Shown: in pieces, positions 1 through 64,000 of the stretch
How the letters are laid out: each line of letters starts with the position of its first letter
How positions within the stretch are numbered: position 1 is the stretch's first letter
Origin: Amphiscolops sp. MND2022
Lineage: Eukaryota
DNA length: 64,000 bases
Assembly: GCA_964187785.1 (NCBI GenBank)
Contig: OZ076409.1
Location: forward strand, 33,172,001 to 33,236,000
Reading direction: 5' to 3'
Program-made: the position numbers and the translations under genes
Notes under the pieces: generated by a model
Databases searched by the model: none
Told to the model about the DNA's origin: nothing
The model's input: only the letters and a program-made list of their open reading frames with translations

Positions 1-260
1 AGTGCTGAAAAACTTCAAAAGGGGGACCCTACAGTCTTCTCCATTATTATATCTCACGTTATCACGTTAAAAATGGATTGAGTGAACGACGGGGGAGCCT
101 TTACACTAAACTAGAGCTGCGTTTCCGCTGCCGGTCGAGTAGTTTAGTAGTTCTGTAAAAAGTGAGCGCTACGCATTCATTCCCTGACGAAAGAAGAAGA
201 AAAAAAGTTGTGACTATATTAGTCGGGCTTTTTCCTCTAGAAGAAAATGCGCCGACTAAA
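1..260. mobile_element. End of a Helentron/DINE-1-like non-autonomous element, cut by the window start
   Basis: GGGGGACCCT core motif and terminal stem-loop AGTCGGGC-TTTTCC..GAAAAT-GCGCCGACT-AAAA (221-260); the same end structure closes the copy at 37231-37700. Confidence 0.6.
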
Positions 261-3200
261 ACGGACTGTTGAGGAGAAAAGGTCATCCTCGGCTAGACGT
301 ATTTACCAGTACCTGCTAAAAAGACAATACCCTTCAAGGTTACCATGAAGTGTGCTAGCATACAATACGTTTACATTGAATACGATACACTTGCTTTTGT
401 TCATTACTACCGATACAATTTTATATCATTTCTCTTGGGAAATCTCTCCTTTGGTCAATTACACGGACCATTAGCATACTTTCTGTTATCTTTAAAACAT
501 AGAAAATCGATCGTTTTCGTAGTCGAGAACATTTTCCTTCGAATTACGAGCAGTTCCGGATTCATAGACAGGTAAAATTAACAGAGATACAACCAAAGAA
601 AACGAGTCCTCTCGGGTCAAGTGAAACTTTTCATGCATACCATTCGGTCTCAGAAAATTGCTCCCGAAAGTGAAATTGACATCAGCCGTAACGATCATTT
701 GGACATCTTCACTTCATCTTCGGTTCAATTTCTAATTGAAATATGATGTGACTGTCTGAGTTGGAAGTTAAACCTTACGTTGTTAAGCTATTGAGATGTA
801 ATTGAAGGCGACGATTTTGAAACTTTCAAAATCAACGATTGTTACATTTATTGATTGACTTTCTAGTAACCCATCAGATAAGATTAACTGAGTTGTAAAG
901 GTTTTTTGTTTCATCTTTGAGGTAATTTGGAAAGTTTCCAAAACGAGTCGAGACCTTCATTTGTTGCTGAAACAAAATGGGGAGATGTGGAATTATAGTT
1001 GCTTGCCATCCATAACAAGAGATACAATTGCTCGACCTGACTCTTGTTGCACTGATGAAACAAATTCGTTAGGATTCAAAATAGTCATTATTGAAGAAGT
1101 CATTATAGGTGCATGTTCTTCATTGTTAAAAGCACCTTTGAGATTGAGACTATGAAATGACGTTGCATGTGAAACAAGACGTTGTCTACTGAAAAATCAA
1201 AAACCCACTTCTGACTTATGTCTTCAGGTGTTTCAAATTGCCAACGCGCATCCTTTTACGAAACGAACCGCAGACATCAAGTGGCTAGGAATTTATGTTG
1301 GTGTGCTTAACACAAGTAATGAGAAGGTCTTAACCTAACATGGTTGGGTCTAAAATTGTTATTTCAAAAAGTGAGCTTCCAAGCTTAATGATATTTTTAT
1401 TGAATCATTACTTAAAAAGCAGCAAGAATAAAACGTGAAAAATTATGTCCTCTGTTACCATCCAATGTTTACCAAATATAATCTGAAAATTTACCGGGAC
1501 TGTTATGATTCTGAAAGTAAAATCCGAAACGAGATTCTAAATGTGCTGCGCATTGTTATGTTTTCTTTTGATACTATCAAAAGTTCATCTTATGATTTGA
1601 AATCTTTTTTAAAAAATATTAGAAGAACAAACAAACAACTAATGTTTTCATGAGATACAACCCCTATTTTCCCAGAAAATTCGCTGATTGCAGTAAAAAC
1701 TTAAGAAGCCTATAACTCAGTATACAAAACCTCTGAAAAATTAACACTCTGCAATATTGTTCAACTGATAAACAACGAGGTGAACTTGGAATTAAATGCA
1801 TCGAAACATGTATAAAATCCACAATACAAAGGACGGTAAAAATATTTTCGAACCTTAAAAAAGTAGCCAGAAACGATTTTGAAAAATCAGAAAAAAACGA
1901 GTATTGAAACTTTATCTTTTGACATGAATAAGTTCGTAAACTGTGTTTACTTAACATCAGAAAATGATTTTTTTCCAATGTTGTTCGACGCAGGAGTTTA
2001 TGAATTGCCTGCTTTGTATCCTAACTTACTACTAACGGGATAATTTACTCCAAATCCAATGCAGCATTATTTGTAGTTAGAGCATATTCGTTATACTCAC
2101 TGTGATTCTCACTATTACTTTTGTTTTTGTCTCGTCTCGTCAATCAGTTCCAAAATTTCAGTTACAAACTTACCTTATCAAATTATTCTTCCAGGTAAAG
2201 GAAAACTTTTCAAAAATGTTTTTAAAAAAACAAAAGGAATTATTCCTTGACGTTTGATACGCACACTAAGTTTCCCAGAAAAACGGATCCTAGAGGATCA
2301 AGTTCAGAAGGCTATGACGCATCTTACAAAAACACTAAAGAGCCAACACCCTGCAACTGCCCTTAACCGAAGAACACTTGCTGACTTTGGACTAAGCCAA
2401 GAATACTAGTAGATGCTGAAAACATGTGGAAAACCTACGATGAAAAATCATTTCAACGTTTCTTTCGAAAAAATATAAAATAAAAAGTAACAGCAATTTT
2501 TTTCAAAGGATAGAAAATGATATTTATGTTTTATCTTTTGCCTGAAGAATTTCGTTGAAGATGGTGGTTTACCAATTGAAATTGAATATTTTGAAGATAT
2601 GTTTAATCGAAGAAAATATGAACGGACTGAATTAATTTTTTTGAACAACACATCGAAGAACACCATGTTTAAAACAGCAACACCTTTCTGAATGTTTAAC
2701 AAAATTCCATTAGATTCCAAATATGAAACAAAAAGACTAAGAACTCCAGAAAGGCAACAAAGAGCATCACTTTTTTAGCATAGCATCCAAACTAAAAACA
2801 TAACATTTTGAAAAGTTTGATGATAAAAACTCATTACCCGGTAACAAGTCATTGAAATGTAATTTTGTTGGCTCTTCAAAGGTTTATCAATGAGTTTTTG
2901 TTTTTATCACACAACCTGTATTTGTGATGATGCTAACACTTGAAAAATTCACATAGCGGAACACAATTGTTGGTGAAAATGACGGAAAAAAAACTTGGAA
3001 CAAATCTTTGGAATTTATAACACGTCAAAAAACCCAACAGATGCAACTTCTTCAACTGCCCAACTTTCTTGTACATTCAGAGTAACCCACACAACTGAAT
3101 CCTGTTTAACTCGAGAAGCGACAGGGGGTTCATTCAATTTTCACTGTAACAGTACTCCACAGAAATCAACTGAAAAATTCTCAGGGAAATTTTACCTTTC

Positions 3201-4750
3201 AACGGACTTGTTCAGTCCAATATGGTTGACTCTTCAATTGTCAAAATAGTTTCGGAATATCCAAGTATTGATAGCACCTCTCAGTCATCCAGGAAAACAT
3301 TTTTCACAAACTGAAATGGTTATCAGTTTAACCCAAACCATCAAAGAACCTTCGATTATGATCTTTTCAAACGGCTAACACAAAAGGATTTGAATGCCCA
3401 ATCCTTCAATTTTTTGAGAACAAACACTAGTGCATAAAGTTTTTGGGGAAGAAAAAGGACCTTTGTTTCAGAAGAAAATATAAATGAGAAATTGAACCTA
3501 GGAAATCAGAAGTTGGAGGGTCGTAAACGTGATATAGGTTCAAAATTCGAAAGAACTAGGTTCAAGAAACGATCGAAAGTCAAAACCATGTTTTTTCCTT
3601 GTGAATAAAAAACATTGTGGATTATTTAAAATTGATTTTGAGTAATATGAGAGAAAAATACGATAGTCCACATTTCAATGAATGAGAGCGTTCATAGGTA
3701 AAAAATTAAATTAATTTCGTTCAACAAAAAGATATCCAATTTATTCTGGATTGATTCAGTATATAGAAAATTGATTTTAGAACAGCTTGCTGATCCTTTC
3801 AAAAAACTATAGCTTGAAGAAGTTCTATTCCAACCCGTTCTAATCCAAAAGTTATGTTCATCGTCTTCCAGGGTTTCCTGGAAGAAATGGGGTTTGTTTT
3901 GTTTCTGATTGCTCGTTTGGTTGCATGGTATCTGGTAAAGGAAATTGATCCGTCAACCTCGTATTTCCATCATGCATATAACGAACAACAACATCACAAA
4001 GTATAAAAATATCAAATTGGGCTCGAGGAATGAAAAAAATTCAGATTCGAAAAGTGTTTTCATATTGCTTTCATATTGTCTTGGTTTTCATATTGTTCAA
4101 GAGATTCAGTTTTTAATTTGTTTTTATTTCTCGATCTTTTCGTTTTTAGATTGAAACTTTTAAATTAAGTTTTTACAAAATTAAGGTGCATCATAAAGAA
4201 TTCTTCTCAGAAATTCTTCCAAAAGTTGTTCTCAGAGCAAAACCTATTTTTTGTGACAAACACTTTGTTTATCTAAAACTGGAACGTTTCTAACTACGTA
4301 AAGTAATTTCAAAAGTTATGAAACAAGCTTCATCAAAATCTTCGAAACTATTTTCATATCGATTCCGATTAGGACAAATTTCACTTTCATCAGAATCTTT
4401 TTTGTTTAATAATCAAATTTATTTTAAAAAGTTTGCACAAAACGTTCCACATGCAGAGGGGACTGGTTCATCTTTCATGTTTATTCAAAACGTCAATCAT
4501 TCACACGGTAAAATTGATACTACCTAGTTAAAAAAGTGTACTACTAATGTTCTATTGATTCAGCGTCTTTGATTTTTGAAAAAAGTAGTACTTTATTATA
4601 AGTTTACTGCTAAATCATAATCTAAAAGTTATATTGATTTCTGAAGAAACGAATACACAATATAGGTTGTTTTTTTGAATTTCTCTTTGGATACGTCTAT
4701 TTCCTCATGTTTTTGTATGAGCAAAAATGTTTCGGCAAATGATAAACGAA

Positions 4751-4884
4751 CTAAAATTTTTCTTCAAAAATCTTAGGAATGTGTAAGGAACAAAACGTTT
4801 TTCAGATTTTCCAGTTTTCATATGAAGAGCGGGAAGAACGTCTATGGAGGATTGTCTGAATGCCACATGGGATTAAAATTTTGT
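4751..4884 (-). repeat. Copy A of a dispersed inverted repeat pair (partner 7061-7192)
   Basis: TTTTCCAGTTTTCATATGAAGAGCGGGAAGAACGTCTATGGAGGATTGTCTGAATGCCACATGGGATTAAAATTTTGT is a near reverse complement of 7061-7140. Confidence 0.8.
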
Positions 4885-5839
4885 CGGGTTACTGGTGTTG
4901 ATTCTACAGTAGTGTGCGTATAGCAACCATTTTCAGTCCAAGGCAAAATTTCATCCAGAGGGCTAAATCTTCTATTACAGAAAAATGGAACACGGTACCC
5001 TCAATTTTCGTTTCACCAAATTCGTCCCCTACTGAAGGGGTCCAAGCCAACGACTGCATGACGTGATAATCAAGACAGTAGAAAAACTCCCTCAAAACTA
5101 CACTAATTGTCGACTGATAAATGCAGGAATGCCTACCCAGCAAACACAAGCAATCCTTGTTACCGTGTTTTCTACGTTACACAACTCTCCGAAAACAATC
5201 CGTGAGACACCCACGTAAGACACACAGAGACGGTACAGAAACAATTGAAAGACCATATCTCTGTCAGATGTACTCCGAAAGAGGTGAAAACATCTCGGTT
5301 GAACGAGATGTAGCAATTTTACCCGCATCAGTTTAACACTGAGCACTGACAGAGAGAACATCTTCATCGACGGGATGCTAACGTTGGGCGATGTGACAGG
5401 AATCCAGGTCTTGAGACTATGATTGATTCTCATTCGGCACGCCAGAAAATCTAAGTTGTGACTTGCGTAGTGAAACTGGGAGGAAGAATCTGCAAACACA
5501 CCTGAGGAATAATACGAAAAGAGTGGTCCGTGTAACTTAGTAGAAAAACCCAAATTGTTTTTGCTAAAAATGGAAACGCCCTGCAACGCATCAATCAGTG
5601 AAAGTACAGAACTGGAAAAAAAACGAATTTCCGTCGGAAATTGACGATCCCCAATGTTGTAAGAAACAAGTGAAATGACAAAAGTCCGCATAAATCCTTT
5701 CTGAGTGGCCCTGTCACAGCCAGCTCCCGGTTGTTATTATTTTAAACGCGATTGCTTCGGTTGAATATAGTGTTGTGAACTAATTGTAATGCTTTTTGTG
5801 ACGTCATCAAAACAGCTATGGTAGCATTACGTTATTATT

Positions 5840-6915
5840 TGAAATGATTTTGTGACGTCACTGATTAGAGAATTTGAAAGATTTCCTAAAACTCAACGTA
5901 ACGTCTCCGTCAACCGCTGTGCCGCTAGACCTAATCTTAATACGTACGGAGACGTTACGGAGCGAATGGTAAGTTTGTAGCAGCGAGATGATATTTAAAG
6001 CTAGTTTTGAAAGGGAGCTCTTCAGGAAACGATACCCTAAGAGAAATTCACGAACATATTTTTTTTGACAAAAACTGTACTGTAAGGGAAAATTATAAAA
6101 CAGTGTTTTTCTGTTTTGGATTGATACTGAAAAACAAATCAAGGAATCATGCTCTTTTTACGCAACATACAATTTTTTCTTAGAATCAAACTTGAATGTT
6201 TCACAATAGCTATGGTTTACATTTTAACGGACGATCCCAAACTTAACGTAAGGGCGACTTGATTAATATACTTGTTTCTCTCGCAAACAATTCAAGTTCC
6301 ATATCCGGTGCTCTTGCTGGAACCCATAATGAAATCGTGATTGTCGCACACAGGGTGACAGTATGCCTTTGTAACTATTCGTTGCTTGATGTTTTATACT
6401 CATTTATTACGAAGTAAATTTTAATCGGCCATAAGGCTTCCGTTGGATTTTGCGTTTTGTTGTTGAGTTTTATAGTTGTGATATATGATTTTGCCAGTAG
6501 ACACTGGAGCATGTAGCATTTAGCATCATTTGTACCCTTCACACATCTCAGTATTTCCTTCATCCTCGAACAATTTTTTTCCGTTTTAGTTACGTTCTCA
6601 ATTTTGCTAGTCATACTTTTGTCTTGAGCACTTGAATTCCCAACTTAAAATTGACTACTTGTTCATGCCGGCGTTCTTTCGTCGATGAAAATGGTAAGTA
6701 GACTACTGCCATTTTAAATTTCAAACAGGAAATGAAACTGCCTGACCAAAAGTGATTTCAACAAATGTTACGGAAGGGTGACGCGACTAGGAATTTCGAT
6801 ACCTGATTTTGTGACGCGGTACTGAAATAATATAACTCAACTCAAGATTTTGTGTAAACAAATTCAATTTTAATGAAACCAAGAAATCTTTAGGCGAGGA
6901 ACAAATGATGATATG
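5840..6915 (+). repeat. Diverged homologue of the middle part of the Gypsy-2 LTR
   Basis: Ordered shared blocks with 40480-41415 and 51660-52745: GATTTTGTGACGTCAC, CTGTACTGTAAGG, ACGTAAGG.C.AC.TGAT, then ACTAG.AATTT..ACCTGATTT..ACGC.G.ACTGAAAT..TTTAGG.GAGGAACAAATGATG (clearest at 6780-6910). Confidence 0.5.
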
Positions 6916-7060
6916 AGAGTTTAAGTATGTTGGTTTAATAAATTAAATGAGATAGTTATTAGTGATCTTTGATAAATTGTTTATTATGTTGCTAAAACGA
7001 TTTTTCTTGAACATTTCCAAAACACATTGAAACATATTGGTTCCCAACGAAAAAGAAACA

Positions 7061-7192
7061 ACAAAATTTTAGTCCCATGTGGCATTCAGACAATCCTCTA
7101 TAGACGTTCTTCCGCTCTCCATATGAAAACTGGAAAAAACTGAAAGAGGTATTGTTCCTAACACTTTCTTACCGTTTTTGCAGAAAAAACTT
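7061..7192 (+). repeat. Copy B of the inverted repeat pair; leads into a decayed ORF
   Basis: Reverse complement of 4751-4884; encodes VPNTFLPFLQKKL versus VPYTFLRFLKKNF in copy A. Confidence 0.8.
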
Positions 7193-7376
7193 AAACGGGA
7201 AAACTGTCGCCTAATCGGAATTGATATGAGTCTTGTTTTGATGAAGATTATTTCACAACGTTTGAAAGGTTTGCGTAGTAAGAAACTTCCAGTTTTAGAG
7301 AATCAAAGTGTGTGCTCACAAAGAACGATTCTTTCTCCGAAAAAACTTTTCAAAGGAATCTCTGACCAGATATGTT

Positions 7377-7727
7377 TGGTGGTGGTGGTGGTGGTGGTGG
7401 TGGTGGTGGTGGTGGTGGTGGTGGTGGTGGTGGTGGTGGTGGTGGTGGTGGTGGTGGTGGTGGTGGTGGTGGTTGTGGTGGTGGTGGTGTTGGTGGTGGT
7501 GGTGGTGGTGGTGGTGGTGGTGGTGGTGGTGGTGGTGGTGGTGGTGGTGGTGGTGGTGGTGGTGGTGGTGGTGGTGGTGGTGGTGGTGGTGGTGGTGTTG
7601 GTGGTGGTGGTGGTGGTGGTGGTGGTGGTGGTGGTGGTGGTGGTGGTGGTGGTGGTGGTGGTGGTGGTGGTGGTGGTGGTGGTGGTGGTGGTGGTGGTGG
7701 TGGTGGTGGTGGTGGTGGTGGTTGTGG
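7377..7727. repeat. (GGT)n microsatellite, about 350 bp
   Basis: Directly visible; it produces the poly-V/W/G/T ORFs in the track. Confidence 0.99.
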
Positions 7728-8799
7728 ACGTTCCGGTCTTGTTAACAGATTTCAAACCCCAGAGATTGAAAACCAGTGACAATGCACACTTATCAGGCAA
7801 ACACTCGTCGAACCGACGCTGGAAATCTTTGTTTGCAAACCTTTTTCGTGTCAGAAGACGCCATTTTGTTTTTTCCTTCACTGTGCGTTTTTGTTCAAAA
7901 TTTTCAATCCATTTTTCATACTTTTTTTCAAAATTACTACAACGCTAATTCACCCAATCTCAAGACCCAACAATTCTGAGTTTCTGTTGTGATAAAACTA
8001 AAGGCCGTCCGGCACTTCAGTATTCAACACTGTGAAAACTCAATGCGTGATCTACACTTGAAGTATGATCTATACAGAAGTATTATCCTTTTCACAGCGC
8101 TTCATCAATTTTTGTGCAATTTTCATAGTTTGAGGTCACATTTTGATGTTTCTCGGTGTGAAGATATGGCGTGAAGTAAATGCAGAGATTTTTTGATGGT
8201 TCATGGTTGGAATGAAAGAGACTGTTAACCATTACGCAAATGAAGGTACTTTCAGGGAATTTTTATGCAATATATTTTAGGCATCAATAAAGGCCCGTTA
8301 CTAGCATCAAGAGAAAGTAAGTAGAAGCACATTCATTTCAACGTTGGTAGATAAAAACATTCATCCTATTTCTTTTCATCCCAGCCGCAATTTCCATTCT
8401 TAACAAACTACTCCTTCCATTTTTTCCACTTTCCAGCATTTGAAGGTAAATAACTTACCTTTCATTGCCTGAAATATCAACAAAAAAATTACAAGGCCCG
8501 TATTTTCAAAGTTGTGTACTTTTGTTTCGGTTTCTAGTCAGCTCTCCGTGAAAGAGAATTTTTGACGTTCGGTTACGTCATCGGTTCGCAATCATGACCT
8601 CATTCCGGTGTCCGCGTTATGACCATATTTGGTTACTCACTCAATCCCTCTCCCCCCGCTTAAAATGCCACCTACTTTTACTACTGGCCACTTTAGTCTC
8701 GTCCGGTTTTGTATGTTACGTTTTAAAAGGAAAAAAAAAGGTAGTGGTCCCCTTTGCACTAACTTGCATGCGTTGCCGTGGCCTGACTTGGTCGGTCCA

Positions 8800-8945
8800 T
8801 TAGTTTAGTAGTTTTAGTAATTTTAGTAGGTTCTGTTAAAAGCTGTAAAAAGTGTCCACTACGCATACATTCTGGAATCTGATAAAAAAAACTCGCCACT
8901 GTGATAGTCGCTCTCATTTTCTACCTCAAAACGCCAAATAAAAAC
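8800..8945. repeat. Degenerate end of the same Helentron-like family as 1-260
   Basis: TTTAGTAG..CTGTAAAAAGTG..CTACGCAT.CATTC..AAAAAAA..CACTGTGATAGTCG..CGCC.AATAAAAA parallels 140-260. Confidence 0.45.
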
Positions 8946-9121
8946 ATAGTCTTTCGAATTAAAAATTTTGTTAAAAATTATTGAATAAATTGTCTTCGAA
9001 CACACTGATTTTTCGTATACATCGAACCATTCGAAAATGGAAAAATTGTTGGCAAAAAGGGTCGAAAAAAAATTTTTCACGCTTTTGAGAAAATTTTTTA
9101 TTTATTTTTTCGTGCAAGTTT

Positions 9122-9970
9122 TGTAACGGCTGCTTGATCCCTACACTTGACAAACTTTACGCCGCCCTGAATTCGGTGCTCGGCACTGCGGATCGTTACC
9201 GAACACTGCTTGCTTCTTAGAATAAAAGGACTGTATCTTGATTTAGTAGGATCCAATGATCCCGAATTGCACTTCTTCCTTGTCTCTTAACACGTCCAAC
9301 TCTCCACAAGTTGAGAGTAACTAACTTAGTCGCCCTAAGTCTTTGGCGAAGAGTCGAAAATAGGTGAAGAAATGAATTAAGAATTGAAATGGTCCTAAGA
9401 CCCAACTTGAATACAGCTGTCCAATCAATTTGTGCTTCTCTAGTTATGGTATACATTTTGTTTACATTTCTACAGTAAATATAAGTCAAATTATGAAGTA
9501 TAAATAAATGACATTTAAGTGAAGTATTAAAGTTATTGGCTATGTAAACAAACCATAGTGTGGGTATAGCATTTTGGTTAGGTGGACTCTAAAGCATGTT
9601 TACACAATGTAAATATCATTAATTTCAACAGAGTTACATTCTAATGTGGTCATATAGGTAAATAACAAAGTTTACATTTTTGGTTCAATGACCTTGAACA
9701 CCACATATGTGAGGGGTAAAGGGGGTTATAGTGGATGAATGACCTTGAAATTTCGCCGGTGTGTTTGTGTTAGGTACTTGCGTATGTGTGCCAAGTTTCA
9801 TGTCTCTAGGGTTAGTAGTTGTCGAGAAAATCTATTTGGGGGTTTTCCATTTTTGTCACACTTGATGTTTCTTCAATATCTCTTCTAAGTTTCTAAGAGT
9901 TTAAGTTCTTGTTTCTCAACCAACATGTTCCAAATCAACTTTCTTTTCCTGCGGATTACTGGCGCCAACA
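9122..9970 (-). repeat. BEL/Pao 3' LTR
   Basis: TGTAACGGCTGC...GGCGCCAACA, matches 16590-17432 with scattered substitutions and small indels; preceded on the minus strand by purine-rich GGGAAACAAAGAGGG. Confidence 0.95.
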
Positions 9971-11862
9971 TTGCCGGCCCTCTTTGTTTCCCGAAAAACA
10001 CTTTCATAGAACAGGTTTGCCAGTTTCACTACTGGTCTTTTGAGTTTGCCATCTTTCGTCACCACTGTCGCAGATCTAACTCTGCCGTCGCTTCCTTCTT
10101 GCACCTCCAATAATCTCGCCATCTTGTAGTTGTAGTTGGACCGCTTCACATTTTCGTCCACGACCCAATCCAAATCGTTGACTTTCAGCTGTCTCACGTC
10201 ATCTTTGTTCCATTTATTACGCACATTCCATTCCGGCAGATATTCTTTAGTCCATCTGGACAATATCATATCTGAATAAGCTTGCGACACTCGAAATACT
10301 CGCCTCAAATCTGTGTAACGTTGAGCGTCTGGTAGGAAAGGTGTGGCTAAATGAGCTCTTCCCAATAAGAAGTGGTTCGGTGTCAAAGCTTCCAGGTCAT
10401 CAGGATCGTCACTAACACTAGTCAGTGGTCTAGCGTTCAACGTCTGCTCTACTAAACACATAGTTGTTATAAGGACGTCGTCCGTCAAGGATCGCCCATC
10501 CAATACAGCTATCATTGCTTTTTCACAACTTCGGGCCAATCCCCAGATTCCTCCAAAGGGAGGGGCTCCAGGAGGGTTGAATTTCCACTTGATGTCTTTT
10601 TGAGCTAGCGACGTCTCAATGTCTGACTGATTCCATGCATTTATACAATCTCTCAATTCTTTGGCTGCACCCACGAAGTTCGTCCCATTATCGCTCAGAA
10701 TTGTAGCAGGTTTGCCTCTCCAGGCAATAAACCGTGTGATAGCAGTTAAGCAGGTTTCTGCTTCCGAAGATGGAACAACTTCAATGTGTACTGCTCTAGT
10801 CGTCAAACATGTAAAGAGGCAACACCATCTCTTCATGGTCTTACGCATAAACTTCACTTCAAAGGGACCTAAATAGTCAACTCCAGTATTGGTAAAGGGG
10901 AATACTCGTTCCTGCAATCTCTCTTGTGGTAAATCAGCCATAAATGGTTGAGACACTCCAACTCGTTGCTTTCTACATTTAACACATTTCGCTTTGACGT
11001 TCCTCAAAGCGTTTCGCAATCCAATAATCCAGTATTCTTGCCTCAGAACACTTCTGACGTATTCTGTGCTTTCATGAAAACTCGCTCGGTGAGCATCTTC
11101 AATCAATTTGATGACTACATAGTGCTTTGCTGACAACAAGATCGGGTGTTTGACCTCATAACTTGATCTTGAATGCTGCAGTCGGCCATGTAGTCGCAGC
11201 AATCCTTTTTCATCCAGAAACGGCAATACTTTCTTCAATTGATGTGATGCCGGCAAAGGCTGCCCTTTGTCGATCTTCTCGTAGGCATCAAGAAAACTTT
11301 CCTTGTGACAACGCTTCAAAACTGCCAGTTTTGCCGCATTGAGTTCTTCAACTGTCAGAATTTCTCCAGAATTCCTTTTCTTCCACCTTAGACAGTATGA
11401 GAACACTCGAATCAACTTCTTGAAAGACCCGAATCTTTCCCATTCGAATGCGGGTTCCATTACAGCAGCTTCCATGACTGGATCTTGCTCTTCTTGAATG
11501 CTGAATTGCAATTTTCCAGGCGCCTTAGGCCAGGCGTCCTCCGTCTCGGTAAGCCACGCCGGCCCTGTGAGCCACTCACTCTTTTTCAGGGCTTTAACTG
11601 TCATTCCTCGAGTTCCAATGTCAGCAGGATTCTTTTTTCCTTCCACATGTCGCCATTGATCGATAGTTGAATTTTCGAGAATTTCAGCAACGCAGTTTGC
11701 CACAAAGACCGTTTGTTTGTTGTTACTTGCGTGAAGCCATTGTAGGACCGTCGTTGAATCTGTCCAATGTACAATTTGGTCTGCTTCAATATCATGTTCT
11801 TCCAAAATAAGCTCTCGCAGTCTCACTCCAAAAACTGCTGCCTGTATCTCCAACTTAGCCAC
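9916..11862 (-). pseudogene. pol: BEL/Pao pol C-terminal part: RNase H tail and integrase
   Basis: WTDSTTVLQW, NPADIGTRG, zinc-binding H..H..CVKC, GVDYLGP, FTCLTTRAVHIE, SDNGTNFVGA, DGRVRSA; the ORF ends inside the 3' LTR. Confidence 0.93.
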
Positions 11863-11886
11863 TGTCTTGTTTCGTATTGGAGCTAC

Positions 11887-12339
11887 TCAACATTTTCCGA
11901 TCACAAAGGCCACTTCGCCATTTTCTTGCCTTCTCAAATAAGCAACCATACACATTGCTTCCAACGAAGCGTCTGAGAAGATATGTAGATCTACTTTGTT
12001 CACACCTGACTCAAAATATGTTCTTTCGAGGGCCATTTGGTTCACATGTATCATCTCTGATGCCCATTTCTTGAATTCATGTCGATTTTCTTCATTCAGT
12101 TTTTTATCCCACGACTGTCCGTTCTCCTTCCATATTGATTTCTGTAGCAGGCGCATTCTTATGGTGAAAGGAGACACTATTCCCAAAGGGTCGAATACAG
12201 CTGAAACATGGGATAACACCGCTCTCTGCGTTATCTTCAACGGTATCTCCTTCTGCATGCCTCTGCACACCTCCAGATTGTCTGCGTCAACGTTCCATTG
12301 CATTCCCCAAGATTGATGCAGAAGTCGGCTCAGCTTCAA
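11887..12339 (-). pseudogene. pol: BEL/Pao RNase H (Peptidase_A17-type region)
   Basis: SAVFDPLGIVSPF and LHIFSDASLEAMCMVAYLR motifs. Confidence 0.9.
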
Positions 12340-12417
12340 AGGTTTTACTAGAGGACGGTGACTTGTCTGCTTGGTCGATAGACATGATAGTCTGTTCGCA
12401 GTTGCTAATCCATTTTG

Positions 12418-13385
12418 TTAAGTGAAAACTACCCTTGCTAACATCGCTCTCAACATATTGTAGATTTCAATAGCCTGCTCCGCGCTGGGAACAGACTTGA
12501 CGAAGTCATCCATATAGAAGTTTCGCATTATCAGTTTAGTAATTTGTGGGGACTCCTGTGCGTTATCTCTTGCAACTTGTTGCAGAGCATAATTGGCGCA
12601 AGTTGGCGAACTTTTGGCTCCGAAGATATGTCTTGCATACTCATACACCTTAACGGGTTCATTTGGATCGTCTCTCCATAGAAATCTCAACACTTTCCAT
12701 ACAAACTTCCGGCGGTCCTTTCACTTGTAGGAACATCGCCTCAATGTCGATCACAAGCAGTGATGGCGATCTTTTGTTCTCTAAACCTGAAGATTATTCC
12801 AATCAGATTCTGTAGTAGGTCCGGCCCTGTCAAGAGGTTATCGTTCAAGGAAATTCCACGGAATTTGGAGGCTGCGTTGCACACTCGCCTCACTTTTCCT
12901 GGTTTGTTGGGATTTTCTACTGGGTGATGTGGAACATACCACTGTCTTTCCATTTTTGTAGCTTCTAATTCTTCCTGCTTTAGGATTCTGACGAATCCCT
13001 TTTCAACAACTACTTTGATAGAGTCTTGATAGAGTTTCTTCAACTCCCGTTTCTTTTCATGTCTATACTCCAACGATTTCATTTGGCTCAATGCTGACGA
13101 ATAATTGTTCGGCAAGAAGGTGTCAATTCTTTTCCAGAGAAAACCGACTTCGTATCTTTCACCATCAAGCTTTGTGGTTTGTTCTAGCATCTGCAAGGCT
13201 TTCTCATCTTCCTTGGACCTTCCAGACACATCACAGCGGGATGTGTAGGATTCTATGTCCCACCAAGTTTTAATCTGTTCTGCCAGCACATCATCTTCAG
13301 AAGCTGTTACGCAAGATGCAGTCATCTGCACAGCCCTTTGCTGTGAAAGTGGTCCACAGAGAGTCCATCCAAGTTTCGTTTTCAC
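12418..13385 (-). pseudogene. pol: BEL/Pao reverse transcriptase, frameshifted
   Basis: WYVPHHPV..KPGKVRRV, SLNDNLLTGPDLL, FGAKSSP and catalytic FYMDD across two ORFs. Confidence 0.92.
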
Positions 13386-13420
13386 TGGCCAAGGCTCACC
13401 TTTCGTGCAGCTTTTATATT

Positions 13421-16119
13421 CTACAGGCCGATGTATATGGTAGAATTTTGTCCCAATGTCATTTTTACATCTTTGAGTTTCAATGTTTCTTCGCTTAGAA
13501 CCGACAAATGGGGATAGGCAAGTTTGAGCTCCTGATAGTTGTAGATGTTTGTTCCGGCGTCTATGTTTGGATGAGTGTAAACTGTCATGTGGTGTGTATC
13601 GCTCATTGCCTTGCCACGAATTCCCACAGTGAATCGTTCACTTTTCACATCATTTGTCCCATGTATTCCAGCCACACTCAGGTCAATTTCTTGCCCGTGA
13701 GCATTTAACTTGTCAGCTTATTTCTTGTCTATGAACGATAGGCTCGCTCCAGAGTCACACAACGCCAAGGTTGATTCTTGCTTCTTTCCAATTTGGATGA
13801 TGACCGGTATAACTGGCAGAATCCCACTGCTCTTCAGTGAGCAAAATGCCCAGTTCGCCTCCGCCTTCTGTTGTGGGTCTTCTACTCCACTTTCTTTCGG
13901 CCGTTCGTTTGCCTCGCGGTGTAGCAATCGATGATGCCGCCTGCTACAGCCTTTGACTCCACAAGCTTTGTAAGTGCAATTTTTCACTACATGTTTCCCA
14001 GCCAAACAACAAAAGCAGAGTTTCAACTCTTTGGCTTTCTCATATCGTGCTTGACAAGTCATCTTCATAAACTTCTCGCATTTCCACAAAGGATGTTTAC
14101 CATCTTTCAATGGACAATCTTGACCGTTCTTCTTGTCGGCACTGTCGTCGGCAAAGGTTGAGAACGTAGAGATCTTTGGCTTGTCTTTACTTGTCCATTT
14201 CGATCTGTCCGCGTTGGGGTTGCCTGTCATGAAAACATCTTCCTGCACCGCTGCTATCTCTTGCAACCATGCGCTGAACGCTTCCAGCCCCATGTAGTAT
14301 TCAACATTTTGTCTCGCGTGCACCAACCATTTCGTCTTCATGTTCATTGGCAATTTTCTGGTCGCACTACTCAGGACGCCTTCTGACTGCAAGTCGCCAA
14401 CATAGTTCATCTGCGTCAGAACTTGTACACAACTTGAAACTATTCTCGAGTATTTGACCAATGCTACGGAGTCGTACGCTTTCACTGGCGGAAAGGTGTA
14501 TTCTCGTCTCAATTGTGCGTTAACTACCACTTGTGGTCTTCCAAAGTGCGCGACCAAGGTATTCCAAGCAATATCATACATGTCTCCAGTGTAGCCTAGT
14601 CCAGCTATCACTTCTTTCGCTTTCCCAGTGACCAGCGTTTCGAGATGATTCATCTTCAAGCTGGTATCGATGTTTGCAGCGTGCACGATCGAGAGGACCA
14701 CTCAGGCCATTCCAATGGGTCGCCTGAGAATTCTGGCAGCTTCAGCTTCGGCAAACTGGCTGGTAGGCTCACCGCATCATTTCTTGTTGTCGCGAACTGA
14801 CTCTGTATGGGAGCAGAGTATTTAGCTGAGGGCGCCACTGGTGGTGGCAATGTGCCACTTCTCGTTTGGTTACTCAACATTGGTTGGTTTCAGAGGTTCG
14901 AAGTTCCCAAACTGCACATGCTGTTGAAATGTCTTATTCTTTTGCATCTTCGCTGATGCAGCGTTCGGCGCGAATTGACTGGCCGACGTGCCATCCTTTA
15001 CCATGGTCGGCTGCGCTGTTTTCGCAGCCAGGTGGGGCATTTGTGTTGTATGTGGCAAAGGTTCAGGTTGTGGTTTGATAGGTTCGCTGGCCAGTGCGAT
15101 TCTGGATACCTCTTCTCCAAACTTCGTTGTTTTTCCGTCACATCCATTTTCATCAAGCCAAGAATGTACCTTTTCGAACGGATCGCTCTGGATGGGTATT
15201 GGCGAGATGCTTCGCAAACTTGTGCTTGCTCTGCTTTCCTCCGCCCGAGCGATTTCCATTTCCTTCTTTGCGATTCGTTTAGCCCTTGCCTTCTCCTCTT
15301 GGAGTTTAGCAATTTCGAGTTCTTCTGTGAGTTTATCCATTTCCTCGTGTTTCTTTCGGATTTCTGCTTGACGTTTCTTTGCAGCTAGTTGTTCGTCGAT
15401 TTCGTCTTGTTTCTTCATTGCTTCCAGTTCTAGGAGCATCACTCGTTTTGTAGTGGTTGACTTTGAACTAACTGATGTTCTGTTGCCCTTTGAATGTGCC
15501 TTGCTTGCACACTGATATCTTCCTTCAGGTAGCGAATTCACCTCATTAACACAACGATTCTCAAACGAATAGGGTCTATCGGTACCTTGTGCCACTTCTT
15601 CATTCGCATTCTTCTGAGGAGAAGTGTCACGAGACATTAGTTGTTGCTCTTGCCAATTTACGCTGACACGGGCCATGATTCCCTCCATACGATGCAACTC
15701 ACTGTAGATTGAGGTATCTCCACTGTGTTTCAACAACTCATCCATCTCGGCCACAATTTCATCTCTTTTTTTGAGGGTTTCTTCGTTTGTTTCTACCAAT
15801 GCTTTGTAATCCTCTGAGTTGCAAACAGTTTCCCGATTTTTATTGATTTCATCTTCGTTTTTTGAAGCATTTCATCACATTTCTCTTTGGAGTTTTGAAG
15901 TTGTAGGAACTCTTTCAACTGTCCTTCAACTGTGTTCGCCGTGACGAGTCTTTTCCATCTGAGCAGTAGGTCTTGTTGGTTGGGTAGAAGGTCTGCGAGT
16001 TTCTCCTTCGTCGTGTCTGCTTTGCGTAGCTCAGCATGTATTTCATCCATTTTTGTCTCGAAGTTTTGTATTGCTCTCATGTTGCTCTCACATTGTGGCT
16101 TGTCGATAGAACTCTTCAA
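13421..16119 (-). pseudogene. gag: BEL/Pao gag and aspartic protease, several frameshifts
   Basis: Coiled-coil N-terminus, LPKLKLPEFSGDPLEW, three Cys/His knuckles (CPLKDGKHPLWKC, CFCCLAGKHVVKNC, CGVKGCSRRHHRLLH), protease LCDSGA. Confidence 0.9.
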
Positions 16120-16169
16120 ATAGTTGTCAATTCTTTTGTAATCAATTCTCTTAGGTTCAGCTATTTTGA

Positions 16170-16380
16170 ACTAGCCCAAACCCGCAGAGTACACTAACTA
16201 ACCAAAGGAGCCCAAATCTGCTGTGAATACAATTCCCAACAAGCCGATGAAGTAGCCCAAAACCCCAGAGTACACCTTATACCCAAGAGCTCCAGTAATA
16301 CCACTTCGAATACCATCTCCCAGAGCCTGCAGAAGTAGCCCAAGCCCCAGAGTACACAATACTAAGAGGAGAGCCCAGAT
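16170..16380. repeat. Three imperfect tandem units of about 82 bp in the BEL 5' leader
   Basis: TAGCCCAA..C.CAGAGTACAC recurs near 16172, 16253 and 16336. Confidence 0.75.
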
Positions 16381-16570
16381 GAGTTCACTTTTCAGCGCAC
16401 ACAGCTTTGTAGGGTTCGACCACGGTGGTTCAACAGCTGTCGTTCACTGTACACGTTCACTTGTTCGCCCAGTGCTTCTCTGGCTGTGTAGCAATCAGAA
16501 GATCATCCAGTTGTCCGCTCAATTGATTATGTGCGCCCCAAAACTGATGATGTCCGCCCAATCGATGATG

Positions 16571-16587
16571 TCCGGGTCGGCGGTCCA
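16571..16587 (-). promoter_or_regulatory. BEL primer-binding site, tRNA-Tyr-like
   Basis: Minus-strand TGGACCGCCGACCCGGA, 2 nt inside the 5' LTR, resembles the tRNA-Tyr complement TGGTCCTTCGAGCCGGA (4 mismatches). Confidence 0.65.
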
Positions 16588-16589
16588 AA

Positions 16590-17432
16590 TGTAACGGCTG
16601 CTTGATCCCTTCACCAGACCAAACTTTACGCCGCCCTGAATTCGGTGCTCGGCACTGCGGATCGTTACCGAACACTGCTTGCTTCTTAGATTAAAAGGAC
16701 TGTATCTTGACTAAGTGGGATCCGATGATCCTGAATTGCACTTCTTCCTTGTCTCTTAACACGTCCAACTCTCCACAAGTTGAGAGTAACTAACTTAGTC
16801 GCCCTAAGTCTTTGGCGAAAAGTCGAAAAGAGGTGAAGAAATGAATTGAGAATTGAAATGGTCCTAAGATCCAACTTGAATACAGCTTTCCAATCAATTT
16901 GTGCTTCTCTAGTTATGGTATACATATCGTTTACAATTCTACAGTAAATATAAGTCAAAACATGAAGTATAAATAAATGACATTTAAGTGAATTTTTAAA
17001 GTTATTGGTTATGTAAACAAACCATAGTGTGGGTATAACATGTTGGTTAGGTGGGCTCTAAAGCATGTTTACACAATGTAAATATCATTGATTTCAACAG
17101 AGTTACATTCTAATGTGGGTAAAAAACAAAGTTTACATTTTTGGTTCAATGACCTTGAACACCACACATGTGAGGGGTAAAGGGGGTTATAATGGATGAA
17201 TGACCTTGAAACTTCGCCGGTGCGTTTGTGTTAGGTACTTGCGTATGTGTGCCAAGTTGCATGTCTCTAGGGTTAGTAGTTGTCGAGAAAATCCATTTGG
17301 GGGGGTTTCCATTTTTGTCACACTTGATGTTTCTTCAATATCTCTTCTAAGTTTCTAAGAGTTTAAGTTCTTGTTTCTCAACCAATATGTTCCAAATCAA
17401 CTTTCTTTGCCTGCGGATGACTGGCGCCAACA
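16590..17432 (-). repeat. BEL/Pao 5' LTR
   Basis: Direct repeat of 9122-9970, followed by the TSD AGTTT. Confidence 0.95.
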
Positions 17433-18423
17433 AGTTTGTCTCGATTCTTTTTTGGAAATGCTCAAACTGCTGGATTTTTAAATTGCGGAAAACTTTCCAA
17501 AAAGTCCAAAGTTTTCGAAAAATGGGAAAAGTTGAAAATTTTGACTCTCTTATTATTTTCGAGGATTATTTTCGAGTGCAAGAAACAATGAATGAACACT
17601 TTCAAATTTCGAAAAAAGCGGATTAAAAGCAAAAAATTGCACCTTTTATCAATACGTGCGCCGAAGAGCTCGTTTTTTTTTGCCCTTGTAATTTTGGAAC
17701 GTTACAACCCACCGCAACTGTTCGAACATTTTACGAGAAATTACATTTCAAAAATATCGTCAAATTCATCTTCAAAAGCGTAAAGTCAATACTATCGTAG
17801 TTAAGCATTTGGAACATTCTTTTCCGCAGAATCTTTCGAAAAATTCAAGAAACTACATATTGCGCTTCAAATAAGTCCAAATGCGTTTAAAATGCGTAAA
17901 ACCTTTAAAAGTAAAATTTTTTAAATTTTTCGGGTCAAACTGAGGTGCTGCTTTCTGTTCTGAAAAGTGAAATGCTTAACTAGTTCTTTTGCGTTGAACT
18001 TTTTGAAATGTCTAGCGAAATGTCTAGCGCAATGAAAAACGTCATATTTCGAAAACTTTCGGATCTTTTGAATATTCTCGGGGTCATTTCGGGGTAATTT
18101 TGGTCATATCCAAAAAAATCCAAAAATTTCTCCGAATGTTTCGCATGTAAATGCTTTTGTGGAAGTTGAATTCTGTGGAGGAAACTCTATAATTTGGATA
18201 TAAATTTGGAACTTCGCCAATTTAGGAAAAAAACGCGACCAAGTTGAATATTTTCCCTTCCCATATGGAATAAGGACGGAAAATAACAAGTGAAGGTCAT
18301 GATGCAGGGACAATTCTATTATTATCTTTTATATATCGATAGTTCAAAAATGATTGTAGTTTGATCATCAACCTTCAATATTTATTGCATCATTTTTTTT
18401 TCTATTTTGGAACTCGTTATCAG

Positions 18424-18730
18424 TGCCAACTCCGGATGTTGTGATCAATATGTTCTCCGCCTTCCACTTCGGAGTGTGGGTGCTTCTGCTCATTTCGGTC
18501 ATCCTGGTCACCATGGGATTCTGGGCGGTGGCCTTCTTCATCAATGACGAACAGTTCTCCCAAGTGGGCACCACCATCGATTACGTCATGAGCACCCTCC
18601 TGTTCTTATCACCCAAAGTGAGACCGACCTCCCCCCTCATCCGCGCTTATTCCTACCTTTGGCTCGTTCTCAGACTCATCATCTTCATCATATTCCTCGT
18701 CTATTTCATCAAACTTGCCTCAGTGCAAAG
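18424..18730 (+). CDS. Probable host exon: M1-pore-M3 region of a divergent ionotropic glutamate receptor-like channel
   Basis: Pyrimidine tract and CAG acceptor at 18421-18423; GC-richer, C-ending codons; FSAFHFGVWVLLLIS (M1), IDYVMSTLL (pore helix), PTSPLIRAYSYLW..LII (M3); candidate donor AG|GTTACT at 18731. Confidence 0.7.
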
Positions 18731-20368
18731 GTTACTTGACTCGAATTAAAATTTTACAAACGATTACTTTATGCTAATAGCCCTTTATAGAAATCAATGG
18801 ACCTTATACAGAACCATACATCGTATGAAATAATGTAACCATAGACATCTGTGCGCAGTCTTTGATCACCATGTTAATCATACATACGTCACTTGGTGGA
18901 ACATTGCCTGAAATGGTTTCTTAGTCAATTTCAGGCATTTTGCACTATGTGTAAAATGAGGTTCCACTTATTATGTCCCACCTTATGCCCGTCCCACCAA
19001 GGCCTAGTAAAAAGTGGGGTCTATGTCCCACCAACTCTAGTTTCGTACACGCACCTCGTTGTGTGTGTTTATCCCATGGTATACTGTTTGTTGGATTTAT
19101 TCACGTACCTTTGTCGTTAAAAGGTTCCAAAGCTAGTTTGTTTTGTTTTCCGATGGTTTGAACGAAGTGAACAATTTGTAAAACTTAAATAAATATTCGA
19201 AAATAACCGATGAATATTTGTAACCTCTTACATTCCGGGCTTTTCTGCCTTTTGTTATAGAGTTATAAGAGAAAGAATATGTCTTTGTTCGTAAAGCTGA
19301 GAACGTATCTATTACTAATACTGGACTTGTTTTGATTTTCAATTTTTCGATTACATTTTCATTTGAACTATCAAATAATTCATGATTTTCATTCGATTGT
19401 TTAGAATCAAACTCGTTTTTGTTTTGTTGTAAGAAATCTATCAAACTTTGTTCTTGTGTATCAGAACAAAGAACAAAACTATCAACATCCATATAATTCA
19501 ATTGCATGGATTGCTTCCAACATGGCTTTAATATATAATAATAAAATTCATACCTTAAAAAGTTTACTCAATTCTAAAACTGTAAAGCCTAAATAAAATG
19601 GTTTGTCGAATACTATTTTTTCGTCATCAAACTTGTGCACACTAAACGTAGAGTAGTGATCAACAAAATCTTTGAATTTTAACTTGGATTGTATTTCCAA
19701 TATTTGGTCTATTTGAGAATGGTCAATTAAATCTAGATTTACTCTATCGCTAACGTTTTCCATTGCCGTCTTACCAACGAAAGCGTTGTTCATTAACTTT
19801 TGTGAAACCTTTTCAAACTTTGTTTTTGCTTTGGTTTGTTTGCTTGTGTTAAGACCTATATATGTTGCTAACAATGGTGACTGTTTATATCTGTACATTT
19901 TTCCTTTTTTCATCCCTTGTTCAAGATAAAACTTGAACATTCTATAATACAACATATGTTTTTGTTTGTTTGTTAGGTCACACATTAACTTTGTGCTGGG
20001 CCTGTAATTTTGCTGTTGAACAAAATTCGTAAAATCGGACAAAAGTTCACTATCAGTTGTAGTTTGATAAGGACATAAACGAAAGTCTTGAGTGCTTTCT
20101 TTGATTTCAGCTGAATTTTTCAAGTCACCTTCTCTAACGAATCCAAATTCGTTTTTGTCTGGAAATTGTAAAAAATCTGCTTCTATTTGTTCAGCCGGAT
20201 ACTCATCTGGATATTCAACAGATGATTTTTCGAATTCGTCATTAGGCAGATATTGACTTATGGCTCATTCGTAAAGATTAGTTGCATCGTTGTAAATTTT
20301 TTTGTTGGTATCCGATAAAACATACCTATCACCATTGCACCAGGCTCCCCACCACGGACGTTAAACTC

Positions 20369-20369
20369 C

Positions 20370-20422
<53 letters not shown>

Positions 20423-20423
20423 C
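20369..20423. repeat. (CAA)n microsatellite expanded from Leu codons of the polymerase relic
   Basis: Minus strand reads KE-(L)n-EFNVRGG. Confidence 0.95.
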
Positions 20424-21314
20424 TCTTTGGAGTGCATGAAATCTAATTTGAATTTGGTATACTTTAAGACAGCTTTCCAAGTACTACATGGTGTTGAGCA
20501 GCTATACAAAGGACTTGTACCCTACTCGAGTGTAGGTGTATCGACAAAGTTTTCCAGTATATCACCCAACATAACAACATCCATTCTTAGGTTAAACAAC
20601 GTTACTTGTGCTCCATATTCTGTATCCTATTTTTTAAAAAAAGTTTTTGAGCGCGATCAATCTCTTCATCCGGTGATGTGTCTTGTTTCAGTGTGAACCA
20701 AATGTGGTCTTTGGTTAAATTCAGTTGCTGGCTTACACTATTGAGGTTATAGAATTCGTAAGGAAAAGCTAGTTTTTGTTTCAGAAATTAATCTGTTAAG
20801 TTAAGTGAACCCATAATGGGGAACATGTTTACACTTTTAACTAGGTTGTCTAAACTAGAAGAAAGTAATCGATATGAATCGAGGAATCCTAATTAAACTA
20901 CTTGAACTAATCCATCAGCTTTAGTTAATTTTGGTAATGGCTGTGGAGTATAGGTTTGATCATAATATTCAGCTAGGAGTTGTTCATGAAGTAAATAACA
21001 ATCACACCTGGCAAAATTGTGACAAATATAGGAACAAAACTTGTTTGTTTACAATGTGAATTACACTCATTGATAGCTGCTCCTCGGTATTTTCCTGATA
21101 GATGATCATGATGTCGAACGCAATCTTCATCATAAGAAAAAACCAAAACAACCAAAACACTTTATCTCCTTGGAAGTGTATTTCCTTTTTATTGGCAGTG
21201 GTACATTTTCATTGAAATACTTGCTTCAAACCATTTTACACAATCTGTTCCAAAATATGATTATTAACTACTTCCGAATCGTGATACTATCTAATAACCA
21301 ACAGCAATTGGAAT

Positions 21315-21648
21315 CATTACGATACATCTGCCGCAAAAGTGGATTTTATCATCCATCGTAAAATGTGTTTTCCGTAAAACGAGAGCGAGCCGTATTCTTT
21401 TCAAATAGTGCACCGTGGTCATCGCGGATTGTGATACACAGTGTAACAATAAATTTTGCATTGTGATCATTGAGCGTGATTGCTTAAAGTAGTCATTTAC
21501 TGTATTTTGATCACTACGCGTAACGCCAAATCAGACAGTGTATTGAGCAGAACACGTAACGCGTATCTGAAATAATACCGCGTGTTTATTGGCTGTTAAT
21601 CGAACTAGCAAGATCTTGCTAGTTGGTTGCGGCATGTATATCGTAATG
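21315..21648. mobile_element. MITE with CATTACGAT TIRs and 2-bp TSD (CACTA/CMC-like), inserted in the polymerase relic
   Basis: CATTACGATACATCTGCCGCAA ... TTGCGGCATGTATATCGTAATG flanked by AT; removing it restores HE*IPIAVGY; internal perfect 22-bp palindrome at 21603-21624. Confidence 0.75.
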
Positions 21649-22321
21649 ATTTATTCATGTAAAACGTTTGGGTTATGGGGTTTAAAATTTCTTTGATTAT
21701 TACGTTCAAACTCTGCACATACTTTTATTAGTTCTGGTATTTTCAAGTATTGATTTTCAAACCTCAGGTGATCCTTATTAGTTGGTTTTTGTTTTGTACA
21801 TTTTTCTATGTGGTTGTCCAGAACTTCAATAGAACCTAATGCTGTTAGGGAACGTCCACATACGTGTTCCATGTGTGAATCTTTTTTTACGAGAGTTTGC
21901 AATTTTATTAGACAATAGGGATTTTCATACAACAACAAATCAATTTGATCTTCGGTATAGTTTGTATCAAAATGGACTGGTGTTAACACAGTCTGGTGAG
22001 TTCAAAAACAATCATAATCAAGTTGTTAGGTTTTTCAAACTTGCGTATATCTTTCACTTTCATGTGGAATTCTAAACCTTCTGCGTTGTCTATGTGTATA
22101 TACAAAGAGTTTTTGGAAAATCTATTTGGATGATCATCGGCTCGAAACAAATATTCCAATATACACCTTTAAAAACAGAAGACATCATTTTTTGATTTTA
22201 TGCATAATCGACTGATTCAGTTTTACTTTCCTGGTAACTCAACCCAAACAGTAGCTTGAATATCATTGACTTTGTATATTCCAAATCTTACAGCTTCCTT
22301 TTTTGAGAAAAAAAACCTGAT

Positions 22322-22521
22322 NNNNNNNNNNNNNNNNNNNNNNNNNNNNNNNNNNNNNNNNNNNNNNNNNNNNNNNNNNNNNNNNNNNNNNNNNNNNNNN
22401 NNNNNNNNNNNNNNNNNNNNNNNNNNNNNNNNNNNNNNNNNNNNNNNNNNNNNNNNNNNNNNNNNNNNNNNNNNNNNNNNNNNNNNNNNNNNNNNNNNNN
22501 NNNNNNNNNNNNNNNNNNNNN
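22322..22521. other. Assembly gap (200 N)
   Basis: Run of N. Confidence 1.
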
Positions 22522-23224
22522 TCATGCAGTGTTGGTTTTAAATAACTAGGACTTGTAATCCCGGGAGACACTTTTTCTTGAGTCACAATCAGTTCGTTGA
22601 TACCCAATCGAATAAAACTCTGTTTGCAAGCCTGAGAACTTGATTTAAGTTCTTACCTCTTGCAATAATCTCTTATGCCTTCTACTAGACGTCAGAAAGC
22701 GAAAGCTCGAAAATCTAGAGAAATGGACACACTGTCCGATATAGATAAATTGGACGTGATGCTAGGAGATGGGGGTAGTAATCCTATCGAAAAAGAGTTA
22801 GCTGATGCTATTAAACAACCTTCAGTGTAAGGAGATACTGAGACTAACGCGCATCTTAGAGACCAATATGCAAGTTTCACTTTTGAAAACAATCCCCCCA
22901 GACAAAGTGATGTTAGACAATCCTTTGAGACTTTTTCAAATTGATTTAATCTCAGATTATCTCAAGAGATGGACTCAATGATGTCTATGATGCATAGCCA
23001 AATAAATAGAGCCATTGACACTGCTATAGCTGAGAGATTTATTCCTGAGATCCAAAACATTTTGAGCTCGATGTCCTCTTCAGGGAACAGGGACACTGAG
23101 GCCACTGTGTCACCAAATAGTCAGAAAAGTAAGGAATGTTCATCCGGGTCAAAATCGAAGTTTACAAAAAAGGACTCACGGTCCGTGTCTGATTAGAGAA
23201 ACACCACAGGCCGTGGTTATTACA
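22522..23224 (+). repeat. Gypsy-1 5' LTR, truncated by the gap
   Basis: Matches 36349-37051 at a constant offset of 13827. Confidence 0.9.
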
Positions 23225-24362
23225 TGTTGACAGGAGCTACCGACACCCAACAGCAAATTCCCGAATTTCTGACTGGACCAATCCACTCAATCCCGAATTT
23301 GGAGAGGCAACAATCCAACCACGTTGTTTCCCTGGACACGACTGTGCCAGCCCCAGAACCAGAGGTACCTGATATTCCACAGGACCCATTGAACAGATTG
23401 GCCGACGTTTTGGTCAATTTGCAGAACAAACGCCAATCGATGACCATCAGACCAGTTCAAACCACACCAATGACATTTGACGGAAAGAGCGAGAAATTCG
23501 AGCTTTTCGAGGATTTGTTTCACACGATGATCAAAACGCAACCAGCTTTGACAGAACAGATGAAAACAAACCATTTTCACTCGCTGCTACGCAAGGGGGC
23601 ATTACAGACATTCAGGAACATAAACTCCATCAACCGCCAAACTTTAGAGGACGTGCTGGTCATATTCCGGAGGATGTACGTCCACCGGAATCCCAAGCCA
23701 CGGCCAAACATAAGAGGCATATGCTTACGTTTTATGATACTACAATGAAATTGCCGGAGTTCTTAGAAGAACTCAACCAAAGGGCAGAAAAAGCCTTCGG
23801 TGAAAATGCGAAAAGCATGATTGGCAGCTTGTTGTACGCAAAACTGCCTCCAAAGGTGAAGCGATCAGTCAACATGGCCCGTTTGGAGAATGGAGCATTT
23901 GAAGAAATAGTTGCGCATCTCGAGAGAGAACTAGAACGTAATGCATTGGAGGAATCAGACGACTTGCCAATGGCCACAATAGCCTCGGCGTCCTCTAAAA
24001 CCAGCAACCTACTGTCCAATGGCATTAACACCAATAAGAACGCACAATGTTCCTATTGCAAAGCAACAGGCCACTTTCACAAAAGCTGCCCTAAACTCAT
24101 GAAGAAGAACGAAATGGAGGAAAAAGATGGTAAGAAACCACAGCGTCCAACGTACCCACCGTGTGACACATGTGGGAAAAAGAATAACCAAACTGAGAGA
24201 TGCTAACAAGGCGCTGGCGCTCACCTGCGACCCAAGATGACACAGGCACAAAACAAGGACACCAATTCCTCAAATTCTGAAGAAAAGCCTATACGAAGCA
24301 AGGATTCAGAAACCGCTAGTTCAAGCCAAACCAACTCCAAAAACTCTGACTCAAAAAACTAA
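22675..24362 (+). pseudogene. gag: Gypsy-1 gag, starting inside the LTR
   Basis: MPSTRRQKAK.. (ATG 22675) is in frame with ORFs 22969 and 23224; FDGKSEKFELFEDLF capsid-like motif; knuckles CSYCKATGHFHKSC and CDTCGKKNNQTERC; in-frame stops and a frameshift. Confidence 0.85.
24353..24362 (+). promoter_or_regulatory. -1 ribosomal frameshift site A AAA AAC followed by the gag TAA
   Basis: Heptamer is phased to gag (frame of ORF 23721); ORF 24365 lies in the -1 frame. Confidence 0.75.
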
Positions 24363-24364
24363 TT

Positions 24365-27300
24365 TTGCCACGGCTCCAAATACATGACTATATGTCGGTT
24401 CGACAATACGTCATATCAAATCCTCCAAGTATTACCTTTCGCCACTATATCAAGGAAACCAATGGCACCCCGTCCGTTGTCTGGCAGCAACAGATAGAAA
24501 ACGCCTTAAGCAAAACCTATAAAGAAGTACATAGCGATCGCCCAGACCGATACTATGACTTTGACTACACTAAAGACATTGAGACACAATTCCGCCCCTT
24601 ATCATTAGTCAAGGACTACAACCCCCACTACATTGACCCTGAGTACGGAAGAGACCTGTATTGGGATGATGAAATTTACGATAAACCAAAATTACAAATT
24701 CGATGTGACGACTATCCTCCATCAGACGATGAGGACAATCCGGAGCCAGATAATAGCAAACTATCTCGGGCCCTCATTGAGCTTTGGCAGCTAAACACAG
24801 AAGCAATTTCAGAAAAAAACAGAAGCAACTCAACAGCAAGAAGACCATGAAGGCCAACAAAGCCTCTTAGATGAATCAACCTTCTTGCACATTTTAGTGG
24901 AAAAGGAGACAGAACCATGATATATTCTCCTTTCCATCAACCTTGGACTCAAATTCAAAAGGCGGATGCTATACTTCCCAATGGATTTCGGAGAACTGAC
25001 ATTGGACGTCCTAATCGAGACTGGGCCTACTCCAGTGCAATACCAGAAGCAGACCTCCGGAAAATAAGGCTACCAGCGCCTCAGTCCATAGCAAAAGAGG
25101 GACCTGCCTCATCATTTCAAATAATGGTCGCTAATGGAGATATAGAAACACCGAAGAAAACCGTTGAATTAAAATTTGAAGTATGGGACATTGAGTTCAA
25201 TGAAATCTTCATAGTAATGGAAAAACTATCCAGCCCCATAACTGGATTATTCTTCTTGCAAACAAACCACACTGTCGTAGATATGCGCCAAAAAATACTA
25301 AATTTCCTGATGTTTTCTTGATGCAATTAAAAACGGCTGACCACAAGTTTTCAAACGTCATGGAACCCATCCTCAGCCCCAAATGTTATTATTCCGCCAA
25401 ATGACCACACAGTTATACTCATTCCGTCCCAAACTTAAGTAGAAAATGCGGTCACCGGCATATTACAACCCAGTGATCTACTGAATGATGGAAATGACGT
25501 AACCTTGAATGAAGGGACTACGAGGATCCACGTCAACAATTTCACTGAGCAAACCTTCAAACTCCAAAAAGGATGGCACATTGCAAACTTCTCAGTGACG
25601 ACCCCCGAGCAGATGAAACACGTCAGCCCAATAGACCCAGTCTCCACCTGGCATATACTCAACGAAAATGAAGCAGATGCTATATATTACATTAGCAGCC
25701 TTCTTAAAGAGAACAGAAACAATGACCATTACGAACAATATTGGTTTCCAACACACGAAAACCCCGGGAATGAACCGTCTCATACGCCAATTCAGAAAAT
25801 AATTTTAGGAGAACTGAGGAAATTACAAGAAGCCGAAAGACTCAATCCGCAAGAAGACGCAGAATCTCGTCAGAAATTCCTCAAAAAATTCGACTGGAAA
25901 GACTCAATGTTACAACAGAATGAGATAAAACAAATAGAAGCTCTCTTGGTGGAATTCCTTGATATATTTGCCCGCCATAGGTTTGATATCGGCATGAATG
26001 AGGAGTTAACGATCAAATTGACACCGAAAAACGTCTCGCCCGCCTACAGCCAGAGCTTGCCAACGCCAGTCAACTTGAAAAATGACCTTTTGGTGGAATT
26101 TGCATTACTGCACCAATATGGTACCATCACGACATTACCATTCTCCAAGTATGCCAATCCCATTTTCGCGCAAAAGAAGTCCAACGGGAAGTTACGATTA
26201 CTAGTCGACCTTAGAAAGATCAATAATTTAATCTCTGATGATTACATTAGTAATAACCACCCAGTAAGCACACTGATTGATGCTGCTCAGCACATGGCAG
26301 GCAGGAAACTATTTTGCAAACTTGATTGTTCGCAGGGTTACCACTGTCTCCCAATGGTGGACCTGAGGTCCATAGAGAGGTTGGACTTCAAATTCACCAG
26401 CACAACATTTGCCTTCAGGAGACTAGCACAAGGACTCAGCAGAGCCCTATCGGCCTTCTCTAGTTTCATGAGAGAATATCTCGACCGCGTCATTAAAGCG
26501 GATCCATGTGCTCAAAACGTGGATGACATTGGCATTGCAGCCAATGATGCCGATCACCGTATCAGGAACTTGAGAACAACATTCGAGTGCATTAGGCCGG
26601 ATTAAAATTGACAATGCACAAGTGCCACTTCGGCGCGACCGAAATCGACTTCCTAGGAAGGACAATCACCCCTGTAGCTGTCAAACCGCAAAAAGAGAGA
26701 ATCACCAACTTCCTAGAGAGAACAAAATTCCCAAAGTCCAAACAGGCCTTACAACGTTACCTTGGCTCTCTCTATTTTTACAAAAATTACCTTCCAAGGG
26801 TTATGCGATACTCAATGAAGACGATCCAAATCAGAAGTGCGCTTCTGTCAAAAAATCCTTTGCGCCAATTGCATATGGTTCGAAAACTTTGACTCCTTCC
26901 CAATTAAAGATGTCAATATACGCCAAAGAATTCATAGCTATATATTACGCCTTTAAAGAATTTGGTCATATATTCTGGGGAACACCCAAGCTAGTAATTA
27001 TTCTTACAGATAACAAATCGGTCACGAGGTTCTTCCAGACCAATACAATAGCACCGCCACTCTGGAATTTGTCACTCAGTTGAGGTTTATAATAGCTCAC
27101 ATTCCAGGCAAAAACAATACAGCGGCGGACTACCTGTCACGTATGGAAATGGATCCCACAGAAAAGTTGGTCCTTAAAATACCAGCAGATGTTGAATCTC
27201 AGTCCATTGAGGTAAATGTCCAATCAGCCGGCGTGTCTGAACAGACTTGGGAGCGGAGGAGGCAATCTAAAACTGGACTCAAGGTCTCCGAGACCGTCAT

Positions 27301-29159
27301 TCAAAGTGAAGCCATTTCAGAAAAAAACGTAGATGAAAACACCAACTTCACCCAAAAATTGCGCAGAACGAACCAAATACTGTTGGAACAATCTAAGGAT
27401 CAGGTTTTGCTCCAATTGTAAGCAAAAATTCAAAAGGAGGAACTTTCTGAAGAATTCCTTCAACATGGCTTTTGATATAAACATTATCTGAACAATTTAG
27501 ACCGCACAATCCTCAAGGACGAAATTCTGACGCGACAATACTATTATAACGCAGGACAAGTCATTCACCACCAAATGTTATTGCCGAAACAATTATTGAA
27601 AGAGCTACTGCTGGCAATACATGGCACGGCCCATCGATATCCGGGCATCTCTAAAATGCTACAGGAAATCCGCCAGAAGTATTACTACCCGGGGAGTGCA
27701 AAACATGTCAAAAACGAGTAGCAGGCTGTGAAACATGTGCCAAGGGCAGGCATGTTCCAAACAATGTAGTTACACCTGAATTACTAAATTTGCCTGAAGG
27801 GGACCTCGGCCCAGAAGATGCCATGCTGATCGACTTACTCCCAATTTTACCTACCATTGGTGGATACCAAACAGTAATGACGGCCATTGATGTTTTTTTG
27901 AGATACTTATTTGACTACCCACTAACTGAGGCGACAGCCGCCAATGTGGTCAAGGTGATATCATGACGAAACACTTTTACTTACCGACGACTCTCATCAC
28001 GGACAAGGAGTCGGCATTCACATCGACCATCGTAGTAATTCAAATTTTGGGCATAACACTCAAATGCGCAACTACAAAACACCCGCAAACGATTGGCAAA
28101 TTAGAAAGGACGCACGCCTTTCCTCAAAACTAATTTGAAGATGGCCTCAGGGGAATACTTGCCACTAGCTGTCCTTAATTACAATACTACGTATCACTCT
28201 AGCATTGGTTGGGCCAAAGTTTCCAATGGGCCAAATCCCTATAACGTACTAGATCACAAAGTAGGAAACAATCCTAACAAAAACTTTCTACCATCAAAAG
28301 AGTTTGCGAAGTAGTACAAAACAGAACACGAATCCTCATAGATCAAACCAAAGAAAACATAATGCAGTCGTACTTGAAGTACAAAGACTATTACAACCCG
28401 AAGGCCAAAGCTGCTCCACTTAAAGAAAAGACTATTGCTTTATTCTACAGCCTAAAGCGGACAGCCAAGCATCAAAAATTCCGTTTAGAGATATATAGAT
28501 GGATTGGCCCTTATATCGTTCAGGAAAAACTGTCCAATTGTAATTACAATTACATTGTGCGTCGATTAATTACAAACAAAACGCAAATTCTACATCGAAT
28601 TAGATTAAAGAAACTCGTGTCGAACACGCCCTTAGAGGACGATTACTCTAGCGAAAAATTACAGCCTGACGAAGAGATAGGAATACCGCAAGACGACTAG
28701 TATACTATTTCATGAGCGGTAGACTTCGACTACGAGTTATTTGAAACGCGAAAAGATAACTGGCCAGACACGGCCACACGTCTGCCGAATGACGCCGCGA
28801 GCGGTGGAGTGGACTATTACGTCATCGAAGATGAACGCTGCAGCGCGGATGAACATGAACAACGCAGCTGCGAGCTAGCGAATGAAAGTGACGTCAACGA
28901 GGATGAAAGGAAGCCGAGACCGGCCAACAGCCGAGACGCGACGTCCCCGCTAAATGAATCGCATAGTGAAACAGAAAATGAAAATGACGTCACTAATGAA
29001 TTAGAAAATACGGAAATTGCTTCAAATGGAGGCGCAGATATTACCGTGCCCGGAATATCGGAAAATGAAAAAAATGAAGAAAATTCTAGTCCTAGAGGAG
29101 GGAAATATATCCTTCAACCTAACCCCAACCCCATCTTTTCTGATGAACACAGATACTAG
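24365..29159 (+). pseudogene. pol: Gypsy-1 pol (PR, RT, partly deleted RNase H, integrase)
   Basis: LDVLIETG protease remnant; GKLRLLVDLRKIN, KLDCSQGYH, QNVDDIGI (RT); IYAKEFIAIY, TDNKS, NTAADYLSR (RH); HG..PG..IRQKYYYP, CETC, WIGPY (IN). Confidence 0.92.
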
Positions 29160-29382
29160 CCAGACATCTAAATTGGTGTCCCGATTGTCACGTGGACTAA
29201 CTGATCATTTTTACTTGGGACTACACTGACAAAGAAATTTAGATATGAAATAAACACAACAAAACAGACTCAGTGGCGTACCAATAAAGCCACGGAAGTA
29301 CAACAATAAATAGAACAAATTCAGATCAAGTTTACGATAAATACAGAAACACAAATAGAGCACAAATGTACACTATGTACAT

Positions 29383-32300
29383 TTAGGATTTAGATGTGGA
29401 TTGCTCAAGAACTTGTGAATTAGAACCCTCCTTTGTCGGTTCTGTAGACTCAAAAGCTACCTTCCGCTTCCCTTTCCCAGGAGATCCTTTCCGACGACTG
29501 CAAGTAACAGGCGAGGTAGAACAAGAGGCGGAACGACTAGAAGACGCTGACTTGGATTTCTGCGTGAGAGATTTGTGCTTTTGGCAAAGAGTCTTATAGA
29601 AGTCAGCCAGCCCGAATACATCGACATCACGAGTCCATGGATCACCATCCACCTTGCCCGTATGAAATTCCTGCTCTATCTCTCGGAGTTTGCTCAGCGA
29701 ATCAACCTTTGTACAGACGGATATGGAGTCAAGAACTCGTGCCAGATAAAATTGGGCAGGCAAACGTACATCCCCCAACTACAGCTAGGTCTCTGAATGT
29801 CGACATCATGGAATGGAATGAAAGGGAGCAGAGGGATGTTCACAGTAAGGCACATGCAACTCTATTGGAAAAGTCGATGAAGGTGAACTCGGTGGCGAAA
29901 TTCGGACATTGCTGACAGTAAATCAACCATGTCAGAAAACCCATTGGGCGAATTCTTTAGAGCATGGTAAGTTTAACGAAAATGTCCAACAAACTCTAGA
30001 TACTCGTCCCGACAGTCGTTTTCGGGGGACCCTTCGAACCAGCCGCGAAGACTAAAACTCTGGTACAAGGCTGTGAAGCAAAAGCTGGCCAAAGCATGCC
30101 ATTCCCCTCACGATGTTAGCATTCAGACTGATGTGGTTCAAGAAGTTCTCAAGAAGGTTAACGAGATGGCTTCTAGCCTTCGCGACGAATTTCTCGTTCA
30201 CGTCATCAACTAATTCAGCCATATTAGGATTGGGGCTCCCGGTCACTGTTATCGCGCTTCACCTTAGCTGTGGAAGCCGCATCAAGATCCTGCTTCAGAT
30301 GTAATCGGGTAAGGAAATTGCTAGAAGACAATTGTCGAAGCTCGGCAGTCCGGAGTACGGGTAACTGTGTCCAGTCAGTCTCTTTTGACAGATGCTTCGG
30401 AAGTAACGACCGGTAGCAGAGTTTCCTGATGAAGCTGTTTAGTTGGCCAAAGGTAAAAAAACCCGGAGTCTTTGTGCCCGGCCAAGCTCCTTTCGAAACA
30501 GACGTTGTCTAAACAGTGATATCAATAATAAAACTTTGACCTACGAACCTTTGGACAAATTAGATACTCAAGATACCTTAGGATTCTAAACGAGAGAACT
30601 GAGAAAAGGATACTTACAATCGTATACAATCCGCCCATAAATTTCCAGTTTGACCAAGAAGAAGTCATTGCTGATAATCTGCCACTCCAGACTCTGGAAG
30701 AAAACAGAACCCGTCAATAATGTTTGTGCCATGAGACAACTGGGACCAAGGCAGTATTTACACCTGTTATTGACCTAAACTTCAACCTTATTTTTAACCC
30801 CAATAATTTCATAGCTGGGTGCAATTCTCATGATGTGATCCAGAAAAGGCTACCAGTTCGTATTGATTTCTGAGCATTTAGCGGGGATGGAACAGAGTCG
30901 CAAATTACAATTGCTAATGGCCTAAAAGCAATGCCATGGTATAGACACAGGAACCTCAATCAAGCCCTGTTGCTAAAAAAAAGAATCTTACTTCGGTGAA
31001 GCCAGAGCCTTGGCATACCAGGGCTCGTCAAGATATTGTGCCAGGTACACCAGCAAATATTCGAGCTGCGTATAAAAGTCAATACGCCCAAACACACTCC
31101 CTTTTCGTTTTTGCATTAACTTATGCATATAAAAGACCTGGTAACGGAAGGGGTACTCAATGCCCTTCTTCAACAAAGCGGACTTCTCAACTGTTTGGAG
31201 GACGTCGAAGGTACAGCCTGACATGCAGACGATTTGAGGCACAGGGACAGGTGGGACAAGAGTTGTGCAATAACGAGTAGCTGGTTGCGGTCGGGATCAG
31301 AAGCCAAGCTGTACTGCATGAGTTGAGGTATTCTGACTTCCAGTACCGTAAAGAGGCAATCTCCTTGCTTCCTTGTGGCTCGAATTGAATAGAGTACAAC
31401 CCGGAATCGTTGACGGTTTGAGCCACATCTTCAATACCACGCAAGAAGACGTGATGAAAGATAGCCTGAAACAACCAATCTCACTTGAAAGCACGTGTCT
31501 AGCAAGTAAATTACTATGTGACCTCCCCTATCTCACTCAAAACCCTAGTAAGAACGAAGCAAGGTACATACCGTGAGCGTGGTGGAACTTAAATCAAGAT
31601 TCCCAAACAGGTCCTGGTGTTTGGCGAAGTTGCCCGTGTCAGTCCAAAGTCTTTGGAAGATTGTAAGATCGCCAAAGTAAGGGACAAATCGACCAATCAG
31701 AGAAACTTGAGTCCCTAAACGGACATCTTCAGGGTTCGTCAATCCTTTTGCACTGGTCATATACTCGTCATAGAAGGGGTAACGGGGGGCAATAACGACA
31801 AGGGGCGCTGATTCGAATGGGGGGCTTCTCCTTTTCCAGCTCGAACATGGAAAATTTGTCCCCGTCCTTCCCTCTGACAGCAAGAACAGTGGTGCCTGTG
31901 ATTTTATCAAGTTTTCCGAAGTGTTCGTACGGCCAACGTTGGTCTTTCCTGAGGTGGTTCTCATACTGGTAATGGCGGACGATCACTCGTGCTCCTTTAG
32001 AGAAAAAAGATACATTGGTTTGGCGTATCTGGCAGTAGTACTTGTGCTTATTGTGCACAGGGTCCAGCGGGCCAGTAACGAACACCCTCGTCCATTGAAT
32101 CCCCTTGAAGTAAGCGGGCTTCATCACCTTGCCCGGCCGGTTTAGCGTCTTCTTCCTTTTCCGAGGTGGTCCGAGATTGACTTGTTGGTGCTTAGTTTGA
32201 GGACATATGGTACACAGATGTTCGTAATCGCCCTCGCTTTATCCAGGACTAGGGACAGTAGTTTGTCCTGAGAATGAGCCTCTGCCTGTTCCTCTCGTTG

Positions 32301-33512
32301 CGGCACACAATCTTGCAGGCAGGTGTACTGGAGTCGGATTCGACTTCTTGGCTCATAGACGCCCCTCCTCTTTCCTCATCGGTCGCGTAGGCCCCACTGG
32401 TGTTGTCATCAGTCGTGTAGCCCTCACTGTCTGATTCTCCCTCAGAACTAGCAGTCATGCCCCTGTTGTGAGTAGGCCCTTTAATTAGAGCCTTCCTTAG
32501 CTGTCCTGCAGTTTGTCTTTTCCCTCCGTGGACTGCCTGTAGAACCAGTGAACGCAAGGAGTGCAATGAAGACTTAACTGGTTCGTCAGAAACAGTTTTC
32601 AAAATGGCATGGATCTGTGGCTCGCTGAATGCCACCGTTGTTTTCCCCCCTGGGAAGCTCAATAGGAGTGTTTTGTGCAAAATACTTGCGAAGCATGATT
32701 CGGCCGTTGGCAGACAATTCTGTGGGTAAAGCGGGTTCTTTGTGGGGATGGGAACCCGGAGGCTTACTGGTGCCCTGACTCATTGTTTCCTGAGGCTTAT
32801 CTGGGGCAGGAAGAGAATCGAATCCCACAAAACTTGAAGTAGGCCTGTCGGTCAATCCGTTTGCTCTAGCACTGTCGTATACGTCTTCTATTTCACTTGC
32901 GTCCGTTTCAAAATAACTTTTCTGCTGCTCCTCTGGTAAGTCAAACGTACTTGGGTCAAACAGCCTGAAAGTCCCTTGTTGCTCGGTATCAATTTTCTGG
33001 ATTTTGGGCTGGGTAGTAGTCAAGGCCTCAGATTTCGAGAATTTGTTAGTGGAAGATTCACGCTCTCCCTACTGGAAACTCTCGTTTGGTGCTTATAAAA
33101 AGGTGATGTCCAAGCTGGAATCTTAGTGGGCCAAGGTACGCAATGTATAATCCGCGAACGTGGAGAGACTCTCTTCGGTGTTGCCACTACTGGAGGACAA
33201 GTTGGACAAAGGACGGGCTTTTGGATGTAATACGGTCCTGTTCTCTTCAACCAGTTGGAGATTATCACTGTGCTGGCGACCCGACAAATCCTGCGCAAGA
33301 AGGGCAGGGTCAGTAATTTGTGGTTCATTTGCTTCAATCTGTCGTTCAGACGTCTTGTCTAAGCAAAAAGAAAAGAAATCAAGCGGAAGTCTTCCTGAAT
33401 ATAAATCCATTACCGCGTTTAAAAATCTTCCGGAAGTAGATAATTTTGAACTCAAGTGAATACTCGAGATATTGGACAGGAAGTACGTGAATGAAATGAG
33501 AGTTCTGATCAA
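29383..33512 (-). pseudogene. Antisense multi-exon cargo gene of Gypsy-1: zinc-finger, hAT-transposase-like protein (decayed)
   Basis: Chain of minus-strand ORFs; predicted GT-AG introns 31466-31571, 30922-30991, 30509-30617; W..C-x2-(C>R)..H-x5-H finger near 31960-32100; 5' end uncertain. Confidence 0.6.
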
Positions 33513-34325
33513 ACCTCGAATTATTTCAACATTAAAATAAAACTGAAAAGAAGCTTGAAGCCCACTGATCTGTTTGATTGTGGCCCTCGGGAAGATCGTG
33601 GGTTGAGTCCGCCATGAGCGCTGATGGATTAGAAATGGGTGCGTCCTTCTTCAAACGTGAACGTAAATTGGAGCTGGCTGGGGCTGCCAAGAAAAGGATT
33701 AGAAGTCAATTGACAAGAATGATCCGAGAGAATTCTCACAGACCGGGGTGAATGGACACTGAGTCCCGAGATGGGGATGATGCAGAAGATGATTGCAATT
33801 AGTTATAATACACCAACTAAACAACTGACTATTGATTAAATACTGGCAAAGACTAAAGACTAGATAAAACAGAGGAAGAAGGTAATGAAGGAATTGAGTA
33901 TAAAGAATTGGATAGTTAAATTGGCGATTTGACAAGATGTTGGTATTGGAGTTCATGGCTATACGGATTGGTGTCAAAATTTTTGTTTTATACAATTACG
34001 ACATTATATGGATAGAGTCTGCCAGCGATATCTACATTGTTTCATTTATTTCGAAAACTTTGTTTTTTACGAGTTATTTCATGATTTTATCATTGTTTTA
34101 ATTATTTTCAAGGTCATTTTATATTGTTCTTTATATGGATATTCAGTCTTGGGAAGCCATCCTAAATCGAGAGAAAACTTACTGCTCTCCTATTGGCTAA
34201 CCAGATTTGAGGTGGACGGCGTGGCCTCCAGCCATATCTTCATCCACTTGGAACTCTCAAGTACCTAATGAGTGTTAATAAACACTTGAAGTAACACTCC
34301 TAACTTGGAAGTGCTAGCATAACTG

Positions 34326-35394
34326 ATGATAGTCAACAAGGCCGTTTTCGGCAATTACAAAGCGACTCAGTGGCTTGATGAAAGAGTTCGAGAGGAGAAT
34401 AAGGTTATTGAGAATTTACCTGCCGGGAAATGCAAAAACCCGGGAAAAGCGAAACGAAAATTCCTGTGGTCTGATGAAAGAAAAATGTCATTCTCTCAGT
34501 TTCATTCTCGAAAATCAGCTGCTCTCCTTGAATTTAAAATTGAGACGCAACTTCCCTTCCCTTCCAAAAGAGCGAAGAATATATTTAAAAGAAGACACGA
34601 AATGGATAAATTTCTCTCAAGACAACAGGACGCGGAAACCTGAACGAATGTACCCGGAAGACTTTCAAGGAGCTGCCCCAGGAGGCGGGATAATCTACAT
34701 ATCAAGTGATGAAGACGAGGCTATGGAATGTAAGAGTGTTTCTTCCATCACTGATTTCCTACCCTCCTCGGAGGACGAGTCGGAAAAAGTGGCCATGATG
34801 GCCCTATATGTTGAAACACAAATGCCTACGCCAATTCCCCATTCCTGCCGCTCCTTCTACTGCCTCAGATAAATCCAACGAGCCCAAAAGACCAAATATG
34901 CTTCCTTTTCCAACATTCGATCAAACCTATTTTAGTCTGGGGAGAGGCAATGGGCCCCTGAAGGCGGACGACAGGGTTAAACCAAACCACCCGATAAATC
35001 TACCCCGCAACCTAATCCTGCAGGTAGATAACCACTATCTCCTCCAGATGCAGACAAAGGGCAATTTTAACCTGAATCGACATCTAGCAGCGGTTATTCG
35101 TCAGATGCCCCAACAGTGGTTTCAGTGGCGAACCGCTTCAACGACTTGGAGATCGAAGGGAATACAATTCAAGCTACTTATTCCGACTGTGTAATCTGCG
35201 GCAAGCCGACCGAACAAATACGTGAGGAAGCTGTCAACGATTACATTGATGAGACAGTTGCTGTTGTAGAAACACTAGCAGAAACTCAAGCGAGGATTAG
35301 GGCGTTCCTGGACGGAATGACTGCCGGGACTTTTCTTCTTATTCCGGGGGAGTGTCGCGGGCTGCCGCCTGCAATGCGAATTTCTACACAATAA
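34326..35394 (+). pseudogene. Sense-strand accessory ORF(s) of Gypsy-1, unknown function
   Basis: Overlapping plus-strand ORFs with an acidic tract (IYISSDEDE) and a CVICGK motif followed by a helical segment. Confidence 0.45.
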
Positions 35395-36169
35395 GCTACA
35401 GCTGTCATCGAGACTTTCCCGGTATCTCTGAATTAAAACTAATTTCCTCAAAACTTTAAAATTATCACCTAGAATTCAGTATTGTTATGCCAAATTATGA
35501 TGTTGCTTAGTATCAAAACTCGGACCACATGTAAATTTTTTTCCACTTAGTCGATTTTTTTATGTTAGATTGGTATTTTGTTGTTTCACACATGTAAAAG
35601 TGCAATATGTAATTAGTTGTGATAGTAGTTGGACACCAAGGCGTACAGGCAAAGGAAACGTGTTCAAATGTTCCTTTGCTTGTCGCCTTGGACCAGTAGT
35701 CCACGAGATTATAAACCAATCACAGCGCAGTCTGCTTGTTGAACAACGCTGTTTGGTACAGCATTTATTCATCTTTTCGGTGCTATGGCAGCGGGACTAC
35801 CAGTCCACTTTGAAATGCAATATGATATGCAGAGATGTACTTGGTGAATTTGTACAGCCCTTAAGGCCTATAGTAAATTGCTGTTACAGATGCACATATT
35901 TCTTAGTCGAAGTTCGCACCTGAAACTATGATAAACTCACAGTCCTTTTCCCCCTTTTCTCTAAGCTTTCCCAAATGAGATGGTGTTTCCATAAATAGTC
36001 CATATCATGAAGTGCCATGGATTATGGCCCTTGTGCCTATTTACTATTTCTCTTCACTTGCTGTACATGTAACCAATAAGAGTTGTTTCACACGTAATGT
36101 TTTTTAACGTGAACCAATCAAACGGCCTACAAGGCTACGTAAACACCACACGTTGACGCTGTTGTTTTT

Positions 36170-36183
36170 TATATATATGAATA

Positions 36184-36219
<36 letters not shown>
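36170..36219. repeat. (TA)n microsatellite
   Basis: Directly visible. Confidence 0.95.
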
Positions 36220-36222
<3 letters not shown>

Positions 36223-36268
36223 TCATTGCGTCACGTTGCTGCTATTTTTAGAACTACGTCATTGTGTT

Positions 36269-37051
36269 TGTAAGGACACGTAGTCCTTTGCAGCTATTTT
36301 TAGAACTCCTGTTCTGAAATTAGATTGATGGCACTCTATTTTTGGAAGTCATGCAGTGTTGGTTTTAAATAACTGGGACTTGTAATCCCGGGAGACACTT
36401 TTTCTTGAGTCACAATCAGTTCGTTGATACCCAATCGAATAAAACTCTGTTTGCAAGCCTGAGAACTTGATTTAAATTCTTACCTCTTGCAATAATCTCT
36501 TATGCCTTCTACTAGACGTCAGAAAGCGAAAGCTCGAAAATCTAGAGAAATGGACACATTGTCCGATATAGATAAATTGGACGTGATGCTAGGAGATGGG
36601 GGTAGTAATCCTATCGAAAAAGAGTTAGCTGATGCTATTAAACAACCATCAGTGTAAGGAGATACTGAGACTAACGCGCATCTTAGAGACCAATATGCAA
36701 GTTTCACTTTTGAAAACAATCCCCCCAGACAAAGTGATGTTAGACAATCCTTTGAGACTTTTTCAAATGGATTTAATCTCAGATTATCTCAAGAGATGGA
36801 CTCAATGATGTCTATGATGCATAGCCAAATAAATAGAGCCATTAACACTGCTATAGCTGAGAGATTTATTCCTGAGATCCAAAACATTCTGAGCTCGATG
36901 TCCTCTTCAGGGAACAGGGACACTGAGGCCAGTGTGTCACCAAATAGTCAGAAAAGTAAGGAATGTTCATCCGGGTCCAAATCGAAATTTACAAAAAAGG
37001 ACTCATGGTCCGTGTGTGATTTGAGAGACACCAGAGGCCGTGGTCATTACA
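36269..37051 (+). repeat. Gypsy-1 3' LTR, left boundary uncertain
   Basis: Homology to the 5' LTR is provable from 36349; TGTAAGGAC at 36269 is an imperfect inverse of the terminal GTCATTACA, but no PPT precedes it, so the LTR may start further left. Confidence 0.75.
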
Positions 37052-37230
37052 ACATCCTTCTCAGATTCACGACAATCACGTCACAACATACTCTAAAATT
37101 TAATCTATCACGGGATTGAATGGGCAATGGACAAGGCCAGGGGAAAAGTTTGCATCTCATGGTCGCCCGGAAGGTCAATACCAATTTGAAAAAGGGACAA
37201 CTCATATCAAGCGATAACTTATATCAACCA

Positions 37231-37700
37231 AAACAAGACGAGAACGTCCAAAGTCGGCGCCATATCTAAGGCTCAAAAAGCGCAAAAAAATTTTTTTGGA
37301 AAAAAACATGAATTTTTGAAAAAAAAAATTTCTTTCAAAAAAAGTCGCATAGTGCCGAAAAATGTAAAAGGGGGGACCCTTTGTGATGTATTAACATACA
37401 TTCAGTTGCAAAATATGAAAAAACTCGAAGGGGGGACCCTTTTGGAACAATAAAAATTTTTTCGAAAAAAAGTCACACAGTGCCGAAAATACCCTTTGGG
37501 GACCCTTAGATGATATAAAAACTACTTTTGCGCCAGTATTTTAATTTTGCTAAGTAATAATTGTAAGATTTTGAAAATTGTAAGAATTGTAAGAAAAGTG
37601 GACCACTCAGAGTGAGATTGTCAACTGAAAAAAAACAAAAAAAAACTACTCACTGTAAGAGTCGGGCTTTTTTCCTTAAGGGAAAAGGCGCCGACTAAAA
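37231..37700. mobile_element. Helentron-associated non-autonomous element (DINE-1/HINE-like)
   Basis: AAACAAGACGAGAACGTC short hairpin plus AGTCGGCGC sub-TIR at the left; AGTCGGGC..GGCGCCGACT stem-loop plus AAAA at the right; internal repeated AGTGCCGAAAA/GGGGGACCCT units. Confidence 0.7.
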
Positions 37701-38739
37701 ACTCATATCGGAAAATTATAATCTACATGAGAAAAACTGTTCCAAGTAATTCATTGAGTTGTCGCTTTTTCCTAATTGATGCTAATTATCGCTTGATATG
37801 ATTTGTGGTCTGATAAGAGTTGTCGCTATGCCATAGTCGCCACAGCTGAAAGCTTCAAAAGTGCTGTGGAAAAAAGAGCAGGCTCATCAACCGCTTCCTA
37901 AATTGAAAAATTGTCGAAAATTGCTAATGATTTCATTTGTTTGTTCTTTGATGATGTGATACGGATGGTATATTAAAGTTTGCTCCAAAAGGCCTGATCA
38001 GTTGTTGATAAATTCTTGCATATTTCTGATGTTTGCAGTTGTGATCGATTCTTTAACAGTACGCTAACCTGAAAAATGTTTCAGCCCTAGTCAGTTTCAA
38101 ACCCACAGTATTCTACTTTCAAGCTTCGTGCTCCAATCAGTGAGCTATCAGTATAGAACTTTTGGTAACACGGTCGACTGAGAATGAGTCTTTTTGTGGT
38201 GATGCGAGTCTCCTGTGGTGAGACAGACATACAAGTGTAGTTCCAAGGCTTTAGCTTTATATATTATACTTATACTCAATATACCGAGTTATCCCAGTTC
38301 ACGAAGATAGAGGGTTTCGTTACATAACGCCATCTGAAATTTGCCAAAATAAGCCAAATCTAGAACAGTAAATGTTTTAAACCGTTGTTGGCCTAAAAAT
38401 TACTCTCAAAATTTTGTGACATTGCACACAATGAATGACCGCCGTAGTAATCATTATATTTGAAAATTTAAAAGTTACGTTTCCACGTATTGTTCCACTT
38501 CGATTCCCTAAAAATTTCAGTATTTCTTTCAATGGGGGGAAGTACTCGACATCTATTTAAGTTCTCGATCAGACAAACGAGTCATGCTAGGATAGAAAAC
38601 TTGTTTTTGAGTTTTGAATATGAGGCGTATGAACTTTGAATGACAAAAACCCCCCAAACGAATCCTGATTACCTATGGTTACATATGTTCACGTCTAAAT
38701 TGCTCAACAAAAGATTCACATAATGGATGATTTACAAGA

Positions 38740-39325
38740 CAAGGTCGGTTCTCAATGCGTTATGTTTACGGAAACTTGAGGGGGAAATCGGAAGCAAAGT
38801 TGCACTTCTAATGCTTCATTCCTTTGTACCTCGTTTGTAAATAGGCCAAACGGGACTATTTACACAACCTATCATTCAAAACAAGTGCTGGTCTTTTCTC
38901 ACGTCATACTAATATCAAATGATTTATTAGGAAGAATTTGGTGTTTTTCGGATTCCTTCAAAGCTCGAATCTCGGGTGTACCGAACCGACGCAAACGCCC
39001 AGATGATCTTACTATGACTCCTTGCAGAATTGGGTAAACAATTGCTATCACAGTAGAATGTCACAGTTCACTGTCTCGACGCTGTTGCGCCAAATCGACT
39101 ATTTCAAAGCTCTTTGTGCAAACCTGGACTCAACACCACCGTTGTTGAATCACTCAAGAACAAAACGAACGACTTGATTGAGAGTGGTTACCTTAAATAC
39201 AGAGTTCGACTGATGGAATCAGCATAATTACACGTTTTCGAGCCGGTACCATTTTAAAGCAACGTATCTCAATGGTTCACAAGGTCGGCAGTGTGGCAAG
39301 GGCTCTAGGAACAGTAAAAAAAACA
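38740..39325 (+). mobile_element. 3' fragment of a CRE-like non-LTR retrotransposon (restriction-like endonuclease)
   Basis: Frameshifted motifs LSFKTSAGLFSRH, YRTD.KRPDDLTMTP..GKQLL, NVTV..DAVAP, LKQRISMV..ALGTV followed by an A run. Confidence 0.7.
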
Positions 39326-39677
39326 TATGCATTTAGGAAATATAGTACCCAATGATTTTCCTCTGCTAAAAATGGCAACCTGAGAAAAGTCATCAATTTG
39401 AACGTCCTGTAAAATGATTGCTCTAAAACTTTCCCATTGCATACTTTTTCTGCACTCCAAAAAAAGTTTAAAGCTGAAACGACTCTTTAGTTTTTAGTCC
39501 ATTTAGGCCTTCGCGCAAACCAGAAAGTTGCTTGTTACATATATCACACTTTTTGCCTTAGACTTTTCGATGAGACACGTCCAAAAACTGTATGACTCAA
39601 TCCCGATTTTGTTCAATCAGCTAAATTAAATTTCTGAAAAGATTGATCAACAATTTTCAACAATCCGTATACCTAGG

Positions 39678-41916
39678 TGTCACGACGCACACTCGGTCGG
39701 TGTTTTACTCGCCACGAAGGAATACACAAATTTGCCAAGGACTCGGCCATGGGAGGAACTATTAAAACGTAAGACCATTGAATTCTAATTACAGTACAGT
39801 TAGATAAATAGTGAGAGATAATTCCGGATAATAAAAAGTAACGTAATGACGACGTAATATTCCGCAAGACAATTTCGGATATAACAAAACTTCCGATCTA
39901 TCAATTTTCCGCGTGACCATTCTTACTTGCGTTTTTATTTTCTGAAATTCTCATACTGATCTAAATATTAAAACATTGAAAAAATTAACCATAGAAAATA
40001 GATTCTTCTTTTTTCCACCCTGAAAAGAAACATTAGGAACAATATTTAGTTCCGTGATCCTAATTGAATTGATACAATCTAAAATGAAAGAAATATACAA
40101 AAAACCCCAGGAATTGTTTTCTCAGTACAATTCAGGTGTCAGAATTAGTCACAACGTTATGGCAATGTCACTCAATGAGGTTCGCTGGCGATGTTTCTAT
40201 ATTTTTACGAGCCAGGACTATAGAAATTCCTATAACTGAAAAAAATTCCGAGGGAAATCTCATAGCTGGTCCTAGAAATTCGCCCAAAAATCATCTCGAA
40301 AACCTTGACGAGATGAAGACGTCACTTAGGAAGGAGATCATGTCCATACGTTCTAAAATCCTTGCTGATAACCAAAAGGAGCCAATAGCGTTACCCCTCA
40401 GCGGAAGAACCATTCTATACCCCCTGTTTGGCAAACGAATAATATCGTTAGGTTGCCAATATTTTGAAGCTCAGAATAGATTGAACGATTTTGTGACGTC
40501 ACGGCGAAGCATCTTAGAATGAATACTGCTAGCACTTGACCATTCTGTTACGCCACACTGCTTGTCAGTTATGGCATATCTCAATACGCACGACACAGCT
40601 TCGTCACGTTTGAACGACGAGAATAGGAAAAAGGTGTTTCATCTGGCATTGACTAAGACGATTTTCGGTATTTTTGTATGATTTGTCATGAATAATATTG
40701 TTAGAGAAAGCTGTACTGTAAGGCAGGAAATAAAGTGATCTTAAATCCTTTTGTGTGCTGAATTTTCCTCTGTATCGTGATAAAATCGGATATGATGAAG
40801 TTCTTGGAATGATATTTTGGAGATTGCGTTCACCAAAAAGTATAATAGTACTGCAAAAATTTAATAATTTATCTTTATTTTATGAGTTATATTCAACCCT
40901 ATCTCATTATAGCTGCACGAAGCGACGTAAGGTCAACGTGATATTCTCAGATGAGATGTTTGAAACTACAATCGGTTTATTAAAACTACATTCAGTGAAA
41001 ATCGTTCCCTCGTTGCATTTTTATATTTGGGTTTTTTGTCACTATAAATCGTGTTAATTTGTACTATTGGAAGTTCAATCGCTTCCGAAGGATATGTTCA
41101 TGGAAGTGTCTCAACATTAAGTATGACTTTCGTCAAATCATGTATGGATGTTGAGTTTAGAATATGTATATCATAAACTCCTCAGCATCATTTTACCTCC
41201 ATACTTATATAACCTCAATCGCAAGAACAGTCCTTTTTTTCCGTCTGTTACGAATGGTTTTCAACAAAAACGACATGACATGACCCAACTAGAAATTTGG
41301 AAATCTGATTTCCGTACGCAGGACTGAAATGTTATGAATGAACTTAGACTTTTCATGAACAGACCTGATTTTTAGGATACTTAGGAACTTTTAGGTGAGG
41401 AACAAATGATGCTGGGGAGGTATAATCATTTAGATTCATGTAAAAGATTTCAGTTAAATGTTAGTTGTCCAACCTACGTATTCATCGTTTGAAAATCCTT
41501 AAATAAAATTTTTTCTTCGAAGACTCATATTTGCCGAAGACCTTCTCTTTCTAAAATGACAACCAGAAGCAAGAAAAGGAAAGCAGTTGAGGAACTAGTC
41601 TCTACGAATATGGAGACCCATATACCTGAAAATAATCCCGTGGAAAATCTCATCGCTGGTCCTAGCAAATAGCCCAAGTCCATATCAAAAACCGTGAGGA
41701 GATAAAGACGTCACGTAGGAAGGAGATCAAGTCCAATGGCCCTAAAGTCATTGCTGAGAACCAACAGGAGAAGTTAAAATTATCAAGACCCAAAATAATC
41801 CCTTAATATACAAAACAATGACTCTGAAACTGAAAAAGTTTTCCCTACAACTACTTCTACATCAGCCAAAACTAAAACAACTACATGAAAAAGTACACCG
41901 ATATCTAGTCTTAACA
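39678..41916 (+). repeat. Gypsy-2 5' LTR
   Basis: Colinear with 51000-53261 and visibly more diverged than the other LTR pairs; has a private insertion at 40215-40378. Confidence 0.88.
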
Positions 41917-43062
41917 TGGTGAAAGGAGTCATTAACTATTCCAGTAAAATCGCACGGAAGAAAACAACCTCACTCCCAGAGCCAACTAATCAAAGACCAA
42001 CCAACAACATCCGACTGCTGTTCGCACCCCAAACGCAAACTCTACCAACGTCCCACATGCTCCCAATGCCAAAAGCGCTCAAAGCGTCACTCTCCGTCTA
42101 CGATGGTAAGTCTGAACAATCTGAACTAATCGAAGACATGTTTCGCAACAATATCAAAATGTTTCCCCATCTCACAGAAATACAGAAAAAAGCTACCTTC
42201 ACTCACTACTCCCCGGACTTCATAACTGAATGCAATGAAGAACCCTCACAAGACTGGCAACGACGGTGGAACGTCTGAATGATCTTACGTACCAATGCAA
42301 GACATCACGAATGGATAACCGAATCGCTCCAGGGGCAACGCAGTCCAGGCGTACTGCGACCTAGAAGTTACCAAAAAGTATCATCTTGTGGAAATAATTA
42401 CGGCGTTCAGACGTCGTTTTGGTGACTTCCAATCCTCAGTCAAAGCAAGATGCAAATGGGATGCACTGCACTTTGACCCAAGCAAACAAACGTTACACGA
42501 GTTCCTAGAGTCTTTCCAAAAAACTGCCAAAGAAGCGTTCGGCTCAGGAGCACAAAAATTTATTGACAAGTGATCTACGCAAAAGAGCCGGACCACGTCA
42601 AAAAATCCTAAACCGAGCTTACCTCGAGGATAAACTGTACAACGACATGGTACTACACCTGGAAAGAGATTTGCGCCCTAACGGTCTCGGCGCCCCAGAT
42701 GAAACCATATTGGTACCTCTGAATGCTGTGGACGCAAATCACACGGAGCCGAAAAGTGAACAGGCTCAACGAGGCTACTGTTTCTACTGCGGCTGATATG
42801 GTCACTACAAAGGACAATGCTGTAAACTGAAAAAAAATATCGCTATCTTGGGACCAAAGCCAAAATTATGGAAGTCAACGACACCGACACGCAAAAACCC
42901 AAAGGTGATACATAAGAGTGGAAAAACTGTTAAAACGGAATACTGTTGAGACGGAGCAATTGCGGCAAATGACCCCAGAAAGAAGAGGAGGAAGTTTGCA
43001 ATTTTAACCAAAAAATTAACGAACAACCCCTACCCAACACTACAACTCAGCCAAAAAACTAA
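41556..43062 (+). pseudogene. gag: Gypsy-2 gag, starting inside the LTR
   Basis: MTTRSKKRKAVEE (ATG 41556); YDGKSEQSELIEDMF, ARCKWDALHFDPSKQTLHEFLE, YNDMVLHLERD, CFYCG.GH..QC; ends A AAA AAC TAA at 43053-43062. Confidence 0.8.
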
Positions 43063-46000
43063 AACCACCGGGCAAGTTTCGGGGAAAAGGTAAACACGAG
43101 GGATGACACGATTGAAAATCCCCCAAATCGCTACAAACTGAATGCAATGAAGAACCCTGCCAAGACTGGCAACGACGATGGAACGCCAGAATGATCTTAT
43201 GTAACAATGCAAGACACCACTATTGGATAACTGAATCGCTCGACACTTACGCGCCTTTGAAACGACCCTTGCCAGATTAAAAAAAAGACAGGATCTATGT
43301 TTACGACATGGACTACCGTTGCGATGCCTGGGACGAACCAGAAACCTACGACACGAAATCACTCTCAATCAAAAAAGTCTCAAACTAAACATTCTTGAAC
43401 ACCATCTGCATCGAAGATAAAACACGTTGGTCCCTAAAATCAAAGAAACAAACGGGTGATACCCCTCCTCTTCCATTAATACAAACCGCAATCGTCACTC
43501 AAACACCCACCAATGACAACGACACGACGAATTTACCAACACATCTACCCCATAACCTTGACGTAAAAAAGAATTCATCCAGTACAACAATGAGAACGAC
43601 TACATTTCATTAAAATCAGCAATCACTCGAATGCTTTTCCTTCCCCTGGACTTCCACAAGGTCAAAATTGAAGAACTAGCCTGCTCAGGTGCGTACGTCA
43701 ACGCCATCAGTGAAAGAGATGGGCAAAGTATACGACAACATGTACATCAGTGCATCATTCATGAAGCGCCACCTTCTCCCATCAAAGTTCAATATGCTAA
43801 CGCTGAACTCGAACAGCCCCTCGCAACGTACACCATGCATTTCCCAATTGGAGACTACAACTTCGAAGAAGCATTCCTAGTCATGGCAAAACGGCATACC
43901 CCATAATAAGACTATCATTTCTACGAAAGCACTCCAAAGTTCTCGACACAGCTCGAAGAACAATCGACTTCCCAAAGATACAAATCACCATGACACTCAT
44001 TGATGAAATGCAAAAATGCAACCCAAAACCCATTACGGTCATGACGGAAAGTCAGCACACCATTCCAGCGCAATCTACACGCAACATCCACGAGTCAATA
44101 TCTGTGAGCAATGACAACCGAATGAATGGGACAGTACAACCTCTGCCACAGTTTGACGAAAGCGAAAAACCTATAGTAGCCTCAGCAAAAACGCTTGCTC
44201 CACACAAATGACTGGCTATCAAAATAGCGAATACGGCCATTTTTCCCTATACGGTAACGCCAAAAACCAAATTGGCCGAACTACAAACCCTCGAACCCGA
44301 AGAAACGAAATCTATTCGAGAACTTATCAACAAACCATGACGACGTCGCAGCGTATGTCAATGCCCTTATGCGAGAACAACGCAATGAAGATAACGAAGA
44401 ACAATTCTGGTTCCCGACACTTGACAACCCTGGAACGGAATCAGAACACACGCCCACACAACAACAAAAACTCAGAGAAATGACAGAGCAAGAGAGCCTT
44501 TAAAATTAGACCCCAAAGAGACTGAAGAGTCCCGCACTAAATTGCTATCGTCGTTCAAATGGGACAACTCCCTAATCACGAGCGAGGATCGCGAAAATTT
44601 TGAGTCCATCATCGTAGAATTTAACGATATCTTCGCAAGACATCGATTAGACATCGGAATGAACACACAGTTCAAAGTCAGTCTTTTGCGAAAAGACGAC
44701 CAACCAGTCTACACCCAGAGTCTAACTGTGACTATAAACCTTAAAGACGACCTCGCGGTAGAACTGGCCCTCATGCACCGCTACAGCATTTCGACACTAC
44801 CCTTCTCGAAGTAAGCCAGCCCGAACTCCGTGCAACACAAACCCAACGGCAAACTGAAGTTGCTATTTGACCTGCGAAAAATCAACAACATCAACAATAA
44901 CCACCCAGTCAGCACGTTCTTAGATGCGGCGCAACACCTAGCAGGAAACGACTGTTCTGCAAACTCGACTGTTCTGCAAACTCGACTGGCCCCAAACCTA
45001 CCACGTCCTCCAAATGGCAGACCGCTGGTCAGTAGAACTCCTTGCTTTTAACTTTGCTAGTAGGGGACGTTTGCCTACCGCAGATTACTTCAGGGACTCA
45101 GCAGAGCTTTGTCAGCATTCTCAAGCTTCATACGATATTACCTCAAACCAGTCATCGAAGCAGACCAGTGCGCCCAATATGCAGACGTCATTGGGATCGC
45201 CGCCAACAACCCAGACCAACTCGTAAAAGACATCAGAGCAGTCTTCAAATGCATCTGCACCTAACAATTGAAAAATGCCACTTCGGAGTGACCCAACTCG
45301 AACTTCTTGGAGGAACCATCACGTTGGAAACTAATCAGTATGTATGAGTTTTCAAAAGCCGATGCCAGAATCAGCATCGCAGAAGAACTCGTCGACAATT
45401 TCAAAGAAATCAACGCAGGCCTTGCGCAAGCCTGTGGACTAGCACTCAGCCAACCCATCGTTGGAAAACAGTACGTACTCATGACGGAGGCAAGCTTCCG
45501 AGTATCTGGATACGCACTAATGATCGAAGAAAACGACGACAAAAAGCTGCTTTCTAAAAAAAATTTTATCACCAGTTGCCTTTGGACAACGCGTATTCTC
45601 CACGTCACAACTAAAAATTTCAATATATAGCAAAAAACATGCAGCGATAAATTATGCCTTCCTTGATATCAGCCATTTCTATTGGAAACCACGCTACCCA
45701 CTCTGCTACTAACAGAGAATAGATCAGTAACGAGACTTTTTCAAACAATACCCGAAACACCCACACTTTGGAAAGCCTGCGTCTATATACTACAAATCAA
45801 TTTTCACATTATGCACGTTGCAGGATCGCAAAATACCGCAGCAGATTTCTTCTCCAGACTAGAGCTAACGCATAAAAAAAACTCTAAACAAGAGACGATA
45901 TACTAACGTCACCAATAGAGGTGAACCTCCAATCGTCCGATTTCGCAGATGATGAACAGTTTTCTTCCATGCAAAAGAAAAAGAAGAGTCCGAACAAGAA

Positions 46001-47862
46001 TTATTCGCTCGGAAACAGCTTAGAAAAAACCGCGAACTAGAAGAGAAAGAACAACAAAACTTAACTACAAAAGTTACTGAAATTATCAAACTACTTCTCA
46101 ACTCAGCAGTCGTCAATACATTCGGAGCCAACAAAGAGAACGCCCACATACGAAACCAGCAGGACTCAGACCCCCTGCTAAAAACACTAAAACTTTGTAA
46201 ACTGTAAAATATCTTAAGCATCTCCTCAAAACACAACCAAGAGGAAAAAACTACTGAGACAAGAAGAAAGAAGCTTCATGAAAGACGGAGTCCTTAAGAG
46301 AAATTACTATGGAGAAGACGGGACCGTCACGCATCATCAAGTACTATTAGCGAAACACTTAGTAACAGAAATCCTCAGCGCCCTACATGCCAAAAGAAAC
46401 AAACACCCTGAACAACACAAATGATACAGGAATGCAGAGCAAAATACTATTACCCAGGATTGGCAAGAAAAATACAAGCTTGGGTAACCAATTGCCCAGA
46501 CTTCATCGCAGATAAAAGAATTGACACTAGGCCGATACGACCAAACATTTGCAATACCGAATTCATGTTGGGACCAGAAGTCTGCCTCGAAGTAGACAAA
46601 CTACCGAACCTAAGATCTTCGAACGGATACAAGCACATCGTAACATTGATAGTTGTTTTCTCCCGCTACCTATTTGCCTTTCCTACCCAGCACGTGCCAG
46701 ACAGCAACAACAGTAGGACGCTTCATTGTCGTAATGTCAAGGAAATGCTACCTCGCAAGAGTAATTTTAATTGACAAAGGATTGTAATTCAGATCAGAGG
46801 TAGTCATGCAAATAGCGCAAACAGTCGACATACGTATAAGCCACGCGTCAACAAAACATGGCCAAACAATTAGATTACTGGAGAGGACCCATCCCATGCA
46901 TTCCTAAAAACATCGCCTAAAATATCAACAGGCGAAAGAAGATCGATGTGGCATAAATATATACAGATAGCAGTAATGATTTACAACACTAGCTACCATG
47001 AAAGCTTGGGTTGCGAACCATCAACGGTGTTCCATGGAAGACTACCCTACAATGAACTTGACATCAAGCTCGGAATTAAACCAGAATAAAAAAGAAACTC
47101 AGACGAGGAAGTAGCGGATGAAGTGCAAAAACAAATAGCAAAAACCCATCGAAGTGCCAAAGAAAGTTTATTGCAATCCGACTTAAAATACAAACGGTAT
47201 TACGACCAGAAAGCGAGTGGTTCCGCTGAATATCAACGATTATTGCTACGTCCTAAACCCGAAAGCAGACAATCAGTCAAAAAAATTCGCCTTCAAAGAA
47301 CGCATTCGGACTGGCCCCTACATTGTCACTAAAACTTTATCCAACAACAAGTATGTCGTAAGAAGAAAGGGCACTCACTATACACAAACCCCCAAAGAAT
47401 CCGCCTGAGGCGACATGCGCCCAATCAAAGAGTATCTGACGTAACAGTCACGCCGGAATACTATCTCTTCCAGACCCTGAGGTTAAAACAACCATAAACG
47501 TTGGTACGCGCAAGTTTTGGAAACTGAATTCAGGGATCTGTTTGGGCAATCGCCAGACGAAAAATAAGAACAACAAGCTACAGTACCGGAAAGCAAAGAT
47601 CATGACGGAACAACAACGCAAAACGAGGCGCTCAAAAGAACCGCTGAGGAAAATCGAGATGACAAAAAAACACCCTCCCACAATAATACGTCTCTCATTC
47701 TGGATGTCAGTGACAACCCTTTCAATCCCTAACCTTAACCCTATCCGAACCCGAAAGCGAACCCTGTTTTCAGAACGACCTACGTCAAACTCAGTGCTGA
47801 GAAAACAGCCAACCTACCAAACCGAACCGGCATGGCAAAGTCAATTTATCAAGAATCACTAA
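43063..47862 (+). pseudogene. pol: Gypsy-2 pol, heavily decayed
   Basis: DIFARHRLDIGMN, GKLKLLFDLRKIN, TIEKCHFG, MTEASF..GYALMIE, NTAADFFSR, RAKYYYPG..C, TGPYIV. Confidence 0.88.
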
Positions 47863-48015
47863 ACAAATAAACTATCAACGCTTAGGTACAAACAAAATGA
47901 CAAGAAGCTAGTTTGGAGCGAAAAATATCACCCAATTCATGAGCACCAAAGTTCAACTTCAGCAAGTACTTTAATTTATGAACCACGTCAGGATCGAAGT
48001 TTATAGTCTGCTTTT

Positions 48016-49991
48016 TTAATCCTTCGGAGCAGCAGGCTGTTTAGAACCACGATTGCTGCTGGACTGGCGTCCTCTTTCTGCTGCCTCAGCCTGTTGTTTC
48101 TTCTGCTTCACCACCGCGCTCAGAGTACTGTCCACGTGCCTTTTAGAAGCGACCTTTCCACTACTACCAGCATCCACACCTTACGGAGCTTCGACCGATC
48201 TCAATAAAACGATTAGGTTTGTTGCTTTCTATATGGAAATTCTCGCAGGTTCTACGACGCTCCGCAATGAAGTTTACATAGAGTTCCATGTGCCACCGCA
48301 CAAACTCATTGTAATCTGCAGCTCAAAACCCCTTCCAAAGGCAAAAACCAGGTGTCACTAAAACTTGACCAGCATTGGCCTTGGCGGTAGCTTCCCGCAC
48401 AGCAACCCAAAATAGGAACTGTGAAGAACAATTAGTGCGCATATCCAGGGATCAAAACATACGATTGTACCAACAACAAACAATCATCGAAAACTTTGTG
48501 CTGCCACTCAATTCCATCGTCACAGCCGGGTGGACTTTCCAGGGTCTATCAATCAGCGAACAACATAGTTGGAACACTTTAAGAAGTCGGTGTCGGGCCT
48601 GAAAACCAAAATCGCGCATTAAGAAGTCGATAACGTCACCATTGTCGCTAGCAGACCGTCCAGAATCTACTTGCTGCCGCCGCTACTCTATCACGTAACT
48701 GGTATTTTCTTCAACAGATGCGTTATCCTCATCAACAGAATTAGCCCGACGCTTCCTCAGCAACGTACCCAAGTCGGAAAAGAGCCCAAACACAGAACTG
48801 ACGTCCCCCTTCAGTAATATTTCTGGGCAGAAACTCTAAAGGCCCCTCGAAACACCGGACGTAGCACAGGGTATTTCCAAGAACAAAACAATAAACCAGT
48901 CAGTAAAGACTTTACAACGAACTTGAAATTCTTGGACGTCACTCGTTTTCAAAGCGGGAATCTCTTTGCCGAAGTCATAGGTGACCAGGAAGGACAACAT
49001 ATCAACGGATGGAAGATGGCTACTTTCGCAGGGTCCATGTACTGCTCCCACTCGTGTACCGCTGGTAATGCGCTAACATGTCGGCTCTTCAAGAGTAAAC
49101 AATAAATGAAATTACACAGCTCTCCATAACTGCGAAAATCGTTCTCCGAACGTCCATGGCGATATTTCGTTAAATTGACCTGAACTGAAACCCAACGTCA
49201 TAAATACGACACACTACAAAACCTGACTAAGAAAACGATCCAAATACTTACCTGTATCTGCATCAACTGCAACAGGTCAAACCGATACAGTATGAGAGTA
49301 CTAGCAAAGATATACCAGTCAGTCCCACGTAACTGAAAACAGAAAATAACTAAATGACTGATGACAACTACTATAAAAAACCACGTTGATGACCAAAACT
49401 AACACTATTGACCATTGACGGGTCTTGAAGGCCGCTCCAGGCTTACAAAAGAGAAACACAAGACCCCATAAACACGACAAACAAGACAATTTCAATATAG
49501 CAATAATCCAACAAGCCCCCCTCAGCCTCCCCTACTTCACCTCAGCCCCCACACAATCTTTGTACCTTCCTCGTTTTATGAGAAGGGATCAGTCTCGCCT
49601 TCACTAGCCTTTTCAACGACAACATGCGAAATTGCGTCGGTAACTGAACTTGGGACCTATTGGACTGAAGGTTCGGTCACTGGACCGTCCAGCGCAGCAG
49701 AAGACGTATCACGAACGTCGGCTTCAGGAATGCAAGTAGCAGAAGCGTCAAGTTGAGTTACTGAAAATCAAAATCCGGTTCAAACACGTCAGTAAATCGT
49801 GTAAGACTAAAAGGGCTGATCACCCAGCAATATTCCAAGTACCCAAGGAAGTCAGAAAGATTTTACTAACCTTTCAACAGATTAAATTCGTTATCCGTGA
49901 GACGAACATCGCTTTCTGTCCAGGCAAAATTAAGTTCATTGCCACTAAGAAATCCGCCGGAAGCAAGGCGGGTTCCGATTTCATCGCCCAT
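48016..49991 (-). pseudogene. Antisense multi-exon cargo gene of Gypsy-2, unknown product (decayed)
   Basis: ATG 49991 (MGDEIG..); predicted introns 49761-49870 and 49180-49251; an open 81-nt exon 49252-49332; C-terminus ..KQPAAPKD-stop at 48016. Confidence 0.55.
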
Positions 49992-50075
49992 CGTGGATGT
50001 CAAGTTTGAAAGCAATCTAGAAAAGAAAAACAAACAGGAAATAACCCTCAATTAGGAAAAACCATTTTGAATTTG

Positions 50076-50950
50076 ATGACGTCATTTTGACATAGCAGCT
50101 CTGAAGACGTATTTGATGACCTCATGCATTTGATGACGACGCAGATGAACAAAGAAAACAATGTTCCGTTCCATATACGAACAAGAACAAGAACAAGAAA
50201 TAATGTTCCGTTCCATATTAACCAATCACAGCGAAGACGGAAGCAATGCGCTTTCATGATGAAAACGGGAAGGAAAGCAACCAATAAGAAACGACTTGAA
50301 AATACGAGACGAAGAAAAAATAAACGATCAATTGTAGGCCAAAATTTCAATCCTAAGAAATCCGCTTGACCGGCGAGTTTATCAGAACTACCCATAAAAC
50401 GAGCAGCTTAACGCTCTGCAATTATCTCGTCGTCGATGCATCGTCACACGAAAAAGGAATTTGTGCAAAGCACACCGATAAAAACTATACCTCCTAACAT
50501 GATACAAACACTAAATTTAACGCTGAATCAACTAACGCAACGCAAGGAAGTGGAGGAAATCTCGACGATTGAATCAGAGGAACGACGTTTGAATCAGAGG
50601 CGCCTCATCGCAAATTCGGAGTCGACATCTTTTCCGGAAGAATTGTGCCAAATCAAGACAATGAAGCGTTCATAGTAGAATGTCACACCGCAGGAGACCC
50701 CGATACAAGCTGATATGAAGAACCCGAGTCCCGACGAGAGTTGCCGCTATTGCAAGAGGGCTTCTCTTCTGAGCATAACGAGAGTATCACGGAATATGTT
50801 GACCCCGAAAAGGCTGGAAAGCTGAATGACTTGAATGAGCCCTCTTAAAAGAGATAGAAGAAACCCGGGGGATCTCCCTGGACGACTCTACGGGAACCCA
50901 CTTTAAACAAGATCCAAAAAATTCGCAAACAACTCGTGCATGTCGTAAGA
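50076..50950 (+). pseudogene. Sense-strand accessory ORF remnant of Gypsy-2
   Basis: Charged, low-complexity plus-strand ORF pieces (50124-50369, 50436-50675) before the 3' LTR; internal NNVPFHI duplication. Confidence 0.35.
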
Positions 50951-50999
50951 GAGAATCCTCACTGCTCCCCTCAAATCATAACAAGAAGCAGGGTTGCCC

Positions 51000-53261
51000 T
51001 GTCATGACCTGGTCCCGGTTGGTGTTTTACTTGCAACGAAGGAACACACATATTTACCAAAGGACTTGGCCAAGGGAGGAACTATTAGAACCTGAAAATA
51101 TTATATTGTACTTACAGTACAGCTAGACAATTAGTGAAAGATTTTTCCGGAGAAAAAAAATTGACGTAATGACGACGTAATATTCCGCAAGACAATTTAT
51201 GATATTCCAAAAATTCCGGTCTATCTTTTCCATGCGCGTCCAATATTACTTGCGGTTTTATTTTCTGAAAATCTCATACTGATCTAGATAAAAAATAGAG
51301 ACGAAAGTAATTATAGAAAATGCTTCTTCTTTTTCCAACGCGAAATGAAACAATAAGAGCAATATTTAGTTCCGTGATCCTAACGGAATTAATACAATTT
51401 AAAATGAAAGAAACTTACAAAAACCACAAGGGACTGTTTTCTCAGTACAAGGCAGTTGTCAGAAATTACCTAACTTACAGTCAAGCCATTTGAGCAAATA
51501 ATCACAACGTTAGGGCAACGTCACTCAAGGAGGCTCGCAGGCGATGTTTCTATAGTTTTGAGCCAAAATCGTCACCGCTCGGCGGAACCAGCAATCTTTG
51601 CCGCCTGTTTGGCAAACCCATAATATCTCTAGGTGGCTAATATTTTGAAGCTCAGAATAGAATGAACGATTTTGTGACGTCACAGCTAAGCTTCTCAGAA
51701 TGAAATCTGCTAACGCCTGACGTACCTGTTACGTCACACTGCTGGTCATCTATAGCAAAAATATTTACGCACGTCACAGCTACGTCACGTTTGAAAGTTG
51801 AGAATAGGAATATTGTGTTTTATCTGCCTTTGACTAAGACAGTTTTTGGTAGTTTTGTATACATTGTCATGAATAACATGGTTAGCGAACACTGTATTGT
51901 AAGGCAGAAAAAAAGTGATCAAATCCAACTGTTTGCTGCCTTTTCTTCTGTATCGTGACACAAATCGAATATGATGAAGTGCTTAGAATAATATTTTGGA
52001 GATTGCGTTGACCAAAAAGTATAATAACACTGCAAAAAGTATAATGAAGTATATTTTTTCAATGAATTGTAATCAACCCTTTCTCGTTATAGCTGCACGA
52101 AGCGACGTAAGGTCAACGTGATTTTCTCAAATGAGATGTTTGGAACTACTGTTGATTTAATAAAGCTACCTTCAGAGAAAGTTGTTCCCTCTTTGCAATT
52201 TTGTATTTGTGTTTGTTTTTTTCCGACACAACAAATTTATTTGGGTGAGGAAAATCATGATCTGTAATGCCTTTTTCCGAATTCTAGCAAAACTCCAATT
52301 GACTATCTCCATCCACCTGACTATCCTAACAGGGAGAGTCAAGCGAATGGATATTTTTCATACACTTGACTATTATACTTGACTAATTTTATATTTAATA
52401 TGGTCCAGTTGAAAGTTGACTATTTTAGTTACAATGGCTGAGTTGGTGGTGCATCCGCCTCTCAGGCTGTACTAAGCGAATCCTTATTGAGAAGTCGGCG
52501 TGCTGTCGTCGTCAAGATTTCAACTAGACTTTTATTTTGCCGCTACTTTGACACTCAAACAGGAAGTGCGTCTGGTTGAATTGAAATGTTTTCAACAATA
52601 AGGACGTGATTATGACGCAACTAGGAGTTTGCATACCTGATTTAAGAACGCAGGACTGAATTGTTAAGAATCAACTTAAATTTTTCGTGAAACAACCTGA
52701 TTCTTAGGATACTTAGGAACTTTTGGTGAGAAACAAATGATGCTGCGGAAGTATAAATTATCTACAAATCTACATAAATCATGTAAAAGTTTTCAGTTGA
52801 TTGTTAGTTTTTCAACCTACGTATCCATCAAACAAAACATTTTCTTCGAAGAATTCATCTTTGTCGAAGACTTTGTCATTCTAAAAATGACAACCTAAAG
52901 CCAGAAAAGGAAAGCAGTTGCGAAAGTAATCTCTAGGATATGAAAACTCCTACAACTGGAAATAAACCCGAGCAAAACATCAGAGCTGATCATACCAAAT
53001 CGCCCAATATTCATCTGGAAAACCTCGACGAGATAAAGACGTCACTTGGGAAGAAGATCATGTCCGATCTTTCGAAAATCCATGCTGAGAACCAAAAGGA
53101 GATGCTAAAATTAATAGCACCAACTTCCACGACCCAAAACTATCCCTTAAACATAGAAGACACTGACTCTGAAACTGAAAAAGTATTCCCTACAACTTGT
53201 TCTACACCAGTCAAAACTGAAACGACTAAACGTAAAAGTACACCGATAGCTAGTCGTAACA
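51000..53261 (+). repeat. Gypsy-2 3' LTR
   Basis: TGTCATGAC...GTCGTAACA, colinear with 39678-41916 except a non-homologous block at about 52225-52570. Confidence 0.88.
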
Positions 53262-53571
53262 CTAGAAACTATCTACAATGCACGCGGGTAGAGGAACAGC
53301 GTCGATGTTGTTTTTACTGACTAGAAGAATCTTTGGTAACATGCATCGTTCCTGATATAAAAAGGACTGCGAAACACTGAAAAGTCTGCAAAATCCGTCT
53401 TGAAAAACATTTTTTGAGTTGTTTCGAGTAATGACTTTTACCAACCTAAATATGGTCTCTGAAACTCTTTTTTTGTACTTGATTTGATGTTTGCAAGTAT
53501 TTAGGCGATGTCAAAGACTTCTTTGAATTTGTTGTGCAGTGAGGATATATTTCAAAAATTTTTGAAGTATT

Positions 53572-54284
53572 TGTAACGTTCACCTATTAGCAACTGAAAA
53601 TTTCGGTCAAGCATGCAGAATTTGCGATTTTCAATCAGTTGCCGCTGATCACTTCCGTGTCTTTAAACAGACCTGCTCAAATCTTTTACATTTTCAGAAC
53701 ATCATTGCGCCACCATACCCACACTCATACACGGACGGAGAGCGAATCGAGAAGAAATTGCAGAAAAAACTAGTGAAGACTCAATTAGCAAACCAGCTAA
53801 TCACTCCTAGACGGACTTTGTTCAAACTGGCGCATTTCTTAGCAAAGTGCTATTTTTGGTGATAATTGCCTAAATGAGTCAGTTCCCTTAAGCAAGCTTA
53901 CGATGCATGTGCTCCCTCACTAATCATTGCTGCATGAAGTCAGTTATGCTGTAACTTTTTGTTTTTTTTTCGTTGTATTAGCTAGTGAGCTACTGTTTCG
54001 TGATGTGTTGTATCGGAAGAAATTCACTTTTAACACCGTCACCTTCACTTTTTAAAGGCGGTCGAAGCGTTAGTTTCCAGACAAGGCGTAATTGACGGTA
54101 CTGACAGCAATTAAGGATTGTATCAGACGCGCAAGTACTCCACAGAATCGGAATCCTCTTCTGACGGGGTAGTTTTTACCCAAATGGTGTCATGCTTATA
54201 GGTGATGGTCCCGGGCAAATGCCCACGTCGTGGGTTCCTCCATTTCTTTCCACGGAGACGCGACAGCGAAAGCTTGCTGTTACA
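53572..54284 (+). repeat. LTR of a third family, copy 1
   Basis: TGTAACG...CTGTTACA; the 3' half (TACTGACAGCAATTAA..GGAATCCTC.TCTGACGGG..GTCCCGGGCAAAT..GTTCCTCCA) matches the reverse complement of 62685-62950. Confidence 0.65.
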
Positions 54285-55360
54285 TGGAAAAATACACTTT
54301 ATGGCGACCAGATAGAGTTATCTTCGGAGTATTCCCCTCATTGGATTTGAAAGAGTCGACCCTTCGGTGATTGACACCTAGTACTACGACCCGACTCTGC
54401 AAGGAAAAAAACCAGAGCTTTTCTACAATTTTTACCACGTATGTATGTCAATTGAGGCCGCCTTGTTCGTAACGGTAATTTCTTGAAAACGCCCTGAATG
54501 ATGTGATTTTCGGCTTTTTCGTCAACAGGTACAGGCTCTTTTGAGCATGGAAGGGGATGTTGGAGAGAGTACAAACCTCGCTCGGACGGGACATACAACA
54601 TGCCGGAACAGTTGTTTGTTGGTCTCTAACGGTTTGTTGGTCTCTGGCTGGCTTGGACGATGCGAAATGATGAAATGGAAGCGCGACTTTTGTGTGCAAT
54701 CGTTTGAAAGTGTTATCCATAGCCTCATGCAACTATTTGTGTGTTTTTGCACTTGTTTGGTATGAAAAAAAATTTGTTTTTTCATGTATTGCTAGTGAAA
54801 GGTGCTATTTTTCAAGGCAATTTTGAGGCGGAACACTTACATGAGCGTAAGCGCTCTTGGTGCTAGCCACAACCCAGCAGTAACTGAATAGAAGTAGTTC
54901 AGAATCCTCATGAATTCATCAATATGCGTTGTTGTACTCAAAATTGTCGTTTGGAGCAAACAGCAGACTGTTTGAAGAGAAAAAATCCCGGTTTTTGTCA
55001 AAGTTAACCCAAGTTTGGCAAGAAACTCCTCTGGGGGAATACGGGCTTTTGAAGACCAACAGTATACTGAAATTAGTTCAGGGCCCACTCCATGGCACCG
55101 AAAAGTTGACTTTCAATTTCATTTTTAGGAAGCTTTACTTTTTATTTAGTTCAAAAATCATTGATAATGCAAGATAACCACTGGGAGTCAGTTGTTCTGT
55201 ATGAGTTATAGCCTAAGGTCTAGTATTTCTGTTTTTAACGTGAAATTCGACATTTAACTGTGAAAACCGTTTGAAAGAATCTTCTTCGGTGTGGAGAAAC
55301 TTGGAAAAACGCACTGAAGTTCCTTCAATTCCAATCAAACCAGACTGTTCCAATAGTACC

Positions 55361-56383
55361 ATGCGCTATGAATAGGTCATCAGAGATCTCCTTAGCAGTG
55401 ACTCGCCGCAAGTCTACACCACTATCAAGACGGAACAGCAAGCTGAGGAAAACAAGATGGGAATCATTAGGGCTCATCGGGAGGCGACTGTGCTGCCTAG
55501 ATAGTTCGGCCCAGTAAACTGGTACAATGCTATTGTCGACCTGAATGGGCAACTGTTCAGATTTCCATGGCCCACAGAAACATTGCGCAAGATCATTAAT
55601 GCTATCTTGAGGGCTAGTACCAATGCGCGATCCGATTACATGTTTAAGTTCATCCCGATCCCCAAACGATACTACGCCCGCGCGGGTCCTTTTGCTCGAG
55701 GGCAAGAATTTCCGGATCACCAATTGCAACATCTGGACTTTCCACGTCTCCAGCAGTGGATTGAAGTAGCCACACAGGTGCGAAGGCGTAATCTCTCCCG
55801 CCGCATGGCTCCCGTCCAGTACGAACCTGCCTGGCACCCGCAAGGAAGGATGACAATGTCTGGCGACATGTCTTTGGTGCTACCGGACGAGGTCAATTCC
55901 GTCCTGGGCCCCGAATTTCGAACCGAATAGTATGAAGACTGTTTGAACTTGGAGATTAGTAATTTTGAAGGATGGAAGAGAGCTTGCGGGCTCTGGAAGC
56001 AGGCCGGTTAGATTTTCAAGCGTGTGGCCCTTGCTGCCACCGGCAGAGCTGAAGCAGAGCGCACACAGGCCTTTGCGCAACCACCGCAGCCTAATCCAAC
56101 CCCCACAATGGCGATGTCGTAGGAGCAGCTACTGACTGTGGAAGCAGCTCCGGTAGATGTGGTTCTGGAAAATGCAACTATGCCTCTAACACCCGATCAA
56201 TCCGGCAAACATGTCAGGGAGCTAACGCCGATTGAAGCGTTAGTGGACCCGATCGGAGGGCTCACGATCGACACCGACACAGAAACAAAAATACCGTCTC
56301 CCACTAGACGTGCCTCAGCGAGTGAAGCCTCTCCACCAACCCAAGTTTCACCCCGTAGCCCTCACAAATCGGCTATACAATGA
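55361..56383 (+). pseudogene. 341-codon frame of unknown product, interrupted by five TAG codons
   Basis: ATG 55361 is in frame with ORFs 55583 and 56138; TAG at 55373, 55502, 55928, 56009, 56120; no frameshift; GC-richer than its flanks. Confidence 0.6.
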
Positions 56384-57172
56384 ACCAACTGCTAAAAAAA
56401 CCGAGGGCTCACCAACTACGTACGGAGCTTGAGGGCTCATAGCCCACAAAGCTGCGAAACCTTAGCCTATCTGTTGTTACCTTTCAGTGTTGCTACCTTA
56501 AATTGGTGCAATTTTAGTTTGTTGTTATCTGGTTAGTATTATTTGATAGTGTGCGTAGGTGAATGGCCTCAGAGTGCACCTGCCCTGCGTGCTGGAACTA
56601 AGTTAAACCAAGTGTCAAAAAAGCAACCAAGAAAATACAATTTTCTTCATATCTAACACCTCGAGCGGTGTCACCAAAAGAAGTTCCAGACCCAAAAGCG
56701 AAACGTGACCTGAAAGGATCTTTTATGCTGAATTGCTATCCTTTCGTTCAGTCATGTGCATTCTATCTACTGTCTTTCCTGTAGCCGAGCTCGCGCTCTC
56801 CCAGCAAAAGAAATTTTATACGAAACAAAAACTAAAAAAAAACGAAATTCTAAAAAAAACTGGAGAAAAAGATTTTTAGATGGCATTAGCCATAAAAAAC
56901 CTTTTAACCTCCAAAGATGCTTCGAAATGGCAAAAACCGTCCAAAACCTCCTAGTTCTCGAGTTGGTGCTAATACCGTAACGTTTTTTTGTGAAAATACG
57001 AAGTTTTGAGGTTGTTTTTCATAGGATACCAGACGGCGCTATCCCTACAACAGCTGTTTGACAAGGATTCATTCTTATTTCAAGCCGTGTCCACAGCGTG
57101 GGCAGCACCCTGTTCCTGGACGAGGTCCTGCAATGCTAGCCAGGGACGACAAGCCAAAAGCTCAGGGAGTGG

Positions 57173-57890
57173 TGTAACGTCATCGGGTGATCAACGAAAT
57201 TTTGGCAATTTTTTAAAATTCCGTTCAAAATTGACGCGGCACTTGAACATGGTTTCGGCAAAGTACCTGTCAACAGAAATCATAGACAGATAGCAAGAGA
57301 AGTGTTTTAAGAAGAGATAGCGAAAAAAAACTCGTGTCAAAGTACGAACTAGTCTGAAAATAGATAGCAAAGTTGGCTATATCCACGGTGTTTGTCTGCT
57401 GAATGATGGTTTTGCAGGACTGATCCGGGAAGCAGCATGACAGCTTAATTGCCGTATCAGTGTCCGGGGGTTGTGCCCAGCTCGAGCGTTGGTGTCATGC
57501 CACCTGAAAGCCCACCCACTTCGCCAAACTAGACTTTATTGTAGTAATTGACGTATTTGCTTGATTAATTAATAGCTCGAGGACTACTCTTACAAGGTGC
57601 TTTTACGCAGATTCCCTCTGGTGAAATTCAGCTCTACACTACCTTGTTGTTTTTATGAGCTATCTACCCGGTGGTTGTGAGAAGAAAGCACAATGTCTGT
57701 GATTTTTAGCAGTTACAGACTGGTATCAGGCCAGAGAGCATCCTTAAAGACGGTTCCCCCTCCTCGGTACCGGGTATCCTTAGGTGGACAAAGTGAGCTG
57801 GTATCATGGTGGTTTGTCCCGGACCATATTCATGGTACCAATTCCTCCACTCCAATATTACGATACAATCGCTTAGCGCTTGCCGTTACA
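57173..57890 (+). repeat. LTR of the third family, copy 2 (diverged)
   Basis: TGTAACG...GCTTGCCGTTACA preceded by purine-rich AGGGAGTGG; shares AGACTGG.ATCAGGCC, TGTCCCGG, TTCCTCCA blocks with copies 1 and 3. Confidence 0.55.
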
Positions 57891-58249
57891 GTTCTTTAGT
57901 ACGACTTGGTACGAAACTCTTTTTTGTCATTGAATATATTCGCTGCTTCGAATTTTCAATGTTTTAGGTTTTATAAAACAGGTTTTTTGAGCCCTAAGGG
58001 TCACACCTTCGCACGGTGTGACTTTTTCCCAAAGTGCATAGAAAACATTGTAAATTTGAGTTTCTGTTATATTTCGGAAAAACAGTTTTTTTTCAACTCT
58101 CAAAGTACCATATCAGACATTTTCTGTTGTAACAGTTTACAAAAAGACCACATGGCAAGTGCGCATTTTCTTCTTAGTGGATTTGAATCTCAAATGGTAT
58201 AAAGCAAGTGATCAGTATGCAGTTTAAAACCTCTGCAACATCACAATAG

Positions 58250-58863
58250 TTTTTATGAGTCGGAAAAAGTTTTCGACTACTTATGCAATCGTGTCGGTTT
58301 TTTTTCGTTTTTTTTTCTCCCGACGTTTTCATGAAAATTTCAAATTTCTCAAAAACTGTCCAAACGAATTTCATAAAATTTTACAGTCATTCTACACCCA
58401 AAGGGGCCCCTGTGTGCTCAAAGGCATCAAAATCGTATGAATGGAATGTGAGAAACATAGCCAAACTTAGCCCAAAAATGGCCAAAATTAGCCCAAAAAC
58501 AGCGAATTTTCGTTTTTTTTTCGATTTTCTCAAAAACTGTCCATACGATTGAAACGAAATTTTGTACAGTCCTTCTACACTATATTATGGTCCTTTATGT
58601 GTAATTTCATCAAATTCGTATTGCTGGGATGTGAGAAACATAGCCAAAATTAACCAAAAAATTGCCAAAAAACAGCCAGTTTTCGACTTTTTGATTTCTG
58701 CAAAAACTGTCCATACGATTCGAACGAAAGTTTCTACAGTCATTTTTTACAACATAGTATGGTCTATGCGTGCAATTTCAATAAATTCGTATAACTGGGA
58801 TTGGAGCGAGTCAAGGAAAAATAACTAAGCCGACTCCTTTACCGCATATGCGGCTCTGGTTTT
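58250..58863. mobile_element. Second Helentron/DINE-1-like non-autonomous element
   Basis: TTTTT-ATG-AGTCGG..TCGACT stem-loop at the left; CCGACT sub-TIR, CCGCATATGCGG hairpin and TTTT at the right; three internal units of about 175 bp starting AAAACTGTCC. Confidence 0.65.
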
Positions 58864-59187
58864 AGAAATGATAAAAACGTGGCTCAGTGCCAAAAACTCT
58901 AGCGGGGGCTTTTTGTCTTCTCCCAATTGTTGCCTACAAAAAACCGTTTGGTCCAGCACGATAGTCGAACCCACGTACACACAGAGGAACTCATTCTTCC
59001 TATTTCCAGCCGGTTTCTAGAAGATATTGTCAGAAACTGGTACAAGAAAAAGTGCCCCTGCTAAAACTAAGACATTTTGTTTCTTGCAAAACAGAAAAAT
59101 TACAAACAAACAAACTAAATCCATAGTCTTTCCCCAGAGAAAGACTGGTTGTCTAAATATGATTCGTGTCGTCGCGTTGCTCCTCTC

Positions 59188-60058
59188 CCCAGGTTTTCAA
59201 TCTTTGAGACTCCGTGCCGATCTGCAGGATTTTTGCAGCTCTTTGCTGATACGTGCAGATCTGCAGAATTTTTGCAGATCTTTGCAGATATTTGCAGATT
59301 CGAAAAAAACTGACATACTCAGAAACACAATAAAACCCCCACATCGATGTCAAAGGAATAATAAAAATGTTTAAAACTGGAGAGAAGTAATATTTTTGTC
59401 AAAATGACGAAACATTTTTCTGTTGCAATCTGTACAGATCTGCAGAGATTACAGATCTTTACATATCTTTACAGAGCCGAACAATGACCAATAATTTACT
59501 ATAACGTATTCCAAGTATCCACCATTTACTAAAAATACTCCAACAAACTATGTTGCGGAAATATTGCAACAACAACACTTTATCAACACATCTACCAACC
59601 TAGAAGGTTGCCATATGCCAAATTTTATATGTCAAAACGAAGTCAATATGGTAAACGAGCCTCTCAAAGTTGAAAAACCAGTTCTGGAATGTTCAAGTGA
59701 AATGGATAAATCAGTGTATAACAGATACCGCACTTTCTCCAGTCACCAAAATTATCGTGATGGGGGACAAATTTTCCTTCTCGAGAATTTTGAGTGATGG
59801 AGAGTTTCAACTAACTGACCCTAGGTCAGCTAAAATACTCGATAAAGTCGTTCAAGAAGTCCAAAAATATAGTATATTGGTTCCTTAGAAGCTGCAAAAA
59901 AACATTTTTCTGCAAAAATCTTTAAGAAAATCTACACACTTCTGTAAAGATCTTGCAGATCTGTATGGATCTTCAAGATTCAGTGCAACGATCTTTGCAG
60001 AACCCTGCAGAAAAAATCCTGCAGATCTGCACAGATTCGCAAAGATCGAAAACCTGGG
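59188..60058. mobile_element. MITE with CCCAGG TIRs of about 45 bp and a 2-bp TC TSD (CMC/EnSpm-like)
   Basis: CCCAGGTTTTCAATCTTTG...CAAAGATCGAAAACCTGGG flanked by TC; many subterminal TGCAGATCT units. Confidence 0.8.
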
Positions 60059-60867
60059 TCAAAAGTCTCCTCTCCCTGATTTTGGTTTAGACTTTTGAAC
60101 TTCTGGAACTACTCTTTCATGAATTGCAGAAATGATTGCTCTTTGTATTTGGAATTGATTGGTTCCATCAAAAAGTTCTTCCAAAGTTTCATTGACCTGT
60201 TCATTGGTTTCAAATATTTTCTGTTGATGCTAACTCGTCTTCATTTGAATTCCCTTCCTCATCGGGCAGGTTAGGCACTATAACCGTTTTTATTCAATTT
60301 TCATTTCGGTCTCAGAATTAAACGAGTTTTTCCTTTTTTTCTGTATTGTAACTAGCCTGTCTGACCTTAAACTTTTTATCAGTATCTGTCGTCAGATTGG
60401 CGTGGCTTTCTGCCTCTAGCCTTTCCGCTTCTTCGTAGACGGTATGTTTGAAAGAAGTTGGGTTCCTTACAGGACTTCATTACAAATGCTTGCTTCTAAA
60501 CTCTTCGCGAAAAATAATATTTTCGTTTTTCGATCGACGAATATTCTTACTTTTGAAGAACTATTTTTCTCCCAACAATTTCTGCCTGAAACAACTTTAC
60601 ATTTCAAGTTGCTCATTTTAGTTTGTCTGATGGTTGCCACAACTGTCTGTGTTGTGAAGAGCTGGGATGCGAGAGTAATACGGTTTACAATAGTCTACCT
60701 AGAAGGTAGGAAAAATTCAGTAGAAATAAGAGATCGGAGCTCAGATTTTGGTGCGCCACGCATGGACGCACTTATTGCCTTTATGTTTTAGGCACTTTTT
60801 TGATTTTTTTTGGCACTTATGCCAAATATTATCTGTTTTGTCATATAACAATTAGTATTAGTATATT

Positions 60868-61417
60868 CTCGTGCTGAGCACGAGAACAACCCAAGGTAAC
60901 CCACCGGTGGCCAGTGCACTTACCATCGCAGCCCCACAGGTGGCCACCTCGGTGGCCATGACACATTTTGTGGTGGACCCCCGGTGGCCATTTAGGGAAA
61001 AATTTCATGTTGTATACCAAATATTGCAAAAATCGTGCCGCGAACCTGTCTGAATTTTGTTGACTCTCCAGCATTTACTTCTGCGCTACCAGCTTTTGTA
61101 ATTTGTTTGTTTTGCCTTATCTATATTTTTCTGCAGCATAGCCTATATCGCGACTCGCGTACACGCGGTGCCAAAATAGTCTTAATTGCTGCAGAATTTC
61201 TTGAGTGCAGAAGTAAATTTTTGAAAATTTAAACAACCTTCGGATTCCATAATGAAATAATAATTTTCAATATTTTTCCATAATTCACTATTCACTTTTT
61301 TGAAAAAAAAATTCCACCGGTGACCACCGGTGGACATAGTGACTGTTTATCCAAAATTGCCCCCACCGGAGGTCCACCTATAGCCAGTGGTGGGTTACCA
61401 TGGGTTGTCAGTACGGG
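60868..61417. mobile_element. MITE with a 2-bp TT TSD (CMC-like)
   Basis: CTCGTGCTGA..ACAACCCAAGGTAACCCACC versus GGTGGGTTACCATGGGTTGTCAGTACGGG; subterminal CCACCGGTGG palindromes; TT on both sides. Confidence 0.7.
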
Positions 61418-62344
61418 TTTCCAAAAAACGTGCTGATTGCAAGTGCATGCAATTTGTTTGGGTGTACAGTAGTGATGTTTTTAAAAGCAACAAAAGGAAA
61501 ATCTCAAAATCGAAAATCTCTAAAACAGCGGCGATTTTTGAAAAAAGATAAAAGTGAAAGTTTCTTAGAATTTTATCTAGTCTACAAATATGTTTGTGTG
61601 AAGATTATGCGATGAAAATTGTAGTTACGATAGGCCATTTTTAGCCACATTTAGGCCAAAATTGAGATTTTTCTCACTTTTGATCAAAATTTTTGAATCA
61701 TTTAATGTTCAATTGACCCCCCTGATTTAACTGAAGCCCCTGATATGTTTTGACTGAGAAATCATTCTGAAATCTCAAAGAAATTAAGCTGTAATATCAA
61801 GCTTTTTCGAATGTATTAGGATACGATTTTGAAATATAACCACTTAAAACAAACTCGTACTGATACAATTTACAATATTTTCGAGAAAAAATTATATTGT
61901 CAGATTCGAAATGCTTGTGAGAATTTTTCTGTCAAAATTGTTTTGAAATCAAAAAATTGTAAGTGGGTCAAAAATTCAAAAAACTAAAAAATGATGCTTT
62001 GGAAATCTCTCTCCACCAATGAAATGAGCGCGTGAGACGTTATTTAGCTAATGAGATTTGTTTACTTGCTCTCTTTCCGCGTGCGTTGTTGCTTTTAATA
62101 ATATCACTACTGTATTTCTAAGGAATGTGTTGTCCAGCAGTGTTTATGCAATATGGTAATGGTATCTTCGAGAAAAGTGATGATCACTCTGCTTTCAGTA
62201 CTGGACGTTGCGTGTACTGGACGTTGGAATTTTAATAATATATGGATAATAATAATAACGGATATTTTGCATCAATTCAAAATTAACGGATCGGGTTTCG
62301 TTAAGACGCTGACTGGTGTGGAAATACAAAACTGATCAGGTAGC

Positions 62345-64000
62345 TTACGAACTGTGCATTGCTGCATTCAATCATGCTGCATCAAATGTCAACATTTTAA
62401 TTGACATACACATGAAAACTAGCAAACATCAAAAACATGTTACTTTGAAAACCTAAACGACGATAAATTTGTCTTTTGCTAATAATGTTGGCAAAAGGAA
62501 TCCGTTTTTCACTGCACTTACGAAAGCTTTATTTGCAGCGAATATTCCATTGGAAAAGTCAGAAAATAAAAAACTCAAGTCATTTTGGAAACTTGTTGGG
62601 CAAAAGTCATTCGCAACGAGTCAACATTTTGTAAGTTTGTATCTAGGTTTGTACCTACAATGTTTGAGCAAACATTGGGGAAAGTGTAACGACAAGCTCT
62701 CACCATTGTCGCCGTAACCATTAGAGTTGGAGGAACACATGATATGGATATTTGCCCGGGACAGGCGCCCATGGCCATGAGCTCATTTTGCCTCCTTCGG
62801 GTAAAAACTGTCCCGTCAGAGGAGGATTCCGCTTCTTGTGAAGTGCTCGCCGGCCTGATCCAGTCTTTAATTGCTGTCAGTAGCGCGAATTACGCTTTTT
62901 TTTCGAAACTATCACTTAGACAGCCTTTAAAAACGTTCCAAAAGGAAATTATGTTAAATTCTCGTTATTCAGGGTGACTTGGGGAATAATATCTAAAATT
63001 GCGAAATAAGATCTAAAGTTGTCAAAGTAGCCATAAACTTACAACAATGTACAGCAATCTACAGCAATCTTGTCCACAACAGCGATTTGGCAACATCCAC
63101 ATTCAGCTCGCAAGCTGGGGCACCACAGGCACAGATTTGTGAATTAGACGAAAAGACTCATTTTTACGGTTTTCCCTACTTAAGGTAGCATACTGCTGAA
63201 ATCAATGTTAGCACCTTCGAAAGAGTCTAATTTCAGTGGTTTTTGCAGTCTCTGGCGTCTGTTCGGGCGGCTGGCCTTATGTTTTTTCTCGATCTTTGCT
63301 CTTGTTGTCGAAGTAACTGCCAATTTCGTTGAAACAGCGAAAAGAGCAATCACATGCTCAGTGCCACGTCAAACATCGAATTAGAATTTTTGACAAAATT
63401 TTCTGAACATGTTCAAATCCCAAATTTCAATATCGACTGATTTTGCTGTCTCAGAGGGTGCCGTTACAAAGTGAATCATGACATTGGAAATTGCGAATAC
63501 TTTGTTATGATTGATGAGTCTACTGATTCATGTGGATGTTTTTTATTGGTGTTTTTGATCAAAAGATGGACCTAATTGGAAGATCCTTTTGGATCGATAT
63601 GCAAGAATTTATGGAACACGAAAGTGCATCTCTTTGTCAATTGGTGATTCCAACATTGCAATCATTTTTCAAACTAAATTGTCATGAAAAGTTCAGATAA
63701 TTGAGTACAGATGGGGTAAAAGTTTTATGATAAAAACATGAAATGATCAGAGAAACTTGTCGCGCGGTGTTGAACGTGTTGCTGAATTGGATCTTATGAA
63801 AAATCTGCTATCAACCGTTTTATTTTTAGTTGTCCGTAGGACTCGTCAATGTTTGTTTAAACTTTGACTTCGCTGGAAATATTACCTATACAAGATCCGT
63901 CGTGTTGGATTACATTGCTTTTATCGGCATGATGTTTTGCGAAATATATGACGCTTTCTGGGTGTTTTCACGCTTTTGGTCGAAAGTGACTAACGGAATC
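62345..64000 (+). pseudogene. Decayed hAT-family transposase, interrupted by a solo LTR
   Basis: Finger remnant ..HMKTSKHQK, FFTALTKALFAANIPLEK, catalytic-region VMIDESTD (63507-63527) and STDG (about 63705). Confidence 0.75.
62685..63468 (-). mobile_element. Solo LTR of the third family, copy 3
   Basis: TGTAACGAC...GCCGTTACA; AAAGT repeated at both junctions (overlapping the terminal bases); homologous to 53572-54284 in the opposite orientation. Confidence 0.7.

Follow-up and report, generated by a model that had tools for sequence, protein, structure and literature searches.

An antisense five-exon gene in a Gypsy retrotransposon

The window, that is, the whole stretch of 64,000 nucleotides analyzed here (contig OZ076409.1 of Amphiscolops sp. 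MND2022), contains a Gypsy retrotransposon of a clade whose elements are approximately 16 kb long. What can be seen of the 5' LTR is its 3' portion (22522..23224, plus strand), which is 97.7% identical to positions 36349-37051; the remainder is hidden by an assembly gap, with a run of N directly before 22522. The same strand encodes a frameshifted gag (23197..24206; 86-90% identity to the gag of the relative L013), which in intact relatives, judging by ORF positions, starts within the LTR and passes through the primer-binding site, and pol in pieces (24350..29159, with the stop at 29159), with Pfam matches to RVT_1, RT_RNaseH and Integrase_p58_C and a reverse transcriptase (RT) 84% identical to that of L013. 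An additional sense ORF, ORF3 (34651..35399, plus strand; 40% identity to the ORF of L018), is broken in the window copy, reaches into the 3' LTR and has a counterpart in all 20 distant copies compared. The 3' LTR (35353-37051, plus strand) begins with TG, ends with CA and follows a purine tract whose last position is 35352. The TG..CA LTRs, 5-bp target duplication, primer site, purine tract and the order RT - RNase H - integrase, the last seen in the window element and its relatives, place the carrier in Ty3/Gypsy. Nine of the 10 relatives that were extended have LTR pairs 99.1-99.9% identical and 5-bp duplications, the tenth stopping at a contig end, and copies are spread over many chromosomes with varied flanks.

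Between the integrase and the 3' LTR, the minus strand carries a gene of five coding exons and four introns, which in intact relatives encodes about 1,232 amino acids; in the window its frame extends from a conserved ATG at 33410 to a TAA at 29383. Exon 1 (31572..33410) encodes, after the conserved ATG, a low-complexity region of approximately 420 amino acids with an RKRRK motif and then a CCHH (BED-like) finger, at about 32139-31572. Intron 1 (31571-31466; 106 nt, GTATGT..TTTCAG, phase 0) separates it from exon 2 (30992..31465), which encodes the predicted, weakly matching counterpart of an RNase H-like core. Intron 2 (30991-30922; 70 nt, GTAAGA..TTTTAG, phase 0) is followed by exon 3 (30787..30921, 135 nt), intron 3 (30786-~30697), the acceptor of which is damaged by a short deletion in the window copy, exon 4 (30618..30696) and intron 4 (30617-30509; 109 nt, GTAAGT..GTTTAG, phase 1). 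Introns 1, 2 and 4 are GT-AG introns. Exon 5 (29383..30508), broken here, first encodes a helical region with homology to hAT5/6-type transposases in their C-terminal half and then a basic Ser-rich tail; in relatives the predicted fold of this exon is a confident all-helical domain (pLDDT 87.9). A first fold computed from 12 sequences (pLDDT 38) was set aside. The window copy is decayed: exons 1, 2, 3 and 5 are each interrupted by an in-phase stop or a shift. Introns 1, 2 and 4 lie exactly where the original prediction had put its three splice pairs, on the minus strand between the integrase stop and the 3' LTR, so that the intron-bearing antisense gene is confirmed although intron 3 had been overlooked. 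A candidate 55-nt 5' intron before a second ATG was rejected: this stretch is 80% conserved, compared with 31-43% for introns, and an in-frame upstream ATG is retained.

The antisense gene and ORF3 are arranged head to head across a spacer (33411..34650). The minus strand of the spacer contains a CCAAT word near 34196 and TATA-like words near 34137 and 34123, which may represent a candidate antisense promoter and are offered as a lead only; their spacing is alike in L013, L018, C1_5 and L030, and unlike in two distant copies. Except for AT-rich words, no repeated motif common to 18 LTRs was detected. The window also contains a second, more distant Gypsy element (39678-53261; RT 56% identical to that of L013) with a decayed homologue of exon 5 (48455..49197, minus strand; profile E-values of 6.7e-9 and 5e-4).

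Splice site conservation, selection and intron loss

Among 38 copies, the GT donors of introns 1-4 are present in 38, 36, 35 and 38 copies and the AG acceptors in 37, 36, 36 and 37, respectively. Exon lengths are nearly constant (exon 2, 486 nt in 29 copies; exon 3, 135 nt in 36; exon 4, 82 nt in 36, versus 79 nt in the window copy), and intron lengths range over 77-140, 64-75, 81-94 and 100-125 nt for introns 1-4. In 10 subfamily representatives, identity is 66-74% in exons and 31-43% in intron interiors. In 18 of the 38 copies, joining the exons yields an open frame; together with splice sites kept in 35-38 copies, this supports the original proposal that a Gypsy element holds a spliced gene antisense; a lack of conserved splice sites, which would have spoken against that proposal, was not observed. 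The ratio dN/dS, suggested at that time as a check, is 0.03-0.09 in two unsaturated pairs, and between subfamilies pS is 0.76-0.89 versus a pN of 0.07-0.49. By these substitution patterns, the antisense gene is under purifying selection.

A few natural copies lack one or two introns exactly: intron 2 in L131, intron 3 in L156 and L113, and intron 4 in L131 and L132, with P0021 continuous across intron 3 and P0020 and P0058 continuous across intron 4. These copies fix the respective junctions and speak indirectly for transcription of the gene in the antisense direction; copies without intron 1 were not seen in this set. Such rare copies are snapshots of exact intron loss within a retroelement gene.

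A fixed component of the element

The antisense gene is present in all 20 elements that were chosen by integrase alone, and the 30 distant homologues compared (20-35% identity) all occupy the same antisense position, which is shared by clades with RTs 66-92% identical. All homologues for which the context was examined are antisense and lie behind a Gypsy pol. Given that the 20 integrase-picked elements and the 30 distant homologues share this placement, the gene is not a nested insertion, and the one-off nested transposon with its own TIRs and target duplication that had been named as an alternative is not borne out. CAGGG-type or other hAT termini were not found at the cassette edges in the seven copies scanned; the TIRs and target duplication of an active hAT are missing, and the cassette always resides within an LTR element. 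Opposite orientation to gag-pol, location between pol and the 3' LTR, family-wide presence and selection are the features of an accessory gene of the aORF-3R type. Searches of metagenome and viral contigs returned no related loci.

Ancestry of the antisense protein

The profile of exons 4-5 was compared with donor transposases selected by a known motif and thus not blindly; against this set, hmmsearch gave a best E-value of 1.1e-7 and HHalign a probability of 95.2% (E 2.7e-8), with an E-value of 0.86 for the reversed control. Global HHalign (96.1%, E 1.8e-9) and a further alignment (90.3%, E 1.4e-6 over 231 columns) agree. The match covers the C-terminal third of the antisense protein, falls on template columns 420-652 and comprises the helical insertion and the C-terminal region. 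Weak matches to the finger (E 0.032, columns 41-77) and to the first-aspartate region (E 0.014, columns 206-243) are collinear with it. The match of exons 2-3 is weak as well (global 14.6%, E 4e-4 versus 0.03 reversed), and the antisense protein is about 16% identical to the donor-type transposase. The C, C, H and H of the finger are retained in 24 of 24 aligned relatives; the finger matches that of a donor-type locus (hmmsearch E 8e-5), and Pfam zf-BED reaches only an E-value of 0.11, in 1 of 17 sequences. Taken together, these comparisons suggest that the antisense gene likely descends from a transposase of the hAT5/hAT6 type. The donor-type elements carry CAGGG at their termini and are flanked by target duplications of 5-6 bp, as seen in 9 of 10 copies from the genome and 5 of 8 metagenome copies, and their short TIRs, 5- or 6-bp duplications and hAT motif order are those of hAT5/hAT6, which are defined by 5- and 6-bp duplications, respectively (PMC12730594).

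Because the match of exons 2-3 is weak, the catalytic columns were assigned by motif register. The first-aspartate column contains E in 42 of 48 sequences and D in none, the second S in 40 of 48 and D in none, and the best third-glutamate column has E in only 4 of 86. The CxxH cysteine (by column counts) and the RW motif (by alignment) appear to be replaced, the register being inferred. Under this assignment, the DDE triad, CxxH and RW all appear to be lost.

Pfam found no hAT family in the antisense gene (0 of 121 exon-5 members) or in the donor-type transposases, which gave one weak zf-BED match. Ac-type hATs from 45 loci of this genome did not match the antisense gene, nor did a DUF4371 search of the genome yield a match. 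With the exon-5 model, Foldseek against PDB and BFVD returned nothing at E<=0.001 (best VIA Z 6.1); sequence searches of PDB and, for exon 5, a word-indexed search against longer proteins gave no match. In the ESM Atlas, the neighbors of exon 5 are Dimer_Tnp_hAT clusters (0.91), but the recognition score is low, and those of exon 2 are unrelated peptidase clusters; both are to be taken as leads only.

Exchange of antisense cassettes between backbones

Deeply diverged antisense versions are swapped among nearly identical gag-pol backbones. L013 and L018 have LTRs 82% identical and antisense exons 97-99% identical; for L013 and C4_75, the corresponding values are 95% and 65-69%. The cassette thus travels independently of LTR type. 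Antisense proteins are only 30-54% identical where RTs are 89-92% identical, and elements with a difference of 25-35% between their antisense proteins have integrases 97-100% identical.

Proposed origin and function

Introns in the sense orientation of an LTR element tend to vanish on reverse transcription, and splicing does not remove antisense introns from the genomic RNA. Because of this orientation, the introns of the antisense gene would remain unspliced in genomic RNA and would survive reverse transcription. For its transcription, the gene would rely on a promoter of its own within the spacer; the finger and the transposase scaffold would bind DNA, and the added, presumably disordered N-terminus of 420 amino acids might recruit host factors, resulting in activation or relief from silencing. 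Diverged versions are exchanged, likely through template switching between co-packaged genomes, and the rare exact intron loss could stem from recombination with spliced RNA. Under the scenario that we favor, and which we judge about evenly balanced between right and wrong, this Gypsy clade keeps an antisense five-exon gene, likely derived from hAT5/6 and apparently catalytically dead, the product of which is likely a trans-acting DNA-binding regulator that sustains the expression of its own family. The fuller evolutionary version, in which a class I clade in an animal domesticated a class II transposase before the deepest split of the clade, disarmed it and held it spliced and antisense in every member, is plausible but falls slightly short of an even chance; in this version the protein would act sequence-specifically, as an activator or against silencing, and its diverged types would be traded between lineages. 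Transposases are known as sequence-specific activators, and the transposon regulator TnpA evolved from one (bioRxiv 10.64898/2026.08.24.746577); by analogy, such transposase-derived regulators (TnpA, VANC, FAR1 and MUSTANG) are the likely functional parallel. On the other side, the independence of the cassette from LTR type makes it less likely that each type is strictly paired with a cognate LTR. We also counted on that side the absence of a hAT family in Pfam, of an Ac-type hAT match and of a motif shared by the 18 LTRs, as well as the weak match of exons 2-3 and the motif-based choice of donors.

The same origin would be compatible with other functions. The protein could be an integration adaptor, its finger binding chromatin or DNA to tether the integrase complex and steer insertions, much as accessory DNA-binding proteins of Tn7 direct its transposase (PMC13547354). 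An invariant finger, the presence of the gene in all elements tested, as expected for a step of the cycle, and exchange across LTR types, which fits a target outside the LTR, agree with this role, but the near-identity of integrases whose antisense partners differ gives no sign of co-evolution and insertions are found on many chromosomes in varied flanks, so that we regard it as unlikely. Somewhat less probable still is a brake comparable to HTLV-1 HBZ, with the protein repressing the element that encodes it or rival elements and thereby limiting harm to the host; free hAT5/6 transposons would be among its targets, inhibited by it as a dominant-negative subunit. HBZ is likewise a spliced minus-strand gene, one that antagonizes the viral activator; the head-to-head ORF3 could be such an activator, and donor-type hAT elements are present in the genome. 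A repressor acting in trans, however, would be prone to loss in cheating copies, whereas all 20 elements tested retain the gene, and the low identity to the donor type does not favor mixed complexes.

It is improbable that the protein primarily antagonizes a host defence protein of a small-RNA or chromatin pathway through protein contact, with its types the product of an arms race and DNA binding secondary. Its divergence far exceeds that of RT and old types are reshuffled onto new backbones, but dN/dS stays far under 1 in all pairs and neutral template switching would produce reshuffling as well. We consider it highly improbable that the protein continues to work as a nuclease or transposase by means of an altered active site: despite the full transposase length and the conserved glutamate in the first-aspartate column, the second and third positions have no conserved acidic residue, and the cassette edges lack hAT termini. 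The view that the gene is a nested DNA transposon, copied with its carrier as a neutral passenger, could appeal to the transposase ancestry and the decay of the window copy, but is already refuted by the selection data and the integrase-picked elements, in line with conserved splice sites and a position fixed over deep divergence.

Relationship to known systems

As the original prediction noted, antisense ORFs are known in plant Ty3/Gypsy elements: aORF-3R occurs in Retand, Grande and RIRE2, in many cases with Transposase 28 (PF04195) (PMC7264820, PMC11963269). Like the gene described here, aORF-3R lies antisense between pol and the 3' LTR, is clade-wide and has a domain named after a transposase, and gene23 of Grande has its own promoter; unlike it, aORF-3R is described from plants only, and the word 'intron' does not occur in the available text of either paper. 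Here, the gene has four introns and encodes a nearly full-length hAT-type scaffold with a finger, and Pfam searches did not detect PF04195, the domain of the Retand TRP28 genes. In fungi, Boty/BcGypsy1 of Botrytis cinerea has an additional antisense gene, brtn (cited in PMC8365987, PMC4227169), but that element has a chromodomain and the citing text states no transposase origin. No animal case and no transposase origin of an antisense Gypsy gene were found in print; brtn, as an antisense gene of a fungal Gypsy element, qualifies the presumed novelty of the arrangement. Beyond the original prediction, the analysis adds a further intron, a probable descent from a transposase, the swapping of cassettes and the depth to which the clade reaches.

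The hAT5/hAT6 elements of the Blackjack lineage share the order of finger, core and helical C-terminal region, with a significant match in the C-terminal third (PMC12730594); by comparison, the antisense gene lacks TIRs and its own target duplication, has an added N-terminus, appears to have lost the catalytic motifs and moves only within a retrotransposon. TnpA of En/Spm, VANC, FAR1 and MUSTANG are likewise transposase-derived, catalytically degenerate, sequence-specific regulators, but serve their own DNA transposon or the host, whereas here the beneficiary would be a retrotransposon, a word absent from the available text of that preprint (bioRxiv 10.64898/2026.08.24.746577). HTLV-1 HBZ, too, is a regulatory gene that is spliced, lies on the minus strand and occupies the 3' part of its LTR element; its carrier is a retrovirus, its product is a small bZIP protein and its transcripts begin in the 3' LTR, and the likeness drawn here is one of layout. 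The ORF3s of bdelloid rotifer elements show that animal LTR elements capture foreign genes after pol, but these are of env, DEDDy and GDSL types, and neither 'intron' nor an antisense ORF appears in the available text of PMC5408684.

Domestication of transposases is usually told as a gain of the host; here the likely beneficiary is another transposon and, if the proposal is correct, domestication from transposon to transposon would cross the divide between class I and class II. The case also shows how a retroelement can retain a multi-intron gene. Antisense accessory ORFs of LTR elements have long been puzzling because their ancestry was not recognisable; the traceable ancestor, the defined DNA-binding finger and the many natural types make the function of this one directly testable. 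The carrier family comprises at least hundreds of young copies in a genome of 1.07 Gb.

Conservation of the antisense gene in a Gypsy clade

The antisense gene is a fixed component of a Gypsy clade. In the window, this five-exon gene (29383..33410, minus strand) lies after pol, which ends at 29159, and before the 3' LTR (35353-37051), and the three splice pairs of the original prediction are confirmed in position. This copy is decayed, with gag, pol and the antisense frame all affected. The search of the host genome DNA yielded 43 matches, from the 40 of 412 candidates that were scored. Nine of the 10 relatives that were extended are complete elements of 15.7-16 kb, in which the two LTRs are 99.1-99.9% identical and target duplications of 5 bp are present; in four of these nine, the pol frame is unbroken (1,705-1,718 codons).

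Searches with two homologues (exon 5 31-34% identical to that of the related copy L013) provided 20 distant copies, in all of which the gene is antisense and follows a reverse transcriptase (RT) or integrase that belongs to this clade (RT identity 80-92% in the 17 copies where RT is present). Reciprocally, 20 elements were sampled at steps from 150 integrase matches, a sample of close relatives because 150 of 10,412 candidates were scored; all three profile regions were found on the opposite strand in each of them. When a relative of the window's second Gypsy element was used as the query, the gene was present in 10 of 10 copies fetched (identity about 20-28%, RT 66-80%). Thus, in the copies fetched (20/20, 20/20 and 10/10), the segment always follows a Gypsy integrase or RT and is not a one-off nested insertion. 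The exon-5 profile retrieved 575 clusters at 50% identity from public data.

The second Gypsy element itself (39678-53261, plus strand; RT 56% identical to L013) carries a decayed homologue at 48455-49197. Its LTRs are about 77-82% identical and it is old, with only exon-5-like pieces of the antisense gene; the finger profile gave no match in this copy. At three loci of the host genome (G000:C11:10229270-10271169; C1:79169692-79185178; C12:39856977-39886739), homologues are about 14 kb apart, which suggests tandem elements with a common LTR. The gag frame starts within the LTR, several hundred bases in, and continues across the primer-binding site (TGGTGACAGGAG; window 23197-23260), which is identical across all clades fetched.

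Gene structure and selection

The gene model was examined in 38 copies, namely 28 of the 30 loci from the own-genome DNA search (the partial L006 and L012 were left out) and 10 more. Four introns were found, so the original total of three does not hold although its three pairs do. The splice sites are conserved: donor GT is retained in 38, 36, 35 and 38 of the 38 copies for introns 1-4, and acceptor AG in 37, 36, 36 and 37, respectively. Intron lengths vary; exon 2 is 486 nt in 29/38 copies, exon 3 is 135 nt in 36/38, and exon 4 is 82 nt in 36/38. In 18 of the 38 copies, every exon is in phase and the spliced frame has no stop downstream of the second ATG; the product predicted from a conserved upstream ATG comprises 1,232 aa. 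Exact absence of introns fixes the junctions of introns 2 and 4 (copy L131), 4 (L132) and 3 (L156 and L113), and three ENA proteins read across junction 3 or 4. No intron-less copy was found for intron 1, yet distant copies show the same GT..AG ends.

The dN/dS values are 0.03-0.06 for the pair L013/L025 and 0.05-0.09 for C1_5/C4_75. In comparisons between subfamilies, synonymous sites have reached saturation (pS 0.76-0.89), against a pN of 0.07-0.49. A palindrome (AAATGTAC..GTACATTT; window 29363-29384), immediately after the antisense stop codon, is kept in the window's clade and was not found in distant clades.

Probable origin from a hAT5/hAT6-type transposase

The antisense protein starts with about 420 low-complexity residues including an RKRRK motif; its CCHH finger is unchanged in 24 of 24 aligned relatives, exons 2-3 encode a mixed region, and exon 5 a helical region with a confident fold (pLDDT 87.9). 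No match came from Pfam, from PDB sequences, from fold searches or from comparison with Ac-type hATs; the ESM Atlas provided a weak pointer to hAT clusters. Donor-type transposases were gathered by a hAT motif (host genome, 15 matches against 0 in the reversed control; 80 of at least 120 metagenome loci). Against this set, the exon 4-5 profile scored E 1.1e-7 in hmmsearch and 95.2%, E 2.7e-8 in HHalign (reversed control E 0.86), with 96.1%, E 1.8e-9 in global mode and 90.3%, E 1.4e-6 for a local match over 231 columns. In the runs behind the last two of these scores, the local matches stop before the picking motif, so the score is not circular, although the set itself was not chosen blind. The finger (E 0.032) and the first-aspartate region (E 0.014) match the donor type weakly, in the correct order. 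Judging from these alignments, the gene likely has a new and traceable origin, a hAT5/hAT6-type transposase.

The donor-type transposases retain D, D, CxxH, RW and E. In the antisense protein, in a register inferred from weak alignment, the first-D column is E in 42/48 and D in 0/48 sequences, the second-D column is S in 40/48 and D in 0/48, and at the best third-E column 4/86 carry E. CAGGG termini and 5-6-bp duplications occur in 9/10 host-genome and 5/8 metagenome copies of the donor-type elements; given that such duplications define hAT5 and hAT6, which are placed in the Blackjack lineage (PMC12730594), we assign the elements to this type. The available sections of PMC3942097 hold no hAT6 definition. 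Loci L217-L229 (G000) form a young, internally deleted hAT5/6-type family (0.76-1.9 kb, about 99% identical, CAGGG termini).

Cassette exchange and possible function

In 24 copies, the RT and exon-5 trees agree on three deep clades and differ in topology within them; each alignment rejects the other's tree (AU p 1e-30 and 6e-36; the number of replicates, 1,000, was flagged as insufficient). Between the related copies L018 and C1_5, identity is 97-98% across gag, RT and integrase but 65-72% in the antisense exons; L030 and C12_42 show a similar difference (96-98% versus 66-74%), whereas L013 and L018 share 97-99% of antisense exon positions with LTRs 82% identical.

An antisense gene stays unspliced in genomic RNA and, as is well established, therefore survives reverse transcription intact. 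Some 700-790 nt upstream, a CCAAT together with a TATA-like word is a candidate for its promoter. The retained finger, apparently dead core and added disordered arm correspond to the anatomy of transposase-derived regulators; according to a 2026 preprint, transposases are sequence-specific activators of their own copies, and TnpA evolved from a transposase (bioRxiv 10.64898/2026.08.24.746577). On these grounds, a trans-acting activator or anti-silencing factor is the favored reading, with about an even chance of being correct, against which stand the movement of the cassette independently of LTR type and a search of 18 LTRs that found no shared motif. An integration adaptor seems unlikely, an HBZ-like brake somewhat more so, and an antagonist of host defence acting via protein contact appears the least probable of these four.

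Relationship to known systems

In plant Retand and Grande elements, antisense extra ORFs occupy the same position, after pol and before the 3' LTR, and often encode a 'Transposase 28' domain of obscure role (PMC7264820, PMC11963269); Botrytis brtn is likewise an antisense extra gene in a Gypsy element (PMC8365987, PMC4227169). Captured ORFs are described in animals, in rotifer LTR elements (PMC5408684), but these are sense. The available sections of PMC6431247 and PMC13524379 contain no further antisense case. Searches of an open library, which covers neither subscription journals nor Repbase Reports, turned up neither an animal Gypsy element bearing an antisense gene with several introns nor an LTR element that had captured a hAT transposase.

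Other features of the window

ORF3 (window 34651-35399, plus strand; also in the L018 element) comprises about 210-360 codons, is head-to-head with the antisense gene and extends into the 3' LTR; its protein has an acidic ISSDEEE-like motif and a CxxC near the LTR edge. BLAST in a more distant clade found none. ORF3 tracks LTR type and is under purifying selection (w 0.15-0.17). The window also contains a BEL/Pao retrotransposon (9122-17432, minus strand; LTRs 94.5% identical, AGTTT target duplication) and a GT-rich tandem repeat (7376-7727).
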